Shown: piece by piece, positions 1-64,000 of the stretch
Layout of the letters: each line of letters opens with the position of its first letter
How positions within the stretch are numbered: position 1 is the first letter of the stretch
Assembly: GCA_051251915.1 (NCBI GenBank)
Contig: JBPOGF010000018.1
Span: forward strand, 1 to 64,000
DNA length: 64,000 bases
Reading direction: 5' to 3'
DNA from: Akkermansiaceae bacterium
GTDB taxonomy: Bacteria > Verrucomicrobiota > Verrucomicrobiia > Verrucomicrobiales > Akkermansiaceae
Program-made: the position numbers and the translations under genes
The notes under the pieces: generated by a model
Databases searched by the model: none
What the model was told of the DNA's origin: nothing
Seen by the model: only the letters and a program-made list of their open reading frames with translations

Positions 1-109
1 AATTTGACGTTTTCATAAGATGGTAGAATACCAGATCGCTGGAGCGACCTCGACTACCTTCTCATTCTATCTTGTTCTCCTCGATACTTTGTTAGACAGC
101 CCAAGTCAC

Positions 110-709
110 CTACTCAACCGCAACCCCTCGAAAATTGGATGCAGCATATCTAGGGCCTGACGGATTGCAGCGTCGATACTCGGCTAGTGCTTTGCCTCGC
201 GAACTTGCTCTCTCACTGAGATCTATAAAGTCTGGAAACTCAGCATAAAAGCTTTCCCATTGTTCCAAATTAGACTCCAACTTGGGATCAAACCAGAATG
301 AATCCACACGTCCTTTTTCATCTAGCGTTGCTGAAACCATATCGTTCGAATATGTGATATGCAGGTTGGAAGCCTTACTCGCATTCAAGGCTCCGTTAAT
401 TCCATATTCATACGAGATAGGACTTCCCAACAACGCCTCTACCTCCTCTAGCGACATCCCTATGTTTAGCATCGAAAGCTGAGATAATATTTTGGACTGC
501 TTCCAATCGTTTGACAATTTTAGACGGAGATATTTCTCGGATTTTGTGGCAGCAAAATCTGGGCCAGAATTTACCAGCGTTACTGTAGAGCGATCGCTGA
601 ATTTCCGATGACTGCCGGGCTCGCTTTTCTGAGCGTCTTGACCCGCCAAAAAGGCAAATACAATCAGAACGACCCCCGATAGGATGCATATAGTTTGTTT
701 CTGCTTCAT
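110..709 (-). CDS. Hypothetical membrane-anchored protein with a possible SmpA/BamE-like motif
   Basis: 199-aa ORF with an N-terminal hydrophobic segment and 'IGMSLEEVEALLGSP', which resembles SmpA/OmlA-type repeats. Confidence 0.55.
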   Translation of the reverse strand: MKQKQTICILSGVVLIVFAFLAGQDAQKSEPGSHRKFSDRSTVTLVNSGPDFAATKSEKYLRLKLSNDWKQSKILSQLSMLNIGMSLEEVEALLGSPISYEYGINGALNASKASNLHITYSNDMVSATLDEKGRVDSFWFDPKLESNLEQWESFYAEFPDFIDLSERASSRGKALAEYRRCNPSGPRYAASNFRGVAVE

Positions 710-980
710 GTTTTGGAGAACAGTATTATTAGTTCACGCCTAGCTGATATTCAGCTGGTTGAACTGGGGTTGGAGGTTGAGTGGGTGTGTTTTCATAGTC
801 GTATTATGTTGAGTGAGTTATTGGTATCAAATTCATCCATTTTAGGCGAGTTTTTTAAGTGCGGATGTATTTATATTTAGGTTTTCTTTCGCTACTGATA
901 TTTTATTTTAGCATATCACTTCTTCAATGAATCTTGATGGGTTACTTTTCTATTTTATCAAGGTTCATTGTTAGTGGTTT

Positions 981-3968
981 TTATGAGTTGTTAGAGATCC
1001 AGGCGCAGCCGTATGGGGGGAGTTCTAGGTGGGTGTCTTCTGGGGTGAAAGTTTTTCCGGTGAGGAGGTCTGACCAGTGTTCGGTATCGATGAGGTTGAG
1101 CTCCACTAGGGCTACTTTTTGTGGTTTGTGTGAGATGTTGTGGATGGCGAAGAGGGATTGAGCTCGGTTGAGGTCTTCTCGCCAGAAGCCTACGATGCGT
1201 TTTCCTAGGTGGAGGGTGTATTGTGTGGCGTTGGGGTGGAAGGCTTCTTGTTCTTTTCTGATAGCGATTCTGCGTCTTAGTTCATCGAAGAGGGTTTGGT
1301 GATGTAGTGTATCATCTGAAAGAGCTTTGTTGAGGTCTTCCATGTCCCATTTGTAACGGTTGATGGAGCGTGCGTGTCCGGAGTCAGCCATGCCTTGGGC
1401 GTCATTTTCTGTGCCTAGGAGGCTGTGAATGTAGAAGGCGGGGAGGCCTTCGAGTGCGAGCATGATGGTGTGTGCGGCGATGAAGCGGTCTGTCTGCCAG
1501 TTGTCTTTGCCATTGCTGGTGGTGCCGGCCATGGCGCTGTAGAGTGAGATGTTGGCCTCGTATGGGGTGAGCTCACCGTCTGGGGTGCGGCGCATGGAGA
1601 TCTCACCTCCGAAGTCGCGGATGGTGGTGATGAGGTCATCTTGTTCTTCTTTGGAGAGGAGGCCTTCTGCTGGGCGGAGGCCGATGCCATCGTGCGAGGC
1701 GATGAAGTTGAGGTAGGCTCTGCCACGACGTGCTGGGGGCATGGACATCATCCATTTTTTGAGGTGGCGGCAGTCTCCGCTGAGCATGGTGTGGAGGAGG
1801 AGTGGTGGGAGTGAGAAGTTGTAGATGAGGTGGGCTTCATTGCCGTTTCCGAAGTAGCTGAGGTTCTCTTTGTTGGGGACGTTGGTCTCGGTGATGAGGA
1901 TGGCTGCGGGTTCTAGTTGTTCTAGGATGAGACGGATGAGGCGGATGATCTCGTGAGTTTGTGGTCTGTGGATGCAGTTGGTGCCGTCTTCTTTCCAGAG
2001 GAAGGCAACGGCATCTAGGCGGAAGATGTGGATGCCTTTGTCTAGGTAGAGCTGGATGATGCGGATGACTTCGAGTAGGACTTCTGGGTTGGAGAAGTCT
2101 AGGTCTACTTGGTCTGCGCTGAATGTGCACCAGACTTGTTTGGTGCCGGAGACGGTTTCAACTGAGGTGAGTAGTGGGGAGCTGCGTGGTCTTACTACTT
2201 TTGAGAGGTCCTTGAATCCGGAGCCATCGACGAAGTAGTCTTTGCCTGGTGATTTGTCTCTGAGGTAGTTTTTGAACCATGTGGATTCAGCGGAGCAGTG
2301 GTTGAGGACGAGGTCCGCCATGATGTTAAAGTGCTTGCTGAATAGCTCGATGTCATCCCATGTGCCGTGCTCTTTTTTTACTGCGTTGTAGTCGATGACT
2401 GAGAAGCCATCGTCAGAGCTGTAGGGGTTAAATGGTAGGATGTGGACGTTGTTGACGTGAGGCTTGAGTTGGTCACGGCAGAAGTTGTAGAGTGTGTGTA
2501 ATGGCGCTTCGTTGTCTGTTTTAAGAGAGTCCGCGTAGGTGATGACCATGATGTCTTTTTCGTTCCATTTATCGATATTTGATGATGCTTCGATGGCCTT
2601 TTTCGCTAGGGGTAAGGTTTTGAAGATTTGCTCTGAGATGGCTGGGGTTTTGTCCTCACCGTAGATGTTTTTGAGTCTTTCTTCTACGCCGTTTTGCACT
2701 TGCACTACCTTTGGGTGTTGCATGATGTCGTAGCTGATGTTGCCTGCGAATTCTTCGCGGTCGGCTTCGACTGCTTCTAGGAGCATGTCCATGACGTCTG
2801 GGACTGCGGAGATAACGCGTTTCCAGCTGGGCATGAATGGTGTTTCCATGGAGTGGTCTGGGTTGAGGAAATCGTTTCCTGCCTGCATGATGTTTTCTGC
2901 GAATACTTCGATGGCGTGGCCTTCGGTGTGCATGTCGTATTTGAGGCCGTTGATGGCGGCGTCACTGTGGTAGCTGTCTACGAGGTCTAGGGCGATGCGG
3001 TAGTAAGTGGCTTTGATGGTGCGGATACGCTCTTGGGTGAAGACTTCTCCTTGGGTTGCCATTTTGCGGAAGAGTGACTTGGCGATGTCGCAGCTCATCT
3101 TGGAGAGGCCTTTGGATTTGTCTTCTAGTGAGAGGTCTTGGTGCTTGTGGTCGTAGGTCTCTGCGATGTCTACTTGGCAGATCTGGTTGGTGGCGTAGTT
3201 GCGGTGCATTTCTGAGAGGGTGCCCATTTCTAGGCCCCAGTCTGATGGGATGCGGATGTCTTCGATGACGTCGCGTGAGAGTGAGAACTCGCCTGCGAGT
3301 GGGTAGCGGAAGCTGTCCATGAAGTCTAGGTAGTCATTGGGTCCGCAGATTTTCTTGAGTGCTCTGAGTAGTGGGGTGACGAGGAGGCGGCAGGCGCGTC
3401 CATTCATAGAGTTATTGGCGATGCGGGCGTAGTATCCTTTACAGAATTTGTAGCTGAGAGTGGGGTTAGCGACAGGGTAGATGAGGCGCGCGAGGAGGTC
3501 TCGTTTGTAGGTGAGGATGTCACAGTCATGGATGGCTACGGTGTCTACTTTACCGGAGGCGAGGATGTAGCCGAACATGTACCAGACGTTACGTCCTTTA
3601 CCCATTTCTTTAGGTGCGAGGCCTTTTTCCTGGAGTAGGGCGTCAATTTTTTTCAGTCTTGGGCCGTCATTCCAGAGGATGTCTGGTTGTTGAGGAAGGC
3701 GCTCGAAGAACTGGAGGGCTTTTTTGAATTGAGATTCGTCCGCTCGGTCTAGGCCTACAACGATTTGGTCGAGGTATGGGACGTTGGTGATTTCATCGAC
3801 AATGGAGCTGAGTGCTGGGCCTTCGAGTTCTGAGTAGAGTGAAGGTAGGATGAGTCCCATTGGTTTCTTTTTGCGAAACTCGAGTAGTTCTGCTTCGAGC
3901 TCCTCAAGTGGTCTGTTATTGAGTTGGTGAAGTGTGGTTACGTTGCCGAATTGATGAAAGTCTCCCAT
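981..3968 (-). CDS. Fusion of a glucosyl-3-phosphoglycerate synthase-like glycosyltransferase (about aa 1-410) and a GH13_18 sugar (likely glucosylglycerate) phosphorylase
   Basis: N-terminal GT-A motifs GKGRNVW, HDCDI, YPLAGEF, DWGLE, YDHKHQ. C-terminal GH13_18 motifs SSDDGFSV, DLVLNH, WCTFSADQVDL, RLDAVAFLWK, ITETN, ASHDGIG. No internal stop. Confidence 0.85.
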   Translation of the reverse strand: MGDFHQFGNVTTLHQLNNRPLEELEAELLEFRKKKPMGLILPSLYSELEGPALSSIVDEITNVPYLDQIVVGLDRADESQFKKALQFFERLPQQPDILWNDGPRLKKIDALLQEKGLAPKEMGKGRNVWYMFGYILASGKVDTVAIHDCDILTYKRDLLARLIYPVANPTLSYKFCKGYYARIANNSMNGRACRLLVTPLLRALKKICGPNDYLDFMDSFRYPLAGEFSLSRDVIEDIRIPSDWGLEMGTLSEMHRNYATNQICQVDIAETYDHKHQDLSLEDKSKGLSKMSCDIAKSLFRKMATQGEVFTQERIRTIKATYYRIALDLVDSYHSDAAINGLKYDMHTEGHAIEVFAENIMQAGNDFLNPDHSMETPFMPSWKRVISAVPDVMDMLLEAVEADREEFAGNISYDIMQHPKVVQVQNGVEERLKNIYGEDKTPAISEQIFKTLPLAKKAIEASSNIDKWNEKDIMVITYADSLKTDNEAPLHTLYNFCRDQLKPHVNNVHILPFNPYSSDDGFSVIDYNAVKKEHGTWDDIELFSKHFNIMADLVLNHCSAESTWFKNYLRDKSPGKDYFVDGSGFKDLSKVVRPRSSPLLTSVETVSGTKQVWCTFSADQVDLDFSNPEVLLEVIRIIQLYLDKGIHIFRLDAVAFLWKEDGTNCIHRPQTHEIIRLIRLILEQLEPAAILITETNVPNKENLSYFGNGNEAHLIYNFSLPPLLLHTMLSGDCRHLKKWMMSMPPARRGRAYLNFIASHDGIGLRPAEGLLSKEEQDDLITTIRDFGGEISMRRTPDGELTPYEANISLYSAMAGTTSNGKDNWQTDRFIAAHTIMLALEGLPAFYIHSLLGTENDAQGMADSGHARSINRYKWDMEDLNKALSDDTLHHQTLFDELRRRIAIRKEQEAFHPNATQYTLHLGKRIVGFWREDLNRAQSLFAIHNISHKPQKVALVELNLIDTEHWSDLLTGKTFTPEDTHLELPPYGCAWISNNS

Positions 3969-4006
3969 GGTAATTTAAAGTTAAGGTTAGTGTGTGAGTT
4001 AGTTTG

Positions 4007-4840
4007 TTAGAGTGTGGAAATGATGTTAAGCACTGCATCGTTCCAGCCTTTGGAAGCTGGGAATTTTGCTAGGATGCTGTTTGGCTTGTTGACTTGGATT
4101 TTGGGGCCGTCTTCGTGGGGGATGACGACTGCGATGTCGGCGGCTTCGAGCATGGATTGGTCGTTATCGCTATCGCCGAGTGCTACGGTGATCCATTCGA
4201 TGTCGGGGAATTTTTCTTGGTAGAGTTGTTTGGTCACTTTTAGTCCATCAGCTTTATCGGACGGTCCCATGAGGTGGATGAATCTGCCGCCGCGGAGTGT
4301 GCGGATGGACTTGGCTTGCATGAGGGAGTTAAAATTTCCCCAGTTTTCTGGGGAGTCATCCCAGATGATGGGTTCTGAGACGTGTCTTTGTTTTGCTTGG
4401 GCAGCGGCTTGGAGTGTTAGGCCGGTGATATTAGAGAGGCGTTCTGGGGTCCAGTCATGGAAGCCTTCGAATGAGTAGCCTAGTTCGGCGCGGACTTGAT
4501 GGGCTTCTTTGAGTATGAATTCTCTGGATAGGCCGGTGAGGAGGGTGGCGGAGTTTTTTTGTTGGTCCCAGGCGTATTGTTCTGATGGCTGGCAGAGGGG
4601 GGAGAGTTCTGAGTTGTTGGGGACTGCGATGATTCCTCCGTTTTCGGCGATGCGCGGGGTGGTGAGGTTTAGCTCTTCTGCTAGGGCCTCGCACTCGATG
4701 AGTGTTTTGCTGGAGTTGAATACAAGCGGGAAGCCTAACTCGGAGAGTTTGTTTACGGCTTCTAGTGCTTCGGAGTATTGGTAGTTTTCATCAATGAAGC
4801 TGGCGTCGAGGTCAGTGATAATTAGGAGTTTTTTCGTCAT
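4007..4840 (-). CDS. HAD-IIB glucosyl/mannosyl-3-phosphoglycerate phosphatase (GpgP/MpgP family)
   Basis: Motifs TDLDAS, SSKT, AENGG, GGRFIH and LGDSDND; lies next to the synthase fusion. Confidence 0.85.
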   Translation of the reverse strand: MTKKLLIITDLDASFIDENYQYSEALEAVNKLSELGFPLVFNSSKTLIECEALAEELNLTTPRIAENGGIIAVPNNSELSPLCQPSEQYAWDQQKNSATLLTGLSREFILKEAHQVRAELGYSFEGFHDWTPERLSNITGLTLQAAAQAKQRHVSEPIIWDDSPENWGNFNSLMQAKSIRTLRGGRFIHLMGPSDKADGLKVTKQLYQEKFPDIEWITVALGDSDNDQSMLEAADIAVVIPHEDGPKIQVNKPNSILAKFPASKGWNDAVLNIISTL

Positions 4841-4855
4841 TGGGAAATCTAAGAT

Positions 4856-5797
4856 TTAGGTATCTGCGTATGTGGCTTGGATTATATTATGATCTTGGTT
4901 GAGTTCTAGCAAGCAATCTGTTCGTTGTGGCATTTCTGTAAACATCCAGCGGGTGATGCGCTCGTAGTGCATGATGAATCGCTTGATTTGCTGGTCGTTC
5001 ATGATGTTGTTGTTAGCACTTCCGACGGAACGTTTGCGGAGCTTTTCTTCTTGGGTGCTGCGCCACTCGTAGACGCATTCGAAGTCTGGAGCCTTGAGCA
5101 TGACGAGGCGGTCTAGAAGGGCAAAGAGTTCGGTGTAGGGGCCGGCGAGTTGATTGTTGGCAAAGGTTCTCCATGCGGCATCTTGATCTTCTGAGGCTTC
5201 AAGGTCATTGCATGGTTCTGTTAGAGCTGCTGGGGGCTGGGCTTGGGCTCCTACGCACCATCCTTCGAATAGGATGATATCGACTGGGGAGTCGCAAGTT
5301 ACCCATTTATCTTGGGGCGCGCGGTCGTCGGTAGCTTTATCAAAGATGGTGAGCTGGACGGGTTGGCGGCTTTTGAGCTGCTGAATGAGGTTTATTCCCA
5401 TGGAGACATCATGTGTGCCTGGGGCGCCACGTGTCATGAGTAAGGGATGGACGGTGTCTGCAAGGTGACTGCGTTCTTGACGGGTGAGGTAGATGTCATC
5501 GATCGAAATGATCGCGCTGGTGAGCTGATGATCATTTTCGAGAGCTAGGGCGAGGACTTTGGAAAGGGTGGATTTACCTGTGCCTTGTGCTCCGTTGACG
5601 CCGACTACGAGTGGAGCGGGGGCGGGAGATTGATTATTTTCGGCTGACCATGTTGCGATAGACTGGGCTAATGGCAGGTAATAGTCGGTCGCTAGAGTAA
5701 GGAAGCTAGAGGGGAGGGCCTCTTCTTCAACTAAAGCCTTCAGCCAATCCGGTGGATTGGCGTCGGCTGGTAGAATTGTATTTATTGGGTCGATACT
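4856..5797 (-). CDS. P-loop glycerate kinase (GLYK-like); true start uncertain and non-canonical
   Basis: The frame stays open upstream of the listed ATG (5437) to a TAA at 5800-5798. The extension encodes Walker A GVNGAQGTGKST and SIDDIYLT, followed by RGAPGTHD and LFEGWCVG. Confidence 0.8.
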   Translation of the reverse strand, partial: SIDPINTILPADANPPDWLKALVEEEALPSSFLTLATDYYLPLAQSIATWSAENNQSPAPAPLVVGVNGAQGTGKSTLSKVLALALENDHQLTSAIISIDDIYLTRQERSHLADTVHPLLMTRGAPGTHDVSMGINLIQQLKSRQPVQLTIFDKATDDRAPQDKWVTCDSPVDIILFEGWCVGAQAQPPAALTEPCNDLEASEDQDAAWRTFANNQLAGPYTELFALLDRLVMLKAPDFECVYEWRSTQEEKLRKRSVGSANNNIMNDQQIKRFIMHYERITRWMFTEMPQRTDCLLELNQDHNIIQATYADT

Positions 5798-5806
5798 TTA
5801 ACTTTA

Positions 5807-5822
5807 AGCAATATCTGTGCCA
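5807..5822 (-). promoter_or_regulatory. sigma54 (RpoN) -24/-12 promoter of the glucosylglycerate operon
   Basis: Minus strand reads TGGCAC-AGATA-TTGCT, matching TGGCAC-N5-TTGCW, immediately upstream of the kinase frame. Confidence 0.75.
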
Positions 5823-5866
5823 TGAACAGTTTTAACGTATCAAAGTGGGTGTAATGTATGGTGGTT

Positions 5867-6256
5867 CTATGTGTTACACTTCTTGGAACTGCAACCACAT
5901 ATTGACCAGATGCCGTTTCCAGCAGCAGCAATGTAGAGGAAGAGGAAACAGTAGACTACGGCGAGTTCGCCACCATTTTGGATAGGCAGGAGTCCTTTAG
6001 GCTGGTGAGCCATGAAGTAGCCTACGGCCATGAGTCCACTACTGAGAAATGCAGCGATGGAGGTCTTGAAACCTGCGGTGATCATGAGTCCGGCAACTAG
6101 CTCGATCCCTCCTGCTATGTAGGCAATGTGGGGAGGAGCTCCCGAACCGCCGAACATGCCGAGTAGTTTCTGTGCTCCGTGGCAGGCGAAGAGTAATCCT
6201 ACAACGATGCGCATGATTGCGTATGTCTCACTTTGATATTTCTTAAGTATAGTCAT
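5867..6256 (-). CDS. DoxX family membrane protein
   Basis: Motifs RIVVGLLFACHGAQKL and NGGELAVVY; about four TM segments. Confidence 0.85.
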   Translation of the reverse strand: MTILKKYQSETYAIMRIVVGLLFACHGAQKLLGMFGGSGAPPHIAYIAGGIELVAGLMITAGFKTSIAAFLSSGLMAVGYFMAHQPKGLLPIQNGGELAVVYCFLFLYIAAAGNGIWSICGCSSKKCNT

Positions 6257-6325
6257 TTGGTTGTTTAGTTTGGTTTTCTAGTGTGAGTTATTTTGTCACT
6301 TATGTCAGAGGGGGCTATATGATTT

Positions 6326-7831
6326 TTATTCCCGAGTATTTGTATGGGGGGTAGATTTAAGACTAATTGCTAAATATGCGATTCCGGAGCCAGTGAGGAC
6401 GAAGAAGATATTAAATGAGGTGACTAAGTTTGCATGGGTGGAGCCGCTCTGGAATGGTGACTGATGGTGAGCGATGGCAAAACTGAGTGGTAGGAGAAGG
6501 AATGCTATAGCGGCTAAAGTGGAGAGGATGCTGAGGGACTTGCTGTAAAAGAAAGTGCAGATGAGGCTCAGGGTGATGGTGTAGATGAAAACATCGACAG
6601 GGTGGGCGGGGATGAGCTGGGCGGCGTGGAGTGAAGAGGCTAGAGCTAGAGGAAGTCCTCCAATAAGCCAGTAGGTGAGGAGTTTGAGCAGCTTGTTGCT
6701 TGGGGTGTATCTTTGGTTTCCTTGTTGACGGCGTTTTAAGAAGATGAGGACTCCTGCGGCGATGGAGAGTGAGACGATGAGGCCGGTGAGGATGAATAGG
6801 GATTTGATGATGAAGTTGCCAAAGCTGCCGAAGTGGAGATTGACGATGGATTCGATCATCATGGGTGCCATGTGAGAGGTGGGGGTTTGATTGTGCAGGA
6901 TGTTTAAGTCTCCATCGAGAGTTAGCAGGTAGGTACCGATGAAGTGGGTGCCATCTTGTTTGCCTTGGATGATGATGGTTTTTGATGCGGGGGTGGTGTC
7001 AGAGACTGGGTGATTATGGAACTGGATGCTACGTGGGTTGACGTCTTCTGGCCATTGTTCTGTGGCGGTAGCTATGGTTTGGTCTAGTGGGAACTGGATT
7101 TGGTTTGGGGAGGGGGAGGCGGTGATGACTTGGCCAGGGAATAGGGATTTATTAAGGGCCGCTGAGTCACCATCGAAGAAGAGGTAGATGGCTGGTGCAG
7201 CTAGGAAGAGTCCTAGTGTGAGGGTGGCTCCGGTGATGGAGTAGATGGTCTGGAATGGTAGGGTGATGAGGGAGCTGAAGCGGTGGATATTTTTCCAACG
7301 GTTTTTGCTCTTGAGGGAGAGGTTTTTAGGGCTGGCATCTCGCTTGATGGAGCGCCATTGGTAGATGATTCCGGTGAGGATAATGGCGAAGAAGAGTGAG
7401 GCAATTAGGCCGGTGAGTTCTTGACCAAATAGGATGAAGTCTAGGTAGTGGAGGTCGATGAAGAAGTGGAAGATGTCGGCATCGTGGTCTGTGGCTAGCT
7501 GTGTAGAGAGGGGGGAGCTTGGGTCTGCCCAGATGTGGGTGAACTCGTGATTTTCCTCTAGGTAGAAATCGACTACAGGGTGATCTGGTGTAGGGAAAAC
7601 GACTGTGAGTTCCTCGGTTTGGGGGTATTCTTCTAGGAGCGCTTGAACGGTGGGGTTCAGTGCTGGGGTTGGAGAGGGAGGTGCTTGGTACTGGGGTTGG
7701 GTCCAGTTGATGGCTTGTGGCTCAAAAAATGCGAGGGTGCCTGCGACAAAGATGACGAAGAGTGGCAGCCCGAAGATAATCCCGAGCAGTGAGTGAAGTT
7801 GCCAAAAGCGGTTGCGTTTTTTAGCGTTCAT
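6326..7831 (-). CDS. PepSY-associated TM helix protein (iron-regulated membrane protein)
   Basis: Motifs WQLHSLLG, FFIDLHY, IHRFSS, NLHFGSFG; multiple TM segments; downstream of a TonB-dependent receptor. Confidence 0.85.
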   Translation of the reverse strand: MNAKKRNRFWQLHSLLGIIFGLPLFVIFVAGTLAFFEPQAINWTQPQYQAPPSPTPALNPTVQALLEEYPQTEELTVVFPTPDHPVVDFYLEENHEFTHIWADPSSPLSTQLATDHDADIFHFFIDLHYLDFILFGQELTGLIASLFFAIILTGIIYQWRSIKRDASPKNLSLKSKNRWKNIHRFSSLITLPFQTIYSITGATLTLGLFLAAPAIYLFFDGDSAALNKSLFPGQVITASPSPNQIQFPLDQTIATATEQWPEDVNPRSIQFHNHPVSDTTPASKTIIIQGKQDGTHFIGTYLLTLDGDLNILHNQTPTSHMAPMMIESIVNLHFGSFGNFIIKSLFILTGLIVSLSIAAGVLIFLKRRQQGNQRYTPSNKLLKLLTYWLIGGLPLALASSLHAAQLIPAHPVDVFIYTITLSLICTFFYSKSLSILSTLAAIAFLLLPLSFAIAHHQSPFQSGSTHANLVTSFNIFFVLTGSGIAYLAISLKSTPHTNTRE

Positions 7832-8116
7832 TTAGCTGAAGAGGATGATGGTAGAGATGACTGAGGCTGAGAATAGAATAATGAGGGCACGTCCGCGCTT
7901 GTCTGCAGTGTATACTAGAGTGAGCATGGTGGCCCAGAGGGGGAGCACTAAAATGCCGGCGAAAACGATGCTTGCTTTTTGATTCTCCATGAAAGGAGAC
8001 ACGGCGAGCATGCCGATCGCCTCAGCGGCGATCAGCGTGACGAGAACAGCCAGAGTGTGGAAGAGCACACTCTGGACTGGATTTTTCTTTTTGGTTCTAT
8101 TTTTGGCTTTTGCCAT
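7832..8116 (-). CDS. Small three-TM membrane protein of the iron-uptake cluster
   Basis: 94-aa hydrophobic ORF packed tightly between the receptor and PepSY genes. Confidence 0.65.
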   Translation of the reverse strand: MAKAKNRTKKKNPVQSVLFHTLAVLVTLIAAEAIGMLAVSPFMENQKASIVFAGILVLPLWATMLTLVYTADKRGRALIILFSASVISTIILFS

Positions 8117-8119
8117 TAA

Positions 8120-10288
8120 TTAGAAGGTGTAAGTAGCTTGCAAGTTAATGGAGCGGTCTTGACCTAGGAATGTGCTTGTGGTTGCAGGTCCGTAGGATGT
8201 GGTTGTTTGATTTGTTTGGACGTACTGTCTGTCGAATAGATTTGAGACATTGAGTTGGAAGTCCATGTCGTTCCATTTGTATCCGAGCATTGCATCAATC
8301 GTGGTGTGTGATGGAGTGTCGTATAGGTCTAGTCCATCTGAAGTGTTGCCGGTGAAGCGGACGCCGAGACCGGAGCGGAAGTTTGCTAGTGGTCCTTCTT
8401 CTGGTTGGTAAGTTACCCATGCTGATGCTTGGTGTTTAGGGACGCCTGCTAGGGCAGGAGATCCTGCAGTGTCGTTATTTTTGGTTTGTAGGTATGTGTA
8501 GCCTGCTAGGAAGTAGAAGTCATTATAACGATGGCGGATACCTAGTTCAGCACCGTTTGCTTCAACGCTGCTGGACTGAATGACTGCAATAGGATCTGCT
8601 AATACACGGTTTTCTTCTTCGATTCTGAAGTATGATGCTGTGATGAGCGTGTCTTCTTTCGGCATCCATTTAACACCGAACTCGTGTTGAGTTCCGGTCT
8701 TAGGCTTGAGTGCTGTAGTGGACTTACTATCGAAGCCTTGTGGTTCGAATGACTCGGCGTATGAGTAGTATGGCGAGATACCATGCGGTAGCTGATACAT
8801 GAGTCCAGCATCGAAGGAATAGTTTGTTTGTTTGTCCGTATTCTGAAGATTACTTTTTAACTCGTAGTGGTCGAAGCGTACGCCTGCAGAGGCTATGAGA
8901 TGGCCGATTTCTACATGATCGTGGAGGAAGATTCCGAAGAGTTCTTCCGTGGTGTTGAGGTTAGTAGATAGGTCTGGCAGTGTGGATGCTCCGTTGCCAT
9001 ATACAGGGTCAACAAAGTTGAGGAAACCGTTGTAGACGTATGGGAGACCGAAGAGCCCTGGGTTGGCAGGAAGTGTGTTGCGGTCACGTTTTGCTCTGGT
9101 GAAGTCTACTCCGAATCGGACATCGTGGTTTACAGATCCTGTTTCATATTTCCCATTAAGAACCATATTTCCTGAGAACACATCCATTTCTTGATCTGAT
9201 CCATAGAGCAGGCGGTGATAGTAGCCGTCTGGTGATGCTCCGAAGAATGCTTGTGCAACTGCAGGAGGGACGATGGTATTTTCAACATATTCAGCTGATG
9301 AATTCACATATCTCATGGTTGATGTGACGGAGTATGTTTCGTTGAACTTATGCTTGAAGATTGCGGAGACACTTTTTTGGTCAGTGTTGTAGCGGTCGAG
9401 GTTTGGCTCACCGCCGTAGCGCTCATTGGTTAGGGTGTAGCCTGGGATCTGAGTAGCCTCGTATGGGTAGAACTGGAGTGAGGGCTTGCTTTCATTTTCT
9501 TGGAGGTTCAAGAGTAATGATAGTGTTGTGTCCTCAGTAGGTTTCCAGGTGATGGAGGGCATGAGGAATCTGGAGTCGTCATTTACGAAGTCGACATAGG
9601 TATCTGAATTTCTGTAGTAACCTACGACGCGGAGGAAGAGGGTTTCTTCAGCATTGAGTGCTGTGTTGTAATCAAGACCTAGTTGGAAACGATCATCGCT
9701 GCCGTAGCTGGTCATGAGTTGATTACTGATGTTGGGGCCTGCTATTTTAGACGTTGTGTTAACGGTGCCACCAACTGTGCCGCGTCCGAAGAGGATAGAG
9801 GCGGGTCCTTTAATGAAGTCTACTTGATCAACCGCGTAGGCTTCTGTTGGGGTGTTGTTGTAGAAATTAAAGTTGTTCTGGAGGCCGTCACGGTAGTTGA
9901 GTGCTTCTAGGCCGCGGATACGGATGAAATCTTGGCGAGTATCGAGACCGAAGTAGCTGCTTTCAACACCAGGGACATAGCGTGCGGCTTCTTCTAGGTT
10001 CTGTGCGCCTCGCTGGGTGAATTGCTCACTGGTGACGGTTTCTACAGCACGTGGTGTTTCGAAGATGGAATATGGAAGTTTAGAACCTAGGCCTAGATCT
10101 GTATTAATGAATGGCTTAATCGCGTTATTCTCTGGTGATTGCTCTCCGATAACGGTTGATTGTTCAAGAGTTTCTAGGTTTTCTGCGGAAGATGAACTCT
10201 GCGCCGTTTGGGCTTGTGATGATACTGTAACGGCTAATCCTGTGGTGATTACCGCAGTTAGTTTTGGTATTAATGATTTCGTTTTCAT
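8120..10288 (-). CDS. TonB-dependent siderophore receptor
   Basis: Signal peptide, plug motifs (ETPRAVETV, IRIRG, KGPASILFG), NLFDRQY, and C-terminal beta strand ending YTF. Confidence 0.9.
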   Translation of the reverse strand: MKTKSLIPKLTAVITTGLAVTVSSQAQTAQSSSSAENLETLEQSTVIGEQSPENNAIKPFINTDLGLGSKLPYSIFETPRAVETVTSEQFTQRGAQNLEEAARYVPGVESSYFGLDTRQDFIRIRGLEALNYRDGLQNNFNFYNNTPTEAYAVDQVDFIKGPASILFGRGTVGGTVNTTSKIAGPNISNQLMTSYGSDDRFQLGLDYNTALNAEETLFLRVVGYYRNSDTYVDFVNDDSRFLMPSITWKPTEDTTLSLLLNLQENESKPSLQFYPYEATQIPGYTLTNERYGGEPNLDRYNTDQKSVSAIFKHKFNETYSVTSTMRYVNSSAEYVENTIVPPAVAQAFFGASPDGYYHRLLYGSDQEMDVFSGNMVLNGKYETGSVNHDVRFGVDFTRAKRDRNTLPANPGLFGLPYVYNGFLNFVDPVYGNGASTLPDLSTNLNTTEELFGIFLHDHVEIGHLIASAGVRFDHYELKSNLQNTDKQTNYSFDAGLMYQLPHGISPYYSYAESFEPQGFDSKSTTALKPKTGTQHEFGVKWMPKEDTLITASYFRIEEENRVLADPIAVIQSSSVEANGAELGIRHRYNDFYFLAGYTYLQTKNNDTAGSPALAGVPKHQASAWVTYQPEEGPLANFRSGLGVRFTGNTSDGLDLYDTPSHTTIDAMLGYKWNDMDFQLNVSNLFDRQYVQTNQTTTSYGPATTSTFLGQDRSINLQATYTF

Positions 10289-10341
10289 GGAATGATTATC
10301 TTGTGTTCTTAGGAGAGGACGTGGGCTGTAACATAATCACT

Positions 10342-10360
10342 ATTGAGACGCAATTGCAAT
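10342..10360. promoter_or_regulatory. Possible Fur-type or other iron-regulator operator
   Basis: Imperfect palindrome ATTGAGA-CGCAA-TTGCAAT about 55 nt upstream of the receptor start. Confidence 0.35.
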
Positions 10361-10790
10361 TAGGTGAGTATTTAGAATAACTGTTTGAATAGGATTTCGA
10401 TGGTTCTAAAAGTCAGTGGTTTAGGCGATCTACGGCTATTCACATTGGCATCGTTTTTTTACTAGAAACTTTTGTTTAGCGCATTTTATACGGTGGTGTT
10501 TTAGAATAGCCTTCGGGTTGGGGAGCATTGAACCACCAGCCTTTGTTGTTCTAGAGTCACGGATATTCAAGGACTCCTTCACGATATCTTGACATGCGCA
10601 GCAATGGTCCCCAGCGACGACAATGCTGGCTGCCTTTAGAAAATAGAACTAGGTTTGTTTCTTTTGGGGAGGCTTATCTTGACAAGAGAAGTGTCAGGTT
10701 TCAAAAGTGGTAGTGCTTTTTATATTCTGATGATTTATTCTATTTTCTTGTTACTTCATCTTGTTTTTTAGCCTTATTATTTAAAACATC

Positions 10791-11531
10791 ATGAAATTTC
10801 TATTTATTACTATGTGCATGGGGTCGATGCTTTCGGTCGCTTCTGCGGAGAAGGTTCCAGCCAAGACATTGGATTTATTGGCTTGGAAGTTGACTTTGCC
10901 GATTGTTAAGGTGGGGCAGAAGTCTGCGGTGGAGGTGAAGCAGCCTGGGCTTATGTCATTTAGTAATCCTGGTTATTTCTATACTGACGAGAAGGATATG
11001 GGAGTGGTTTTCCGTGCGTCTTGTGGGGGAAATACTACGCCGAATTCTAAGTATCCTCGGTGTGAATTACGCGAGATGACTGGTGATGGGCGGGGGCGGG
11101 CTTCTTGGGAGACTGGTGGTAAGGAGGTGCATACGATGACGATGCGGGTAGCGATAACGCATACTCCAGAGGTGAAGCCACATGTGGTGTGTGCGCAGAT
11201 TCATGATAGTGAGGATGACTTGATCATGGTGCGTCTGGAGGGGAAGCATTTATTTGTGGAGCGTAAGCCGCATGAGGATGTGTCGATCAATCGTGATTAT
11301 GTTTTAGGGACGCCGTTTGATCTTAAGATAGAGGCTCAGAATGGGGGTGTGAAGGTTTGGTATAATGGATCTCAGAAAATGGACTGGGAGGTGGATGCGA
11401 AAGGGTGCTATTTTAAAGCGGGATGTTACACACAGTCTAATATCCAAAAAGGTGACTCTGAAAAAGCGTACGGCGAGGTTAAGATATACAGCTTGGAGGT
11501 GAAGCATGAGAAACTAAAGCAGGAGCCGTAA
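10791..11531 (+). CDS. Polysaccharide lyase family 7 (alginate lyase-like)
   Basis: Signal peptide and PL7 motifs RCELRE, QIH, YFKAGCYTQ. Confidence 0.9.
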   Translation: MKFLFITMCMGSMLSVASAEKVPAKTLDLLAWKLTLPIVKVGQKSAVEVKQPGLMSFSNPGYFYTDEKDMGVVFRASCGGNTTPNSKYPRCELREMTGDGRGRASWETGGKEVHTMTMRVAITHTPEVKPHVVCAQIHDSEDDLIMVRLEGKHLFVERKPHEDVSINRDYVLGTPFDLKIEAQNGGVKVWYNGSQKMDWEVDAKGCYFKAGCYTQSNIQKGDSEKAYGEVKIYSLEVKHEKLKQEP

Positions 11532-11646
11532 GCTTATTTTATTAACAGAAAAATCAATGGAATTAGTTGGGAGAAAGTTTATGTTAAATCAAGCAAAACA
11601 GTCTCGCAACCGCGCTTAGTAAGCAGTAAAACAACGTTATCAAATT

Positions 11647-14592
11647 ATGAAAAAGAATTTACCCCTCATCGCCACTTTGTCAGCCGCAGCTATTGCTGGC
11701 GGGATAAGTGTGGCTCAAACGCAGGCACCTGATGCGAAAGTTAAGATCGAAACTAAAGTTGAATCTAAAGACCAGACTGAGAAAAACCTTAGCTCTGCGA
11801 AGTCAGATACCTCACGAGCTAAAGGCACGGCGCGGAAGTGGGCGCAGGAGCAGTCTGATATTAAGGCTGATGGAAAGACGCTATACGGCACATTGGAAAA
11901 TGGGATGCGTTATGTCATTCATAAGAACGCGCTTCCGCCGGAACGTGTTTCATTCCGACTTCATGTGGATGCGGGGTCACTGAGTGAGTCTGATTCTCAG
12001 CGTGGGGTGGCGCATTTTCTTGAGCACATGGTTTTCAATGGAACAAAATCATTTCCTGATGCTACTAAGTTAGTGCCGCAGATGCAGCGACTTGGGATTG
12101 CCTTTGGAGCTCATGCGAATGCTTATACTTCGTTTGATGAGACTGTTTATATGCTGGATCTTCCTGATGTGAAGAAATCTACTATTGATCTCGCTTTTAA
12201 TGTGATGGGTGATTTTGCAGATGGTGCGCTTCTTACTGATGAGGAGATAGATGAGGAGAGGGGAGTTATTTCGTCTGAGAAGACTTCACGAGATTCGATC
12301 AATATGCGGATGATGGAGAAGCAGTTTGAGCATTTGATGCCAAATTCTTTGTTGCCTAAGCGTTTTCCGATAGGGACTGATGAGGTTATAGCTAAAGCTC
12401 CGCGTGCTGAGTTTGTGGATTTTTATACACGTTATTACACGCCTGAGAAGATGACCTTTATTGTGGTGGGTGACATTGATGTGGCTGAGATGGAGCAACG
12501 AGTTCATGATCATTTTGGTGGGATTAAGAATCCTGCTGAGCCAGGGAAGCCTGGGACTGTGGGTGATGTATCAGGTGCGAAGGGATTCCACACAGCGGTC
12601 TTTTCTGACAAAGAACTTACCTCTACTGATGTGTCGTTGATTCAGGTTAGAGCTAAGGAAAAGGTGATTGATTCGAAGGCGAATCGTGCAGAGAAGCTTC
12701 CGTTGGGGATAGCTCATGCGATTATTAATCGCAGATTTTCAAGGTTGGCGAAGAAGGAAAATGCGCTGATCACTAGTGGTTCAATAAGCTCGTCCTTGTT
12801 CTTCCGTGAGGCTGAGATTGGTAGCATTGATGTCACTGCTAAAGATGGAAACTGGCAGGCGGTGGTGCCAGTGTTGGAGCAAGAGCTACGCCGTGCGGTG
12901 GAGCATGGTTTTACACAATCTGAGATTGATGAAATCACAGCGGGTATGATGAATAGCTATGAGCAGAATGTGGTGAGAGCTGCTACTAAGAAGACTGATT
13001 CAATTGCGTCTTCAATCGCTAAGCATATTCATGGAGATTTCGTTTATTCAACGCCGGAGGATGATCTTGCTATTTTCCAAGAGAATTTAAAGTTGGTTAC
13101 TCCTGAAGCTTGTCACAAGGCGCTCAAGGATTTCTGGAACACTGAGGATATGACGTTAGTTCTAAGTATTCCTGAGGAGCCAGAGAATGCGGAAAAGTCA
13201 CTTGCTGCACTCTATCAGCGCTCCAAGTTAGCGAAAGTAGAGGCTGAAGTTCAGAAAGAGGTGGCTGAATTTGGGTATACTGATTTTGGCAAGTCTGGAA
13301 CGGTAGAGAGTAACAACCACATTGCGGATTTGGACATCTATCAGTTAGAGTTTAGCAATGGAGTTAAAGTGAACTATAAGAAGACGGACTTTGATAAAAA
13401 CCAAATTTTGATTAGTTCAAGTTTTGGAACTGGTAAGCTAGGGATGCCACAGGATAAGTCAGGCTTGGATATGTTGGCTGGTGCTGTTGCGAATGGTGGT
13501 GGGTTAGGAAAGCATAGTGCTGATGATCTCCGCACGTTACTTGCTGGGAAAAATGTTGGTGTAGGTTTAGGGATCGGTGATGATTCATTTTCTATCGGTG
13601 GTGCAACTACTCCGGATGATTTAGAACTTCAGCTCCAGCTTCTTTGTGCTTCTCTAACAGATCCAGGATTCCGTCCTGAGGCTGAGAGACAGTTCAAGGC
13701 TCAGTTGCCGATGTTATTCTCACAACTTAAGCACTCAGCTGGGGGTGCACAGGCTAAAATGTCTGGGTGGCTTCACGGTGATGATGGTAGATTTACAGTT
13801 CCAACCATAGAACAAGCGCAGGCATTGGGCACTGCGGATGTGGTTAATTGGATGAAGCCTCAGATGCTTGAGAGTGCATTGGAGATAGGGATTGTGGGTG
13901 ACATTGATACAAAGAAACTTATCCCGCTTCTAGCTAAGACAGTTGGTGCGCTTCCAGCACGTAAGCCAGCGGAAGAGGTAGCTGACTCACTTAGGGCGAT
14001 TACTATTCCTGAGACGCCAGTGACTAAGAAATTTGGTTTTGAGAGTAAGGTTCCTACTGCGGTATCTATCGTAGGGTGGAAGGCTGAGGATAATACTGAT
14101 CACGATGTTAAGCTTGCTAGACGTGCGGGTATTCTCGCAGAAATCCTTAGTGATCGTATGCGTGTGAAACTCCGTGAGGAACTTGGTGATGCTTATTCAC
14201 CTGGTGCGGGATCACAGTTATCAGAAACCTATAAGAACGTAGGGTTTGTTCTGGCCTATAGTCCGGTGAAGCCGGAGGACTTAGATAATGTAAGCGAAGT
14301 GATCGTAGCGCTTGGAGCTAAGTTTGCTAAAGAAGGGGCTACTGAGGATGAACTTAAGCGTGCGCTAACTCCTCGTATTGGAATGCTTACGAAGTCGCTG
14401 CGACAGAATTCTTATTGGTTGGGTAGTGTGGTAGCTGAATCTCAGACGAAGCCTTATGTGCTGGACTGGGCACGTGGTAGAGATGCGGATTATAAATCGA
14501 TCAATCTAGAGGATATCAATGCTCTGGCTAAGAAATACCTCACTAGCGACCGTGCTATGTCTATTAAGATAGCTCCGGATGCGGCTAAGTAG
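11647..14592 (+). CDS. M16 family zinc peptidase (PqqL-like), exported
   Basis: Inverted zinc motif HFLEH, NAYTSFDETVY, LREELGDAYS; signal peptide. Confidence 0.9.
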   Translation: MKKNLPLIATLSAAAIAGGISVAQTQAPDAKVKIETKVESKDQTEKNLSSAKSDTSRAKGTARKWAQEQSDIKADGKTLYGTLENGMRYVIHKNALPPERVSFRLHVDAGSLSESDSQRGVAHFLEHMVFNGTKSFPDATKLVPQMQRLGIAFGAHANAYTSFDETVYMLDLPDVKKSTIDLAFNVMGDFADGALLTDEEIDEERGVISSEKTSRDSINMRMMEKQFEHLMPNSLLPKRFPIGTDEVIAKAPRAEFVDFYTRYYTPEKMTFIVVGDIDVAEMEQRVHDHFGGIKNPAEPGKPGTVGDVSGAKGFHTAVFSDKELTSTDVSLIQVRAKEKVIDSKANRAEKLPLGIAHAIINRRFSRLAKKENALITSGSISSSLFFREAEIGSIDVTAKDGNWQAVVPVLEQELRRAVEHGFTQSEIDEITAGMMNSYEQNVVRAATKKTDSIASSIAKHIHGDFVYSTPEDDLAIFQENLKLVTPEACHKALKDFWNTEDMTLVLSIPEEPENAEKSLAALYQRSKLAKVEAEVQKEVAEFGYTDFGKSGTVESNNHIADLDIYQLEFSNGVKVNYKKTDFDKNQILISSSFGTGKLGMPQDKSGLDMLAGAVANGGGLGKHSADDLRTLLAGKNVGVGLGIGDDSFSIGGATTPDDLELQLQLLCASLTDPGFRPEAERQFKAQLPMLFSQLKHSAGGAQAKMSGWLHGDDGRFTVPTIEQAQALGTADVVNWMKPQMLESALEIGIVGDIDTKKLIPLLAKTVGALPARKPAEEVADSLRAITIPETPVTKKFGFESKVPTAVSIVGWKAEDNTDHDVKLARRAGILAEILSDRMRVKLREELGDAYSPGAGSQLSETYKNVGFVLAYSPVKPEDLDNVSEVIVALGAKFAKEGATEDELKRALTPRIGMLTKSLRQNSYWLGSVVAESQTKPYVLDWARGRDADYKSINLEDINALAKKYLTSDRAMSIKIAPDAAK

Positions 14593-14624
14593 GTTTTATT
14601 AATAAGTATATAGTGCCACCTCTT

Positions 14625-14674
14625 AAAAACTTACCCCTTGTAGAAATTATATCTGTGAGGGAGTAAGTTTTTTT
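14625..14674 (+). terminator. Rho-independent terminator
   Basis: AAAACTTACCCC...GGGAGTAAGTTTT hairpin followed by a T run, after the M16 gene. Confidence 0.65.
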
Positions 14675-15545
14675 GTTTTTAGAGGATTTTGTTGGATGGG
14701 TGTAGTGATAAAGGGGGGGATCCTTCGGTTATCTTGTTCAAGCCTGCTGTAATGTTTGTTTCATTGTGTTCACTTGTTCTAGCACAGATTGGTAAGAATG
14801 TAGGATTTGTTCAGGCATATAGTCCGAGTAAGCCTGAGGGCTGAAGTAACGTCGGCCTAGTGAACGTAAATCTTGGCTAGAGAAGAAGCGACTGAAGGTG
14901 GTGCTCAAGCTCGCTATAGCGCCGAGCATAGGGATATTCTCGGAGTTATTCCCCAAAACTCTTACTAACTGGGTTGTGCTGGTAACGAGCTCACAGACGA
15001 GGCCATGCTTGTAGGAATGGTCTAGTGGTCGATATTTAGACTACTTCAAGCTATAAGACGGAAGAGGTTAACGCCTTAGCTGTGATATGTTTCATGAGTG
15101 AGTGGTCATTGACTATTAAGATAGTTACTAAGTCTGTGTAGTCATAAGAATCAGTATTATATTACAACATGTTTCACTATTCTTTATATTACTACTATAT
15201 TTGTAATATTGTTTCACGTTGGTTTTTGGGTCTGTGTTTTTAATCTGTCAATACGTTGTGTTGGCTTTATTTGATGAGTTTTATGCTGTCTATCAATGAT
15301 TTATGTGAATTGTAGATATTTTGTAATTTTAGATATTAAGTATATTTTTATTATCATTAAAAGTTAATTTTTGCAAAATCACGAATAAATATCGCCATTA
15401 TTGGTATTTTTTATAAAACGCGATGACGCCGATATTTAAGAAATCAGCAACATGTTGGTTCATTAATTTTAAACGTCTAATCGAGAAAAGACTAATTCAA
15501 TAGTGAGTTACGAATTTTCAAAACAATCATCCCTAAAATAATATA

Positions 15546-16532
15546 ATGAAAATAAAATATAATAAGTCACTCCTGTCATTAGTCATAGCAGCTGTGACAG
15601 TAACACAGGCCAATGCTCAGTCCTTAGATGCACTGTATGAATATAATCTGATCACTAAGGGTGATCTTGATATTCAGTCAGAGGTAGAAGGTAGAACTCT
15701 AGTTGGTGGAAACTATGTAGACGGTGGAACCTCTAACTTTGGTATTCATCTTAACCAAAGCCCGTCAACGATATCGCCAACACTTACTGTGGTAGGTGAG
15801 GTTATTACAGGTAGCGTTATCAATGTAACAGGCGGAAGCGTCGTAGTAGGGGGCTCAGCAAACGGAAGAAAGTTTAATATCCAGAACTCACAAAATGTTT
15901 CAGGCCTGACAGCTACTGATAATACTGGGATTAGTTTTACTGAAACTTTCAATCAATTAGATCTAGCTAGTCAACAGCTAGCTACTTTTGCTACTAACTC
16001 AGGGAATACATACTCAACTGATGGTGGTGGTAATGTAATTCTGAATATAGCGTCTATCACAGATGGTGTTACGGTCTTTAATGTTGATGAGTCAATATTC
16101 GGATATGCAGACGGAGTAACAGGTGGCGTAAATGGTAGGCAACTAAATTTAAGTGGTTTAGATTACTCAGGTTCGACAGTTGTAATAAACGTGTCTAGTG
16201 GTACTGATGGTATTATTAATACGCTTCATTCCCAAGGATCTGGCTTTATGAACGGCTTCACTGATAATGTAATATTCAACTTCTACGATGCTAAAGAAGT
16301 GAACATTAACAACCAATTCTTTGGAAGTATCTTGGCTCCTAATGCCCTAATTGATACTCAGGGTAAAGCTACTATTGATGGATCTGTTTATGCTAATTCT
16401 TTGGTGTCAACTAATGAGATTCATGATCCCCTTTTTGGAGGATCTATCAAGTTTGAAACAGTTCCTGAGCCGTCTTCAACACTCTTACTAGGTCTTGGAG
16501 GTCTAGGTTTACTAGCTCGCCGTAAGAGGTAA
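15546..16532 (+). CDS. Choice-of-anchor A domain PEP-CTERM surface protein
   Basis: Motifs SEVEGRTLVGGN, VIFNFYDA, GSILAPNA, EIH; C-terminal VPEPSS-TM-RRKR. Confidence 0.85.
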   Translation: MKIKYNKSLLSLVIAAVTVTQANAQSLDALYEYNLITKGDLDIQSEVEGRTLVGGNYVDGGTSNFGIHLNQSPSTISPTLTVVGEVITGSVINVTGGSVVVGGSANGRKFNIQNSQNVSGLTATDNTGISFTETFNQLDLASQQLATFATNSGNTYSTDGGGNVILNIASITDGVTVFNVDESIFGYADGVTGGVNGRQLNLSGLDYSGSTVVINVSSGTDGIINTLHSQGSGFMNGFTDNVIFNFYDAKEVNINNQFFGSILAPNALIDTQGKATIDGSVYANSLVSTNEIHDPLFGGSIKFETVPEPSSTLLLGLGGLGLLARRKR

Positions 16533-16584
16533 TAAGATGCAGTCAGTCTGCTTGTAGAAGCAGCTACTGAGCAATTTACAATCT

Positions 16585-16618
16585 AAGCTCGTTATGGTTT
16601 ATCCGTAGCGAGCTTTTT
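16585..16618 (+). terminator. Rho-independent terminator
   Basis: AAGCTCGTTATGG-TTTAT-CCGTAGCGAGCTT followed by a T run. Confidence 0.75.
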
Positions 16619-16798
16619 CTATGGTGTGCCAAGCAATGATGCAGTGTATTGAAGGTTAAATTAGCTTGAGGATTCTGCAGAGAGAGCCACTAGCTGAACG
16701 GCAAGGTTACGGTCGTGAGGCAGTGAGAAAGAGGAGGGTGCAATGTGAAATTTGCATGGTGTAACTAGAGAGGGTGGAGCATTTCTAATGCTACGGGA

Positions 16799-19700
16799 TT
16801 AGAGGGAGGGGTAGAAGGATTCTGCCCAGGCGGAGAGTTGGGTGGAGAAGAGGAGGATGGCGGCTAGGGCGAAGAAGAGGATGGCGGTGAGGAGTTTGAT
16901 CTTGGAGGTGTGGTTCTTTTGGAAGTTGATGAGGGCGTTGCTCTTCATGCCTCCCATGGCTAGGGCGAAGATGATGATGAGGGGGAGGACGAATGCTAGG
17001 TTGTAGATGACTAGCATGGTGACGGCGTCTTGGTTGCCTTCGTTTATTTTGTAGATGATGGGGGCGTAGACTTGGCCGGTGCAGGCGAGTTCTAGGACGG
17101 AGATGGCGATGCCGGAGCCGAAGGCGGCGAGGATGTAGAGGCTGGATTTGGAGTTTTCTCGGATGACGCTGCGGATTTTGTTTTTGAGGAAGGAGGGGAG
17201 CTGGAGGGTCATGTCTTGTAGTCTGCCTTGGCGGGCGCGCCACCAGTCGCGTAGGGAGAGGATGGCTACGAGGAGGGAGAAGCCGGCGAAGATGTAGTTT
17301 AGGGCTGAGCGGATCCATTGGTAGCTGGTGTTGGCGGTGAGCCATTCGAGCGCTTTGGAGAAGAGGAGGCCGAAGGATAGGTAGGAGAGGAATACGGCGA
17401 GGATGAAGGCGAAGCCAACGAAGAAGATTTCTTTGGCGGAGCGCTTGGCGATGGTGAGGTAGGAGAGGAAGAAGATGATGGTGGCGAAGGCGCAGGGGTT
17501 GATGCCATCTAGGAGGCCGCCGGCGATGACGATGGGGAGGGTGAGGTCGCTGTAGGATTTGTCTACGGCTTGCTTGGCGAGCTGGATGTCTGCTTCTTTT
17601 TCTAGTGAGTGCCAGTCTGGCTGCTCTGGGGTGGCCATGGTGTCTGCGAGGAGCTTGGCGAGGTCACGGGGGTTGATGTATGTGCCTACTAGGTATCCGT
17701 GGGAGGTGTAGATGGCGGGGGCTTTGCCGATTTGGTTGGCTGGGACTTGGAGTTTGTTAGAGAGGTGGTTGTTGAGGAGGAGGCCGTCTGAGCTGTCAAC
17801 TAGTTGTCTGTTGATTTCTAGGAGTGGGAAGTCTTGCTTGAGGTTCTTGAGGTAAGTTTCTACTTCGAGGCATTTTTTGCAGCCGGTTTTCTCGAAGAAG
17901 ATGATGACGAGTTTTTCGCGTTTGGCTGTATTTTGATCATCTTCTGGGGTGGTGAGGTGTTGTGGTTCTTCGGATGCGTCTGAGGTTTTGGCTAGGGCGT
18001 TGAAGGTGGTGAAGCCGGCGCCGGAGTTTTTGTCGCTGGTGGAGTCGGTGCCGAAGTGTTGGTTGATTCTTGAGTGATAGCTTTTTGATATGCGGTTGAA
18101 GTCTACGTAGGCGAGTAGTGGGCGCATGCCTTTGCCCATTCGTGCGTAGTTGGACTGGACGTAGTTTGAGAGTCTGTAGGTGACATCGGATTCTTTTCCT
18201 TGTTGGGGGATGTGGTTGATGAATCTCTGGAGGTTGATGGTTCTGGAGTGTGAGAGGAGGGTGAACATGGCCTCGAATCTGTTTTTGGGTGAGGTGTCTG
18301 ACTTTGCCATTTCCTGAAGTGCTGCTTCGATTTTTTCAGAGATGCGGCGGTTGTTTTTGTTAGAGTAGTAGGAGCTGTCTCCTCTGGTCTCGGTGTCTGA
18401 GAAGATGAAGTTCCATGCGGAGCCTGCGCGGGTGTGGCAGTCTGCGAGTGCGGCTCTGACATCTGGGTGTGGGTCTGCTAGGAGTTTGCTGATGTTTTCT
18501 TCATACCAAGAGGAGTTGATGGTGCCGAGGGTGTGCCAGGCGGCGCGTCTGACCCAGGGGTTTATGTTGGTGGTGAATGATGAGATGAGTTCGTTGTCTG
18601 AGCTGGTTGCCATTTTCCTGAGGAGGACTAGGCTGAGGATTTTGGTTTGGTCGTTGAGCTCTGGTTTGTTGAGTTGTTCGGTGCACCATTGGTGAAACAT
18701 GGTGCGGGTGCTGGCGTCGCCAGCGGCATTGTCTGTGGAGTAGCTGTAGGCATCTGCGCCGGTGATTTTGGTGTCTTTTTGGAGGAGGGCGTTTAGTGCG
18801 GAGTGGATGAGGACTTTGTTGTTTTCGTTGCGGAAGGCGGCGGAGATGGCTTTGGTGCGGATGTCTTTGGAGGGGTCTTGGAGTAGGGCTAGGATGATGG
18901 GGACGGATTTTTGTTGTCTGGGGTTGTAGAGTGCTTCTGCTAGGGCGGCGCGTTTGCTGATGGGCATTTCGCTGACGTTGCCATCGATGAGGGCGAGGCC
19001 TCGTTTGTCGCCAGCTTTGGTGAGGAGGAGGGCAATTTTGAAGGATTGCTCGGTGCTGGGTTGTGATTTAGCGAGGTCGTAGATGGTGTTGACGAGGTTG
19101 GTGATTCCGCCGGTGGAGGTGGCGGCGTTACTGGAGTCGATGGAGTCTGGGAGGACGGGCTTGCCGCCGGGGAGGAGGAAGTGATTGTAGAGGGCATCTA
19201 GGCTGGTGTTGGTGGGTCTGTTAGATGCGGTGGAGTTAGTGGTGGTGTTATTTAGGTAGCGTAGTGCGGGGCTGGTGCTGTTGTTGGCGGGGATGTCTAG
19301 GCTGTTGAGGATGGCGGAAATTTTCTCGGTGTTCTTGGATGTGATGGCGTCTGTTAGAGTGTTGGCGACCATGGCTTGCTTGGTTTTATCTTCATCGTCG
19401 GATAGGTATCTGAGGGCGGCGCAGGCGATGTCGATGTCGTTTGAGTTGGCGAAATGGATGAGTGCGTGGAGGGTGTTGGGAGTAGATGCTGAGAAGGCTT
19501 TGAGGGATGGGATGATGATGTCTGCGTCTCTGGTTTTGAGGTGGTCTAGGAGGTCAGTTGGTAGGGTGCTGTCTAGGCTGATGATGGCTTCTGTTAGTGA
19601 GGGAACCATGTCGTCATTTGACTTGTAGAGCTTCATGAGGAGGGGCTTGGCTTCTGTGAGCTTGAGGGAGACGGCGGTTTTGATGGCGTTGTGTCTGACG

Positions 19701-20890
19701 AATTCATCGGCATCATTTTCTAGTAGGTCTAGGATGTCTGGTGCGGCTTCGCGGACGGTCATTTTAGCGGCGTGTTCTAGGGCGGCTATTCTGACTCTCC
19801 AGCGGCTGTCTTTGAGTAGTTTGACAATTTCTAGGGAGTCATTTTTGGAGGGGTTTTTCTTAGTGCCGATTGAAGGCATTAGTCCGTTAGAGTCGTCTAC
19901 TCCCATGAGTGTTCCCATGGCTCCGATGGAGGCGATGACGAGGTCTTCGTCTGGGTGGGTGAGGAATGATCTGACGATTTCAAGGGATTTGGGGTCGCTG
20001 ATGTCTTTGAGGTTTTTGAGGGCGACGTGGATGACATTGATGTCGGTTTCGCGTTTGAGTTGGTCTGTGATGAAGGGGAGGACTTGGACACCGCCTACGG
20101 TGAGGATGGCGTCTACGGCTGTTTCGCGGGTGAGCGGGTCTTGGTCATCTACGTAGTCGCGGATGATGGGGATGGTGATGACGCCGAGGTTTTTGAGGCC
20201 GGCGAGGGCGATGAGTTTTTGGTCGCGGTTTCCTTTGACGAGGTCGCGGGCTAGTTGGCTGGCGTTGTTTTGGGCGGTTTTGATGAGGACTAGTTCGTAC
20301 TGAGCTTGTTTGAGCTGGGCGATTTTGGCGGCGTTTAGGGTGGGGTTCTTGAGGATGAATTGTTGGATGGCGGCGACGGCGTTGAAGTTGTCGCCTTCTA
20401 ACATGCGGGTGGCTCTGGTGATTTTGGAGCGGTTGTCTGAGATGAGTTGTTGGATGTAGGTTTGGATTTTTTCTGGGCTGAGGCTTGCTGATTTTTGCTC
20501 GGCGAGGAGGGAGGTGTTGTTTGCCCAGGTGGTCCACATTTCTAGTGGTTCTTGGTTGGTGTCATCGGTGGGGTTGAGCCAGGCGTTGTAGCTGTAGTCG
20601 CCGCCTGAGGCGTCTTCTAGGAGTTCGATGGCACCTAGTCTGGTGGAGAGTTGGGGGTGGGTGAGGAGGGTGACGAGTTGCTTTTTGGGGAAGTGTTTGC
20701 GTTTTTTGAGGGCGGTTTCTATGTGGGGGCGTTTTTCTGTGTCGGCTAGGTTGGTCATTGCTTGGGCCCATTGCTCTGGGGTGGCGCTATCTGATGTGAT
20801 GGCGTCTAGGAGCTGTTCGTCAGCTTGGGCATAGGTGTGAGTGATGCTCAGGGTGATGAGGGCGCAGGCGATGATGAGGAAGCGTTTCAC
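16799..20890 (-). CDS. Exported HEAT-repeat protein fused to a thioredoxin-like CxxC domain and a CcdA/DsbD-type TM domain
   Basis: Signal peptide and HEAT-like repeats (DSRWRVRIAAL, DPHPDVRAAL), then GCKKC, then a TM domain with DGINPCAF and LELACTGQVY. Confidence 0.75.
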   Translation of the reverse strand: MKRFLIIACALITLSITHTYAQADEQLLDAITSDSATPEQWAQAMTNLADTEKRPHIETALKKRKHFPKKQLVTLLTHPQLSTRLGAIELLEDASGGDYSYNAWLNPTDDTNQEPLEMWTTWANNTSLLAEQKSASLSPEKIQTYIQQLISDNRSKITRATRMLEGDNFNAVAAIQQFILKNPTLNAAKIAQLKQAQYELVLIKTAQNNASQLARDLVKGNRDQKLIALAGLKNLGVITIPIIRDYVDDQDPLTRETAVDAILTVGGVQVLPFITDQLKRETDINVIHVALKNLKDISDPKSLEIVRSFLTHPDEDLVIASIGAMGTLMGVDDSNGLMPSIGTKKNPSKNDSLEIVKLLKDSRWRVRIAALEHAAKMTVREAAPDILDLLENDADEFVRHNAIKTAVSLKLTEAKPLLMKLYKSNDDMVPSLTEAIISLDSTLPTDLLDHLKTRDADIIIPSLKAFSASTPNTLHALIHFANSNDIDIACAALRYLSDDEDKTKQAMVANTLTDAITSKNTEKISAILNSLDIPANNSTSPALRYLNNTTTNSTASNRPTNTSLDALYNHFLLPGGKPVLPDSIDSSNAATSTGGITNLVNTIYDLAKSQPSTEQSFKIALLLTKAGDKRGLALIDGNVSEMPISKRAALAEALYNPRQQKSVPIILALLQDPSKDIRTKAISAAFRNENNKVLIHSALNALLQKDTKITGADAYSYSTDNAAGDASTRTMFHQWCTEQLNKPELNDQTKILSLVLLRKMATSSDNELISSFTTNINPWVRRAAWHTLGTINSSWYEENISKLLADPHPDVRAALADCHTRAGSAWNFIFSDTETRGDSSYYSNKNNRRISEKIEAALQEMAKSDTSPKNRFEAMFTLLSHSRTINLQRFINHIPQQGKESDVTYRLSNYVQSNYARMGKGMRPLLAYVDFNRISKSYHSRINQHFGTDSTSDKNSGAGFTTFNALAKTSDASEEPQHLTTPEDDQNTAKREKLVIIFFEKTGCKKCLEVETYLKNLKQDFPLLEINRQLVDSSDGLLLNNHLSNKLQVPANQIGKAPAIYTSHGYLVGTYINPRDLAKLLADTMATPEQPDWHSLEKEADIQLAKQAVDKSYSDLTLPIVIAGGLLDGINPCAFATIIFFLSYLTIAKRSAKEIFFVGFAFILAVFLSYLSFGLLFSKALEWLTANTSYQWIRSALNYIFAGFSLLVAILSLRDWWRARQGRLQDMTLQLPSFLKNKIRSVIRENSKSSLYILAAFGSGIAISVLELACTGQVYAPIIYKINEGNQDAVTMLVIYNLAFVLPLIIIFALAMGGMKSNALINFQKNHTSKIKLLTAILFFALAAILLFSTQLSAWAESFYPSL

Positions 20891-20923
20891 GGTGACGGTG
20901 ACGGTGACGGTGTGATGGTTTTC

Positions 20924-21589
20924 TTAGTGGAGTAGCGCGTAGGCGACGATGTTTGCGTTGATTCGAACCGAATCATTGATTTCATCTCCGCCTCAACAAC
21001 AACAGCCTTCGGTGTTTGGGGTGTCGTTTAGGCCATCTGCGGTGTAGCAGACGACGAGTTTGTCGTTGAGGGTGATGCCTTGGAGGGTGGAGGTTTTGCC
21101 GGATTTACATTTTAGTTCTTTGATGGTGAAGATGGTTTTGAAGAGGGCGTGATCTTGCGGGATGTCTTTTAGGGTGTCTTTATCGAAGATGCGCTTGATT
21201 TCGCGGCTGAATGCGGTGGCCCAGGTCTCATCTGAGCAGGAAGGGGATGCTAGGAGGAAGCCGCCGTTGTTGAGGTATTTCTTGAGGTTTTCTCGCTCTT
21301 TGGTGGTGAGGGAGAAGTCTCCGGTGCCGGTCATGATGACGAAGGGGAACTTGAAGAGTTCGTCAGAAGACATTTTGACGGCTTTGAACCGGCGCTCTGT
21401 GGTGATACTGGTTTTTTGCTGGACGGTGGTTAGGAATTCATCGCTGAAGCACTCGGATGTTTTGGTGCCTGCGTAGATGAGGTTGGCGCATTGGACTGCG
21501 CCTTCTTTGGCGGATGCTGCGCTGATAAGGATCGCCGAAAGGGTGGTTAGGGCGAGGTGTTTTGTTAGATTTATGATTTTTGTTTTCAT
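20924..21589 (-). CDS. DUF4159 family protein, probable selenoprotein (in-frame TGA at 20995-20993)
   Basis: Motifs FPFVIMTG and YLNNGGFLLA. After EGCCC-TGA the frame continues as GGDEINDSVRINANIVAYALLH-TAA, which resembles the usual DUF4159 C-terminal helix. Confidence 0.75.
20959..20975 (-). promoter_or_regulatory. Putative bacterial SECIS hairpin
   Basis: TGATTCG-GTT-CGAATCA: perfect 7-bp stem starting 18 nt after the in-frame UGA, with a G-leading loop. Confidence 0.6.
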
Positions 21590-21690
21590 GAGGTTTGGAT
21601 GGCTGCGCCATGTCATTGGTCAGAGGTCATTTGTCATTGGTCTTGGTTGATGAAACGATCCTGGTTGATGAAACGGCTTGGTTGATGTTG

Positions 21691-24525
21691 TTATTCTTTG
21701 GGTTCTGGGTCGGTGTAGAAGCGTTTTATGGCGTCTTTGTATTTGTTTGGGATGTTGGTGCGGGTTGCTTGGGAGGTTTGGTTGGTTCTTTTTTGTTTGG
21801 ATTCTATTGAGTTGTTTTCGGAGACTTTGGATTGTTGTTGGGATTGTTTTCCTTTGGGGTTGTTGCTTTGGCTAGAGCCTAGGCCGATGCTGGGGTCGGA
21901 GAATTTGGATCGGTCTGGGCCGAACATGGGGGTGTTTTGGTTGCGGAGTAGTTGGCCGCCGCCACCGGCTCCGGCACCTCCTTCACCTAGTTGACCACCG
22001 CCTCCACCGCCACCGCCTTGGCCTTCTCCTTGGCCTTCGTTTTTGTTGTGGAGGGCATTGAGGAGTTGTTTCATGGTTTCGTGGAGTTCTTCGTTGGTTT
22101 TATCTTTAGGGAGTTTATTTCTTAGGAGTTCTGCGAAGAGGTTATTTTCCATGTCTACTAGTTGCTGCATGAGTGAGTAGGCTAGGAAGGCGTTGTCTGC
22201 GGCGTCGTGGGATTTGCCGAGTTGGGCGGAGAGGGTGACTGTGTCCATGGGGTCTGGGATGTTTAGCTCGGCGAGTTTTTCTAGCCAGATTGTTACGTCT
22301 GCTTGGAGGGGGGCGTGTTCTGGGGGGAGGTCAGCGGCGGCTTTTTTGAGGTCTTTGGCGAATTTGAGGAGGAGGGTTTTGTTTTTCTTTTGGGTGTTGC
22401 CGAGGGTGTTGATGCGTTGGGCGTTTCGGTTTATGCCTTTTTGGAGTTCTTTGGCGATGTTGGTGATGCGGGATGCGATGGATTGTTGGTTGTTGAGGAG
22501 CTTTTTGAAGATGGCGGCTTGTTGTGCGACTTCGCCCCAGCCTTTGAGGTCGTTGGCTTGTTTTTCTAGGCGTTGGGCTTTTTCTAGTGAGGCACCTAGG
22601 CGGTCTGTCATTTCTTTGATCTCTTCTGCATTGGGGATTTCACCGGAATCGAAGCGCATGCCTTGGAGTTGGCCGTGGTTGGTTATGAGTTTTTCGGCGA
22701 TTTCCATGGCGGTATCGGTTAGGGCTGCTTCTAGTTGGTAGGCTTCAAAGTCTTCGCCAATTTTGCGGGCCATGAGGTGTGATGTTAGGTGGGTTTTGAT
22801 GGCTGCATCGCGGGCTTGGTCGAAGTTTTTGGCTTGGTTTTCTTTGTTGGCTTCGTTGAGGGTGCGTAGTGATTTGACGGCGTTTCTGATGGCTTCAGCG
22901 AGGACTTTGTAGCGGATGTTGAATTCTTTGAGTTCGGATGCGTTGCGGAGGCTTTGGGCGTAGTCTTCTTCTGAGATGATCTTGACGCGGACGACGTCTG
23001 ATGAGCCGACGCCGAGGAGGGATGGGTTTTTGTCGTTGGCTTCGATGTAGAATTCTAGGACTTGGTCTTTTTCGACTCCGAGGGATTTGAGGTCTAGGGT
23101 TTGGGTGAAGTCGTATTGTTGGCGGCTGACGGTGTTGGCGAGTTGTTTGGCGCGGTCTCGGAAGCCTACGAGGGTTCTTACGAGGTAGACGGAGTCGATT
23201 TCGTAGTCGTCTTCTACGACTCCTGTTAGAGGGATGTTAGAGCTGGGTGTGGCGAGGACGTATCTGGCTGGGGAGATGAGTTCTGCGGCGGGAGCAAGGT
23301 CGGCGCGGGTGATGACGGCGAACTCTAGGGGTGCGGCTGAGGGGGTGTTGCGGATGTCTTGGATGAGGCAGGAGATGGATGTGCTGTTGTTGGCTGTCCA
23401 GTCGAATGTGACTTGGTTTTGGTTTTGAGTTTGATTTTGGGTGGTTGTGATGGGGTTGGCGTTGATGATGTTTTCTTTGATGGATGCAGTTGATTGATTT
23501 TCTGATTCGGTGATGGGTTTTACGGTGAGTTCTCCACCGGAGAGTGGTCTGTTAGAGGTGATGGAGAGGGAGATGTTAGAGCCGGTGATGACGTTGATTT
23601 CGTTTCCTTCGAGGGGGAATTCTTTGGTGGGTTGTTTGGTGTAGGCTGGTGGGGTGATTTTGATGGTGGCGGTGGTGAACTTGGGCTGGAGGACGACGCT
23701 GATGGAGTGCCATGGGCTGCGTGCTTTTCCGGTGGCGAAGGAGAATTCGATGTCGTGGAGGATGTTGGTGAATTTTTTGGAGAAGGTGTTGGTGGATTCT
23801 TGGTAGGTGTTGATGGTTTCTATTTCTCCTGTGTTTTTGTCTCTGATGTGGCAGATGACTTCTGCGTCTTTTTCTAGTTCTGCGCCGGTGATTTTTACGC
23901 GGACTTGGTTGTCTCCGCCGTAGACGGTGCTGGGGGATTGCTGGGTGATGTTGAAGATGAGGGGTGAGTAGGGTGGGATGTCTTGGGATGGGTGGAGGAG
24001 GCGCTGGGTGACGGTGTCGTAGGCGGCGGGGTGGAGGGAGCGGATTCCGAAGCCGATGGCTAGGAGGGTGAGGAGGGCTAGGGCTGTTAGGGTGATGTTT
24101 TTGAGGGGGATCTTTTTCTTGAGGGGGATGGTGAGGATGTCGGTGGCGGCTGTTTCCTGGGCTTCTTGGCTGAGGTATTGGTGGAGGGGGGTGGGGGATT
24201 CTTGGTGTGAGAGATCGTAGGCTGCGCGGATGTTATTTGATTTGTTAGATGGGTTCAGGTTGGCGGAGTCTGCGAGTGAGGAGAGCTGGGCGTGGGTGGT
24301 TCTGAGGGCTCGGTAGATGGTGTAGAGGGCGGCGAGGATGCCGGCGGCGATGATGAGTTTGTTGAGGATGGATCTGGCGGAGTTGCTGAGTGCCCAGATG
24401 GAGTCTGCTAGGCCGTAGAGGATGATGGTGATGACAAGTATGGCGGCAAGCAGGAGCAGGGTCTTGAGGCAGTAGCCGATGACCCATGTGCGTTTGTAGC
24501 TTGAGATTGCTTGTTGGAAGTTCAT
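21691..24525 (-). CDS. Membrane-anchored Ig-like/coiled-coil protein of the MoxR operon (DUF4175-like)
   Basis: N-terminal TM segments, EDDYEI motif, long helical region, Gly-rich tail ending IPNKYKDAIKRFY. Confidence 0.65.
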   Translation of the reverse strand: MNFQQAISSYKRTWVIGYCLKTLLLLAAILVITIILYGLADSIWALSNSARSILNKLIIAAGILAALYTIYRALRTTHAQLSSLADSANLNPSNKSNNIRAAYDLSHQESPTPLHQYLSQEAQETAATDILTIPLKKKIPLKNITLTALALLTLLAIGFGIRSLHPAAYDTVTQRLLHPSQDIPPYSPLIFNITQQSPSTVYGGDNQVRVKITGAELEKDAEVICHIRDKNTGEIETINTYQESTNTFSKKFTNILHDIEFSFATGKARSPWHSISVVLQPKFTTATIKITPPAYTKQPTKEFPLEGNEINVITGSNISLSITSNRPLSGGELTVKPITESENQSTASIKENIINANPITTTQNQTQNQNQVTFDWTANNSTSISCLIQDIRNTPSAAPLEFAVITRADLAPAAELISPARYVLATPSSNIPLTGVVEDDYEIDSVYLVRTLVGFRDRAKQLANTVSRQQYDFTQTLDLKSLGVEKDQVLEFYIEANDKNPSLLGVGSSDVVRVKIISEEDYAQSLRNASELKEFNIRYKVLAEAIRNAVKSLRTLNEANKENQAKNFDQARDAAIKTHLTSHLMARKIGEDFEAYQLEAALTDTAMEIAEKLITNHGQLQGMRFDSGEIPNAEEIKEMTDRLGASLEKAQRLEKQANDLKGWGEVAQQAAIFKKLLNNQQSIASRITNIAKELQKGINRNAQRINTLGNTQKKNKTLLLKFAKDLKKAAADLPPEHAPLQADVTIWLEKLAELNIPDPMDTVTLSAQLGKSHDAADNAFLAYSLMQQLVDMENNLFAELLRNKLPKDKTNEELHETMKQLLNALHNKNEGQGEGQGGGGGGGGQLGEGGAGAGGGGQLLRNQNTPMFGPDRSKFSDPSIGLGSSQSNNPKGKQSQQQSKVSENNSIESKQKRTNQTSQATRTNIPNKYKDAIKRFYTDPEPKE

Positions 24526-24702
24526 TGTGTTATTCTGGTGCGCCTGATGTTTTGTGAAAATTAGAATCTGTTCTGACTCTCTGGAAGCAAGAAGCAGGAA
24601 GCGAGGAGCAACGATTTCGCTTGTTTTTTGTTTGGCTTAGTTTGAGAGTTAGGATCATGAACTGTGATTCGTTTAAGTATAGAATATCATTCTGTTAGAA
24701 TT

Positions 24703-26916
24703 TTAGATGAGGCCGTTTCTTCTTCTGAGCCACCAGTCTGCGGAGAGGAGGGTGAGTAGGATGAGTGGGGTGAACCATTTTAGCCAGCTTGATTGCCAGA
24801 TGGTTTCGGTCTTGGAGATTTGGGTGTTTTGGGTGCTGAATTGGTTGGTGATGAAGGTGGGGAATTCTTCAGGGGTAAGGATTTTTCCGCCGGTGGACTC
24901 GCAGAGTTCTTTGAGGAAGGTGGGGTCTGGGTTGAGGTTGTCCATTTCTGTGGGTGGTTTGTTGACGGTGAAATTTATGACGGGGGATGGGGATGAGTCG
25001 TCTGTGATGAGAGTGGCGGTGTAGGAGCCGGGGGTGGTGGGGATGTAGGAGCATTTCCAGGTGGGCTTGCCGGCTGAGGGGGTGGAGGAGGCTGGGGTGA
25101 TGGTGGTGGTGGGGTCTGTGTTAGAATCTAGGCTGGTGATTTCTACTGTTGGTTTGGGTGGGGTGGTGGTTGAGTTGTTAGAGCCACGGTAGCCTAGGGA
25201 GAAGACGATGGGGTCTGTTAGGTTGATGGATTGGTTAGAGGCGTGGAGTGAGTAGTCGTGGCCAGGGAGGAATTCTGAGTAGGCGACGACCCATTGGATG
25301 AGTTGGGTCCAGAATTCTTGGTACATGTTGCCGAGCTCGCGGGCTTCTGGGTAGAAGTCCCATTTCCAGAGGCCGTCAGCATTGACGAGGGCGGTGGCGC
25401 CTTGGCCGTATCTTCTGACGAGGAGGAGGGGGAATTTGGCACGATTTCCGGGGAGGGAGCCTTCTGCGAGGACGCGGGTGAAGGGTTTGACGGAGTCTAC
25501 GTTGTGGGCGTCTTTGAGGGTGGGGAGGTCTTGCCAGACTTGGGAGTCTGGGGCGGGGAGTGCTCTGCCGAATAGGCCTGCGCTTTGGCCGTCTTCGGTG
25601 GGGGCGAGGGCGAAGGTGGAGGTGCTGCCGCTGGCCCAGTTGACGGGTTCGATGGTTTCTAGGGCGGGGAGTCTGCCTGAGTAGGGTTTGCCACGGGAGA
25701 AGAGGATGGCGCCGCCTTGGTCGCGGACGAAGGATTTTAGGGCTTCGATGCGGTCTTCTGTTAGAAAGTATTCTGAGTTTTTGCCGAAGATGATGAGGTC
25801 GTATTTGGAGAGTTTCTCTGGGGTGTCTGGGAAGACGTCATCGCTGGAGGCGGTGGGGTCTGACTGGCCGGAGTCGATTCTGAACCAGCGATCATCTCTG
25901 AGTCTGTGGACGGAGTGGACGTTCATGTGGCCTTGCTGGCGGAGGAGTTGGGCGAGGAATTTGGAGTCCCAGTAGGGGGCGCCTTCGGCGATGAATACGC
26001 GGGTTTTGGTGTGGAGGATGCGGGCGTTTATGAGGCATTGGTTGTTGTCGGTGATTTGCTCGTCTGGTTGTGGGGCGATGCGGAGTTTGTAGGTGGTTGA
26101 TTTCTCTGGTGCTTCGACGGAGAAGGTGTGGGCGATGGTTTTCTGTTCTGCTACCTCTAGTTTCTGGGTGGCGATTTGTTTGCCGGCTGAGTTTTCTAGG
26201 ATGAGGGCGATGGGTTTGGTGGGGAGGTGATGGTTTGTGATGATGGCGGTGATTTGGAGATTTTGTTTGGGGAATGCGGTGATGGTGTTGCGTGTGGTGG
26301 TGAGTTCTAGGTCCTTGCGGAGGACGTCTGCGCCGATGGAGAGGGCGTAGATGGGGGCGTTGTTGGCGCGTGACTGGAGGGCGAGGGTGGAGTTTTTGTT
26401 TAAGGATGTTTGGCGGCCATCGGTGAGGAGGATGATGGCTTCTGGAGAGTCTCCGCTGGCTTGGAGCTGGGTGAAGAGGTTGGAGCCTGCTTGGTGGATG
26501 TTAGAGTGGTTTCCGGTGGTGGTGAGTTGGTCTAGGGAGTCGATGGTTTTTACATCGTCAGAGAAGGAGAAGAGTTGGGTTTGGATGTTGTTGGATTTTG
26601 CTTGGGTGAGGATGAGGTTGGTGAGTTCCTTTGCGGTGTCTGATCTGGAGAGTTCTCCATTGAGGGTGGACATGGATACTGAGTCATCGATCATGATGGG
26701 GTAGATGCGCTCGTGTTGTTCTGATTTATCGACCCATTTGCCGGGGTTTAGCAGGAGGATGGCGATGGCGGAGAGGGCGAGGATGCGGAGGGTGATGAGG
26801 ATTTTACGCAGGCCGGATGGGGCGTGGTGGGTGGAACGCCAGGACGCGTAGATCCCTATTCCTAGTAGGATGACTAGGATTGGTATTAGGATGGGTAGAT
26901 CTAGGACTGGTTTCAT
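24703..26916 (-). CDS. vWA domain plus glutamine-amidotransferase-like membrane protein
   Basis: MIDAS motif DDSVSM, LLTDG, YDLIIFG, RRYGQG, C-terminal WWLRRRNGL. Confidence 0.8.
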   Translation of the reverse strand: MKPVLDLPILIPILVILLGIGIYASWRSTHHAPSGLRKILITLRILALSAIAILLLNPGKWVDKSEQHERIYPIMIDDSVSMSTLNGELSRSDTAKELTNLILTQAKSNNIQTQLFSFSDDVKTIDSLDQLTTTGNHSNIHQAGSNLFTQLQASGDSPEAIILLTDGRQTSLNKNSTLALQSRANNAPIYALSIGADVLRKDLELTTTRNTITAFPKQNLQITAIITNHHLPTKPIALILENSAGKQIATQKLEVAEQKTIAHTFSVEAPEKSTTYKLRIAPQPDEQITDNNQCLINARILHTKTRVFIAEGAPYWDSKFLAQLLRQQGHMNVHSVHRLRDDRWFRIDSGQSDPTASSDDVFPDTPEKLSKYDLIIFGKNSEYFLTEDRIEALKSFVRDQGGAILFSRGKPYSGRLPALETIEPVNWASGSTSTFALAPTEDGQSAGLFGRALPAPDSQVWQDLPTLKDAHNVDSVKPFTRVLAEGSLPGNRAKFPLLLVRRYGQGATALVNADGLWKWDFYPEARELGNMYQEFWTQLIQWVVAYSEFLPGHDYSLHASNQSINLTDPIVFSLGYRGSNNSTTTPPKPTVEITSLDSNTDPTTTITPASSTPSAGKPTWKCSYIPTTPGSYTATLITDDSSPSPVINFTVNKPPTEMDNLNPDPTFLKELCESTGGKILTPEEFPTFITNQFSTQNTQISKTETIWQSSWLKWFTPLILLTLLSADWWLRRRNGLI

Positions 26917-26919
26917 GGG

Positions 26920-28929
26920 TTAGGTGGAAATTTTCTTGGGAGTGGATGCTGCGAGGGCTTCTGCGATGAGGAGGATGAGGGTGGCTCCGACTAGCCATGG
27001 CCAGGTGGGGATGCCTTGGGCGAGGGCTTCTGCTCTGAGTATGTCTTCTTTGTGGGTGGTGTCTCCGGTGGGGATTTCATCTGGGCTGATGAGGGTGAGG
27101 TCTGATTCGCTGGTGGGGAAGTTTACGAATTGTTTGTGTGCGGCGCTGGCTCCGGTGAGCCATTGGTAGATACCGGGGGTGGCTGGGGTTTTGCTTTGGA
27201 GGGAGGTGCCTTGGGCGGTGTTGAAGATTTCGGTTTCTAGTTCTTGGCCGCTGGATGTTTTGAGTTTAAGGGTTTTTGCATCGATATTTTCTGGGACTAG
27301 CCAGTTGACTGGGGTTCCGGGTAGGAGTTCGTTTTGGATGGATGAGTCTGTGGGCTGGATGTTGAGGAGGAGTTCTGCCATGAAGGTGACGAAGGGTTCT
27401 TGGGAGATCCAGTCTGAGTGGTCTGGGTCAAATGTTAGGTTCCAGATGAGGCGTGAGGCGGATGATTTCTTGGTGATGATGATGGCTGGGATGTCGTCTG
27501 TGTAGTTGATGATGGCGGTGTTGTTCCACTGTGTGGGGAGCTCGTAGCGCTGGCGGAATGAGCCTTGGGCTGGGTTGCCGAATTCACCTGAGCTGAAGAT
27601 GGAGAAGACGGCGGCGGATTCTTTTGCCATGGCGGCTTTCCTGCCTTCGGGGTGGGTTGTTAGGTTGAGCTTGGCTTGGACTGGGGCGAGGTCTAGGAGT
27701 TGTTGGAGGGATGTTAGTGGGCAGTTGGTGGCGGGGCTGACGATGATGGATGTTCCGTTGTTAGAGAGTTCTGTCAGGTGGTCTATGTCTTGGCCGTTCC
27801 AGTGGTGGATGAATAGGACATCGCAGACGCCGGGGGTGGGGAGTTGGTCTGATGTGGTGTGGGTGAGCCAGGGGAGGGCGGCGGCTAGGCGGTTGAGGAT
27901 ATTGGTGGTGGAGGTGCTGGATGAATCTGAGATGGAGAGGAGTTTGAGGTTTTCGCGGACGGGGATGATGGTGTGGCGTTCGTCGTCTTCGCGGAACATG
28001 TCTTCTGTTAGGGTGGCGGTGACGGCGACGTCACCGGCGTGGGTGAACTGGGTGATGAATTCTGCTTCGGTTTGGCCGTTGGCGGGGATTTCGATTTGCT
28101 TGGATTGTCTGCCGCCGCCGGCGTTGAGGTAGATGGTGGTGGATTTGTCACTGTCTGAGTGGTTTTTGATGCGGGCGGTGATGGCTACGTTTTGGGAGCT
28201 GACTGGTGATGGGGGGAAGGTGGTGAGGGACTCGATGGCTATGTTTGGGAGGTTGGTTTTTCCTACGGGGATTTTGGTGAATTTGATGGATTCAGGGATG
28301 AAGATTTCTGCGTTTTGCCAGGGGAGTTTTTGGAAGTCTGAGATGAGGATGATTTCTCGGTTGCCGGTGACATTTTTGAGTTGGTCGATGGCGAGTTTAA
28401 TGGCTGGGGTGATGGCGCCTTGTTCTGGGGTGTGTTCGGTTTGTTGGAGTTTCTGGATGAGGAAGTCTAGGTTGGGGCCGGGGGCGGGGAAGATGCCGTC
28501 TGGGGTGGCGTTGATCCAGATGATGTTGGCGGCGTCTGGGTTGGTTTTGGAGATGATGGCGGCGGCTTCATTGCAGGCGGTTGAGAAGCGGGTGGTGGAG
28601 CTTTCTGAGGCGGCCATGGAGGCGGACTGGTCGATGATGAAGATGGTGGTTTTGTCTGTGTTGGCGAGTGAGTGGGCGGCTTTGGAGACGAGTAGGGGCT
28701 GGAGGAATGCGAAGATGAGTGCGGCTGCTGCGAGGGTGCGTAGGATGAGGACTAGACGGTCTTTTGGTTTGCGGTAGCGGCTGGATTTCTTGATGATGTT
28801 TTTTAGGAATGTGATGTCTGAGAATTTGTGTTCTGGTGGTCTGCTCTTGGCTAGTAGGTGCACAAGGAATGGGATGATAGCGAGTGCTAGCAGCCAGATG
28901 AGTGCGGGGTTATTTAGGAAGAGGTTCAT
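26920..28929 (-). CDS. BatA-domain plus vWA membrane protein
   Basis: N-terminal BatA motif (IPFLVHLL...F..ITFL), MIDAS motif DQSASM, LISDFQ. Confidence 0.8.
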   Translation of the reverse strand: MNLFLNNPALIWLLALAIIPFLVHLLAKSRPPEHKFSDITFLKNIIKKSSRYRKPKDRLVLILRTLAAAALIFAFLQPLLVSKAAHSLANTDKTTIFIIDQSASMAASESSTTRFSTACNEAAAIISKTNPDAANIIWINATPDGIFPAPGPNLDFLIQKLQQTEHTPEQGAITPAIKLAIDQLKNVTGNREIILISDFQKLPWQNAEIFIPESIKFTKIPVGKTNLPNIAIESLTTFPPSPVSSQNVAITARIKNHSDSDKSTTIYLNAGGGRQSKQIEIPANGQTEAEFITQFTHAGDVAVTATLTEDMFREDDERHTIIPVRENLKLLSISDSSSTSTTNILNRLAAALPWLTHTTSDQLPTPGVCDVLFIHHWNGQDIDHLTELSNNGTSIIVSPATNCPLTSLQQLLDLAPVQAKLNLTTHPEGRKAAMAKESAAVFSIFSSGEFGNPAQGSFRQRYELPTQWNNTAIINYTDDIPAIIITKKSSASRLIWNLTFDPDHSDWISQEPFVTFMAELLLNIQPTDSSIQNELLPGTPVNWLVPENIDAKTLKLKTSSGQELETEIFNTAQGTSLQSKTPATPGIYQWLTGASAAHKQFVNFPTSESDLTLISPDEIPTGDTTHKEDILRAEALAQGIPTWPWLVGATLILLIAEALAASTPKKIST

Positions 28930-29003
28930 TGAGTATTGATTATTTTACTTGGGTTGATGGTGGCTTGGGTTGGGGGGAGGTTGGAGACCTCGGGCATGAT
29001 GGG

Positions 29004-29885
29004 TTAGTGGGCTAGGCGGTCGAAGAGGGTGAAGTAGGAGTCGGCGGTGGAGGTGAGGGTGTAGTCTACGTGGCGGGAGGCGGCGAGGGTGCGGAGGGCT
29101 TTGGTGTGGCGGTTGAGTTCTGTTTCCCAGGCTTGTTTGATGTTGGTGGTGTGGATGGTGAGGGAGTCTGAGGTTTCCATGTCGTTGAATTTGGCTAGTC
29201 CGTGGTCGGTGATGTTGATTTCTCCAGGGTCTAGGATGTGGAAGAGGTGGATTCTGAAGCCTCGGTGGATGTAGGGGTTGAGGGACTGGAAGATGGCTGA
29301 TGGGTCCTCGAAGAAGTCTGAGAGGATGACGATGGTGCCTTTGTTTTTGATGAGTGGGTGGGCGCGTTTTAGGGAGTCTGCGAGTGAGGTTTGGGAGCCG
29401 GGTTGGTTGGTTTCTAGGAGGTTGAGGATGGCGTGGAGGTGTTTTCTGGTTGAGGATGGGGGGAGGTGGTGGCGGATGTCTTTGTCGAAAATCTGGAGGC
29501 CGACGCGGTCCTTTTTGCTGACGACTAGCCAGGCGAGGCAGGCGGCGAAGAATGAGGCGTATTCTAGTTTGTTGAGTTTGGCTTTGGCTTTGTCTTGGAA
29601 TCCCATGGATGCTGAGGAGTCGACGAAGATGGTGCATTCGAGGTTGGTTTCTTGCTCGAAGGTCTTGAGGTAGTGTCGGTCTGAGCGGGCGAAGACTCTC
29701 CAGTCGACCATGGAGGGGTCGTCTCCGGGGGTGTATTGGCGGTATTCGTGGAATTCTGTTGAGGAGCCGCGTTGTTTTGAGCGGTGTCTGCCTGAGAGGT
29801 ATCCTTCCACGAGAGCCTTAGCGCCGAACTCGTAGTTGCGGAGCTTGTTGATGTCTTCTGGTTTGAGGTATTTGAAGTTACTCAT
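29004..29885 (-). CDS. DUF58 family protein
   Basis: GRHRSKQRGSSTEFHEYRQYTPGDD...VDWRVFAR, DSSASM, ILSDFF. Confidence 0.9.
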   Translation of the reverse strand: MSNFKYLKPEDINKLRNYEFGAKALVEGYLSGRHRSKQRGSSTEFHEYRQYTPGDDPSMVDWRVFARSDRHYLKTFEQETNLECTIFVDSSASMGFQDKAKAKLNKLEYASFFAACLAWLVVSKKDRVGLQIFDKDIRHHLPPSSTRKHLHAILNLLETNQPGSQTSLADSLKRAHPLIKNKGTIVILSDFFEDPSAIFQSLNPYIHRGFRIHLFHILDPGEINITDHGLAKFNDMETSDSLTIHTTNIKQAWETELNRHTKALRTLAASRHVDYTLTSTADSYFTLFDRLAH

Positions 29886-29897
29886 GGGGTGAGGATT

Positions 29898-30893
29898 TTA
29901 GGCGAGTAATTTGGTGATGATGTCGTCTTCTGTGATGCCTTCTCCGGTGGCGTTGTAGTTGGGGGTGATGCGGTGGCGGAGGATGGGGAGGGCTGCGTCG
30001 TTTAGTTCATCGATGGATGCGGCGGGTTTTCCTCTGAGGAGGGCGAGTGCGCGGACGGCTTTGGCGAGGCACTGGGATGCGCGTGGGCCGGCGCCGTAGG
30101 AGATGTAGTTGTTTACGAAGTCTGAGGCGTGTTCTGAGCCTGGGCGGGTGGAGTGGGTGAGCTTGAGGATGGCTTTGATGACATTTTCTGGGAGAGGGAC
30201 TTCGATGGTGGCGTCTTGGAGGGCGATGACTGCTGCTGTGTCTAGGATGGGGTTGGCTGTGGGGAGGTCTTTGCCTGTGGTGAGGTTGACAATTTTTTCT
30301 TCTTCTTCGATGGATGGGTAGCCGATTTTGATGTTGTAGAAGAAGCGGTCGAGTTGGGCTTCTGGGAGTGGGTAGGTGCCTTCGTGCTCGATGGGGTTCT
30401 GGGTGGCGAAGACGATGAAGGGTTCTGCGAGTTTGCGGGTTTTGCCGGCGGTGGTGACTTGTTTTTCCTGCATGGCTTCTAACAGAGCGGCTTGGGTCTT
30501 GGGTGGGGTTCTGTTTATTTCATCTGCTAGGATGAGGTTGGAGAAGATGGGGCCTTCGGTGAACTCGAATGCGCGGTTGCCAGTGGAGTCTGTTTGGAGG
30601 ATTTCTGAGCCGATGATGTCGGCTGGCATGAGGTCTGGGGTGAACTGGATGCGCTGGAATTTAAGCCCGAGAATGTGGCCTAGGGTGGATGCTAGTAGTG
30701 TCTTGGCGAGTCCGGGGACACCTTCGATGAGGCAGTGGCCTTTGCAGAGGAGTGAGACGAGCATTTGCTCTACGACTTGGTCTTGGCCGACTATGACGCG
30801 GGCGGTTTCTTTGCGGATGTTAGAGACTTGGGTCTGGATGTGCTGCCACTGCTCGGCAGGGGCTGAGGTGGGTGTGGGATTAGTAGTGGTCAT
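29898..30893 (-). CDS. MoxR family AAA+ ATPase
   Basis: GVPGLAKT, RIQFTPDLMP, LADEINRTPPKTQ, ATQNPIE, LDRF. The start is placed at ATG 30893 to avoid overlap with the upstream gene. Confidence 0.93.
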   Translation of the reverse strand: MTTTNPTPTSAPAEQWQHIQTQVSNIRKETARVIVGQDQVVEQMLVSLLCKGHCLIEGVPGLAKTLLASTLGHILGLKFQRIQFTPDLMPADIIGSEILQTDSTGNRAFEFTEGPIFSNLILADEINRTPPKTQAALLEAMQEKQVTTAGKTRKLAEPFIVFATQNPIEHEGTYPLPEAQLDRFFYNIKIGYPSIEEEEKIVNLTTGKDLPTANPILDTAAVIALQDATIEVPLPENVIKAILKLTHSTRPGSEHASDFVNNYISYGAGPRASQCLAKAVRALALLRGKPAASIDELNDAALPILRHRITPNYNATGEGITEDDIITKLLA

Positions 30894-30906
30894 GGATTGT
30901 GAGTGG

Positions 30907-33900
30907 TTATTGTTCGTGCATGTATTGTAGATACTGGGCTTTGTATTGGTTGAGTTGTTCGACAGAGAAGTCATTAAAGCGTTCACGGTATTCTTCTAGT
31001 GCTGGTTGCAAGGAGATGATTTCGTTGATGAGTTTCTCGCGATGATCTTTGGTATTAGCTTGGGCGGCGAGGGTTTTTTCTAGTCCAGGTTTGTTGGTGG
31101 CGGTTAATAGGAGGTTGTTTTGAGTTGTGAAGGTTGCTAATTTATCGGCTGGGGGTTGAGTGGAATTGGTGAAGATGAGTGAGGTTGCTTCATCGGTGTT
31201 GTGGTCGTGTGCGGTGATGGCTGAGAAGGCGTCGATTTTGTCAGCGAGGAGGTCTTTTTGGGCGGCTTTTATTTCTTCTGATGCACTGGAGGATTGGTTG
31301 TAGATGCTAAGTTGTAGGCCTGGGAGTGTTCTTGGCTGGGTGATGACTATGGAGATGTTCGTGAAAGCGTCTGCATTTTCGAGGAGGATGGTGGCGAGTT
31401 GTTTGTAGGTGTCGGTATTTTTTTTCTTACCAATGATGGGCTGGAAGATGGATGTGAGTTGTTCTAGGTTTTCTGGTTGGTACATTGGGTCTACGGAACC
31501 GATACCCTGGATGAAGTCTTGCCCTTTGGTGAAGATGGCGTCTGCTTCTTCGCTGTCAGTTAGTTTGATTCTTTCTGAGTGGTTGAAGGCGAGGAGGGTT
31601 TGTCTTAGTTGTGCTGGGGCGACGGCATTGAGTGATTTTAGCATTTCAGTGAGGCGTTCTTCATTGATGGAATCTGGGTCTGGTAGCGGGGAGAGGGGGG
31701 TGCCGGCTAGGATGAGTTTGGAGCGTTCTCTGATGAGTTTATCGATGGTGTCTGGGCCGAGGGTTTCGAGTGATTCGTATTGCCATGCTGTGCGGTCAGG
31801 GTTGGTGAATTTGTCGAGGAGCATGCCGGCGACTGAGGAGATTTTTGAGCCATGGATATGGAGGTCTGAGAAGAGTAATTTCTCCCAAGCGGTCTGCTGT
31901 TCTGGGGTTAGGGTGGGTTTATTGGGATCAACGGTCTCCTTTTTGGCTTCTTGTGCTTTGTGGTTGCTGAGCATGGTGGATAGAGCTGCGCGGAGGTTTG
32001 CTCCGCTTGGGGATGATGAGGTTTTTCCGTTGCTGTAGGATGATTCTAGAAGGGTGGTGAGGATGTGCATTTGATCGATGGTTTCCTCTTTGTTTGCCGC
32101 GATCTGGATGAGTGGGTTGATGTATTCTGAGAGGGCTTGGCCTTCGTAGGCTGTGGAGAGTAGCTCCATGATTTGTTTTGCTTTGGCGTCTTTTTTGGCG
32201 AGGTCTGTTAGGAGTTTTTGTGGGTCGATCTCTTCGGTGTAGCTGGTGAGTGACTCGATGAATTTTTCTGCTCCTCCTGCATTTCTGACGCTGTAGTGGA
32301 TGGAGTTTGTGTTGGTGGTTTTTTCTGCGTTGATGAGGATGTCTTTGTACTTGGCGAGGAAATCTTTGGCTTTTGATTTGCGTTTTTTTACGTAGTATTT
32401 GACGATGTCTGCTTGGTAGCTGGGGCGTTGGTGGGTGAGGATGGTTTTTTCTAACAGTAATCTGCTTTCTGCTGTGTCTTGGTCCATCATGGACTGGATG
32501 AGGGCGGCAGTGTGAGACTGATTTCCTAATTCTAGGTAGTGGGTGATGAGGGCGGTTTTGGTGTCATTGCGGTGTTTTTTCCACCATTCGATAGCTAATG
32601 ACTTCAGCTGGGCGGGGGTCATTGCTGCTAGCATTTGGGAGTTGTGAGGGAGTGCTGACTGGATGATGCTGGTGGCTTTGGTGCCTCGTGTGGGAGGTTT
32701 AGCTAAGGCTTGGTATGCGGCTTGGGGGGATATGAAGTCATCATTGTAATAGTAGTTGGAGTAGTGAGAGTTGCCGTCGTTGTCGGCTTGGGGCATGAGT
32801 GTCTCGTCGCCTATCATGGAGGCAATGGCGATGAATCCGTCCATGCCATGATGAGTGAGTTGGATGAAGGGTGGGGCTTTAGGGTGTTTTTGGGTGGGGT
32901 TGATGACGAATAGATTGTTGGCGCTGTAGTATTCGTCTGTGTTTGCTGTGGGTTTGACTGTGGTATCGATGAGTTTCTGGATCTCTGGGCTGAAGGTGTG
33001 GCCTGGGATGGATGGTGTGGGGACGGGGAGATTTTTTACTCTGCTGAGGACTTGTGGGATGAGTATTTCTAGGCCGGGTTGGTTAGCCCATCCTCTGGGG
33101 TATTTCTTCTGGAGCGTGATAAGTGAGGTATGGAATTCTGACCAGTTTGTATTCTGAGTGAATTTAGCATGGACTGAATTGTATTCTCTGTTGGCTAGGT
33201 TGTTGATTAGGGTATTGATTATTTTTTCTGGGTCTTGTTGTTTGAGGAAGAGAGTTTTGATGAGCTTTGTGGCTTCTTTTTGGTGGCCGGCTTGGTGTGC
33301 TAGGACAGCAAAGCCTAGGGCTGCTGAGAATGTGGATTCTGAGTTGTATCCGAAAGGATCATGGGTTGTGTCGGCTTGAGCCCAGGTGAGTATGGATATT
33401 AGATCTTGGGATAGATCCGCAGTTGATATGGGGCCCCGGGTTGAGGTTTGTTGGGCTTGATTGGAGGTGGGTTTGAGGGTGGAGGGGAAGTAGTCGATTT
33501 CACAGCCTCCTAGGTAGATGAATCTGTCTGGTTTAGTTTTGTCTTTGGATGGGATATGGAATCCGTTGCCTTTGAGTTTTGGGATGTTGTCATCGTGGCT
33601 AGGGAAGCCGAATCCTGAGCAGGTCCATTCTAGGTTGCGGTCATTGACTTTCACGTATTTGATTCCTTCGGTATCTTTTATGTTAGGGAAGCCGATTTTG
33701 AGGAGTTCATCTATGGCCGGCGTGTAGTCTATGATGCGGTTGGGGGATTTTTTAGAGGGAGGGGCTGTGTTTGCTTGGCCTAGAGTTGTGGTGGGTATGG
33801 CTGTGATGAGGGTGATGAGGAGGTATAAAGTAGTAGGGATACACAGGGCGAAATTTCTGTGTAATTGAGATAGATACTTTGTGATATCTTTAAAAGATAG

Positions 33901-33918
33901 ACCGACACGGTAGTTCAT
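30907..33918 (-). CDS. Large exported hypothetical protein, first gene of the MoxR operon
   Basis: 1003-aa ORF with an N-terminal signal-like segment, codon bias matching its neighbours, and a stop 13 nt before the MoxR start. Confidence 0.7.
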   Translation of the reverse strand: MNYRVGLSFKDITKYLSQLHRNFALCIPTTLYLLITLITAIPTTTLGQANTAPPSKKSPNRIIDYTPAIDELLKIGFPNIKDTEGIKYVKVNDRNLEWTCSGFGFPSHDDNIPKLKGNGFHIPSKDKTKPDRFIYLGGCEIDYFPSTLKPTSNQAQQTSTRGPISTADLSQDLISILTWAQADTTHDPFGYNSESTFSAALGFAVLAHQAGHQKEATKLIKTLFLKQQDPEKIINTLINNLANREYNSVHAKFTQNTNWSEFHTSLITLQKKYPRGWANQPGLEILIPQVLSRVKNLPVPTPSIPGHTFSPEIQKLIDTTVKPTANTDEYYSANNLFVINPTQKHPKAPPFIQLTHHGMDGFIAIASMIGDETLMPQADNDGNSHYSNYYYNDDFISPQAAYQALAKPPTRGTKATSIIQSALPHNSQMLAAMTPAQLKSLAIEWWKKHRNDTKTALITHYLELGNQSHTAALIQSMMDQDTAESRLLLEKTILTHQRPSYQADIVKYYVKKRKSKAKDFLAKYKDILINAEKTTNTNSIHYSVRNAGGAEKFIESLTSYTEEIDPQKLLTDLAKKDAKAKQIMELLSTAYEGQALSEYINPLIQIAANKEETIDQMHILTTLLESSYSNGKTSSSPSGANLRAALSTMLSNHKAQEAKKETVDPNKPTLTPEQQTAWEKLLFSDLHIHGSKISSVAGMLLDKFTNPDRTAWQYESLETLGPDTIDKLIRERSKLILAGTPLSPLPDPDSINEERLTEMLKSLNAVAPAQLRQTLLAFNHSERIKLTDSEEADAIFTKGQDFIQGIGSVDPMYQPENLEQLTSIFQPIIGKKKNTDTYKQLATILLENADAFTNISIVITQPRTLPGLQLSIYNQSSSASEEIKAAQKDLLADKIDAFSAITAHDHNTDEATSLIFTNSTQPPADKLATFTTQNNLLLTATNKPGLEKTLAAQANTKDHREKLINEIISLQPALEEYRERFNDFSVEQLNQYKAQYLQYMHEQ

Positions 33919-34067
33919 TATGTTAAAGTAGGGATGTTACACTGGTATGACAATAGTAAATAGCGAACTCTGTAAATGGGTAGGCATGGGGAGTTGATGT
34001 TGTTTTTTGGGGTTTTCTGGGTGGACTGGTTCTTGACTAGTTGAGGATTCGGGAGTAGCTAAGAATC

Positions 34068-34568
34068 ATGCAGGAGAAATTAGAGATAGATTTGGGGCTG
34101 TTGCCAGAGGAGGGGAAAGCGTTTAGTGGAGAACTGGATCCTAAGGTTTTTGGGTTATCTGAGAAAGATGTTAAGGAGATGGGTGGGCTGGAGTATGATT
34201 TGTATGTGCAGAGGTTTGATGATGAACTTTTATTACGGGGATATTTAGGAGCTCCGTTCGAATTCACTTGTGTGCGGACAAATAAAAAATTTGTTCAGAC
34301 AATTTCTTTGGAAGAGGTTGCGGTGTCTATTGAGGTGGTTTCTGGAGTCATCGATGCCACTGAAGCCTTACGGGAGGAGGTTTTGATCAATTTTCCAAGT
34401 TATCCGAGATGCGATGAAGGGGATGAACCGATGGAATGTGAACTTGATGAGAGGTATTTAGCACTGGACAAACCACCCGAAGATAGTGTAAGTGATGCGC
34501 CCTCAGACGAGCAGGTTGATCAATGGTCAGCTCTCGACGGATTTAATCAATTTAAAGACAATCAATAA
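34068..34568 (+). CDS. yceD: YceD/DUF177 family protein
   Basis: Motifs FTCVRT, LREEVLINFP and QWSALD; directly upstream of rpmF. Confidence 0.8.
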   Translation: MQEKLEIDLGLLPEEGKAFSGELDPKVFGLSEKDVKEMGGLEYDLYVQRFDDELLLRGYLGAPFEFTCVRTNKKFVQTISLEEVAVSIEVVSGVIDATEALREEVLINFPSYPRCDEGDEPMECELDERYLALDKPPEDSVSDAPSDEQVDQWSALDGFNQFKDNQ

Positions 34569-34598
34569 TTACAACCACCGGATACCCGGTATACTATT

Positions 34599-34781
34599 AT
34601 GGCAGTACCTAAGCGTAGAACATCAAAGATGAAGCAGAAGATGCGTCGCGGCGCAAACCGCTGGAGAGCACCGTTACTAAAAACTTGCCCTGAGTGCAGC
34701 AGCCGTGTTCCTGGACACATTGCTTGCCCTTCATGTGGGTATTACCGTGAGCGTCAGATTCTTGACGTTGATGCTTTGTAA
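34599..34781 (+). CDS. rpmF: 50S ribosomal protein L32
   Basis: [10 protein letters not shown] start and zinc ribbon CPEC...[10 protein letters not shown]. Confidence 0.97.
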
Positions 34782-34871
34782 GGGCTTGCGCTATTTGTGT
34801 TCGCCCTTAATTAGAGTTTACGTTTCATGTAGGCTTGTTTTCTGGATGAATGCGAACAAATCTCTTTTAAT

Positions 34872-34908
34872 AACGTGGCGATAGTTTAATTACTATCGCG
34901 CGTTTTTT
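34872..34908 (+). terminator. Rho-independent terminator after rpmF
   Basis: AACGTGGCGATAGT-TTAATT-ACTATCGCGCGTT followed by a T run. Confidence 0.7.
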
Positions 34909-34947
34909 TGTGTTTAAATTTTCACTAATAACCGTTTTAATAATCAT

Positions 34948-35976
34948 ATGAAAATAGCTTTAGATGCCATGGGCGGGGACAATGCTCCCACAGTAAATGT
35001 AGTAGGAGCAAGAGAGGCGCTGGCGCTGTATCCTAGTATTGAGAAGATTTTTTTGGTGGGGGATAAGGATATTCTTGAGAAAGAATGTGCTGAGCAGAGC
35101 CTCAAGGATAAGCGAATTGAGATTGTCCATGCTTCACAGGTTGTGGAAATGCATGAGAGTGGGGCGAAGACGTTGCGGAGTAAGCGTGACTCGTCAATTT
35201 CTGTGGCTACTGGGCTGGTGAAGTCTGGTGATGCGGATGCGGTGGTGAGTGCTGGTAATACTGGTGCAGCGGTGGCTAATGCTACGTTAAAGTTACGGAC
35301 ACTTAAGGGTGTGGAGAGGGCTGGGATAGCATCTCCGTTGCCTAATGAGCATGGGATTTGTAATTTGCTGGATGCGGGTGCGAATCCGGAGGCGAAGCCT
35401 GAGCATTTGGTGGGTTATGCTGTGATGGGGGCGATGTATGCTAAGCATGTGCTTGGTGTGGCTGAGCCGTGTGTGGGGCTGATGTCTAATGGTGAGGAGG
35501 AGGAGAAGGGGACTCCGTTTACGAAGGAGACGTTTGCGTTGCTGAAGGCGATGGAGGCTACAGGTAAGGCTCCGTTTAAGTTCTTGGGGAACATTGAGGG
35601 TGGAGATCTTTATGAGACGAAGGTGGATGTGGCTCTTACGGATGGGTTTACGGGGAATATTATTTTGAAGAGTTGTGAGGCGACTGCGAAGGCGATGTCT
35701 AAGTGGTTGAAGCTGGAGTTTAAGCGTAAGCCGATGCGGGTGCTTGGTGCGGCGATGGCTAGTGGGGCTTTTAAGGCGGTGAAGCGCAGGAGTTCTTATG
35801 AGTATTATGGGGGGAGTCCTTTGTTGGGGATCAATGGGGTGGTGATTATTTCACATGGTGGGTCTTCCGCGCTGGCGATGCAGAATGCGATCCGTGGGGC
35901 GATGGAGGCTGTGGAGCAGGAGGTGAATCCTCATATTGAGGAAGTTTTGGAGAAGTTAGCGGTTAGCGGTGATTAG
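34948..35976 (+). CDS. plsX: Phosphate acyltransferase PlsX
   Basis: IALDAMGGDNAP, SAGNTGA, DGFTGN, YGGSPLLG. Confidence 0.96.
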   Translation: MKIALDAMGGDNAPTVNVVGAREALALYPSIEKIFLVGDKDILEKECAEQSLKDKRIEIVHASQVVEMHESGAKTLRSKRDSSISVATGLVKSGDADAVVSAGNTGAAVANATLKLRTLKGVERAGIASPLPNEHGICNLLDAGANPEAKPEHLVGYAVMGAMYAKHVLGVAEPCVGLMSNGEEEEKGTPFTKETFALLKAMEATGKAPFKFLGNIEGGDLYETKVDVALTDGFTGNIILKSCEATAKAMSKWLKLEFKRKPMRVLGAAMASGAFKAVKRRSSYEYYGGSPLLGINGVVIISHGGSSALAMQNAIRGAMEAVEQEVNPHIEEVLEKLAVSGD

Positions 35977-36017
35977 TGATCGGAGATCGGTGAGAGGATG
36001 TAGCGCTAAGTATAAGA

Positions 36018-36332
36018 ATGCCAAAGATCAAGCTGACACCTCAAGAGAAGAAGAGGCTGGCTTATCTTCGTGACCACTACTGTCGTGGGGGAGAGAGTAA
36101 GGTGGCGTGGAGGAGAGGTAAGCCTTTGAAGAAACGCAAGGCTAGGCATTCATACAGGCGAGAGCTCAAGATGGAGTTAGCGAAGCTCTCTCTAAATGAT
36201 AGTCCTGAGTTAACGGCGTGTCGGCGATACACGACGTGCCGACAGCGAGTGATCATCGATTGGGGTGTTCTTTCGTTGCGTGATTACGTCGATAAGGCAT
36301 TGTCTGGACAACGTAAGATTGCATCCAAATAG
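36018..36332 (+). CDS. Small basic hypothetical protein
   Basis: 104-aa Lys/Arg-rich ORF following plsX. Confidence 0.5.
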   Translation: MPKIKLTPQEKKRLAYLRDHYCRGGESKVAWRRGKPLKKRKARHSYRRELKMELAKLSLNDSPELTACRRYTTCRQRVIIDWGVLSLRDYVDKALSGQRKIASK

Positions 36333-36377
36333 AGAGCTAGTGGTAAAGGGGCTGGCTTGAATGGATGGGGAGATTAC

Positions 36378-37529
36378 TTAGTATTGTTCTAGATAGAGGA
36401 GGGGGGAGTTGTTTTGCCTACCAGGGAAGCCGTCTAGGCCGGGGCCTGATGGGTTGTTGGAGGGGGCTTCTGGTTCGAAGGCGGGTTTTCTTTGGCCTTT
36501 TTGGCCGCGTTGGGGTTTGGGGTCAATTTTGCCGTCGGCGTTGCGGTCTTCTCCTGGGGCTACATTGTTGAGGTAGTTGATGTTGTCTTTTCTGCCGTCG
36601 GCTACGTGTTGGCTGTAGACTTTGCGTTTTTCGGTTTTGGCGAATGCGGCGTTGGCTGCGAGTAGTGCTTGTTTGATGGTGTCTGGTGTGGCGTCTAGTG
36701 GTAATTCAGCTAGTGCGGTTCCGGTTTGGCCGTATTTGCCGGACTGGATGATGAAGATGCCGGTTTTTTTTGTGGCGTTGTTGATGGATTTTGCCCACTC
36801 GGTGTCTAGTTTTTCTGCGATGTCGTAGAAGAATCTGCCGGTAATTGATGGGTCGTTGAAGACGGTTTGGAGGTTTGCTTTGGCTGTTGGTAGCTGGGCG
36901 TTGGGGCTGACGGTGAAGACTAGTAGTCGCTGGTCAGCGGAGGCGGCGTTGAGTGCTTGTTTGAAGCTGTGGTAGTCTGTGAGTAGTGATTGGTTTACGC
37001 TGGCTGTTGGTTTGTATTTGGCTGCTAGGGCGTTCATGCTGGGGATGACGTCGTTGCCGAATGCGTGCTTGGGGCTTCTGCCTGATCTGGTGAGTCTGGT
37101 TTTGCCGTCTGGGGCGAAGACTACGAAGGCGGTGTTTTCCATTCTGCCGTTGAGTAGTGAGCGGATGAGGGATTGATTTTCTATGCTTTCATAGGTTCCT
37201 AGTCTTACGCAGACGAATTTTTTGGAGGCTGTGATGAATGATTTTTGAGAGAACAAACTGATCTCTGTGGACATGTAGCCGGGTCAGAATGTGCCTGAGA
37301 TGGAGCCACATTGGTGGGCTGCGGCCATGAATAGGATGGGGCGGTTGGAGCGTTTGGCTTCAGCTTTGGCGGAGTCCCAGGTGGAGTGCCAGACGACTGC
37401 TTCTGAGCCGATGGGGAGCTCGACGGCTCCAAGGTCACTGGGGCGTGGGCCCTGGGCGTGGAGGGTGGGAGTGAGTGCACTGAGGGCGATGGTGAGGAGG
37501 GTGACTTTGTATTTGGCTGGGACTTTCAT
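36378..37529 (-). CDS. Exported thioredoxin-fold protein, probable selenoprotein (in-frame TGA at 37286-37284)
   Basis: ORFs 37284-37574 and 36378-37274 share a frame and join as ...CGSISGTF-TGA-PGYMSTEISLF... There is a signal peptide and the Trx-like segments 'WDSAKAEAKRSNRPILF' and 'SKKFVCVRL'. Confidence 0.75.
37248..37266 (-). promoter_or_regulatory. Putative bacterial SECIS hairpin
   Basis: AGAGATCA-GTT-TGTTCTCT: 7 pairs plus one U-U mismatch, starting 18 nt after the in-frame UGA. Confidence 0.5.
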
Positions 37530-37593
37530 TGTGTTTATTAACTGTTGGGGGTGGGGAAAGTTCCGGAGAAACATGCTTTTTTTTGTTTGCTGG

Positions 37594-38769
37594 TTATTTG
37601 AGTTCTAGTTTTTCTAGGGTGTCTGGGTCGCTTTTTCCGGTGCTGGATGTTTCTAGGATGTGGAATTGGTGGCCCATGGTGGTGGGGTGGGTGAGGGTTT
37701 GGAATTGGCGGATGAGCTTGAAGTTTTCTGGGGTTAGATTTTCTTCTATGCTGAGGAGCCAGTTTTTGGCGTGGGTGGTGAGGTAGTGGGATTGGGATGA
37801 GAAGTGGGTGAGGTGTTGGTGGTGCTGGAGGTAAGTTTTTGCGAGTTGGGAGAAGTCGACGTGGGCGGTGATGTCTTTGAGGCCGGGGAGGAGTAGGGGG
37901 GCTTCATCGGCTTGGTGTTGGTGGTAGCATCTGAGGGTGCCGGTGCTGCGAGATGCGGCGTAGTAAGAGCTGGTGGTGTGGCCGTAGTCGATGGTGATGG
38001 TGTTGAAGTTTTCTAGCATTTGGGAGGTTTCTGCGATGTGGGTATCTAAGCCGGGGCGGTATTCTGTTTGGTAGTGGTCGGGGAGGGTTGTGACTGGGGG
38101 TAAGGTTTTGGTGAAATTTTCTAGTCCGATGTTAGGGGTAAGTTTTTGGCTGAGGGTGAAGGTTAATTTGTCATTTGTTATGGTGATGTTTTGCTGGTTC
38201 CAGGTGTTGTTTTCTAGTTGGAGGAGGTGGACTGGGAAGGCATCGATGAGTTCATTGCTGAGGATGATGCCGTTTTTTTCGGAGATTTGAGATGGTGATG
38301 TGTGGAGGGAGATTTTTTCTTTGTGGTCGGTTAGGGTTTGAGCTTGGGTTTTCTGGATGGTGTCGAGGTGTTCTATAATATGGTAGTGGAGGTTGGTGTA
38401 GAGGGGTGGGAATGTTTGTTGGATGGTGTTCAGGATATCGAGCGCGAGTTGGCCGTTGTTGGCGCCCATTTCGATGAGGTGGTAGGTTTGAGGTGAGTTG
38501 TTTTCTTGCCAGAGTTGGTGGATGCGGTGGGCTAGGATGGTGCCGAAGCATGATCCGACGCTAACGCTGGTGAAGAAGTCGCCTGCTTTGCCAACGTTTT
38601 GTGCGCCTCTGGTGTAGTAGCCCCATTGTGGGTGGTAGAGGGCGTGGTGCATGTACTCGAAAAACGAGATGTCGCCATTGTCCCGAATCCGCTGAGACAG
38701 AAAACTTTCTAATCTGAGGGTTGCGTCTTGAGCAATCTGGGGGTATGTATGATTTTGATCAGTGGACAT
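37594..38769 (-). CDS. SAM-dependent methyltransferase, MidA/NDUFAF7 family
   Basis: GYY...GDFFTSV, EMGANNGQLA, SNELIDAFP, DITAHVDF. Confidence 0.9.
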   Translation of the reverse strand: MSTDQNHTYPQIAQDATLRLESFLSQRIRDNGDISFFEYMHHALYHPQWGYYTRGAQNVGKAGDFFTSVSVGSCFGTILAHRIHQLWQENNSPQTYHLIEMGANNGQLALDILNTIQQTFPPLYTNLHYHIIEHLDTIQKTQAQTLTDHKEKISLHTSPSQISEKNGIILSNELIDAFPVHLLQLENNTWNQQNITITNDKLTFTLSQKLTPNIGLENFTKTLPPVTTLPDHYQTEYRPGLDTHIAETSQMLENFNTITIDYGHTTSSYYAASRSTGTLRCYHQHQADEAPLLLPGLKDITAHVDFSQLAKTYLQHHQHLTHFSSQSHYLTTHAKNWLLSIEENLTPENFKLIRQFQTLTHPTTMGHQFHILETSSTGKSDPDTLEKLELK

Positions 38770-38804
38770 AACTATGGGTGGTCTGCGGTAAATAAATAGA
38801 AATC

Positions 38805-41294
38805 ATGAGCTGGAAGAAGTTTAACTCTCGGAGGAAAGTGCGCAAGAAGTCAATTTTCAGGCGCAAGTGGTTTATTATGTTTTTCGGGGCGTGTTTCATT
38901 TGTTTGGTGGTGGCGGTGTTAGGTGCATGGATCATGTCAGATAAATATAGGGATCGCGCGGATACTTATGATTTGAATTTGGTGAATGATTTGCAGGTGC
39001 CGAATATGATCTATGACCGAGAGAGAAGCGAGGTTGGTAGAATATTCAATGAAAACCGTGATCCGATTCCTGTGGGTGATGTTCCGCAGTTGTTTATTGA
39101 TACGTTGATAGCGGCTGAGGATGCGCGTTTCTTTAGTCATGATGGATATGATTTGAAGGGTATTACGCGAGTGGTGATACAGGAGTTAAAGGGGGGGAGT
39201 GTGTCTGGTGGTGCTAGTACGTTGACGCAGCAGTTGGCGAGAAATGCCTATTATCTTCAGGATGAACGCAAGATAAGGAAAGAGAGTACTTATGAGCGTA
39301 AGTTAGTGGAAATCTTCTTGGCAATCCGAATAGAGGAGCGATATACGAAGCAGGATATATTGGAATTTTATATGAACCGAGTGAACTTTGGTGGGGGGTA
39401 TTATGGTATTCGGTCTGCGTCACTTGGGTTCTTTGGTAAGGAGCCTAAGGATCTGGAGATTCATGAGTGTGCATCGCTGGTGGGATCGATTCGTAATCCG
39501 GCGCATTATTGTCCCACGAGTGTGAATAAGAATGATGAGGGGCGGTCTGAGCGAGGATTTCAGAATAAACTGGTGAGGAACCGTGTGTTGGAGAGGATGG
39601 CGATCGAGGGGATGATTAGTGAGCGTGAGCGAGATGAGTATATGGAGCGACCACTGGTGCTTAATCCGAATCCAATTCAGCGAGGGACTTCTCATTTTCA
39701 TGATAGGGTGGCAGAGAGTTTTGATAAAATACTGCTTGAAAATGGGATAAGTGAGACTGAGAAGGCAAAGGGTGGGTATAAGATTTTCACTACGATTGAT
39801 AAGGACGTCCAAGAAATGATGGAGCGAGATATCAAGAAGAAGCTGATGAAAGTGGAACAGCGTGAAGGGTATAGTCATCCTAAGTATGTGGATTACGTGA
39901 AGTCTGAAGATTCTAAACCTGCTTATCTGCAAGGTGCTGGGATGATGATGAATAATGTGACGGGGGAAATCATTGCTTATGTTGGCGGTAGAGACTTTGA
40001 GCAGTCTCAGTATGATTTTGTGGAGTCTGGAAGGAAGCCTTTAGGGACCGCATTTTTCCCATTTATTTATACTTCAGCACTTGAGAATGGCATGAATAGT
40101 TCAACTCAGTTGATTGATGAGGCGATGGATAATAGGCAGGTGATGATTGATGGTGTGGAGGGAATTCTTGGAGAGTGGGGTAATGAAGTGGCTTCGCCGA
40201 AGTATGAGGGTTACATTCCGATGCGAAGGGCGCTGGCGGCTTCAAAGATAGCAGCTACTGTGAGATTGGGGCGCAAGATTGGGCTGGCTAAGGTGTGGGA
40301 GACATCGGAAAAATTTGGACTGCATAAGCCTGAGGGTAGGTTATTAAATAGAACGCTGCTTGGTTCTGAAGATGCATCGATTACTGAGTTAGTGAAGGCG
40401 TATTCAGCATTTCCGAATGGTGGTGAGATGGTGAAGGATCTAGTTTGGATTAACCACATTGAAGATGCCTCTGGTGAGGTTATATACAAGTGGAACAAAA
40501 ATTACGAAGTTAAAACTGAGCGAGTGATGACTGATTCATCTGCGTTCTTAGTGAATAAGATGCTGGAAGATGGAATTAAGAACGGGAGTGGAAGCGATGT
40601 CTTTAAAGCTGCTAAAATGAAGAATTTCCAGGGGGGGGGTAAGACTGGAACGACGAGTGATTTTAGTAATCATTGGTTTGTGGGTTATAATGGGAATGTG
40701 ACTTGTGCGCTATGGTCTGGTTTTTATGATGGTGTAAGGAGTGAGATCTATCCGGAAGCTTTTAGTAAGGAAACTGTGATGCCTGTATGGCTAGATGTCA
40801 TGAAAGAAGCCGGGCGAAAGATGGGCAATAAAGTGATCAAGCAACCGGAAGATGTGGTCAAAATAAGAATTTGTAGTCATTCAGGGAAGCCTGAGTCTAA
40901 AGCTTGCGAAGAGCACGTGCATAACATTGTGACTGGTGAAAGTAGTTATGTAAGTACTGGTTATGAGGAGTATTTTCATGTTGATCAGCGCCCTAGAGGA
41001 ACTTGTCCGGTTCATGGGGCTAGCTTGGGAGATTTTCACTCTGATTACTTAGCTAGTGAGTCACAGCTGAGTCCTATTGAGAGGTTGAATATGGTGCCGA
41101 TTAAGCCCAAGAAGCCGACTTTGGTGGGAGAAGATCCTTATAAGTCGGTAGCTCCAATTTATGCTCCGAGGCAGAAAAGTGTCTATCGTGCTGGGCGTGG
41201 ATTAGGGTCTATGGATTTTGATTCGCTGGATGAGCAGAATAGAGAGTCTGAAATAGAGTTGGTCAAGCCTGGGAGAATGATGATCACGGATTAA
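38805..41294 (+). CDS. Class A penicillin-binding protein (GT51 transglycosylase plus degenerate transpeptidase domain)
   Basis: TM anchor; GT51 motifs EDARFFSHDG, GASTLTQQL, RKLVE; transpeptidase-domain motif KTGTT. Confidence 0.88.
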   Translation: MSWKKFNSRRKVRKKSIFRRKWFIMFFGACFICLVVAVLGAWIMSDKYRDRADTYDLNLVNDLQVPNMIYDRERSEVGRIFNENRDPIPVGDVPQLFIDTLIAAEDARFFSHDGYDLKGITRVVIQELKGGSVSGGASTLTQQLARNAYYLQDERKIRKESTYERKLVEIFLAIRIEERYTKQDILEFYMNRVNFGGGYYGIRSASLGFFGKEPKDLEIHECASLVGSIRNPAHYCPTSVNKNDEGRSERGFQNKLVRNRVLERMAIEGMISERERDEYMERPLVLNPNPIQRGTSHFHDRVAESFDKILLENGISETEKAKGGYKIFTTIDKDVQEMMERDIKKKLMKVEQREGYSHPKYVDYVKSEDSKPAYLQGAGMMMNNVTGEIIAYVGGRDFEQSQYDFVESGRKPLGTAFFPFIYTSALENGMNSSTQLIDEAMDNRQVMIDGVEGILGEWGNEVASPKYEGYIPMRRALAASKIAATVRLGRKIGLAKVWETSEKFGLHKPEGRLLNRTLLGSEDASITELVKAYSAFPNGGEMVKDLVWINHIEDASGEVIYKWNKNYEVKTERVMTDSSAFLVNKMLEDGIKNGSGSDVFKAAKMKNFQGGGKTGTTSDFSNHWFVGYNGNVTCALWSGFYDGVRSEIYPEAFSKETVMPVWLDVMKEAGRKMGNKVIKQPEDVVKIRICSHSGKPESKACEEHVHNIVTGESSYVSTGYEEYFHVDQRPRGTCPVHGASLGDFHSDYLASESQLSPIERLNMVPIKPKKPTLVGEDPYKSVAPIYAPRQKSVYRAGRGLGSMDFDSLDEQNRESEIELVKPGRMMITD

Positions 41295-41368
41295 AGTTGA
41301 TTCCTTTTTATCGTCAATAAGCTGGCTAACTGCTTGCCATACTAAACTACCTCGCTAGTCTCTATCAC

Positions 41369-42499
41369 GTGACTACACAGACTATGCATCCGAAAGATAA
41401 AACCGGTTACGTTTGCCCAACGTGCAGAATGGTATTTTCACTTGCCCCTGACTTAGGTGGGAATGGTGTGACTTGTCCGGGCTGTGAGCATTTATTAACT
41501 ATTCCTTCCTCTGCTGATAAGGTTTCTGAGTTAGGAGTGTCACGAGCGAAGTATAGTAAGCCTAAAGTGAAAGAGCAATCTCGCGATATTGTGAAGCATC
41601 ATCGACCTTTATCTCAGGGAGAACATCATGAATGGGCTGATGAGCAAAGTGACTATGGTGATAAAGCGATGAAGATAATGATACCAATTGCATTGTTTTC
41701 GCTGCTGTTGATTGGTGGGTTAGCTTATTTATTGTTATCTGACAGTAATGAAGCTCCTAGAGCTGTAGCTGATGTTGATTCTGTAGTGGTTGAGGATACT
41801 GATATTGGCGAGAAAGCAGAAGGTGGTGAAGAAGAGGAAGAAGTTTACATTTATAATAGCAAGAATGATGAGCAAGTTGATCAGTTGGAAGAATTTTTAA
41901 CTGGCTTGTTTGCAGCTAAGACGGTGGATGAGATGCTCCCGTATGTGAGGCCTACAGACAATATCAGAGAAAAATTGGTGAAATTCTATAAAGGTGAAAC
42001 GCTGAATCAGTCACCATTTAAATCACTGGGGCAGGCGATGAATACTCCTGAGTTTCCGGGGTTTCTGACTGTATCATGTCAGACTCAAGATTATAGTAAC
42101 CATGTAGGTGTCCTGAAATATACTAAGGATGAGATTAAGTTGGATTGGGAGAGTTTTGTTGCTTACAGCGAGATGACCTGGGCTGAGTTAGCGGAGAAGA
42201 AGCCTACTGAGAAAGTTAGAGTGCGGGTTACAGCTAAACGAGCCTACTATTACAATAACGAATTTACAGATGAGTCAAAATGGCAGGCAGTTTCATTGAT
42301 CAGCCCAAATGAGCAGAATCCAATTTATGGATATTTAGAGAAGAACTCAGCTACTGAGCAACGACTGTTTAACTTTGAATTGAGTGATAATAGAAAGGTT
42401 ATTCTTGATGTGTATTTCCCGCAGGATGCGATGAAGGGAGATCAAGTATTCATCGATAATGTAGTGGAGCAAGGTTGGGTAATTTCAGAAGAAAAATAA
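41369..42499 (+). CDS. Zinc-ribbon, single-TM hypothetical protein
   Basis: CPTC...CPGC near the N-terminus, one TM segment, LDWESFVAY. Confidence 0.7.
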   Translation: MTTQTMHPKDKTGYVCPTCRMVFSLAPDLGGNGVTCPGCEHLLTIPSSADKVSELGVSRAKYSKPKVKEQSRDIVKHHRPLSQGEHHEWADEQSDYGDKAMKIMIPIALFSLLLIGGLAYLLLSDSNEAPRAVADVDSVVVEDTDIGEKAEGGEEEEEVYIYNSKNDEQVDQLEEFLTGLFAAKTVDEMLPYVRPTDNIREKLVKFYKGETLNQSPFKSLGQAMNTPEFPGFLTVSCQTQDYSNHVGVLKYTKDEIKLDWESFVAYSEMTWAELAEKKPTEKVRVRVTAKRAYYYNNEFTDESKWQAVSLISPNEQNPIYGYLEKNSATEQRLFNFELSDNRKVILDVYFPQDAMKGDQVFIDNVVEQGWVISEEK

Positions 42500-42500
42500 T

Positions 42501-43889
42501 ATGTCTAGAGACCAGGTAAATAGCACTTATGATAAGGCATTAAGGATCAATTTAGATGCCTTAAAGTATGGAACTCTTGCGGAGATTGGAGCAGGGCAGG
42601 GAGTAGCTGAATGGTTCTTTAGGGCATCGGCTACTGCTGGTACTGTAGCGAAAACGATCTCAGCTTATGATATGACTATGAGCGATGAAATCTACGGCAA
42701 ATGTGACCGTTATGTTTCTCGTGAGCGTGTGACCATGATGCTAGAGCATGAATACAAGCTGTTAGATGAACGACTTTCAGGGAAACGGGGGGAAACTTCT
42801 ACTTTCTTTTCTTACTGCAATACTGTGCGCGCTAGAGGGTATAAGGATAATGGTGAGTGCCATGGTTGGATGGGAATCCGCTTGCAGCTTAAACCTATGG
42901 GGCCGCCGTGTGATATTTTATGTCATGTCAGGCTACTGGATAAGGAAAATGTGGACCAGATGACCGCGATTGGGATCTTTGGTGTGAACTTGATTCATGC
43001 AGCATTTTACCACAGAGATAATCTGGAGGCTTTCGTGGAGTCGCTTATGGATGGCTTGGACCGAAATAATATTGAGGTTGATATGCTGAAGTTTTTAGGT
43101 GAGGGATTTAAGTTTGTGGACAATAGGCTCTGTTCACTACAGTTGGTGCAGAGTGGATTAACGGATGCTGCGATGTTCACACCTGATGGTGAGGTGGTGC
43201 AGCCTGCTGAGGTGCTATATAAGCGGCCAATAGCGTTGCTCCGTGGTAGTTTTGATCCTGTGACGAATCTTCATTTGGATATGATGGAGCAGACGAAGGT
43301 GAAGTTTTTTGAGCAGCTGGATGAGAAGCAGCAAGAGCGTTACATGGGGATCTGTGAGATATCCATGAATAATCTATTGCGTGGAAGTGTGATGGATCAT
43401 GTGGACTTTTTGGATAGGGCTGATGCTCTTCAGGCATTAGGTAAGACTGTGCTGATCTCGCGCTGTCCGGAATTCCACAAGATAGCGACTTATTTGAACC
43501 GTTATACGAATCAGCCGATTGCAATCTCGCTGAGTATTGGGTTGTTGAACGAATTATTTAAAGAGAAGTGGTCAGAAAATCTGGCTGGCGGTATTTTGGA
43601 ATCCTTTGGTAGGTTGTTTAAGAACCAGCTGAGTCTGTATGTTTATCCATGGAAAAACCGTCAGACTGGCGAGTTGGTGACGACGGAGGTGTTCAAAATC
43701 GAAGCTCATTTGAGCCATCTATTGCAATATTTTAGGGAGAATAAGATGATACAAGATGTGGAGTGTAGTGATGAAGAACTCTTAGCTTACACAGGAAGAG
43801 ACATTTTGAAAATGATCCAGGATGGTGATGACAGCTGGAAAGACCAAGTGCCTTCTTTTGCTCATAAGGTGGCATTACATCAGCATTAA
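42501..43889 (+). CDS. Nucleotidyltransferase-fold protein (nicotinate-nucleotide adenylyltransferase-like)
   Basis: YGTLAEIGAGQ, SAYDMTMSDEIYG, and RGSFDPVTNLH, a degenerate HIGH-type motif. Confidence 0.6.
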   Translation: MSRDQVNSTYDKALRINLDALKYGTLAEIGAGQGVAEWFFRASATAGTVAKTISAYDMTMSDEIYGKCDRYVSRERVTMMLEHEYKLLDERLSGKRGETSTFFSYCNTVRARGYKDNGECHGWMGIRLQLKPMGPPCDILCHVRLLDKENVDQMTAIGIFGVNLIHAAFYHRDNLEAFVESLMDGLDRNNIEVDMLKFLGEGFKFVDNRLCSLQLVQSGLTDAAMFTPDGEVVQPAEVLYKRPIALLRGSFDPVTNLHLDMMEQTKVKFFEQLDEKQQERYMGICEISMNNLLRGSVMDHVDFLDRADALQALGKTVLISRCPEFHKIATYLNRYTNQPIAISLSIGLLNELFKEKWSENLAGGILESFGRLFKNQLSLYVYPWKNRQTGELVTTEVFKIEAHLSHLLQYFRENKMIQDVECSDEELLAYTGRDILKMIQDGDDSWKDQVPSFAHKVALHQH

Positions 43890-43920
43890 AAATTCATCTT
43901 AGACGAGTGCCAACTTAGTT

Positions 43921-44967
43921 ATGACTTCTGATATACGAGGACTTTTGCAATACGTGCCACTTTTTAGAGGTAAGGTATTTGTCATCGATATAGACTGGGG
44001 TTCTGCTAATGATGGAGTGAAGGCAGAGATTCTGATGGATCTTTCTGCGCTTCAGCAAGTGGGTGTGAAGTTAGTAATCTCGATGCGTCTTGAGCAGGCT
44101 CAGGACTTTTTTGATTACTCAGCGGAGATTGAGCTTCGCGTGTCTACTGCTGTTAGGTCATGTTTGGATACTGGTCTGGATGAGTTGTTGGGAAGGGGGC
44201 AGGCTTTTGTTGTGGCGCGTGAAGCAGCGCTGATTTCTGATGAACTCATTGATCTTAGTTGTTCGCTGCAAGCTACAAAACTGATCTGCGTATCTGCTGT
44301 TCCTGAGTTATTAGATGCTGACGGAACGGTGGTGAAGTTCATCCACATTAACGAGTTCAAAGAGAGTGTATCAGATTCAAGTCATCCGGCGCAGATACAA
44401 GCGGTGAAAGCATGCCAGGCAGGGGTTCAGCGTGTGCATTTGCTGAATGTGAGTCAGCAGGGCGTCTTGATCAACGAGCTGTTCTCATCTGAAGGTGTAG
44501 GGACGATGTTTTACACCGATAGCTACCGTGCCATTCGGCCGATCAAGGAAGAGGATATTTCTGAGATGCTGGGGATGATAGGTCGATCTGTAAGGAATAC
44601 TCATTTGGTTCCGAGGACTTTTGAAGATGTTAGGGACAATATTGAAGCTTATTATGTGATGGAAGTGGATGACAACGTAGTGGGTTGTGGTGCGCTGTAT
44701 GAGTATGGAGACTGGGCAGAGGTGGCTTGCCTGTATGTGAAACAGTCCCATGAAGGAACTGGCTATGGTGCCTCGATGGTGGAGTTTCTAGAGGAGAAGG
44801 CACGGAGTAAACGTATTGCGAACGTCTTTGCGCTTAGTAACCGGTCTGCGGAATTCTTTAAGAAGATAGGTTATGAAGAGATGGAGATAAATGATTTACC
44901 CGCTGAGCGTGGTCAGAGACTTCTTGAAAGTGGTAGGGAGTCTGGAGCGTTTCAGAAGAGATTCTAG
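43921..44967 (+). CDS. argA: Amino-acid N-acetyltransferase (N-acetylglutamate synthase)
   Basis: YVPLFRGKVFVI, GVQRVHLL, ELFSSEGVGT, and a C-terminal GNAT domain (AEVACLYV). Confidence 0.85.
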   Translation: MTSDIRGLLQYVPLFRGKVFVIDIDWGSANDGVKAEILMDLSALQQVGVKLVISMRLEQAQDFFDYSAEIELRVSTAVRSCLDTGLDELLGRGQAFVVAREAALISDELIDLSCSLQATKLICVSAVPELLDADGTVVKFIHINEFKESVSDSSHPAQIQAVKACQAGVQRVHLLNVSQQGVLINELFSSEGVGTMFYTDSYRAIRPIKEEDISEMLGMIGRSVRNTHLVPRTFEDVRDNIEAYYVMEVDDNVVGCGALYEYGDWAEVACLYVKQSHEGTGYGASMVEFLEEKARSKRIANVFALSNRSAEFFKKIGYEEMEINDLPAERGQRLLESGRESGAFQKRF

Positions 44968-45145
44968 AGGTGGATTACGGTTCTTTCGGGAGTTTGGTGT
45001 TCTGTCACAGTTGTGTATATATTTCATGTGTGGTTTTTGAATAGACCATCCATGATAGGTTTCTGATGCTTTAATTATGACTAAAATGAACTATTTGATA
45101 GTTTGTGATATTTCTCTGTGTATAGTTTTCAGAACTTTAATCTCC

Positions 45146-46669
45146 ATGACTTCAAAACTATCTATTTTTCTTCTTAGTGTCGGCTTATCTGGCACTGTTC
45201 TCTCTAATCCAAATGGGGAAGCTGTGTTTAAACAGCTATGTTCGGCTTGTCATGGGTTAGATGGCAAGGGTGCTGGTGAAGGTGCTTTTCCTCCTTTAGA
45301 TGGTTCGGAATGGGTTAAAGGTAGTCCGGATAGGATTGCTCAAATTCTGCTACACGGGCTGACTGGGCCGATTGAGGTGAAGGGAAAAACTTATGATTTG
45401 GTGATGCCTCCGCAGGGGAATCTGACAGATCAGCAGAGTGTTGATGTGATTAACTATGTGGTGGGTAAGTGGGGAGATAAGAAGGGTGGCTATACTTTGG
45501 CTGCTTATGAGAAGGCAGGTAAGAAATCTAGTGACCGGACTGAGGCGTGGACAGCGGATGAGCTTCTGAAGTTGTATCCTTTAGCAGATAAACCTAAGGA
45601 ACAGTCTCATTTGGAGAACTTATTGATGCATTCGTATAAGGGGACTTGGAAGTTGATTCCAGATTTCTCGGAGTTAGAGGCTGGTGCTACTGAAGAGGAG
45701 CATGATGGTTTCTTGTCTTTGGAGAAGATTAACCAGAAGCACTTTTTTGGGTTGGTTTGGGAAGGTGAGTTGAGGATAGAGAAGAGTGGTCAGTATGAAT
45801 TTGAGATCGATGGAGATGATGCTGTTAGGTTAGTGATCGATGGTAAAAAGTTGGCTGAAGTGACTGGACTAGGACCGATGAATGGGAGTAGGAAGAAGAA
45901 GGGAGTGGTTGCTTTGGAGGCGGGACTGCATGATTTCAGGTTCGAATATTTGCAGAATAGATCTAATAAGGGGATTCTGGCTAGGTTTAAAGATGTGAAG
46001 AGTAAGAAGTGGATGTGGCTTACGAAAAAGGTGGCACAGAAGAGAAAAGCACAGAAGATCCCTGTGATTGATCTCACTCCTAAGGATGGGCGAGTGAGAG
46101 TTTATAATAACTTTATTGTAGGTTCTTCTGCGCGAGGTTTGGCTGTTGGTTTTCCGGTAGGGAATCATTATTCATATAGTCCAGATAGGGGGACTGTGGA
46201 CCAGCTGTGGAGAGGCAAATTCATAAGTGGAGGGAGGCATTGGACTCAGAGAGGGAAGGGGTTTGAGGCTCCTTTGGGTAAGTTGGTTTCTGGGGTGTCT
46301 GATAATAAAGCTAGTTGGAAGCTGGATGGGAAAGATGCTGAGATTAGTTATCTAGGATATAAGCTAGATGCTGATGGGAATCCGATGTTTAGGTATACTG
46401 TAAATGGTGTGGAGGTTCAAGATGAGATGACTGCCTCTGAGGCTGGGTTTACGAGATCGGTGAGTTTTCTTGGTAAGCCTAGTGAGTCTACCCAATTGGT
46501 CTTGTGTGAAAAATTTAGTGGTAAGGTTTCTGGATTATCTGCTGAGGTTAACCCGAATTTCACTATTTCAGTTTCTGACAAAAATGGAGCATTGAAGGCT
46601 CAAGGGAAGCAACTCATTTTATCTAACATTTCTTCAACTCTTACTATCGAATACCAATGGAAAAAATAA
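45146..46669 (+). CDS. Cytochrome c plus PA14 domain exported protein
   Basis: Heme motif CSACH, FPPLDGSEWV, MPPQ; PA14-like segments DGDDAVRLVIDG and GLHDFRFEY. Confidence 0.85.
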   Translation: MTSKLSIFLLSVGLSGTVLSNPNGEAVFKQLCSACHGLDGKGAGEGAFPPLDGSEWVKGSPDRIAQILLHGLTGPIEVKGKTYDLVMPPQGNLTDQQSVDVINYVVGKWGDKKGGYTLAAYEKAGKKSSDRTEAWTADELLKLYPLADKPKEQSHLENLLMHSYKGTWKLIPDFSELEAGATEEEHDGFLSLEKINQKHFFGLVWEGELRIEKSGQYEFEIDGDDAVRLVIDGKKLAEVTGLGPMNGSRKKKGVVALEAGLHDFRFEYLQNRSNKGILARFKDVKSKKWMWLTKKVAQKRKAQKIPVIDLTPKDGRVRVYNNFIVGSSARGLAVGFPVGNHYSYSPDRGTVDQLWRGKFISGGRHWTQRGKGFEAPLGKLVSGVSDNKASWKLDGKDAEISYLGYKLDADGNPMFRYTVNGVEVQDEMTASEAGFTRSVSFLGKPSESTQLVLCEKFSGKVSGLSAEVNPNFTISVSDKNGALKAQGKQLILSNISSTLTIEYQWKK

Positions 46670-48153
46670 TATTAACAGGTTTGACGGGGCTATTGCTTAG
46701 CCAGGCGGCGGTAGCTAATTTTAAGAAGGGAACAGCTTTACCTGATACTAGTGGTCAGTCTGAGTATTATGTTACTGAGAGTATTCCTCTGCCTAAAGGG
46801 GAGGTGATGGAGATAGGTTCTATCGCGCTTATGGCTGATAAGAAAGTGGCTGTTACTACACGGAGAGGTGATGTGTGGGTGTGCTCTGGAGCTTATGCGA
46901 AAGATCTCTCAGGAGTGAAATGGAATAGGGTTTTCAATGGGGCTCATGAGCCTTTGGGGATGTTTGAGAAGGATGGGTGGCTGCATTTTATGGATCGGGA
47001 TGCTTATGTGCGCATTGGTGATACGGATAAGAACGGTAGCTATGAAACCTATGAAGTGATTTCTAATCAATGGGGGATTAATGGGGATTATCACGAGTAT
47101 AATTTTGGATCGACGCCTGATAAGGATGGGAATGTGTATGTGGTGCATTGTCTAACAGGATCTGCTACTGCTAAATCTCAATGGCGAGGATGGGCTCAGA
47201 AGATAGCTGCTGATGGGACTACTACGCAGTTTGCCTCTGGGGTTCGTTCTCCGGGTGGGATTGGTTATAATGCTAGTGGTGATATTTTCTATACTGACAA
47301 CCAAGGGTTATGGAATGGGACTTCTTCGTTGAAGCATTTGAAGCCGGGTGGGTTTATGGGGAATCCGACAGGTTTGGTTTATTATGATGATGCTAAAGGT
47401 GGGATTATGGGGGAGAGGCCTGCTGATCCTGTAGACGGTTCTACGCTGGCTATTGAAGGGAAGAAAATTCCGCAACTTGTTCCTCCTGCTGTGCAGATGC
47501 CGCATGGTAAGATAGGGCAGTCGCCTACGGCGGTGATCACTGATAAGACGGATGGGAAGTTCGGGTTATTTGGTGGGCAGGTGTTGGTGGGTGAGCAGAC
47601 TCATTCACAGGTTCAGCGTGTTTATTTAGAGCAGGTGAATGGAGTGTATCAGGGAGCTGTTTGGCATTTTCTTGGTGGATTCAAGAGTGGGATTATTCCT
47701 ATGAGATTGTCCGGTGATGGAACTTTATTTGTGGGTGGTAGTAGCCGAGGCTGGGCATCTGCGGGTGGGAAGCCATTTAACTTTGAGCGTGTTCGATGGA
47801 CAGGGAAAGAGCCATTTGAGATGGAAAAGGTGGAAGCTCTTAAGGATGGATTTAAGATTACTTTTACTGAGCCTGTGGCTAATCTTGATGAGATCAAGGT
47901 GGAGAATGTGAACTGTGAAGCGTGGACGTATCAGTATAGGTCTAAGTATGGTAGTCCTGAGATAGAGCAGGTGAAGCCGAATGTGGTATCAGTGAGTGTG
48001 GATACTGAGACTAAGCAGAGTATTACGATCAAGCTGGATAAGATGACGCAGGGTCATGTGCATCATCTATCGCTTAGAGAGATCAAGAATAGTGCTGGAA
48101 AGGCACTGTGGCATCCAGAGGTCTATTATACGCTTAATGAGATTCCTAAATAA
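46657..48153 (+). CDS. Exported beta-propeller protein (sugar/sorbosone dehydrogenase-like), likely partner of the cytochrome c
   Basis: GDYHEY, SGVRSPGG, YTDNQG, YYTLNEIP; overlaps the end of the upstream gene. Confidence 0.7.
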   Translation: MEKIILTGLTGLLLSQAAVANFKKGTALPDTSGQSEYYVTESIPLPKGEVMEIGSIALMADKKVAVTTRRGDVWVCSGAYAKDLSGVKWNRVFNGAHEPLGMFEKDGWLHFMDRDAYVRIGDTDKNGSYETYEVISNQWGINGDYHEYNFGSTPDKDGNVYVVHCLTGSATAKSQWRGWAQKIAADGTTTQFASGVRSPGGIGYNASGDIFYTDNQGLWNGTSSLKHLKPGGFMGNPTGLVYYDDAKGGIMGERPADPVDGSTLAIEGKKIPQLVPPAVQMPHGKIGQSPTAVITDKTDGKFGLFGGQVLVGEQTHSQVQRVYLEQVNGVYQGAVWHFLGGFKSGIIPMRLSGDGTLFVGGSSRGWASAGGKPFNFERVRWTGKEPFEMEKVEALKDGFKITFTEPVANLDEIKVENVNCEAWTYQYRSKYGSPEIEQVKPNVVSVSVDTETKQSITIKLDKMTQGHVHHLSLREIKNSAGKALWHPEVYYTLNEIPK

Positions 48154-48180
48154 GCTAGCTTTAGTTAGGTAGTTAGGGTT

Positions 48181-49185
48181 TTATTTAATAATGATCACCA
48201 GGGCTCGGTGGTCGCTGGCGGGGTCACCTGGTGGAGTGTCTAGGACGTAGGAGCCTTTCTGGTCGATACTGGGGAGGAGTGCTGGGGAGGCGAATGCGAA
48301 GTCGAAGCGTGAGTATATGTCTTCTCTGGCCCAGTATTGTGTCCATTTGGTTCCTTGTTTGTCGAATAGCTCGATTGCGGTAAGTTTACTGGCTTTAGAT
48401 CCGCGCATCAGTCTGATAGTTGAGCTTCCTTTGGTGTCGTTCATGTCGCCAAATACGAGGACTTTTCTGTTTGGGTCTGATAATACGGCTGATGCATGGC
48501 TTCTTAGCAGTTGGGCTTCTTCGCGGCGGATTACGGCTTCATCATATTCGGCAATGGGGCGCTTGGACTTGAGGTGGGCACCTAGGAAACGGATGTTGCC
48601 TTTAGGGGTTTGTACTGTTGCATCGAGAATTCCACGGCGGATTTCGTGGTCTTGGCCTTTCATTTTGTAGGTGTATTTAGGCACGTTATGCATGTTGATA
48701 GGGTAGTGTGATAGGAGTGCCTGTCTGCGGTAGGGGTCTGGGCCTGATGAAAGGAATGTGTGTTGGAAATCGATTCCGGCCTTTTTGAGTCTAGTTTGTA
48801 AGTGATCTAGATCTTTTTGGGTGCCAATTTCGCAGACTCCTAGGATGTCAGGGTTGGCCCGGACGATGTTGTCGATGAGGGCTTTGATCTCGTGTTCTGG
48901 CTTAAATTGATCTGAGCTTCCTCGTCTCATGGTGAGGTAGTTTCTTAGATTGTAGGAGACAAACCGCAGGGGTTTGTCTTTGGTGTTGATATTGGAAGTA
49001 GTGACTACTTTGACTTGCTGTATGGGGTCGTCGACCTTTGGGGGGATGACCTTTGGAGGTGTAGGTTCAGCATACTGAGGGGGGCTTGCGGCCTCCCAGT
49101 CTGGTGTTTCTTGTTTCTTATTGCAGCTGCTCAGTAGAGCGCCAAGGGTGAATGCAAGTATTGTTTTGTAGCAGAATTGTTTCAT
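48181..49185 (-). CDS. Endonuclease/exonuclease/phosphatase family lipoprotein
   Basis: Lipobox LLSSC; SYNLRN, HLKSK, GDMND, FDF, ASDH. Confidence 0.88.
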   Translation of the reverse strand: MKQFCYKTILAFTLGALLSSCNKKQETPDWEAASPPQYAEPTPPKVIPPKVDDPIQQVKVVTTSNINTKDKPLRFVSYNLRNYLTMRRGSSDQFKPEHEIKALIDNIVRANPDILGVCEIGTQKDLDHLQTRLKKAGIDFQHTFLSSGPDPYRRQALLSHYPINMHNVPKYTYKMKGQDHEIRRGILDATVQTPKGNIRFLGAHLKSKRPIAEYDEAVIRREEAQLLRSHASAVLSDPNRKVLVFGDMNDTKGSSTIRLMRGSKASKLTAIELFDKQGTKWTQYWAREDIYSRFDFAFASPALLPSIDQKGSYVLDTPPGDPASDHRALVIIIK

Positions 49186-49253
49186 AAAATAAAAAAACCT
49201 CATTGGGTTATCCAATGAGGTGATCGTTAAATGTTGTATGTTCACGTAGTGAG

Positions 49254-49508
49254 TTAGTCTTCGGTTGAAGCTACTTTTTCCTTTGGTTCAACAGCTTTAG
49301 TAGTTTCTGTTTTGGCTTCTGTTTCGGCTCTGGTGATTTCACGTTCGAATTCATCGCGAGCGCGCTTGAATTCTCCAGTGCTCTTACCGATTCCGCGAGC
49401 AAGTTGAGGTAATTTCTTCGCTCCAAAGAGTAGAAGAACGATAAGGAATACGAGGATCATTTCCTGTCCTCCGAAGCTGAAAGCTAGTGTGTGAGTAAAG
49501 TCGCTCAT
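49254..49508 (-). CDS. tatA: Twin-arginine translocase TatA
   Basis: GGQEMILVFLIVLLLFGAKKLPQLARGIGKSTGEFK. Confidence 0.95.
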   Translation of the reverse strand: MSDFTHTLAFSFGGQEMILVFLIVLLLFGAKKLPQLARGIGKSTGEFKRARDEFEREITRAETEAKTETTKAVEPKEKVASTED

Positions 49509-49590
49509 GGATGGAAAGTAAGCGGGTTTTCAGGATTTAGCAAATGAATTTATTTCTGGGTGGCAGGGGATTAGTTTATTCATTCAGTAG

Positions 49591-49713
49591 CTATTTATCA
49601 GTAAGACAGTCTAGTAATTTCTTAGTTCCGAAAAAAAGAAGAACTATAATGAATGCCAAGATCAACTCTTGTCCTCCAAAGCTGAAAGCTAGTGTTTGCG
49701 TGTCATCTCTCAT
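49591..49713 (-). pseudogene. Truncated 40-aa tatA paralogue from a tandem duplication
   Basis: Translates as MRDDTQTLAFSFGGQELILAFIIVLLFFGTKKLLDCLTDK*; the upstream promoter region is duplicated too. Confidence 0.75.
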
Positions 49714-49800
49714 GTTGAAAAACTATATTGAGCTCTAGGACTAAGCAAATGAATTTATTTCAGGATGGTGGGAAATGACACTGTTTGATAAGAACTTGGC

Positions 49801-50628
49801 ATGATGTCATTACTTACATGGGGCAATGTTTTAGCCTGTATATTTATCCTTAATTTCACAGCTCATTTACAGGCATCTCCAGTCTGGATGAAGCAGTCTC
49901 CAGATGGGGCGAAGTTGTCTGAGCTCACTATTATTGGGACGCATAATTCTTGTGCGCTGCATGGTGGGGACTATGGGAAGTGTCAGAGTATTGGTTTAAA
50001 GGAACAGCTTGAGTCAGGGGTAAGGTTTATAGATGTTAGGTGTCAGTGGAGAGATGGGGATCTACATATTGTTCATGGGATAAGTGATCAGAAAATGCGG
50101 TTTAGTGAGGTGGCTGATATTTGCCAAATTTTTCTGAAGGAGAATCCTGGCGAGGTGATATTGATGTCGGTGATGGAGCAATCTAGCAGGGATAAGAAAA
50201 GGGGGGACTTTGGTAGAGCTTTTCAGAAGGTGATCAATAAGAATAAGAATCAGTGGTATCAGAAAAAACTTAGCCCTACGCTTGGGGATGCTCGTGGGAA
50301 AGTAGTGGTGGTTTCGAGGAATCGGGAAGTTGAGGGGATTCCTTGGAGGGCGTTTCGTGTTCAGGATTCGTTTTGGATCAATAAGGGAAATAGTTTGGAT
50401 GATAAGTGGAGTAAAGTTACTGAACATTTCAAGGGTGTGGGTGCTGGGGAGGAGCTGAGTATTAATTTTATAAGTTGTACAGGTATCATTAATCCGCCTC
50501 ACTTTACGGCGAGTAAACTCAATCCAAAGTTGATTAGTTACTTGAAAAAGCGGCGTGGTAAGAGACTGGGGATAGTGGTTGTGGATTTTTTCACGGCTGA
50601 GATGTTTCAGGTTGTCAATGCTGACTAA
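49801..50628 (+). CDS. Phosphatidylinositol-specific phospholipase C X-domain protein
   Basis: LTIIGTHNS, QLESGVRFIDVR, HG, PTLGDARGKVV, GIVVVDF. Confidence 0.88.
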   Translation: MMSLLTWGNVLACIFILNFTAHLQASPVWMKQSPDGAKLSELTIIGTHNSCALHGGDYGKCQSIGLKEQLESGVRFIDVRCQWRDGDLHIVHGISDQKMRFSEVADICQIFLKENPGEVILMSVMEQSSRDKKRGDFGRAFQKVINKNKNQWYQKKLSPTLGDARGKVVVVSRNREVEGIPWRAFRVQDSFWINKGNSLDDKWSKVTEHFKGVGAGEELSINFISCTGIINPPHFTASKLNPKLISYLKKRRGKRLGIVVVDFFTAEMFQVVNAD

Positions 50629-51919
50629 TGCTGGATTCTAGCAAGTGGTTTAGTTTTTCTGCTCTGTGTGGGTTTACCATTTTTATGAATGAGATCCGGC
50701 CTTGGAGATACTCAAGGAAGTTTGGGTGATTTGTGCGGTTTTCGGCTGCTAGTCCGTTGCGTTTTACGCGGTAGATGATTGCTTTTAATTGGTCGAATTC
50801 TGAGCGAGCTACATTTGCTTTGGTGTTTACTATTAGGCCTGCAAGTCGTTGTCGTTGGCCTGCTTTCATTACGCGGGTTTTGTCAGTATTTAGCCACCAG
50901 CCTTCTTCTTCGATGATTAGATTTACTAGGTTTTTTAAGCCATTGATTTTGGAGTCTTTGATTTTTATGGAACTGGAGAATGCTATGTCGTCAGCGTAGC
51001 GGGTGTAGTTTAGGTTTAGCTTCTGAGCTAATCCTGTTAGTCTGATATCGAGTTTGAATAGTAGTCTGTCTGCGATAGCGGGGGAGGTAGGGGCGCCTTG
51101 GGGTAGGTGGGCGCGCTCGTATTTCCAGTAGGCTGGTAGTTTTTCGTCTTTGAATCCGTGGGTGCAGAGGTGGGCGAGATACTTGGAGATGTGTGGTGGG
51201 TATCCGGCTAGGTGGAAGAGCGCTCTGACGCGGGGGCGATCAGCGGTGAGGAAGTAGTCTTTGAGGTCGAATTTGATGATGATTTGCTGTCCGATATGTG
51301 GCTCGACGTAGGTGACGATGGATCTTCCTTGTTGGAATCCATGTGAGCATGGATGCGGTGGGATGTGTGCTAAAATCCCGTCTAATACATAACGCTGGGC
51401 CTTTTTCATTTCCCATTTTGGGACTTCGAGCATTCGGGTTCCTCCGCTTTTTTTAGGAATTTTAGTTATATGATAGTGTGATAATTTGGATCCTATTTCG
51501 GCTGGTTTCATTTGGCCGCAGAACCAGTCTAGGTGCTCGACTGGTAGATCTAGCCAGTGAGCTAGTGCTCCTAGTGTCGTGATGCTGGGTACTTTCCAGT
51601 GTGCGGAGAGGAAGCGATCTGGAGACATTTTTACTTGGGTGAGATCTGGTGATCCGTTGAGATTTATTTCTCCTTCGTAGACTCCGTCCCTGTCTGCGTC
51701 TTGCTGGAGTTCTTCCCAAAGTTGGTTCTGATAATCTGTAATCCACTCGCTGAGTGCCCAGATGGATGGTCTGGATCCTTCGCCAAAGTGTTCTAGTAAT
51801 TTAGTTATGAAGTCCCCGAGGTATTGTTCATATGAAACTAATGGGCGCAGCCTCTCAATGATCTCCTGGGCCTCTAGTGGGCCACGTAGGATGATGGAAG
51901 CTAGTTTTTTAGAGTGCAT
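50615..51919 (-). CDS. Retron-type reverse transcriptase with a long N-terminal extension
   Basis: IPKKSGGTRML, HGFQQGRSI, FDLKDYF, LPQGAPTSPAIA, catalytic YADD, LNTDKT, and region Y variant QRLAGLIVN. Confidence 0.9.
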   Translation of the reverse strand: MHSKKLASIILRGPLEAQEIIERLRPLVSYEQYLGDFITKLLEHFGEGSRPSIWALSEWITDYQNQLWEELQQDADRDGVYEGEINLNGSPDLTQVKMSPDRFLSAHWKVPSITTLGALAHWLDLPVEHLDWFCGQMKPAEIGSKLSHYHITKIPKKSGGTRMLEVPKWEMKKAQRYVLDGILAHIPPHPCSHGFQQGRSIVTYVEPHIGQQIIIKFDLKDYFLTADRPRVRALFHLAGYPPHISKYLAHLCTHGFKDEKLPAYWKYERAHLPQGAPTSPAIADRLLFKLDIRLTGLAQKLNLNYTRYADDIAFSSSIKIKDSKINGLKNLVNLIIEEEGWWLNTDKTRVMKAGQRQRLAGLIVNTKANVARSEFDQLKAIIYRVKRNGLAAENRTNHPNFLEYLQGRISFIKMVNPHRAEKLNHLLESSISQH

Positions 51920-51930
51920 GGGTAGTGAGA

Positions 51931-52120
51931 AAAAATCATCACCAGAGCTAACCTATCTTATTGTGTTAAGACTTACTACCACGGAAGTGGTATGAGGTCT
52001 TGACTGCGTAGTGTCTAGTTTTTCTTGTCCTCAGGGGTTAACCCCTGAGAGGTATTTCCTCTGTGGTTTCAATCTAATGCAAACCATCAGAATACCAGTC
52101 TTAGCTCCGGTGAGATTTTT
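51931..52120 (-). ncRNA. Retron msr-msd ncRNA
   Basis: Inverted repeats of about 20 nt (52120-52101 and 51951-51931) enclose three hairpins; there is a G right after the 5' repeat (52100); the element ends 11 nt before the RT start. Confidence 0.8.
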
Positions 52121-52223
52121 ATGATCTATAGTTACCACTTACAGGTTGGCCTAACCAGAATAAATCTGTGATTAGGCTTCCGTTCTGGTTTACATTTTCT
52201 GCAACACCCTTTATTCGTAATGA

Positions 52224-54047
52224 ATGGCAGACGATATTATAGGGATTGATCTTGGGACGACGAATTCGGCGGTTGGTGTGGTGGAGAGTGGGTTTCCTAT
52301 TTTGTTGGCGAATGCTGATGGGAAGAGGATCACGCCTAGTGCGGTGAGTTATGAGGGGGAGGTGACTGTGGGGGCTGCTGCGCTGAGACGTAGGGGAGCA
52401 GGTGGTGCTGTGGTGACGAGTGCGAAGCGGTATATGGGGAGTCGGTATGCGGAGGTGAAGGATGATGATTTCTGTGTGCCTTTGAGTGAGGATGGTGAGG
52501 GGAATGTTGTGTTTGATGTTGGGGAGAGGAGTGTTTCTCCTGAGGAGGTGAGTGCGGAGATTTTGGGGTATTTGAAGGGTGTGGCGGAGACTCAGTTGGG
52601 GAGGAGTGTGAGTAAGGCTATTATTACGGTGCCGGCTTATTTCAATGATGCTCAGCGGACGGCTACGAAGCGTGCTGGGGAGATGGCAGGGCTTGAGGTG
52701 GTGAGGATTATTAGTGAGCCTACGGCGGCGGCTTTGGCTTATGGGTTGGATAAGTTGGGGATGGATGAGTCAGCGCGGGTTGTGGTTTATGATTATGGTG
52801 GTGGTACGTTTGATGTGTCTGTTTTAGAGATTAAGGAAGGGGTGTTTCAGGTATTGGCGACTGCTGGTGATACTAGGCTGGGTGGTGATCATATTGATGA
52901 GATTGTGGCGCAGTGGTGTTGTGAAGAGGTGGAGGGGCTGGAGTATGATGAGTTAGATAATCATGAGCGCGAGCAGTTGCTTGGAGCGGCTAGAAAGCTT
53001 AAGGAAAAACTTACCTCTGCTGATGGTGAAGATGGTGGGGAGGTGTTGCAGATTCCGTTTTTTAGGGCTGATGTGAATATTGATTTATCTCTATCGCTGG
53101 AGCAATTTAATAAGTTGATTCATGGTGAGATCTCGCGGACTGTTAGGTATTGTAAGCAGGTGCTGTTAGATGCTGATGTGACTGTTGATGCATTGGATAA
53201 GGTTATTTTGGTGGGTGGTAGTACGCGGATTCCTGCGGTTCAGGAGTTGGTGGAGAAGGTGTTTGGGATGAAGCCAGATACTAGTCAGCATCCGGATGAG
53301 GCTGTGGCTCTGGGGGCGGTGATTCAGGGAGGTATGCTGAGTGGGGCTTTGAGGGAGATGGTTTTGTTAGATGTAACGCCGTTGAGTCTTGGGATAGAGA
53401 CGTTGGGTGGGTTGATGAATGTGATTATTCCGCGTAATACGACTATTCCATGTAAGGCGGGTGAGATGTTTACGAATGCTGTGGCGAACCAGGAGTCTAT
53501 GTGTGTGCGGGTGCTTCAGGGGGAGCGTGAGATGGCGCGTGATAACTGGGAATTGGGAAGGGTTGAGGTAAGTTTTTCTCCGGCGGCGAAGGGGCAAGCT
53601 AGGATGGGGGTGCAGTTTGCGATAGATGAGAATGGGATTTTGGAGGTGCTGACGAGGGATGTGGGGACTGGTAAGGATACTATTTTAGAGATCAATAGTG
53701 CGGCTGTGGATGTGGCTGATGAGGCTGTGGAGAAGATGGTGACTGAGAGTGTGGATTACGCATTCGATGACATGGCTGAGCGTGTGTTTACGGAGGCTAA
53801 GCTGAAGGCTGAGGAGTTACTCCCAGCGGTAGATGCTGGGTTGGCGCAGGTGTCTGATGATATGGATCCGGAGGATCTAACAGAAATTCAAAGTGCGGCT
53901 GCTGCTGTGCGCGAGGCACTGCAAGGGGATAATGCGAATCAGCTTAAGGCGGCGGTTCAGAAGCTGGACAAATCTACTGAGCACATGGCTGCGGTTCTTG
54001 TGGAGAAGGCGATGGAGGCAGCGCTGATGAGGAAGATGGGGGACTGA
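52224..54047 (+). CDS. Hsp70 family chaperone (DnaK/HscA-like paralogue)
   Basis: IGIDLGTTNS, TVPAYFNDAQR, DYGGGTFDVS, LVGGSTRIP, DVTPLSLGIET. Confidence 0.92.
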   Translation: MADDIIGIDLGTTNSAVGVVESGFPILLANADGKRITPSAVSYEGEVTVGAAALRRRGAGGAVVTSAKRYMGSRYAEVKDDDFCVPLSEDGEGNVVFDVGERSVSPEEVSAEILGYLKGVAETQLGRSVSKAIITVPAYFNDAQRTATKRAGEMAGLEVVRIISEPTAAALAYGLDKLGMDESARVVVYDYGGGTFDVSVLEIKEGVFQVLATAGDTRLGGDHIDEIVAQWCCEEVEGLEYDELDNHEREQLLGAARKLKEKLTSADGEDGGEVLQIPFFRADVNIDLSLSLEQFNKLIHGEISRTVRYCKQVLLDADVTVDALDKVILVGGSTRIPAVQELVEKVFGMKPDTSQHPDEAVALGAVIQGGMLSGALREMVLLDVTPLSLGIETLGGLMNVIIPRNTTIPCKAGEMFTNAVANQESMCVRVLQGEREMARDNWELGRVEVSFSPAAKGQARMGVQFAIDENGILEVLTRDVGTGKDTILEINSAAVDVADEAVEKMVTESVDYAFDDMAERVFTEAKLKAEELLPAVDAGLAQVSDDMDPEDLTEIQSAAAAVREALQGDNANQLKAAVQKLDKSTEHMAAVLVEKAMEAALMRKMGD

Positions 54048-54080
54048 AGTCCCTCCATTGGTAAAAGGTCAAAGATAGAT

Positions 54081-54120
54081 AGTCACTGGTCCTGGCCGAT
54101 GGAATGGTGGACCAGTGACT
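54081..54120. terminator. Hairpin between convergent genes, likely a bidirectional terminator
   Basis: Perfect 12-bp inverted repeat AGTCACTGGTCC/GGACCAGTGACT. Confidence 0.6.
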
Positions 54121-54135
54121 GAAGTGTGGAGCTAT

Positions 54136-55533
54136 TTAAAGTACTACGTCTTCGTCACGGTAGGTTCCTGAGGCGATCCATTTGGTCTCGGTGCTTTCGT
54201 TAGTGAATGAGACGGTACCTTTGATGGTGACGTTTTCTGCGAATCTTACTGGTCCGGTGATGGAGAGTTTTACAGCGTCTTTGAGTGATGGGTTTCCTAG
54301 GCCTTCGAGGCTGTCTACTAGTTTGTACTCACCGCTGAGTTTGATGATTGGTGGTTTGCCATCGCGCTGAGCGATGAGTGCAATTCTTCCGTCTGGGGTG
54401 GTCTCATAGGCGTCTGATCTGAGGGCGAATAGGTCGGAAGAGGCCTTGACTGGGGCGAATCTAGAGCGCGGGACGCATATGGCTGACGCTCCTTTAAAGC
54501 ACTCGATGGCTGCACCCATTGCTGTTTCGAGTTGGAATACTGGAGTGGATTGTTTATCGCGCGGGTCGACGGTTTTAGAATTTTTGATCATCGGTAGAGG
54601 TAGGCTACCGTCATATTTTTCAAGTGCGTCTTTGAGCGCGTCTAGGCGAATCCAGAGGCTGTTGGTATTGAAAAACTGGTGAGTGTCGATGTTCTGGAAA
54701 TTTTCTAGGTCTTCGTCTGGGCACTGGGCTACTTCGCGGAGGAGGAGCTGGTTATCTTCCTTTCTGATGGCGAGATGTCCGCCTTTTTTGTCAGCTTCTG
54801 TTCTGCGTGTGACTTCCATGAGGAATGGATTACCTGATTCAGCGAAGTGGCTGAGGATGCTAGGTTCTAGGACGGCTCCGAGGTTGTCTGAGTTAGATAC
54901 GAATGCGTATTTTACACCTGCGTCTAGGAGCTTATCTAGCCAGCCTGATCCGGCGATGGCTGCGTAGAGGTCGCCGTGGCCTGGTGGGCACCATTCGGTG
55001 GATGGGTTTTCTTCGTTGGTTGCTGGAGTGAGTGTGGCTGCATCGATCTTAGGGGTCTGATTCTGCATCATTTCCACGTCTTCCGCTTTGGCTAGATTGA
55101 TGTCTTCGTATTGCTCTAGGTGCTCAAGAGTGTCTTCAGAGGTGCTGAAGCTGTTCATGAGGAGGAATTTCACCTCTGCACCCGTAGATTTTCGAAGGTA
55201 GGCAATTTGCTCTACGATGATGTCTAGGAAAGTGGTGTCCCCTTTAACAGGGAGGAGGCTTTTTGCCTTTTGGAGTCCCATGCTAGTGCCTAGTCCTCCG
55301 TTGAGCTTGATGACCACTGTTTTAGCGAGAAGGTCAGGGTCGAATTCTGAGGAAGAGGATAGGGAATTCAGGTCAGTGAGATCTGTGACAGGGCTTATGC
55401 TGTCTTCTGAGATCATGCCAGTCTCCTCATTCACTAGAGATTGGTAGTTACGTTCGAATGATTTGATAGCAGCCTCGCTTACTTTGGCTTGCTCCATCTT
55501 GTCTCTAAAAAGTGTGAAATCGCTCATGACCAT
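54136..55533 (-). CDS. UTP-glucose-1-phosphate uridylyltransferase (UDPGP family, eukaryote-like UgpA type)
   Basis: KLNGGLGTSMG, WCPPGHGD, SNSDNLGA, FNTN, QLETAMG, RFAPVK. Confidence 0.92.
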   Translation of the reverse strand: MVMSDFTLFRDKMEQAKVSEAAIKSFERNYQSLVNEETGMISEDSISPVTDLTDLNSLSSSSEFDPDLLAKTVVIKLNGGLGTSMGLQKAKSLLPVKGDTTFLDIIVEQIAYLRKSTGAEVKFLLMNSFSTSEDTLEHLEQYEDINLAKAEDVEMMQNQTPKIDAATLTPATNEENPSTEWCPPGHGDLYAAIAGSGWLDKLLDAGVKYAFVSNSDNLGAVLEPSILSHFAESGNPFLMEVTRRTEADKKGGHLAIRKEDNQLLLREVAQCPDEDLENFQNIDTHQFFNTNSLWIRLDALKDALEKYDGSLPLPMIKNSKTVDPRDKQSTPVFQLETAMGAAIECFKGASAICVPRSRFAPVKASSDLFALRSDAYETTPDGRIALIAQRDGKPPIIKLSGEYKLVDSLEGLGNPSLKDAVKLSITGPVRFAENVTIKGTVSFTNESTETKWIASGTYRDEDVVL

Positions 55534-55779
55534 TGATCAAGGGGGGTAAATAGAGCGAAGTCACGCATATTATGTGAAATTTGAGTCATTAGGGAGGAGT
55601 ATTTGGGGTGGAGTTTAGCGGGGGAAGACGAATGCTTAAGAAGGGTAAACAGAGTGGTGTAATGTCATGCATTTTAAGCCAGAACGTGGATTTAATTTAC
55701 TCATGGATGACTGAATTTTTTCTTGCGAGATTGGTTGTTTTACTTTACCTTTATTGAAGATTAACTCCTTTTAATAGCA

Positions 55780-55986
55780 ATGAAAACTATACTAATAAAA
55801 TTATCAGCAATGACGATCATTTGTCTGTCTATTGCATCATGTAATACGATGGATGGGATGGGTAAAGATTTCGAGAAGATGGGGAATGGGTTGCAGAATA
55901 CAGCTAACCGTAGCATCTGGGGATCTAATGCGCCGGCTTATGATGTTCCGCAATATGACGACGCTGGATATCTTCCACCTCAGTAG
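55780..55986 (+). CDS. Entericidin EcnA/B-like lipoprotein
   Basis: Lipobox IASC followed by NTMDGMGKD. Confidence 0.75.
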   Translation: MKTILIKLSAMTIICLSIASCNTMDGMGKDFEKMGNGLQNTANRSIWGSNAPAYDVPQYDDAGYLPPQ

Positions 55987-56109
55987 TTTGTAGCTCTGAA
56001 ATAGCTGTGTAGTAATACCACACAGCAAACTAAAAGAGGCGATAGTGATTTTGAAAGATTAAGGCAATCTCCGACAACCCACATCGCTGTCGTTTCGTCT
56101 CAATAAAGT

Positions 56110-56136
56110 AGCCTCTAGGAATCTAGAGGTTTTTTT
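56110..56136 (+). terminator. Rho-independent terminator
   Basis: AGCCTCTAG-GAAT-CTAGAGGTT followed by a T run. Confidence 0.7.
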
Positions 56137-56159
56137 GCGTGTGAGGTGAGGGTTTGGAT

Positions 56160-57320
56160 CTACCTAGATGGGGTGAGTTGGAAGGTGAAGCCTTTGAGGT
56201 ATTCTGTCTCTGGGATGGCTGGTAAGATTGGGTGGTCGAGGCGTTGGCTGTGATTCTCGATGAGTCTGACGGTTCTTTTTGCATCTACTGAGGCGCTGAC
56301 TACGTTTTGTAGGAATAGCTCGCGGCTGGCGTGGTGTGAGCAACAGAAGGTGGACATGATGCCGTCTTTTTCTAACAACTTGAGTCCACGTAGATGGATT
56401 TCCTTGTAGCCGCGCATTGCGTCGTTGAGGGTCTTTTTGTTTCTGGTGAATGATGGGGGGTCGAGGATGACGAGGTCGTACTTGTCTTCGCAGCCTTTGA
56501 GGAAATCAAATGCGTTGTGTTTGATGGCATTGATTTCTACTTCGTTGATCTCGGCGTTTCTTTTTGTGGCTTCGATAGCAGATTCTGAGATGTCTACGGC
56601 GGTGACGCTTGCTGCGCCGGCTTTGGCGCAGGCTAGTGCGAAGCCTCCTTGGTTGCAGAAGCAGTCAAGTACGCGTTTGCCTTTGGCCCATTTCATGATG
56701 GAGGCGTGGGCGTCTAGTTGGTCTAGGTAGAGGCCGGTTTTTTGACCGTCTAGGAGATCGATTTCAAATTGGATGTCGTTTGCTGTGACGGTGAATGCGC
56801 CGGGGTTGTCACCGTAGACTAGTGAGATATTTTCTTCGATCCCTTCAGCTTTGAGCATTGGTGAGTCATTGCGGAGGATGATGGATTTTGGTGAGAGTTG
56901 ATCTACTAGGGCATCGATAATAAGCTGCTTGTTGAGCTCCATGGCTAGGGTGAGGGTCTGGACGACTAAGTGGTCACCGTAGCGATCTACGATTACACCT
57001 GGTAGTGCGTCTGATTCAGACCAGACGATGCGGCAGAGCTGGAGGTCGACACCGGAGTTTTTGCGGAGTTCGATGGCTTGTGAGATTCTGCGGTTGAAGA
57101 ATTCAGAATCTAGCTTTTGTTTTCTGCGTGAGATGCGGCGGGCTACGATCTGTGAGACTGGATTGTAGATGGCTGTGCCGAGTGGACGATCTCTATAGTC
57201 TTTCATGGAGATCACTTCTCCAGGCTCGGGGTTTCCGAAGGTCTTGAGAACTTCTGATGAATAGACCCAGTCGTGACCGTGGAAGATCCGAGCGCGTGGT
57301 TTGATGATGATGCCTGCCAT
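56160..57320 (-). CDS. RlmI-like class I SAM-dependent rRNA methyltransferase
   Basis: N-terminal PUA domain (GHDWVYS), SESDALPG, GQKTGLYLDQ, LDPPSF, ETEYLKG. Confidence 0.9.
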   Translation of the reverse strand: MAGIIIKPRARIFHGHDWVYSSEVLKTFGNPEPGEVISMKDYRDRPLGTAIYNPVSQIVARRISRRKQKLDSEFFNRRISQAIELRKNSGVDLQLCRIVWSESDALPGVIVDRYGDHLVVQTLTLAMELNKQLIIDALVDQLSPKSIILRNDSPMLKAEGIEENISLVYGDNPGAFTVTANDIQFEIDLLDGQKTGLYLDQLDAHASIMKWAKGKRVLDCFCNQGGFALACAKAGAASVTAVDISESAIEATKRNAEINEVEINAIKHNAFDFLKGCEDKYDLVILDPPSFTRNKKTLNDAMRGYKEIHLRGLKLLEKDGIMSTFCCSHHASRELFLQNVVSASVDAKRTVRLIENHSQRLDHPILPAIPETEYLKGFTFQLTPSR

Positions 57321-57370
57321 GGCGGACTTCTAGTGCAAGCCAGTGACTAGGTCAATGCTGATTATGCTGC

Positions 57371-58003
57371 CTATTCTTCTGGCTTTAGGTATCTCAGCTG
57401 ATGCATTTCTTTTCCTTCTGCTTCCCATTGGAGTTGGAAGTCTGTTTTTGGGTAGAAGAAGGTGTCATCGTTCCATTCTAGTGGGGTGAATTTTTTGAAG
57501 GTGTCCATTTCTTCGCAGACCCACTCGAAGTATTCTGGGTGGTCTGTCTTGAAGCAGAATTCGCCGCCGGGTTTGAGGACGGTGTTGAGGCATTCTAGGA
57601 AATCTTGCTGGACTAGGCGGCGGCGGTGGTGGCGTGCTTTTGGCCATGGATCTGGACAGAGTAGGTGGAGGCGGTCGATGGAGTGTTTTGGGAAGAGGTA
57701 TTCGATGGTGTATTTGCTTTCCAGTCTGAGTACTTTGCAGTTGGTGAGGCCGGCGCGATGGGCTTTGCGGGCGACTTTTTTGACGCGACCTAGGAGGCGT
57801 TCTATGCCGAGGAAGTTTCTTTCAGGGAATTGTTTAGCCATGGCGATGAGGAATGAGCCGTCACCGCAGCCGAGGTCGACTTCTAGGGGCGCGTCATTGC
57901 CGAAGATTTCATTTTCGGACATGCGTGCGAAGTAGTCGCTTGGCATGAACTCGCAGTTTTCTGGTTGGCGTTGTTTGGTTTGTTCCTGAGGAGTAGATTC
58001 CAT
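57371..58003 (-). CDS. trmB: tRNA (guanine-N7)-methyltransferase
   Basis: VDLGCGDG, NFLGIE, PDPWPKARHHRRRL, KTDHPEY. Confidence 0.93.
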   Translation of the reverse strand: MESTPQEQTKQRQPENCEFMPSDYFARMSENEIFGNDAPLEVDLGCGDGSFLIAMAKQFPERNFLGIERLLGRVKKVARKAHRAGLTNCKVLRLESKYTIEYLFPKHSIDRLHLLCPDPWPKARHHRRRLVQQDFLECLNTVLKPGGEFCFKTDHPEYFEWVCEEMDTFKKFTPLEWNDDTFFYPKTDFQLQWEAEGKEMHQLRYLKPEE

Positions 58004-58083
58004 GAGTGGAGTCTGTACAGCATTGACGCACTATGCAAGTATGAGCGCACAAAATTATTTCAGTATTGATCATGTAATTTGAA

Positions 58084-59073
58084 TTGTTTAGTATGTTATG
58101 TATGAGTCTTAATAAAAGCCTGTTTATTGTTCTTTCTACGATGTTGTTTCTTAATCAAATGGAGGTTGATGGAGCGAGCACTATGCGTGGGACTTGGTTC
58201 TGGAGTTCAGCCTCTAATCCTTATGGTTCAGCTAATGTGGTTGGCGATGCTGCTAAGGAGGCTGCGGCGAGGAGTCATTTCGTGGATAATGGGATCAGCT
58301 TTGTTTATGGTTCTTATGGGAACAGGCCTGTCTCAGAAGAGGCGACTATTGCGGCTTGGAATACCTCATTGGATAGCTTGGGGATAGCGAGTCATTTGTT
58401 GATGGCTGAGAATAGCTGGATAGATCCTGCGAACCATACTAGCTTTACTGATAAGATTCAGGCACGTCTGTTAGATTTCAATGCTAGTGTGGCTAGTTCT
58501 GCGAAATTTGGATCACTCCATCTGGATATTGAGCCTCAGGCATTGGCTGAGTGGGGCACTGCCTCAGCTACTGAAAAGCGTGATTATTTATTTCAGCTTA
58601 GGGATACTTATGAAGTTGCTAGGGATTATCTAGATGACCATGGGGGGACGGATATAACCATAGCGGCAGATCTCCCGGTGTGGTTTGACTCTAGTGCCTC
58701 AATTGGCTGGACAGATACAGCTGAGCGGGATGCGTGGTATGCCGATGTGGGGACGCATCTTGATAGTGTTAGCTTGATGCCTTTTGACAGGGACTCGTTC
58801 AGTTCGATAGTGAGCGGGGTTGAGTGGGAGTTTACAAATATCTCGGGGGCAGATGTGAGGGTGGGGCTGGAGGTTGATATACCGGGGACATGGGCTGATA
58901 ATGCGGCATTTTTTGATATGGCTGACCAACTTGAAACTGAGTATGGCGAGGCGGCTGGAATAGATATTCAGAGTTATGCAAACTTTGCTGATGCGACCAT
59001 TGTGCCGGAGCCTTCTAGTGGTTCGCTGTTTATTATGTCAGCGGGATTACTAGCGGTGAGACGCAGGAAGTAG
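58084..59073 (+). CDS. PEP-CTERM surface protein with a possible glycoside-hydrolase-like domain
   Basis: C-terminal VPEPSS-TM-RRRK; internal LHLDIEP. Confidence 0.75.
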   Translation: MFSMLCMSLNKSLFIVLSTMLFLNQMEVDGASTMRGTWFWSSASNPYGSANVVGDAAKEAAARSHFVDNGISFVYGSYGNRPVSEEATIAAWNTSLDSLGIASHLLMAENSWIDPANHTSFTDKIQARLLDFNASVASSAKFGSLHLDIEPQALAEWGTASATEKRDYLFQLRDTYEVARDYLDDHGGTDITIAADLPVWFDSSASIGWTDTAERDAWYADVGTHLDSVSLMPFDRDSFSSIVSGVEWEFTNISGADVRVGLEVDIPGTWADNAAFFDMADQLETEYGEAAGIDIQSYANFADATIVPEPSSGSLFIMSAGLLAVRRRK

Positions 59074-59083
59074 TGGTGAACTT

Positions 59084-59812
59084 TTATTTTGCTAGCTCGT
59101 GTTTGATGACGCTGAGGCAGAAGAGGGTGGCGGTTTCTACGCGGAGGACGATGTCGCCGAGGGTTGCTGGCTGGTAGTCTGCAGCTAGGATTTGATGGTA
59201 TTCGGAGTCTGAGAAGTCTCCTTCGGGGCCGATGAGGAAGCTTGCAGATTGGGGGCTTGTTGTGAACATTTCGGCGAGAGGGCGACTTGTGGGGAGTAGG
59301 GCGGCTACGAGGTTGAGTTCGGCTGATACGCGGTTAGTTAGCCAATCATTGAATTTTCTGGCAGGGTGGATGGTTGGTAGATAGTTTTGGCCACATTGTT
59401 TGCAGGCTTCGAGGGCGATTCTTTCCCATTTGGCGACCTTTTTATCCATTTGTTCTGCTCGGGCTATGGTGTGTTCCGTGATGAGTGGCTGGATGGATGT
59501 GATGCCTAGTTCGACTGCTTTTTGGACGATGAGTTCCATGTTGCCGCCTTTGGGGATGGATTGGATGAGGTGTATTTCTGGTGGTTTGTTAGAGGTGGAG
59601 GGGGTGTTGTTTAGGAGGATTTCCACTCTATCTTTAGCTAGTGATGTGATCTGTCCTTGGGCTGCATTTCCTTCGCCGTCGAAGACTTCAATGGTCTCGC
59701 CGAGCTTTGATCTCAGGACCCGGGTGCAGTGGTGGGCTTCGTCGCCAGTCAGCGCGATGTGCGCAGGCTGCCATTGTGCGGCAGGGAGGAAGTAGCGGCT
59801 GATAGAATTCAT
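59084..59812 (-). CDS. rsmE: 16S rRNA m3U1498 methyltransferase
   Basis: HHCTRVLR, QKAVELG, EACKQCG, IGPEGDFS, LRVETA. Confidence 0.95.
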   Translation of the reverse strand: MNSISRYFLPAAQWQPAHIALTGDEAHHCTRVLRSKLGETIEVFDGEGNAAQGQITSLAKDRVEILLNNTPSTSNKPPEIHLIQSIPKGGNMELIVQKAVELGITSIQPLITEHTIARAEQMDKKVAKWERIALEACKQCGQNYLPTIHPARKFNDWLTNRVSAELNLVAALLPTSRPLAEMFTTSPQSASFLIGPEGDFSDSEYHQILAADYQPATLGDIVLRVETATLFCLSVIKHELAK

Positions 59813-59935
59813 GCACTATGTAGTTCTATTTGAGATGGGCAGTCAAGTTATACCATTGGGGTTTTTGTTGAATGAAACTGGTGTATGAAAAACAGACTTT
59901 ACAAAACGAGTTTTATCGTTACGTTAATTATCGTT

Positions 59936-60289
59936 ATGAGTGATCCCACCCAATTTTTTAAGACATTATCGGATTCTACCCGCTGGAGGATTGTGAGATT
60001 GGTGAGCGAGCATACGCTATGTATCTGTGAGTTGGCAGATATTTTAGGAATGCCGCAGTCATCGGTATCGAGCCATGTTCAGATCATCCGCAAGGCTGAG
60101 CTGTTGGATAGTGAGCGGGTGGGGAAGTGGAGTTACTTTAAGATTAAGCCTGCTTATCTTCCATTGTTAGAGGGGATTTTAGAGCATTTCCCAGAGGATG
60201 AAACATTTGCTGAGGATCGGATCAAGACCTTGTCTAGGTTGTCAGATAGAGAGAGCAGTTGTTGTCCAAGACCCGAGAGACTTTCGTAA
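59936..60289 (+). CDS. ArsR/SmtB family metalloregulator
   Basis: FKTLSDSTR, LCICELA, QSSVSSH; start placed at MSDPTQ. Confidence 0.88.
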   Translation: MSDPTQFFKTLSDSTRWRIVRLVSEHTLCICELADILGMPQSSVSSHVQIIRKAELLDSERVGKWSYFKIKPAYLPLLEGILEHFPEDETFAEDRIKTLSRLSDRESSCCPRPERLS

Positions 60290-60319
60290 TACTATAAACC
60301 ATCAAACCAATTAAATAAT

Positions 60320-60802
60320 ATGAATATTAATGAACTAAAATCACTACTTTCTAGCTATTCAGAGCTGTATTTCAGAATTAAGTTACCTGGTGGAGGAGCG
60401 GTGCCGCTTTCCTTTCACGTGACTGAGGTAGGTCATGTGCATAAGACATTCTTAGATTGTGGGGGCAAGCGGAGAGAGAGACAGAGTTGTCAGCTTCAAA
60501 TCTGGGTGGGGCAAGACTATGACCATAGGATAGAAACGGGTAAGATGGCTGCCATTTTAGAGAAAGCTGGAGAGTTGTTACCGGACGACAATCTTCCGGT
60601 AGAGATAGAGTACGAAGATCAAGTGATCTCTCAGTATACTATCTCTGGGCACAGTGTAGAGGCTGATGCTGTAATTCTGGAGTTGGCTCATAAGCACACG
60701 GAGTGTCTTGCGCCTGAGCTTTGTGGGTTGCCTCCATTGCCTGGGGCTGCTGCTTCTGAGAGAAAAGAAGCTAGCTGCTGTGGCCCATCTGGCTGTTGTT
60801 AG
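60320..60802 (+). CDS. DUF6428-like Cys-rich protein, of the type found in ars-associated operons
   Basis: FHVTEVG, FLDCGG, QIWVGQDYDHR, HTECLA, C-terminal CCGPSGCC. Confidence 0.7.
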   Translation: MNINELKSLLSSYSELYFRIKLPGGGAVPLSFHVTEVGHVHKTFLDCGGKRRERQSCQLQIWVGQDYDHRIETGKMAAILEKAGELLPDDNLPVEIEYEDQVISQYTISGHSVEADAVILELAHKHTECLAPELCGLPPLPGAAASERKEASCCGPSGCC

Positions 60803-61019
60803 TGGCGTTTTGGGGTCGCTGAGCTGGGTGTGTGAAAATATCTGGCCAGCGATTCATGTTGCATAATGCTGTAAATGAGTTGCTTAGAGGTGTGTTGGTA
60901 ATGAGGTGGAATAAAAGTGAAATTTATAGTAGAAAAAACTTGCAATGTGAGGGGAAATAATGCAATTTCCCGTCCGCCTCACCGGAGCTAACTCAGCAAA
61001 GAAGAGGCAAACAAGGAAC

Positions 61020-61095
<76 letters not shown>

Positions 61096-61107
61096 TTTCT
61101 TTGCTAT

Positions 61108-61143
61108 GGGCTACAACTTCTGGTTGTGGCCCTTGTTTTTTTT
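61108..61143 (+). terminator. Rho-independent terminator after the tRNA
   Basis: GGGCTACAAC-TTCTG-GTTGTGGCCC followed by a T run. Confidence 0.8.
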
Positions 61144-61321
61144 AGTGGGTATGAGTTTGAGCTCTTCTGTCCTATGAAATAGGGATAGAAAATGTTGAGG
61201 ATGGTATTAGATTTTTGGTAATGAATTTTATGCTATTAAGGAGGGGGGTATTGGTGAGGTAGAGAAATTGTTTCTCTAAAGAGCGAAAATAGTAAAGACT
61301 CTGGATCATCTAGATAGACTC

Positions 61322-63319
61322 ATGCGCGATACGATCATACAATATTTACTGACCCTCATCACTTCGCTGGTTATGCTTGGGGGGGGAGAGGCTGTGGCGC
61401 AGGATGGTTTTTATCATGAGTGGTCGGTTGGGCAATTGGAGCGGCGATTAATGGAGATAGATGGTGAGTTAGAGGAATTGGCTAGTTTGAGTTTTCGGAG
61501 TGGAGTTGGGGCAATCGGCTATCGGAGTAACACGCATGAGACTAGTGATGAGCTTGAAACTATTCAGATAGATTTGGGAAAAATCCAGACGATAGAGGAG
61601 ATCATCTTGGTGCCTTGTATCTGGCGTGATAGTAAGAGGGGGTTTTTGGGAGATGGTTTTCCTGTGGAGTTCCGTGTTATCGCTGGGTCAGAGGAGAATC
61701 CTGCGGGGACTGTGGTGGCGAGTGTAAGGAAAGAGGATAAAGTGTTACCTAGGATAGCTCCTCTTGTGATTTCTTGTGGTGGCATAAGGGCCTCTTGGGT
61801 GAGGATAGAGGCGGATGTTTTAACGCAGAGGGCTTGGGATAAAAAATACATTTTGCAGTTGGCTGAGATTTTGGTTTTTGATGAACATGAAAATGTAGCG
61901 TTACGTATGCCTGTGGAGGCTTCTTCTCCGGTGTTGTATGAAGGGGGGGCTAGGGCTAAGGAATATTTAGTAGATGGTTTTTTGCCTTATTTAATGGATG
62001 CGGCTACGGGTGAACAGAGTATTGCTTATGTTAGTAAGGTAGGGATAGGTGAGCAGCCAGAAATAGTGATAGATCTGGGTGAATCATACCCATTAAGCCG
62101 GATACGACTGCACGCGATTGATGTCAGTGACACCGTTCCGCAGGCTGTTCCGGATGACTATGGTATGCCGCGTAAATTATTAGTTGAGGGTGCGAATGAA
62201 AAGGATTTCTCAGATAGTGTGAAGCTAACGGAGTATATTATGGAAACTATTCAGGATGCCGGGCCTGTTGTGATGCGAGGGTTTCCAGAAACAAGCTGTC
62301 GGTATGTTCGTCTAACGGCGATAGAGCCATTTAAGTCTATTGAGATGCTTGGTTCTGATTCTCAGATTGGTTTTGCTGAGATTGAGTTAATTTCTAATGG
62401 GGTAAATGTGGCAAGGGGTGCAGGGGTTGAAGTGGATTTTGGTAAGCTTAGTCCAGGTAGGGCGCTGGGAGCGCTCACTGATGGTAGGAACCTGTATGGT
62501 GACATTTTGTACTTCAGGGATTGGCTAAATGAGCTGGCAAAACGACATGAACTAGAGGTGGAGCGGCCTCTTATCGTTGCTGAGCTGGATCAGCATTACG
62601 CTAGGCAAAAGCGGAATTTTAACTACATGTTATGGTTGGTGGCATTTTTGATCATTGGTATGATCATAGCAATGCTTATAGGTAGAATGGTTAGGATGAG
62701 GCATGTGTCAAACATTCGGCTTCGGCTAGCTGCGGATCTTCATGATGAGCTGGGAGCGAATATGCATACTATTGGTTTGTTGAGTGATCTTGCTTCAGAG
62801 ACTGATGATGATCCTGAAGAGTTGGCTACATTACATCGTAGAATAAGATCAGAGACGGAGCGTTCTGGTATTGCTGTTAGACACTGTACAAATATGTTAG
62901 AGGCTGAGGGTTTGTATACTGATATGAAGGAAGATATGGCCCGGGCATCGAGAAGGATCATGGCGAAACTTGAGCATGACATAGTGATAGAGGGGGAGGC
63001 TCATCTGGGGAGGCTAACGCAGCAAACTCGGATTGATCTCTATTTGTTTTTTAAAGAATGTCTGGTGAATATTAGTAAGCACTCTGGTGCGACTGAGTTT
63101 AAGACGCGACTGATTGCTGATCGTAAGCAGGTGTTGCTAAGCATTAGCGATAATGGGCGAGGGGTGGATGAGGGAGAGCGTATTCCTAAGTCTCTGAAAC
63201 GCCGGGCGAAATTACTAAGAGCGGCTCTCCATGTGGAGACTCCAGAGAGTGGCGGGACGTCGATTACTTTGACCTTGCCGGTGAGGAGCTATGGGTTCCG
63301 TAGAAATAAACAATTATGA
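61322..63319 (+). CDS. Sensor histidine kinase (HisKA_3 type) with periplasmic discoidin-like domains
   Basis: Two 'IDLG' discoidin-like repeats, a TM segment, LAADLHDELG, ECLVNISKHS, ISDNGRG. Confidence 0.88.
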   Translation: MRDTIIQYLLTLITSLVMLGGGEAVAQDGFYHEWSVGQLERRLMEIDGELEELASLSFRSGVGAIGYRSNTHETSDELETIQIDLGKIQTIEEIILVPCIWRDSKRGFLGDGFPVEFRVIAGSEENPAGTVVASVRKEDKVLPRIAPLVISCGGIRASWVRIEADVLTQRAWDKKYILQLAEILVFDEHENVALRMPVEASSPVLYEGGARAKEYLVDGFLPYLMDAATGEQSIAYVSKVGIGEQPEIVIDLGESYPLSRIRLHAIDVSDTVPQAVPDDYGMPRKLLVEGANEKDFSDSVKLTEYIMETIQDAGPVVMRGFPETSCRYVRLTAIEPFKSIEMLGSDSQIGFAEIELISNGVNVARGAGVEVDFGKLSPGRALGALTDGRNLYGDILYFRDWLNELAKRHELEVERPLIVAELDQHYARQKRNFNYMLWLVAFLIIGMIIAMLIGRMVRMRHVSNIRLRLAADLHDELGANMHTIGLLSDLASETDDDPEELATLHRRIRSETERSGIAVRHCTNMLEAEGLYTDMKEDMARASRRIMAKLEHDIVIEGEAHLGRLTQQTRIDLYLFFKECLVNISKHSGATEFKTRLIADRKQVLLSISDNGRGVDEGERIPKSLKRRAKLLRAALHVETPESGGTSITLTLPVRSYGFRRNKQL

Positions 63320-63969
63320 GTGAGAAGATTCAAATAATGATGGTAGAAGACCATCCTGAGTATCGAGAAATCGTTGAGATTGCTATTAATCGGCAGCCGG
63401 ATATGGATTTGGTGAGTCAATTTGGTACCGCTGAGCGGGCGTTGAGGAGTCTGAATGAGAAACAGGCTGCGGCAAAGCCAGAGGTAATATTTTTGGATCT
63501 TAATCTTCCTGGGATGAGTGGGATACAGGCAATTCCTTATTTTAAGACGGAGTTGCCTGATACAAAAATCATTGTTTTAACGCAGTCAGATTCTGAGGAG
63601 GATGTGCTTAAAGCGATCATGCAGGGGGCGTCTGGTTATCTGTTAAAATCAGCAACGGTGAGTCAGCTCACTGAGGCTGTTAGAACGGTGATGTCTGGTG
63701 GTGCGTCTTTGGATCCGCTGGTTGCTCGATTTATTTTGAATACGATGAAGGCGACACTCCCTCAAAAGGAAATTTCTCAGATGCTTACAGAGCGAGAGTT
63801 GGAGGTGCTTGTTTTGTTGGGAGAGGGATTGGTTAAAAAGGAGATTGGGGAGAAGCTTGAGATTAGTGTTTCGACGGTGGTTACTCATGTTAGTCATATT
63901 TACGAAAAGCTGAATGTGAAGAATGCGCCTTCGGCTATAGCTAAGGCTTTTCGTTTGGGGCTTCTGTAA
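63316..63969 (+). CDS. NarL/LuxR family response regulator
   Basis: VEDH, LDLNLPG, GASGYLLK, and HTH LTERELEVL...HIYEKL. Confidence 0.93.
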   Translation: MSEKIQIMMVEDHPEYREIVEIAINRQPDMDLVSQFGTAERALRSLNEKQAAAKPEVIFLDLNLPGMSGIQAIPYFKTELPDTKIIVLTQSDSEEDVLKAIMQGASGYLLKSATVSQLTEAVRTVMSGGASLDPLVARFILNTMKATLPQKEISQMLTERELEVLVLLGEGLVKKEIGEKLEISVSTVVTHVSHIYEKLNVKNAPSAIAKAFRLGLL

Positions 63970-64000
63970 TGTGCTGAGAAGGTAGTTTTGGGTGGAATGT

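Follow-up and report, generated by a model that had tools for sequence, protein, structure and literature searches.

A DUF4159 gene from a marine Verrucomicrobium has an in-frame UGA that is almost certainly a selenocysteine (Sec) codon. The gene is located in a stretch of 64,000 nucleotides, which was analysed as a whole (the window), and its product is small and predicted to be exported. In the initial annotation, the TGA had been interpreted as a Sec codon that generates a CCCU tract. This interpretation is supported by the pairing of Sec and Cys among homologues, by the sequence downstream of the codon, by a SECIS hairpin and by the Sec machinery of the genome. We attribute a probability of about 90% to the reading in which the UGA is decoded as Sec via the hairpin, in an exported DUF4159 protein with a reactive CCCU loop. 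The relevant features are listed in Table 1.

Table 1. Features of the DUF4159 locus and its surroundings (positions refer to the window).
Feature	Position	Strand	Remarks
DUF4159 (PF13709) gene, predicted selenoprotein	20924..21589	(-)	221 residues; Sec is residue 199
Predicted Sec-type signal peptide, MKTKIINLTKHLALTTLSAILISAASA	21509..21589	(-)	cleavage before KEG
UGA, almost certainly read as selenocysteine	20993..20995	(-)	fourth position of the CCC[U/C]GG motif
22-codon tail after Sec, GGDEINDSVRINANIVAYALLH	20927..20992	(-)	last helix of the DUF4159 fold
SECIS core hairpin, TGATTCG-GTT-CGAATCA	20959..20975	(-)	7-bp stem, GUU triloop
Downstream gene, 1363 aa	16799..20890	(-)	homologue on the downstream side in 50-60 of 80 loci
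Upstream gene, 944 aa, no Pfam family	21691..24525	(-)	conserved neighbour; upstream homologue in 76 of 80 loci
MoxR/Bat-type cassette	24703..30986	(-)	four genes, same strand as the DUF4159 gene
VWA	24703-26916	(-)	
BatA+VWA	26920-28929	(-)	
DUF58	29004-29885	(-)	
MoxR AAA_3	29898-30986	(-)	

The reading frame is as initially described: an ORF that ends with EGCCC-TGA, followed by 22 open codons and a TAA. On the minus strand, the ORF runs to TGA 20995-20993, its last residues being ...TEGCCC, and the frame then continues through the tail given in Table 1 up to TAA 20926-20924. Translation may start at ATG 21616, which adds nine residues, or, with higher likelihood, at ATG 21589 (MKTKII...). 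A public gene call (P0001, 198 aa) has the MKTKII start and stops at the TGA. The signal peptide was assigned by reading the sequence with the (-3,-1) rule and is thus a prediction; it has no twin-arginine motif. The orthologues have equivalent hydrophobic N-termini, which end with A-x-A before KEG. The DUF4159 CCCU gene is single-copy in this genome. The TGA is identical, with zero differences, in contigs from three public sequencing runs, two of which are possibly the source of this DNA while the third (depth 3.9) represents another sample from the same study. The TGA does not result from misassembly.

Related genomes and metagenomes provided 17 distinct sequences with the same TGA, and a fourth Cys is found at this position (CCCC-GG) in 71 distinct homologues. 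A Cys opposite the TGA and conserved sequence downstream of it, which the initial annotation had proposed to look for by alignment, are both observed. A sample of 61 genomes from the same family yielded 15 best orthologues, seven of which have a single in-frame TGA, located at this codon, and eight of which have Cys; homology extends to the last residue in all 15. Among the best 80 loci in genome contigs, 6 are CCCU and 74 are CCCC forms, and the TGA is never at another position of the Cys tract. The best 120 public protein calls are distributed between those ending with ...GCCC (18), those with CCCCGG (101) and a single one with CCCWGG. A pattern scan of metagenomes resulted in 14 stretches, nine of them being Sec forms; the other five were dropped as unrelated chance matches. 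Two possibilities that had been raised at the outset, a sequencing error and a nonsense mutation restricted to one strain, are excluded by the presence of the TGA in 17 distinct sequences that were assembled independently. In a tree that was computed only from residues preceding the motif, the 17 Sec forms are on one side of a branch within the Cys forms, so that one change suffices; support for the Sec clade (SH-aLRT 86) is under the starred level. This fits a single Cys-to-Sec switch within the Cys-form family. The CCCC subfamily is present across Verrucomicrobiales, including gut Akkermansia, and also on contigs labelled Lentisphaerota and Planctomycetota. The CCC[C/U]GG proteins form a subfamily of their own, predicted to be exported, in which seven Cys/Sec residues are invariant.

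The read-through product matches the Pfam family DUF4159 with 106.7 bits (gathering score 25.9; E 1.5e-30). Its residues 59-228 align with positions 21-202 of the 202-position profile, thus up to the last position. In the AF2 model (pLDDT 80.5), residues 176-189 form a C-terminal helix. This helix is shared with a solved DUF4159 structure, PDB 4i66 (Hoch_4089 from Haliangium ochraceum), which is matched by the model (Foldseek E 4e-12, TM 0.79) and by the profile (E 2.3e-14). The resemblance of the extension to a DUF4159 C-terminal helix, as initially noted, is therefore backed by the profile match, by the model and by the alignment to 4i66. Unlike the CCC[C/U]GG proteins, 4i66 has, in the printed alignment, neither a CCCC tract nor the Cys after the central strand, which is invariant in the subfamily (C87 of A1), as is His116. 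Matches to the fold of class I glutamine amidotransferase-like/ThuA-like enzymes, which are defined by a Cys-His-Glu catalytic triad at the nucleophile elbow, are weak (E about 1e-3, TM 0.42-0.50).

The TGA might be a true stop, in which case the DUF4159 protein of this lineage would end with CCC and the 22 codons behind it would be a remnant in decay. In line with this, 18 of the best 120 public calls terminate at this point, and the genome uses TGA as an ordinary stop. The tail, however, does not behave like a remnant. It is in-frame and open in all 17 distinct Sec-form sequences, ends with TAA or TAG at the same position as the Cys forms and supplies the helix with which the fold ends. Purifying selection is apparent from the pN/pS of 0.17 among the 17 Sec forms, compared to 0.21 for the 120 codons upstream (core), and the changes are mostly in third codon positions (7, 2 and 21 variable sites at positions 1, 2 and 3, respectively). 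In addition, a hairpin with compensatory changes is located beside the TGA in every case (see below). A true stop is thus very improbable. The last triplet is TGA in none of the 17 Sec forms but in 48 of the 71 Cys forms; this difference is uninformative because the genome closes just 12% of its long frames with TGA.

The genes selA, selB, selC and selD, which had been named initially as the ones to look for, are all present in this genome. SelA scores 414.7 bits, and a SelB wing domain is found within an open frame of 651 aa. The tRNA-Sec (selC) was detected with the Rfam model (58.8 bits against a cut-off of 47) and has a UCA anticodon; ARAGORN reported no tRNA-Sec in the genome, nor at the position of the Rfam match. 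The selD gene, which belongs to a known selenoprotein family, has one TGA, which encodes the Sec of VACGGU, and its hairpin consists of 8 bp and a GUC triloop. A triloop starting with GU is common to the hairpins of selD and of the DUF4159 gene. SelA was detected in all seven genomes with the TGA form and was not found in five of the eight Cys-form genomes. Three genomes with selA (G014, G030, G051) retain Cys, and thus Sec is not required for function.

Alternatively, read-through of the UGA might not involve selenium and might be due to a near-cognate tRNA (Trp or Cys) or to reassignment of UGA to Trp, the hairpin being just stimulatory. One public call (P0007) indeed has a W at this codon, and an abstract (PMC13462651) mentions UGA-to-Trp reassignment in some Verrucomicrobiota. 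In the genome under study, however, UGA is not reassigned and is an ordinary stop elsewhere: RF2 is present (481 bits), 202 of the 1,745 open frames with 300 or more codons end with TGA, and the sole tRNA-Trp found has the anticodon CCA. Moreover, relatives have, without exception, Cys and not Trp at the aligned position, selA accompanies the TGA form throughout the family sample and the triloop of the hairpin matches that of selD from the same genome. We therefore consider selenium-free read-through to be very unlikely.

For Sec decoding, a hairpin 3' of the UGA with an early G in its loop had been named as a requirement. The perfect hairpin that had been reported is present, its first base being the 18th after the UGA, so that 17 nt separate the UGA from the stem and 24 nt separate it from the loop. 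According to the consensus for bacterial SECIS elements, a stem-loop has a G in the first two loop positions and an apical loop that is 16-37 nt past the UGA (PMC13188914). The hairpin at 20975-20959 agrees with this, having a small loop that opens with G followed by U, and covaries. While an open extension of 22 codons is by itself unremarkable, its combination with such a hairpin is rare. Among the 1,577 in-frame TGAs of the genome that are preceded by at least 80 and followed by at least 15 open codons, only six have a hairpin of at least 6 bp with a GUY triloop 16-37 nt downstream.

A hairpin with a GUY triloop forms in all 17 TGA forms and in none of the 71 Cys forms. From the seven stem pairs, each of the Sec forms makes six or seven, and each of the Cys forms makes one to five. 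Over the 17 sequences, 95.0% of the 119 cells are paired, compared to 10.9-51.3% in slid controls. Compensatory changes are seen for pair 31:45 (GC to AU in four sequences) and pair 33:43 (CG to UA in six), possibly reflecting few events as the 17 Sec-form sequences are close kin. Neither the observed pairing nor the covariation score was reached by any of 500 shuffles; two of five covariation measures were not above the shuffles, namely double-change pairs (reached by 403 of 500) and further pair types (500 of 500). An Rfam scan of the hairpin region resulted in chance-level matches and no SECIS family, which is uninformative, yet provides no support. Folding of the single sequence yields a lower helix, in which GGNGG is paired with CUCGCC. 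This helix was rejected because its register varies between sequences and because the underlying Gly-Gly and Leu-Ala codons are conserved in the Cys forms too. An alternative outer helix from RNAalifold was also rejected, being without covariation. Our SECIS claim is limited to the upper hairpin only.

It is extremely unlikely that the hairpin is a by-product of the residues D/G/N-S-V-R-I/V, with Sec insertion, if any, depending on another signal: the stem is entirely coding, conserved residues account for part of its conservation and the RNAalifold lower helix uses the Gly-Gly and Leu-Ala codons shared with the Cys forms, but S-V-R is confined to the TGA forms, while the Cys forms have S/A-M/L-E/Q and make at most five of the seven pairs, and residue changes on one arm go along with changes on the other that preserve pairing (GAU/AUC, GAC/GUC, AAC/GUU). 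The coupled residue pairs D/I, D/V, G/V and N/V are exclusive to the TGA forms. We regard this as a clear case of a coding-region SECIS dictating protein sequence.

For Sec decoding via the hairpin, we propose the following mechanism. The mRNA hairpin at 20975-20959 would recruit SelB and tRNA-Sec, and with these components of its own, the cell would decode UGA 20995-20993 as Sec. The 221-residue precursor would lose its signal peptide of 27 residues, leaving an exported DUF4159 protein of ~194 residues. The mature protein is predicted to adopt a flavodoxin-like/class-I-glutamine-amidotransferase-like fold, with the loop G-C-C-C-U-G-G ahead of the last helix. This loop is read as flexible because model confidence is lowest there. 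The vicinal Cys-Sec pair in the loop would be the reactive centre. It may function in redox reactions, as a selenenylsulfide/selenol arm, or in the binding of a soft metal or metalloid. By its presence at the fourth position, Sec would mark the catalytic residue of the CCCC subfamily. To our knowledge, the Cys that is replaced by Sec is nearly always catalytic, redox-active or metal-binding. In CCCC-type DUF4159 proteins, the switch is thus a natural label of the functional residue.

The gene neighbourhood offers a candidate partner. The 1363-aa protein encoded downstream consists of a signal peptide, ~960 aa of HEAT repeats (HEAT_2, E 2.2e-32), a thioredoxin-like domain and, at the C-terminus, a multi-pass membrane domain. 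The GCxxC of the thioredoxin-like domain does not vary among 38 sequences. The membrane domain has the motifs ...GINPCAF... and ...ELACTGQ... and matches DsbD_TM with 17.1 bits, below the Pfam cut-off of 27.1; it may be of DsbD/CcdA type. The thioredoxin-like domain, which would be periplasmic and is fused to this membrane domain, might keep the Cys-Sec pair reduced. We infer that the DUF4159 protein contributes an exported Cys/Sec-rich redox or metal site, partnered with the adjacent thioredoxin-like/DsbD-like protein.

More tentatively, and with considerable doubt, the MoxR/Bat-type envelope operon as a whole could have the CCC[U/C]GG loop as its catalytic output. In this scenario, the loop would act as a selenol/thiol centre in the periplasm, which is recharged by the thioredoxin-like/DsbD-like neighbour and reduces or binds an envelope substrate, candidates being an oxidised thiol, a peroxide, a soft metal or a metalloid. 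If so, the Cys-to-Sec switch pinpoints the fourth Cys as the attacking residue, and the function of Bat-type "aerotolerance" operons becomes testable, including those with the CCCC form from Akkermansia.

DUF4159 appears to be a new family for the prokaryotic selenoproteome. It was not found in a 2026 catalogue of 119 prokaryotic selenoprotein families and subfamilies, in NCBIfam or in the GOS data set. This agrees with the initial statement that DUF4159 was not known as a described selenoprotein family. The BSepDB supplement has no DUF4159, PF13709 or Rubritalea, which is weak evidence as "DUF" is absent altogether and families are perhaps unlisted. The "Hypothetical protein GOS_A" from the 2008 GOS study was considered as a potential member of the DUF4159 family and was rejected, its two supplement sequences being unrelated and CCCUGG being absent from the supplement. 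A motif of three Cys followed by Sec was found in none of the selenoprotein catalogues examined. The annotation of Rubritalea-like genomes can now be corrected, given that 18 of the best 120 public calls are truncated at CCC. One call with this truncation (P0055) is from the cultured Rubritalea squalenifaciens DSM 18772.

An adjacent Cys-Sec pair is also seen in the predicted "CU"-motif selenoproteins SaoL, HgcA, SaoC, MbdU and KCU-star, several of which are thought to bind metals or organometals (PMC13188914, Table 1). No sequence relation of the DUF4159 protein to these was found, and an NCBIfam scan that included their models gave no match. With respect to gene order, the cassette upstream of the DUF4159 gene is that of the Bacteroides Bat (aerotolerance) or MoxR-DUF58-BatA-VWA operons, based on what we take to be the classical Bat operon make-up. 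Beyond the Bat set, the locus adds the 944-aa protein, the DUF4159 Cys/Sec protein and the HEAT/thioredoxin-like/DsbD-like protein.

The textbook example of a bacterial selenoprotein gene with an intragenic SECIS is fdhF from E. coli. As in fdhF and in selD from the genome under study, the UGA of the DUF4159 gene is aligned to Cys, and the hairpin is inside the coding region. The fdhF SECIS has a bulged U, while the DUF4159 hairpin has a perfect stem, a 3-nt loop and no bulged U. Animal thioredoxin reductase carries a C-terminal Gly-Cys-Sec-Gly redox arm. In common with the CCCU loop, this is a vicinal Cys-Sec pair, flanked by Gly, in a flexible segment. The DUF4159 protein differs in that it is without a flavoprotein domain, is predicted to be exported and has the motif internally, after two more Cys. 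The likeness to thioredoxin reductase, a motif analogy rather than homology, suggests a selenenylsulfide shuttle.

The gene for a DUF4159 (PF13709) protein is listed as a minus-strand open reading frame of 207 aa (21616..20993), with the C-terminus ...NTEGCCC followed by TGA. Public gene calls start at ATG 21589 (MKTKII...), and the protein called from there (P0001) has 198 aa. According to the initial annotation, the frame stays open for 22 codons after EGCCC-TGA, up to a TAA, and the TGA encodes selenocysteine (Sec), resulting in a CCCU tract. The open frame is confirmed by translation of 21616..20900 with TGA read as U, which gives U-GGDEINDSVRINANIVAYALLH and then TAA (20926-20924). The Pfam DUF4159 profile matches the read-through protein (E 1.5e-30; residues 59-228 correspond to profile positions 21-202). 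Because the profile is matched up to its last position (202 of 202), the extension after the TGA provides the domain end. No letter differs around the TGA in contigs from three public seawater-metagenome runs, of which two may be the source of the assembly, while the third is another sample from the same study (depth 3.9). We consider it very likely (probability about 0.9) that the UGA encodes Sec, as had been proposed; this is supported by a Sec/Cys pair among homologs, a selected tail, a covarying hairpin and the Sec machinery.

Genomes were searched with translation through stops, so that both TGA and Cys forms were recovered. In the same GTDB family, 24 of 61 genomes matched at E <= 0.001. 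The 15 best matches (E <= 7e-54) comprise seven in which a single in-frame TGA occupies the same codon (G000, the genome under study, and G049, G011, G026, G042, G001 and G017; an additional TAA in G049 is upstream of the gene start), and eight without a stop. The TGA forms read ...TEGCCC-U-GG[DN]EI..SVR[IV]NANI.AYA[LI]LH-stop, the Cys forms ...[EK]GCCC-C-GG..., with an end that is identical in position. The best 80 of 513 confirmed public genome-contig loci have CCCU in six cases (uncultured Rubritalea, unnamed Verrucomicrobiales and one bin labelled Cryomorphaceae) and CCCC in 74 (Luteolibacter, Haloferula, Roseibacillus, Prosthecobacter, Akkermansia, and bins labelled Lentisphaerota, Planctomycetota and others); none of these 80 has a TGA at any other tract position. 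The best 120 of 1,396 public protein matches include 18 that end with ...GCCC, 101 with an internal CCCCGG and one with CCCWGG. The latter (P0007, 214 aa, nine member sequences) has a tail of the Sec-form kind (DSVRVNAN); the TGA in its contig was presumably called as Trp, i.e. under a TGA=Trp code. An exact-pattern scan of metagenome contigs returned 14 stretches, nine being further Sec forms and five unrelated. In total, 17 Sec forms and 71 Cys forms are distinct in sequence, a count made after leaving out the five unrelated stretches, six exact duplicates and 10 Cys-form loci (N-terminal motif missed by the regular expression, or cut by a contig end). The alignment of homologs, suggested initially as a check, thus has Cys opposite the TGA in 71 distinct forms, and conservation continues downstream. 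In an order-level sample of 201 genomes, 39 have an ortholog at E <= 1e-30, and the TGA is found in only two of these (G000 and G065).

Judging from the sequences, the tail is translated. The 22 codons past the TGA have, across the 17 Sec forms, a pN/pS of 0.17 (pS 0.572, pN 0.097), and the 120 codons preceding the motif one of 0.21. Of the variable tail sites, 7 fall on first, 2 on second and 21 on third codon positions, and all 17 forms have their terminator at one common position (TAA in 13, TAG in four). In an AlphaFold2 model (alignment of 15 sequences; mean pLDDT 80.5, pTM 0.82), the tail contains a helix (mature residues 176-189). In alignment, its counterpart in PDB 4i66, the only solved DUF4159 protein, is the C-terminal helix, in line with the initially noted likeness of the extension to the DUF4159 C-terminal helix. 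The gene is single-copy in G000, so if translation ended at the TGA, the genome would have only a copy lacking this helix.

A perfect hairpin (TGATTCG-GTT-CGAATCA, 20975-20959), described initially as beginning 18 nt after the UGA, is indeed present, with 17 bases between UGA and stem. Its small loop begins with G-U, 24 nt from the UGA. This geometry fits the bacterial SECIS consensus quoted in section 5 of PMC13188914, which calls for a G within the first two loop positions, in many cases with a G or U after it, and for a distance of 16-37 nt to the UGA. Across the 17 distinct Sec forms, aligned without gaps, 95.0% of the 119 cells of the seven stem pairs hold standard pairs. At pair 31:45, 12 sequences have G-C and four A-U; at pair 33:43, 11 have C-G and six U-A; two further pairs vary via G-U. 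With the 3' arm slid by 1-3 columns as a control, pairing is 10.9-51.3%, and none of 500 column shuffles reached the observed pairing or covariation score. The number of double-change pairs (reached by 403 of 500 shuffles) and of further pair types (500 of 500) is not above that of the shuffles, and the compensatory cells may go back to few events, the sequences being close kin. RNAalifold returned the same hairpin. The stem spans the codons for D/G/N-S-V-R-I/V, with pairing preserved by the residue pairs D(GAU)/I(AUC), D(GAC)/V(GUC), G(GGC)/V(GUC) and N(AAC)/V(GUU). In the same register, 6-7 of the 7 pairs form in all 17 Sec forms and 1-5 in all 71 Cys forms, which have S/A-M/L-E/Q where the Sec forms have S-V-R.

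Throughout G000, a hairpin with GUY triloop (at least 6 bp, 16-37 nt downstream) follows only six of 1,577 eligible in-frame TGAs (at least 80 open codons upstream and 15 downstream). One selenoprotein gene of this genome is selD, with an 8-bp hairpin and a GUC triloop 33 nt from its UGA. On contig C26, each of two adjoining frames contains an in-frame TGA with a 7-bp hairpin (GUY triloop) behind it. One of them, which is among the six, combines a hydrophobic N-terminus with a motif (WGVNUPPC) judged by eye to be thioredoxin-like; the other reads ...FFGDHRSNCUQ.... Both are probably additional selenoprotein genes. A frame on contig C1 (...DEFLQUQALN...) has a 9-bp hairpin with GUU triloop 20 nt past its TGA, which may be a chance combination.

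The components of the Sec machinery, also named initially as a check, are all encoded in G000: selA (414.7 bits), a SelB wing domain within a 651-aa open frame, selD (379.4 bits, one in-frame TGA) and tRNA-Sec (anticodon UCA; 58.8 bits versus an Rfam gathering score of 47). ARAGORN called this tRNA neither in the whole genome nor at its locus. UGA is not reassigned, since RF2 is present (481 bits versus a cut-off of 370), TGA closes 202 of the 1,745 open frames with 300 or more codons, and the sole tRNA-Trp found has the anticodon CCA. In the family sample, selA occurs in all seven TGA-form genomes and in three of eight Cys-form genomes (G014, G030, G051); the search did not detect it in the remaining five (G004, G009, G037, G045, G054).

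A tree of the 88 distinct sequences (residues before the motif only, 165 columns; IQ-TREE quick search, LG+G4) separates all 17 Sec forms from the rest by one branch (SH-aLRT 86), nested in a group (starred) otherwise consisting of Cys forms. One state change is sufficient, as expected if Cys was replaced by Sec once, in a marine lineage related to Rubritalea; support is moderate and the tree unrooted. The TGA form of G065, from the order sample, belongs to another GTDB family; it may represent a second origin or a transfer, the tree being built without it. G075 (same genus) has a Cys form and a second, more distant copy.

That DUF4159 is not a described selenoprotein family, as had been assumed, agrees with the literature covered. 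The open literature searched has the term DUF4159 only in the 2016 Pfam paper. Table 1 of PMC13188914 (a 2026 review, 119 families and subfamilies) has no entry for DUF4159, PF13709 or CCCU, and a scan against NCBIfam, which contains most selenoprotein models cited there, had no hit. The family is not among the nine new ones of deep-Sep (PMC12013277), and there is no match in the main text and one supplement of BSepDB (PMC13326102), a supplement that may not list families. CCCUGG is absent from the searched passages and four supplementary files of the GOS study (PMC2398784), whose GOS_A, a candidate for the same family, is unrelated. Judged by title and abstract, the open-literature papers listed for CCCU together with selenocysteine do not deal with a protein motif. 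In all likelihood, the DUF4159 CCCU proteins represent a real, canonical selenoprotein family, and apparently an uncatalogued one. This is of use for annotation and offers an entry point to DUF4159 and to Bat-type operons, but the mechanism of recoding is an ordinary one.

The protein has a predicted Sec-type signal peptide (A-x-A before KEG), as have its orthologs. The mature protein has about 194 residues and seven invariant Cys/Sec positions (C3, C16, C87 and C165-C168 in A1 numbering). Its modelled fold is like that of 4i66 (Foldseek E 4e-12, TM 0.79) and, more distantly (E about 1e-3), ThuA-like and class I glutamine-amidotransferase domains. These folds have their nucleophile after the central strand, where C87 is located; H116 is invariant. 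The CCCU loop lies in the least-confident block of the model (residues 161-170, mean pLDDT 56). The solved protein 4i66 has neither C87 nor a CCCC tract, so that the CCC[C/U] proteins form a distinct subfamily.

Genomic features of the operon and of Sec-related loci in G000
Feature	Location	Strand	Remark
MoxR AAA_3	29898-30986	minus	
DUF58	29004-29885	minus	
BatA+VWA	26920-28929	minus	
VWA	24703-26916	minus	
944-aa protein	21691-24525	minus	no family
Selenoprotein gene	20924-21589	minus	
GGTGAC, three in tandem	20891-20908		CACCGT... on minus strand
1363-aa protein	16799-20890	minus	
PEP-CTERM protein	15546-16532	plus	ice-binding-like adhesive domain
selD (L003)	G000:C1:268332-269258	minus	Sec in VACGGU, hairpin
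tRNA-Sec (L006)	G000:C27:8898-8990	minus	Rfam model
Probable selenoprotein gene	G000:C26:15311-16165	minus	outside window
Probable selenoprotein gene	G000:C26:13897-15201	plus	outside window
Frame with TGA and hairpin	G000:C1:425606-426163	plus	outside window

The selenoprotein gene's stop is separated by 33 nt from the GTG at which the next gene starts, and the GGTGAC repeats take up most of this gap. The PEP-CTERM protein is encoded directly past the operon end. HEAT repeats and a thioredoxin-like domain are present in the 1363-aa protein, together with a signal peptide and, at the C-terminus, a membrane domain that matches DsbD_TM weakly (17.1 bits, under the cut-off of 27.1). All 38 aligned sequences keep the GCxxC of the thioredoxin-like domain. 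Among the best 80 of the 513 genome-contig loci, 76 have the 944-aa gene upstream; downstream, the HEAT part is found in 60 and the thioredoxin-like/membrane part in 50. Among the 30 loci without the latter, 14 have less than about 4.1 kb downstream, and 14 are from gut Akkermansia with 4.4-6 kb of room (L089, L090, L096, L098-L100, L104-L106, L108-L110, L112, L121). These Akkermansia loci retain the 944-aa gene upstream of a DUF4159 gene of the CCCC type; unlike in most other Verrucomicrobiales loci, their 4.4-6 kb downstream have no match to the HEAT/thioredoxin-like/DsbD-like protein.

The UGA would be decoded as Sec via the canonical bacterial route, which is the well-supported part of the mechanism; the function is what we infer. 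The Cys-Sec site could be kept reduced by the periplasmic GCxxC domain of the neighbor, which in turn would be supplied through its own DsbD/CcdA-like membrane domain. With Cys and Sec adjacent in a flexible loop flanked by Gly, the site may be a selenenylsulfide/selenol redox arm or may bind a soft metal. The redox arm is proposed by analogy with animal thioredoxin reductase, which has a GCUG arm.

Follow-up and report, generated by a model that had tools for sequence, protein, structure and literature searches.

A two-part unit of msr-msd RNA and reverse transcriptase in an Akkermansiaceae genome is probably a retron of a stand-alone lineage

To our knowledge, the function of retrons is known almost wholly from tripartite systems, in which the msDNA restrains a linked toxin. 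Synthesis of retron cDNA is primed from the 2'-OH of a branching G. Ec86 (Eco1, type II-A), the best solved relative of the reverse transcriptase (RT) described here, is partnered by a nucleoside deoxyribosyltransferase-like effector (Mestre et al. 2020, PMC7736814), and type XIII retrons (Mx162, Mx65, Ne144 and Sa163) come with WGR/HEAT-ARM and SWIM proteins. Stand-alone lineages have also been catalogued. In the available text of Mestre et al. (2020, NAR; PMC7736814), RT clade 11 includes stand-alone (msr-msd)-RT cassettes. The SPIRE retron survey (2026, PMC13712802) equates clade11-A/B with its 'OutgroupA/B' RNA models and, in the part accessible to us, lists verrucomicrobial clade11 entries without an effector. 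Besides clade 11, the retron lineage reported to have no recurrent accessory gene is the Ec107-like branch of clade 2 (Retron-Eco5). Regarding msDNA, the preprint of Khan et al. (2024, PMC10849725) describes tests of retrons from every RT clade, with the highest RT-DNA levels for clades 2, 9 and 10, scarcely any for clades 3 and 4 and, for the rest, 'intermediate' levels; since clade 11 is not named in its available text, we do not count it as proof of msDNA in this clade.

The window analysed here, a stretch of 64,000 nucleotides (positions 1 to 64,000 of contig JBPOGF010000018.1), contains a unit of roughly 1.6 kb that occupies a tatA-Hsp70 intergenic region and is made up of an RNA gene and an RT gene, and nothing else. 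Both lie on the minus strand: the msr-msd RNA gene, 190 nt from a1 to a2, at 51931-52120 (defined by its fold, its conservation and the covariance model R1), and the gene of the retron RT (P0001, 434 aa; identified by Pfam, PADLOC, PDB profile and fold) at 50615-51919, with its start ATG at 51919. On the plus strand, the unit is flanked by Hsp70 (52224-54047) and by PI-PLC-X (49801-50628). A pair of tatA-like and EEP (endonuclease/exonuclease/phosphatase-family) genes lies nearby, at 48181-49508. The initial annotation of this DNA had already described a retron here, and on a minus-strand read all of its coordinates match base for base, as do the orientations it gave for Hsp70 (divergent) and PI-PLC (convergent). 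A scan for sigma-70 promoters between 50400 and 52400 gave 0 sites.

The RT core is that of a retron enzyme. Pfam RVT_1 covers residues 154-352, and at least the best 25 PADLOC matches listed are retron RT models, led by RT_other (1.6e-116, 388 bits) and RT_outgroup (1.2e-110, 368 bits), both of which match nearly the full length of the protein, with RT_XIII third (2.7e-100). In a profile search of the PDB, the top 14 distinct sequences were all retron RTs, with Ec86 first (7.8e-52). The AF2 model (pLDDT 95.1) gave the same picture in Foldseek, where the top 17 matches were all retron RTs (7v9x_A, E 1.7e-23, TM 0.81 on the target). The catalytic motif YADD (residues 308-311, 50987-50998 on the minus strand) is invariant, from Y308 and A309 to D310 and D311, across 107 aligned homologues. 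The retron region X and Y motifs are partly kept, as YVEPH (204-208) for NAxxH and LAG (359-361) for VTG: only the H of the former and the G of the latter, described as the most conserved residues of these motifs, are retained, and both are invariant. All NCBIfam retron models fell under their cut-offs (for instance St85, 188.8 versus 235). Among orthologues, dN was 0.16-0.22 with saturated dS, and omega, where computable, was 0.06-0.10, a rough value because of that saturation; as judged from these sequence comparisons, with dN far below dS, the RT is under purifying selection.

RT-plus-RNA-only systems other than retrons exist, so one could argue for an RT system of another kind that also has its RNA upstream, for example DRT2, DRT9 or the relic of a group II intron. 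NCBIfam Drt2 does match, weakly, at 31.5 bits against a cut-off of 390. However, retron RTs account for every best match by sequence, profile and fold, and DRT2, DRT9 and group II RTs come far below; the RNA also carries the a1/a2 stem typical of retrons and the opposing G residues described below. We thus regard such an origin as very improbable.

The RNA gene has the parts of a complete msr-msd, all of them on the minus strand. Its 5' arm a1, AAAAATCTCACCGGAGCTAA (52101-52120), pairs with the 3' arm a2, TTAGCTCTGGTGATGATTTTT (51931-51951); a repeat search returned arms of 20 nt each, 80% complementary and spaced by 149 nt. Directly after a1 comes the candidate branching G (52100), and opposite to it, next to a2, another G (51952); both occupy invariant columns. 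Between them, the minimum free energy (MFE) fold places three hairpins, enclosed by the 20-bp a1/a2 closing stem: the variable msr hairpin 1 (52051-52096); msr hairpin 2 (52029-52050), UCUCAGGGG-UUAA-CCCCUGAGG, which is the most conserved element of the RNA (helix 3) and contains a perfect palindrome, CTCAGGGGTTAACCCCTGAG (52030-52049); and the msd stem-loop (51965-52004, helices 4 and 5), the putative template of the msDNA hairpin, which the initial annotation had drawn at 51968-52001. The MFE of the 211-nt stretch was -74.1 kcal/mol, compared with -44.8 +/- 4.2 for shuffled sequences (n=200; z = -6.9), and 0 of the 200 shuffles folded as well. No Rfam family was found on 51931-52120 at E <= 10, and across 49000-54000 the same threshold returned only chance-level matches to L17DE (3.9) and RMST_8 (9.1).

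The RNA is kept upstream of the RT in five verrucomicrobial relatives. In the six verrucomicrobial copies, on which R1 was built, both-sided changes are present in 10 of 43 pairs. R1 finds only the present copy in the window (215 bits) and matches 60 of 80 related loci (E <= 0.014), drawn from five other phyla; each of the 60 matches lies on the strand of the RT, upstream of the RT match, and 20 of the 80 loci gave none. The resulting 62-row alignment (A4) was fitted to R1, which inflates pair counts; in it, 93.8% of cells are paired, versus 36-49% with the partners slid, and 35 of 43 pairs show double changes, values reached by 0 of 500 shuffles. The inverted repeats are conserved in homologues with strong covariation, which is what the initial annotation had proposed to check by folding upstream regions. 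In helix 1 (a1/a2), 18 of 19 pairs have both-sided changes and 95.7% of cells are paired; G-U cells outnumber A-C cells by 66 to 10, which argues for selection of this stem as RNA of the minus strand. Helix 3 (9 pairs, 96.6% of cells paired) includes four G-C pairs that are near-invariant in the 62 RNAs and two pairs with 11 and 17 double changes, and has 90 G-U versus 4 A-C cells. The msr hairpin 1 lies outside the consensus structure: it is found in four close orthologues, is shorter in Oceaniferula and is absent from the copy in genome G007.

The msd helices behave differently from the RNA-only helices. Of their 12 pairs (95.6-99.7% of cells paired), 11 have double changes, with 705 of 730 cells being Watson-Crick and just 5 of 730 G-U, so that the stem could form in RNA and in a DNA copy alike, while the RNA-only helices tolerate G-U (90/558 and 66/845 cells). 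The sense strand folds better in 55 of the 62 RNAs for the msr part. An earlier remark gave the plus strand the better pairing in the 51968-52001 hairpin; this holds only weakly here (DNA fold, -7.5 vs -6.5 kcal/mol) and in one orthologue (-8.7 vs -8.2 kcal/mol), but it does not extend to the msd part in general, where the complement is favoured in 32 and the sense strand in 27 of the 62 related RNAs, with no systematic advantage. Avoidance of G-U and lack of strand bias in the msd, along with the sense bias of the msr, are what copying of the msd into DNA would lead one to expect. Besides, the column directly after a1 is a G, preceded by AA, in 52 of 52 aligned RNAs with a letter there, and the column directly before a2 is a G, followed by UU, in 52 of 52.

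By analogy with established retron biology, G52100 is the candidate primer, whose 2'-OH would start the cDNA, and we infer that G51952 is the first templated base. The RT would bind the invariant msr hairpin at 52029-52050, prime from the 2'-OH of G52100 and begin at G51952 to copy the msd, in the direction of the A-rich tract near 52012-52027. The predicted product is a branched msDNA of roughly 60-75 nt carrying the 51965-52004 hairpin.

The retron-type RT and the covarying msr-msd RNA with its two opposing G residues uphold the retron call of the initial annotation, and point to a two-part retron of a stand-alone lineage, a reading to which we give a probability of about 0.85; the lineage is clade 11-A by the names of the HMMs and RNA models rather than by placement in the tree of Mestre et al. 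The rarity implied by the initial annotation does not stand, because the stand-alone (msr-msd)-RT cassettes mentioned above were already in print (Mestre et al. 2020, PMC7736814): the clade and its lack of an effector are published and this locus is a further member. All 75 related-locus RTs scanned match RT_other first and RT_outgroup second. In our tree, which follows host phyla, the RT groups with 73 related-locus RTs, of which those scanned have RT_other as their best match, and apart from one type XIII RT.

By comparing the locus with described systems, clade 11 emerges as the closest. As in that clade, the best HMM matches are near full-length and include the N-terminal extension of the RT, the RNA is directly upstream with no recurrent accessory gene, and the host range is that given in the available text of the 2026 survey (PMC13712802), namely Bryobacterales and other Acidobacteriota, Planctomycetota, Pseudomonadota and Verrucomicrobiota. 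The verrucomicrobial branch is nevertheless divergent within it, with 388 bits versus 440-547 for the 75 others, a long and fully supported stem in the tree, and the extra variable msr hairpin in its RNA. Ec86 shares the RNA logic and, with 27% identity and a TM of 0.81-0.82 on the target, the RT fold, but its RT, at 320 aa, is without the 145-aa N-terminal extension, and the PDB matches begin at around query position 140. Although the Ec107-like branch resembles our locus in lacking a recurrent accessory gene, its RT is a distant match only (RT_Ec107-like, 1.5e-56).

Among the 25 genomes of the genus, the element is intact at the tatA-Hsp70 site in four, including the source genome (G000), a patchy distribution. 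In two sister genomes (G018 and G008), tatA lies beside Hsp70 without the RT and without any remnant of the RNA; these empty sites define the element as an indel of RNA plus RT of roughly 1.6 kb. In G007, a broken RT copy interrupted by a stop and a frame break is found at another site, and the Oceaniferula copy is located between 6PGD and RecQ. PADLOC found no effector among 14 flanking proteins. In the related loci, no Pfam family was seen more than twice on either side, among 72 downstream and 70 upstream neighbours; the ORFs were those of a crude caller, from which weak or small conserved partners could escape. The empty sites and the lack of a recurrent neighbour bear out the earlier view that no effector is linked. 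In G003, a 607-aa ORF lies upstream of the retron. We rejected it as an effector, as it has no Pfam or PADLOC match and is absent from the other three loci; its N-terminus looks signal-peptide-like, judged by eye from the nucleotides.

A neighbouring gene acting as effector, either PI-PLC-X (49801-50628) or the tatA-like/EEP pair (48181-49508), could be suspected from the layout in three genomes (G001, G003 and G006), where tatA and EEP directly follow the RT on the same strand, and from the PI-PLC fragments that adjoin the retron in G001. Their distribution largely refutes it. The tatA and EEP genes sit beside Hsp70 without the RT at the two empty sites, and EEP is a core gene of the genus (24/25 genomes) that lies far from the broken RT in G007. 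Likewise, neither the G003 nor the G006 locus has PI-PLC, which is convergent in the window and occurs in two genomes (G011 and G009) where the RT query found nothing; it is also of a secreted type, with a signal-peptide-like N-terminus. None of the three proteins has a PADLOC match. Such a role is hence highly unlikely.

An effector encoded elsewhere in the genome is a further reading, with an obvious candidate. Contig C32 of the same genome holds a complete type XIII retron, with WGR_XIII (4e-257), SWIM_XIII (2.5e-217) and RT_XIII (1.2e-171) in a row, which also served as a positive control for PADLOC typing. The two RTs are 33% identical from residue 90 on, and type XIII is the next-best RT profile of the studied protein, with an alignable stretch, residues 90-145, ahead of the RT core. 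On the other hand, SWIM and WGR genes are absent from our locus, RT_XIII ranks third for its RT (2.7e-100, against 1.2e-171 for the true type XIII RT), residues 1-89 are not common to both proteins, and R1 does not detect the RNA upstream of the C32 type XIII RT. Moreover, of the 25 genomes of the genus, only G000 and G004 yielded the SWIM protein; it was not found in the retron carriers G001 (58% complete), G003 (77%) and G006 (94%). Not found in sister genomes that have the retron, the type XIII SWIM protein is not the effector 'elsewhere' that the initial annotation had listed as one option, and an effector encoded elsewhere, by this WGR/SWIM pair or by other genes, seems rather unlikely to us. 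Another unlinked partner may exist, or the effector may simply be absent.

The initial annotation had also considered an effector fused to the RT. The translation contains no C-terminal addition, and the N-terminal extension (residues 1-145, 51485-51919 on the minus strand), covered by the RT_other and RT_outgroup profiles, was modelled (pLDDT 79.7) as a four-helix unit (2-73), a linker and two short helices. Its alignment with the type XIII RT of C32 spans residues 90-145 and leaves out residues 1-89. The extension is conserved across the clade, and its invariant residues are mostly hydrophobic (W122 and W132, then L6, A7, R23, D65, W108 and P111). Foldseek found nothing in the PDB at E <= 0.001 for the N-terminal model (best E 2.3). 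In a VIA-wide search, Z did not exceed 5.0 (YqeY and other generic helical bundles), which is under the noise stated for helical models, and in the ESM Atlas the best score for residues 1-150 was 0.84, to unnamed clusters and below the level at which a match is more than a lead. Without an enzyme-like fold or invariant polar residues, the extension lends no support to a fused effector. In summary, the locus shows neither a linked effector gene nor a recognisable RT-fused effector domain of the kind found in tripartite types I-XIII.

What, then, could the two parts do? The patchy distribution in the genus and the broken copy in G007 also fit a dispensable element, and one could propose a decaying, now neutral remnant of a tripartite retron that has lost its effector: the copy is intact in just 4 of the 25 genomes, the broken one lies elsewhere, and partner loss has been suggested for the Ec107 branch in the available text of Mestre et al. 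(2020, PMC7736814). We consider this improbable: six phyla retain the arrangement without an effector along with the RNA and the N-terminal extension, purifying selection acts on the RT, and the catalytic and RNA hallmarks are invariant. We tentatively favour, at slightly less than even odds, an accessory defence-like module read out through an unlinked partner, be it a factor of the host or the N-terminal module of the RT itself; dependence on a partner would also make sense of an RT tree that follows host phyla. A domesticated, non-defence role appears less likely, and a self-contained RT-only system a little less likely again. The clade elements sit among housekeeping genes and not in defence islands, and are gained and lost within the genus. 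It is conceivable, though we would not expect it, that clade 11 retrons are self-sufficient two-component systems in which the N-terminal helical module stands in for the effector or the sensor, or links the msDNA to a core factor of the host; dependence on such a factor would account for the RT tree, the housekeeping setting and the coming and going within the genus.

As a discovery, the locus is modest, because both its class and the missing effector have been published before. Stand-alone lineages like clade 11 are on record, and the papers cited here do not explain them. This locus is a clean example of the question that they pose, with a compact 1.6-kb unit, exact empty sites in sister genomes and clear RNA hallmarks, and the canonical type XIII retron of the same genome offers an internal contrast.

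Reading the minus strand of the window, we recovered every RNA element that the initial annotation had proposed for a stand-alone retron: arm a1 of the closing stem (52120-52101) followed by G52100, the candidate branching G, a 46-nt hairpin (52096-52051), a perfect palindrome (52049-52030), a further hairpin (52001-51968), and the opposing G51952 followed by arm a2 (51951-51931). The RT ORF, of 434 codons, runs on the same strand from the ATG at 51919 to 50615. The two arms, of 20 nt each, are 80% complementary, and the 211-nt stretch folds far better than expected by chance: its energy is -74.1 kcal/mol, whereas 200 dinucleotide shuffles average -44.8 (sd 4.2) and none of them reaches it. 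The same RNA lies directly upstream of the RT in three other genomes of the genus (72-74% protein identity between orthologues), upstream of a broken RT copy in a fourth genome and in Oceaniferula spumae (51% protein identity), and among these six sequences double-sided changes preserve 10 of the 43 predicted pairs. A covariance model built from the six RNAs was run on 80 loci encoding relatives of the RT, from Acidobacteriota, Planctomycetota, Pseudomonadota, Myxococcota, Gemmatimonadota and Verrucomicrobiota. It matched 60 of them at E <= 0.014 (50 matches being full-length), each time on the same strand as the RT match and upstream of it. In a 62-row alignment, 93.8% of cells hold standard pairs, compared with 36-49% when partners are slid by 1-3 columns, and 35 of the 43 pairs show double changes, values that none of 500 shuffles reached; fitting the alignment to the covariance model biases it towards the structure, yet the margin is large. 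A G stands directly after a1 in 52 of the 52 rows with a letter there, and likewise directly before a2 (52/52). A figure legend in Mestre et al. (PMC7736814) marks 'two opposing G residues' in retron RNAs, as also found here at a1/a2. The upstream RNA is real and old.

G-U pairs benefit only the transcribed strand, while an A-C mismatch of the RNA turns into a G-T pair once copied into DNA. Over the 62 RNAs, we counted 66 G-U versus 10 A-C cells in the closing stem and 90 versus 4 in the conserved msr hairpin, and in 55 of the 62 the msr part has a better fold as sense strand than as complement. Regarding the msd helices, 705 of 730 cells are Watson-Crick, with 5 G-U and 6 A-C, and the msd part shows no strand preference (32 vs 27). 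This is the pattern expected if the msr and a1/a2 work as RNA and the msd folds both as template and as DNA. The hairpin at 51968-52001 had initially been read as pairing better on the plus strand, which holds for the window, but by a margin of only 1 kcal/mol. The asymmetry provides indirect support, not proof, for copying of the msd into DNA, and the mechanism can be inferred with good confidence as far as msDNA synthesis.

The RT carries Pfam RVT_1 at residues 154-352, with an intact YADD motif. Its best PADLOC models are RT_other (1.6e-116), RT_outgroup (labelled 'retron'; 1.2e-110) and RT_XIII (2.7e-100), followed by other retron RT models, and the NCBIfam retron models that match it all do so under their cut-offs. 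A PDB search with a 107-homologue profile ranked retron RTs in the first 14 places among distinct sequences, Ec86 on top (7.8e-52), and none of these 14 matches extends over the first ~140 residues. AlphaFold predicts the structure with very high confidence (pLDDT 95.1, pTM 0.90), and with this model Foldseek places retron RTs in all of the top 17 positions, ahead of group II, DRT2, DRT9 and DGR enzymes. Throughout the clade, the N-terminal 145 residues are conserved; their invariant or near-invariant positions are mostly hydrophobic (W122, W132, L6, A7, W108 and P111, among others), with no obvious catalytic residue set among the conserved positions. In the predicted structure of this part, a linker connects a four-helix unit (2-73) to two short helices. 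When the part was modelled by itself (pLDDT 79.7), Foldseek gave no PDB match at E <= 0.001, and a VIA search returned only generic helical matches (best Z 5.0).

Between orthologues, dN is 0.16-0.22, dS is saturated and omega, where computable, is 0.06-0.10, with similar values for the N-terminal part. The element is patchy in the genus: of 25 genomes, 4 (this one counted) have an intact copy at this site and one has a broken copy elsewhere. It is kept by selection and dispensable at genus scale. A quick maximum-likelihood tree was computed from 87 RTs: the RT of the window with three orthologues, 73 RTs from the loci (all 380 aa or longer), nine hits from databases and, as outgroup, one type XIII RT. 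Seven loci are not represented in it, five without a called RT ORF and two with an RT ORF below 380 aa. The window RT falls inside a clade of 14 verrucomicrobial-type sequences with a long stem, fully supported by SH-aLRT, the only support measure used. Phylum labels change 5 times on the tree, the minimum possible, versus a mean of 30 when shuffled; kin share labels. The element seems to move chiefly among related hosts.

In the genomes G001, G003 and G006, the RT occupies this same position: Hsp70 lies on one side and, on the other, a tatA-like gene followed by an endonuclease/exonuclease/phosphatase-family (EEP) gene. In G018 and G008, tatA directly adjoins Hsp70, with a spacing of about 295 and 165 nt, and no RNA traces were found at these two sites; the element is therefore a ~1.6-kb indel with no content besides the RNA gene and the RT. 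Of the 25 genomes, 24 have the EEP gene, and in G007, which bears the broken RT, it lies about 1.5 Mb away from it. The PI-PLC-X gene (49801-50628, plus strand), whose N-terminus resembles a signal peptide, separates the RT from tatA in the window; it is absent from the G003 and G006 loci, is found only as fragments on the opposite side of the retron in G001, and is present in two genomes, G011 and G009, in which the RT query gave no match. PADLOC detected no retron effector among the 14 flanking proteins scanned. The empty sites, the distribution of neighbours and the scan of the flanks bear out the first reading of a retron without a linked effector.

The spacer between tatA and Hsp70 seems to be a hotspot of small insertions. 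The last 14 nt of the RT ORF (50615-50628) are also the 3' end of the convergent PI-PLC ORF. Between tatA and the PI-PLC gene, which at this site is specific to this genome, a tandem duplication with a 205-nt period (49409-49768) comprises the tatA-like gene's 5' end together with the region upstream; its copies are 78% (49409-49509 and 49614-49714) and 88% identical (49532-49563 and 49737-49768). Only in G003, a 607-aa ORF (locus L089, 5806-7629, plus strand) lies between Hsp70 and the retron RNA; it has no Pfam or PADLOC match, and by eye its N-terminus, read from the nucleotide sequence, looks signal-peptide-like. Besides, 45077-48153 encodes a 530-aa PA14/cytochrome c protein and a protein of 498 aa without Pfam or PADLOC match. 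They lie between the EEP gene and a 348-aa gene, two flanking genes that are adjacent in G001, G003, G006, G018, G008 and G012. The intervening gene pair looks like a second small insertion close to the retron.

Beyond the genus, all 75 callable RT ORFs from the 80 loci hit RT_other first and RT_outgroup second (440-547 bits). BLAST clustering of 1,139 crude ORFs from the loci gave no recurrent cluster beside the RT. Taking the nearest ORF of at least 100 aa, we found 96 Pfam families among 72 downstream neighbours and 71 among 70 upstream ones, mostly housekeeping enzymes, and none recurred beside the RT more than twice; ORFs came from a simple caller of our own, which small or badly called partners could escape. 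The Oceaniferula RT sits between 6-phosphogluconate dehydrogenase and RecQ, and that of G007 (locus L092, 7986-9277, minus strand; contig C1 near 2.72 Mb) between glutamate synthase and a YggS-like gene. The G007 copy represents a second lineage of the same stand-alone retron, with 46-50% identity, at another site; its RT is broken by a stop and a frame break, and the upstream RNA still has covarying a1/a2 arms.

An effector could instead be supplied by the complete type XIII retron of the same genome, which we found on contig C32 (locus L093), all on the minus strand: WGR_XIII (12333-15467; 1044 aa, 4e-257), SWIM_XIII (10672-12336; 554 aa, 2.5e-217) and RT_XIII (8869-10389; 506 aa, 1.2e-171), in a row. 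The 282-nt gap ahead of RT_XIII should hold the type XIII RNA. This RT aligns with residues 90-145 of the stand-alone RT, but not with residues 1-89. The SWIM protein occurs in only 2 of the 25 genomes, this one and G004, and the search did not find it in G001, G003 or G006, the three further genomes that carry the stand-alone retron, of which G001 and G003 have incomplete assemblies. Given this absence, dependence of the stand-alone retron on the SWIM protein is unlikely. G004 has the same type XIII system (SWIM identity 78%), and a distant SWIM_XIII relative (25% identity, E 3e-17) is encoded on contig C9 of this genome (61849-62955, plus strand), with no adjoining RT match.

Mestre et al. 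2020 (PMC7736814) recognise 11 clades of retron RTs and 13 types of system, name stand-alone (msr-msd)-RT cassettes in clade 11, and raise as an open question whether such orphan retrons have unknown trans effectors or another function. In a 2026 SPIRE survey (PMC13712802), clade 11 is divided into A and B through 'OutgroupA/B' RNA models, clade11-A is given without a top accessory module, enrichment is reported in Bryobacterales among other orders, and the verrucomicrobial clade11, clade11-A and clade11-B entries have unrelated neighbours. PADLOC RT_outgroup is linked by name to clade 11, whose host range, as given there, agrees with the 80 loci. Judged from model names and host range, membership in clade 11 is well supported but not formally closed. 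No paper retrieved in our full-text literature search assigns a function to clade 11 retrons. The element adds a new, divergent representative to a stand-alone retron lineage already on record and is not itself a novel kind of system, and among the possible functions of its msDNA-RT particle we rank a partner-dependent accessory role first. The locus offers a clean natural example of this lineage, with empty sites available and a type XIII retron in the same genome for contrast, and it also contributes indirect sequence evidence that the msd is copied into DNA.
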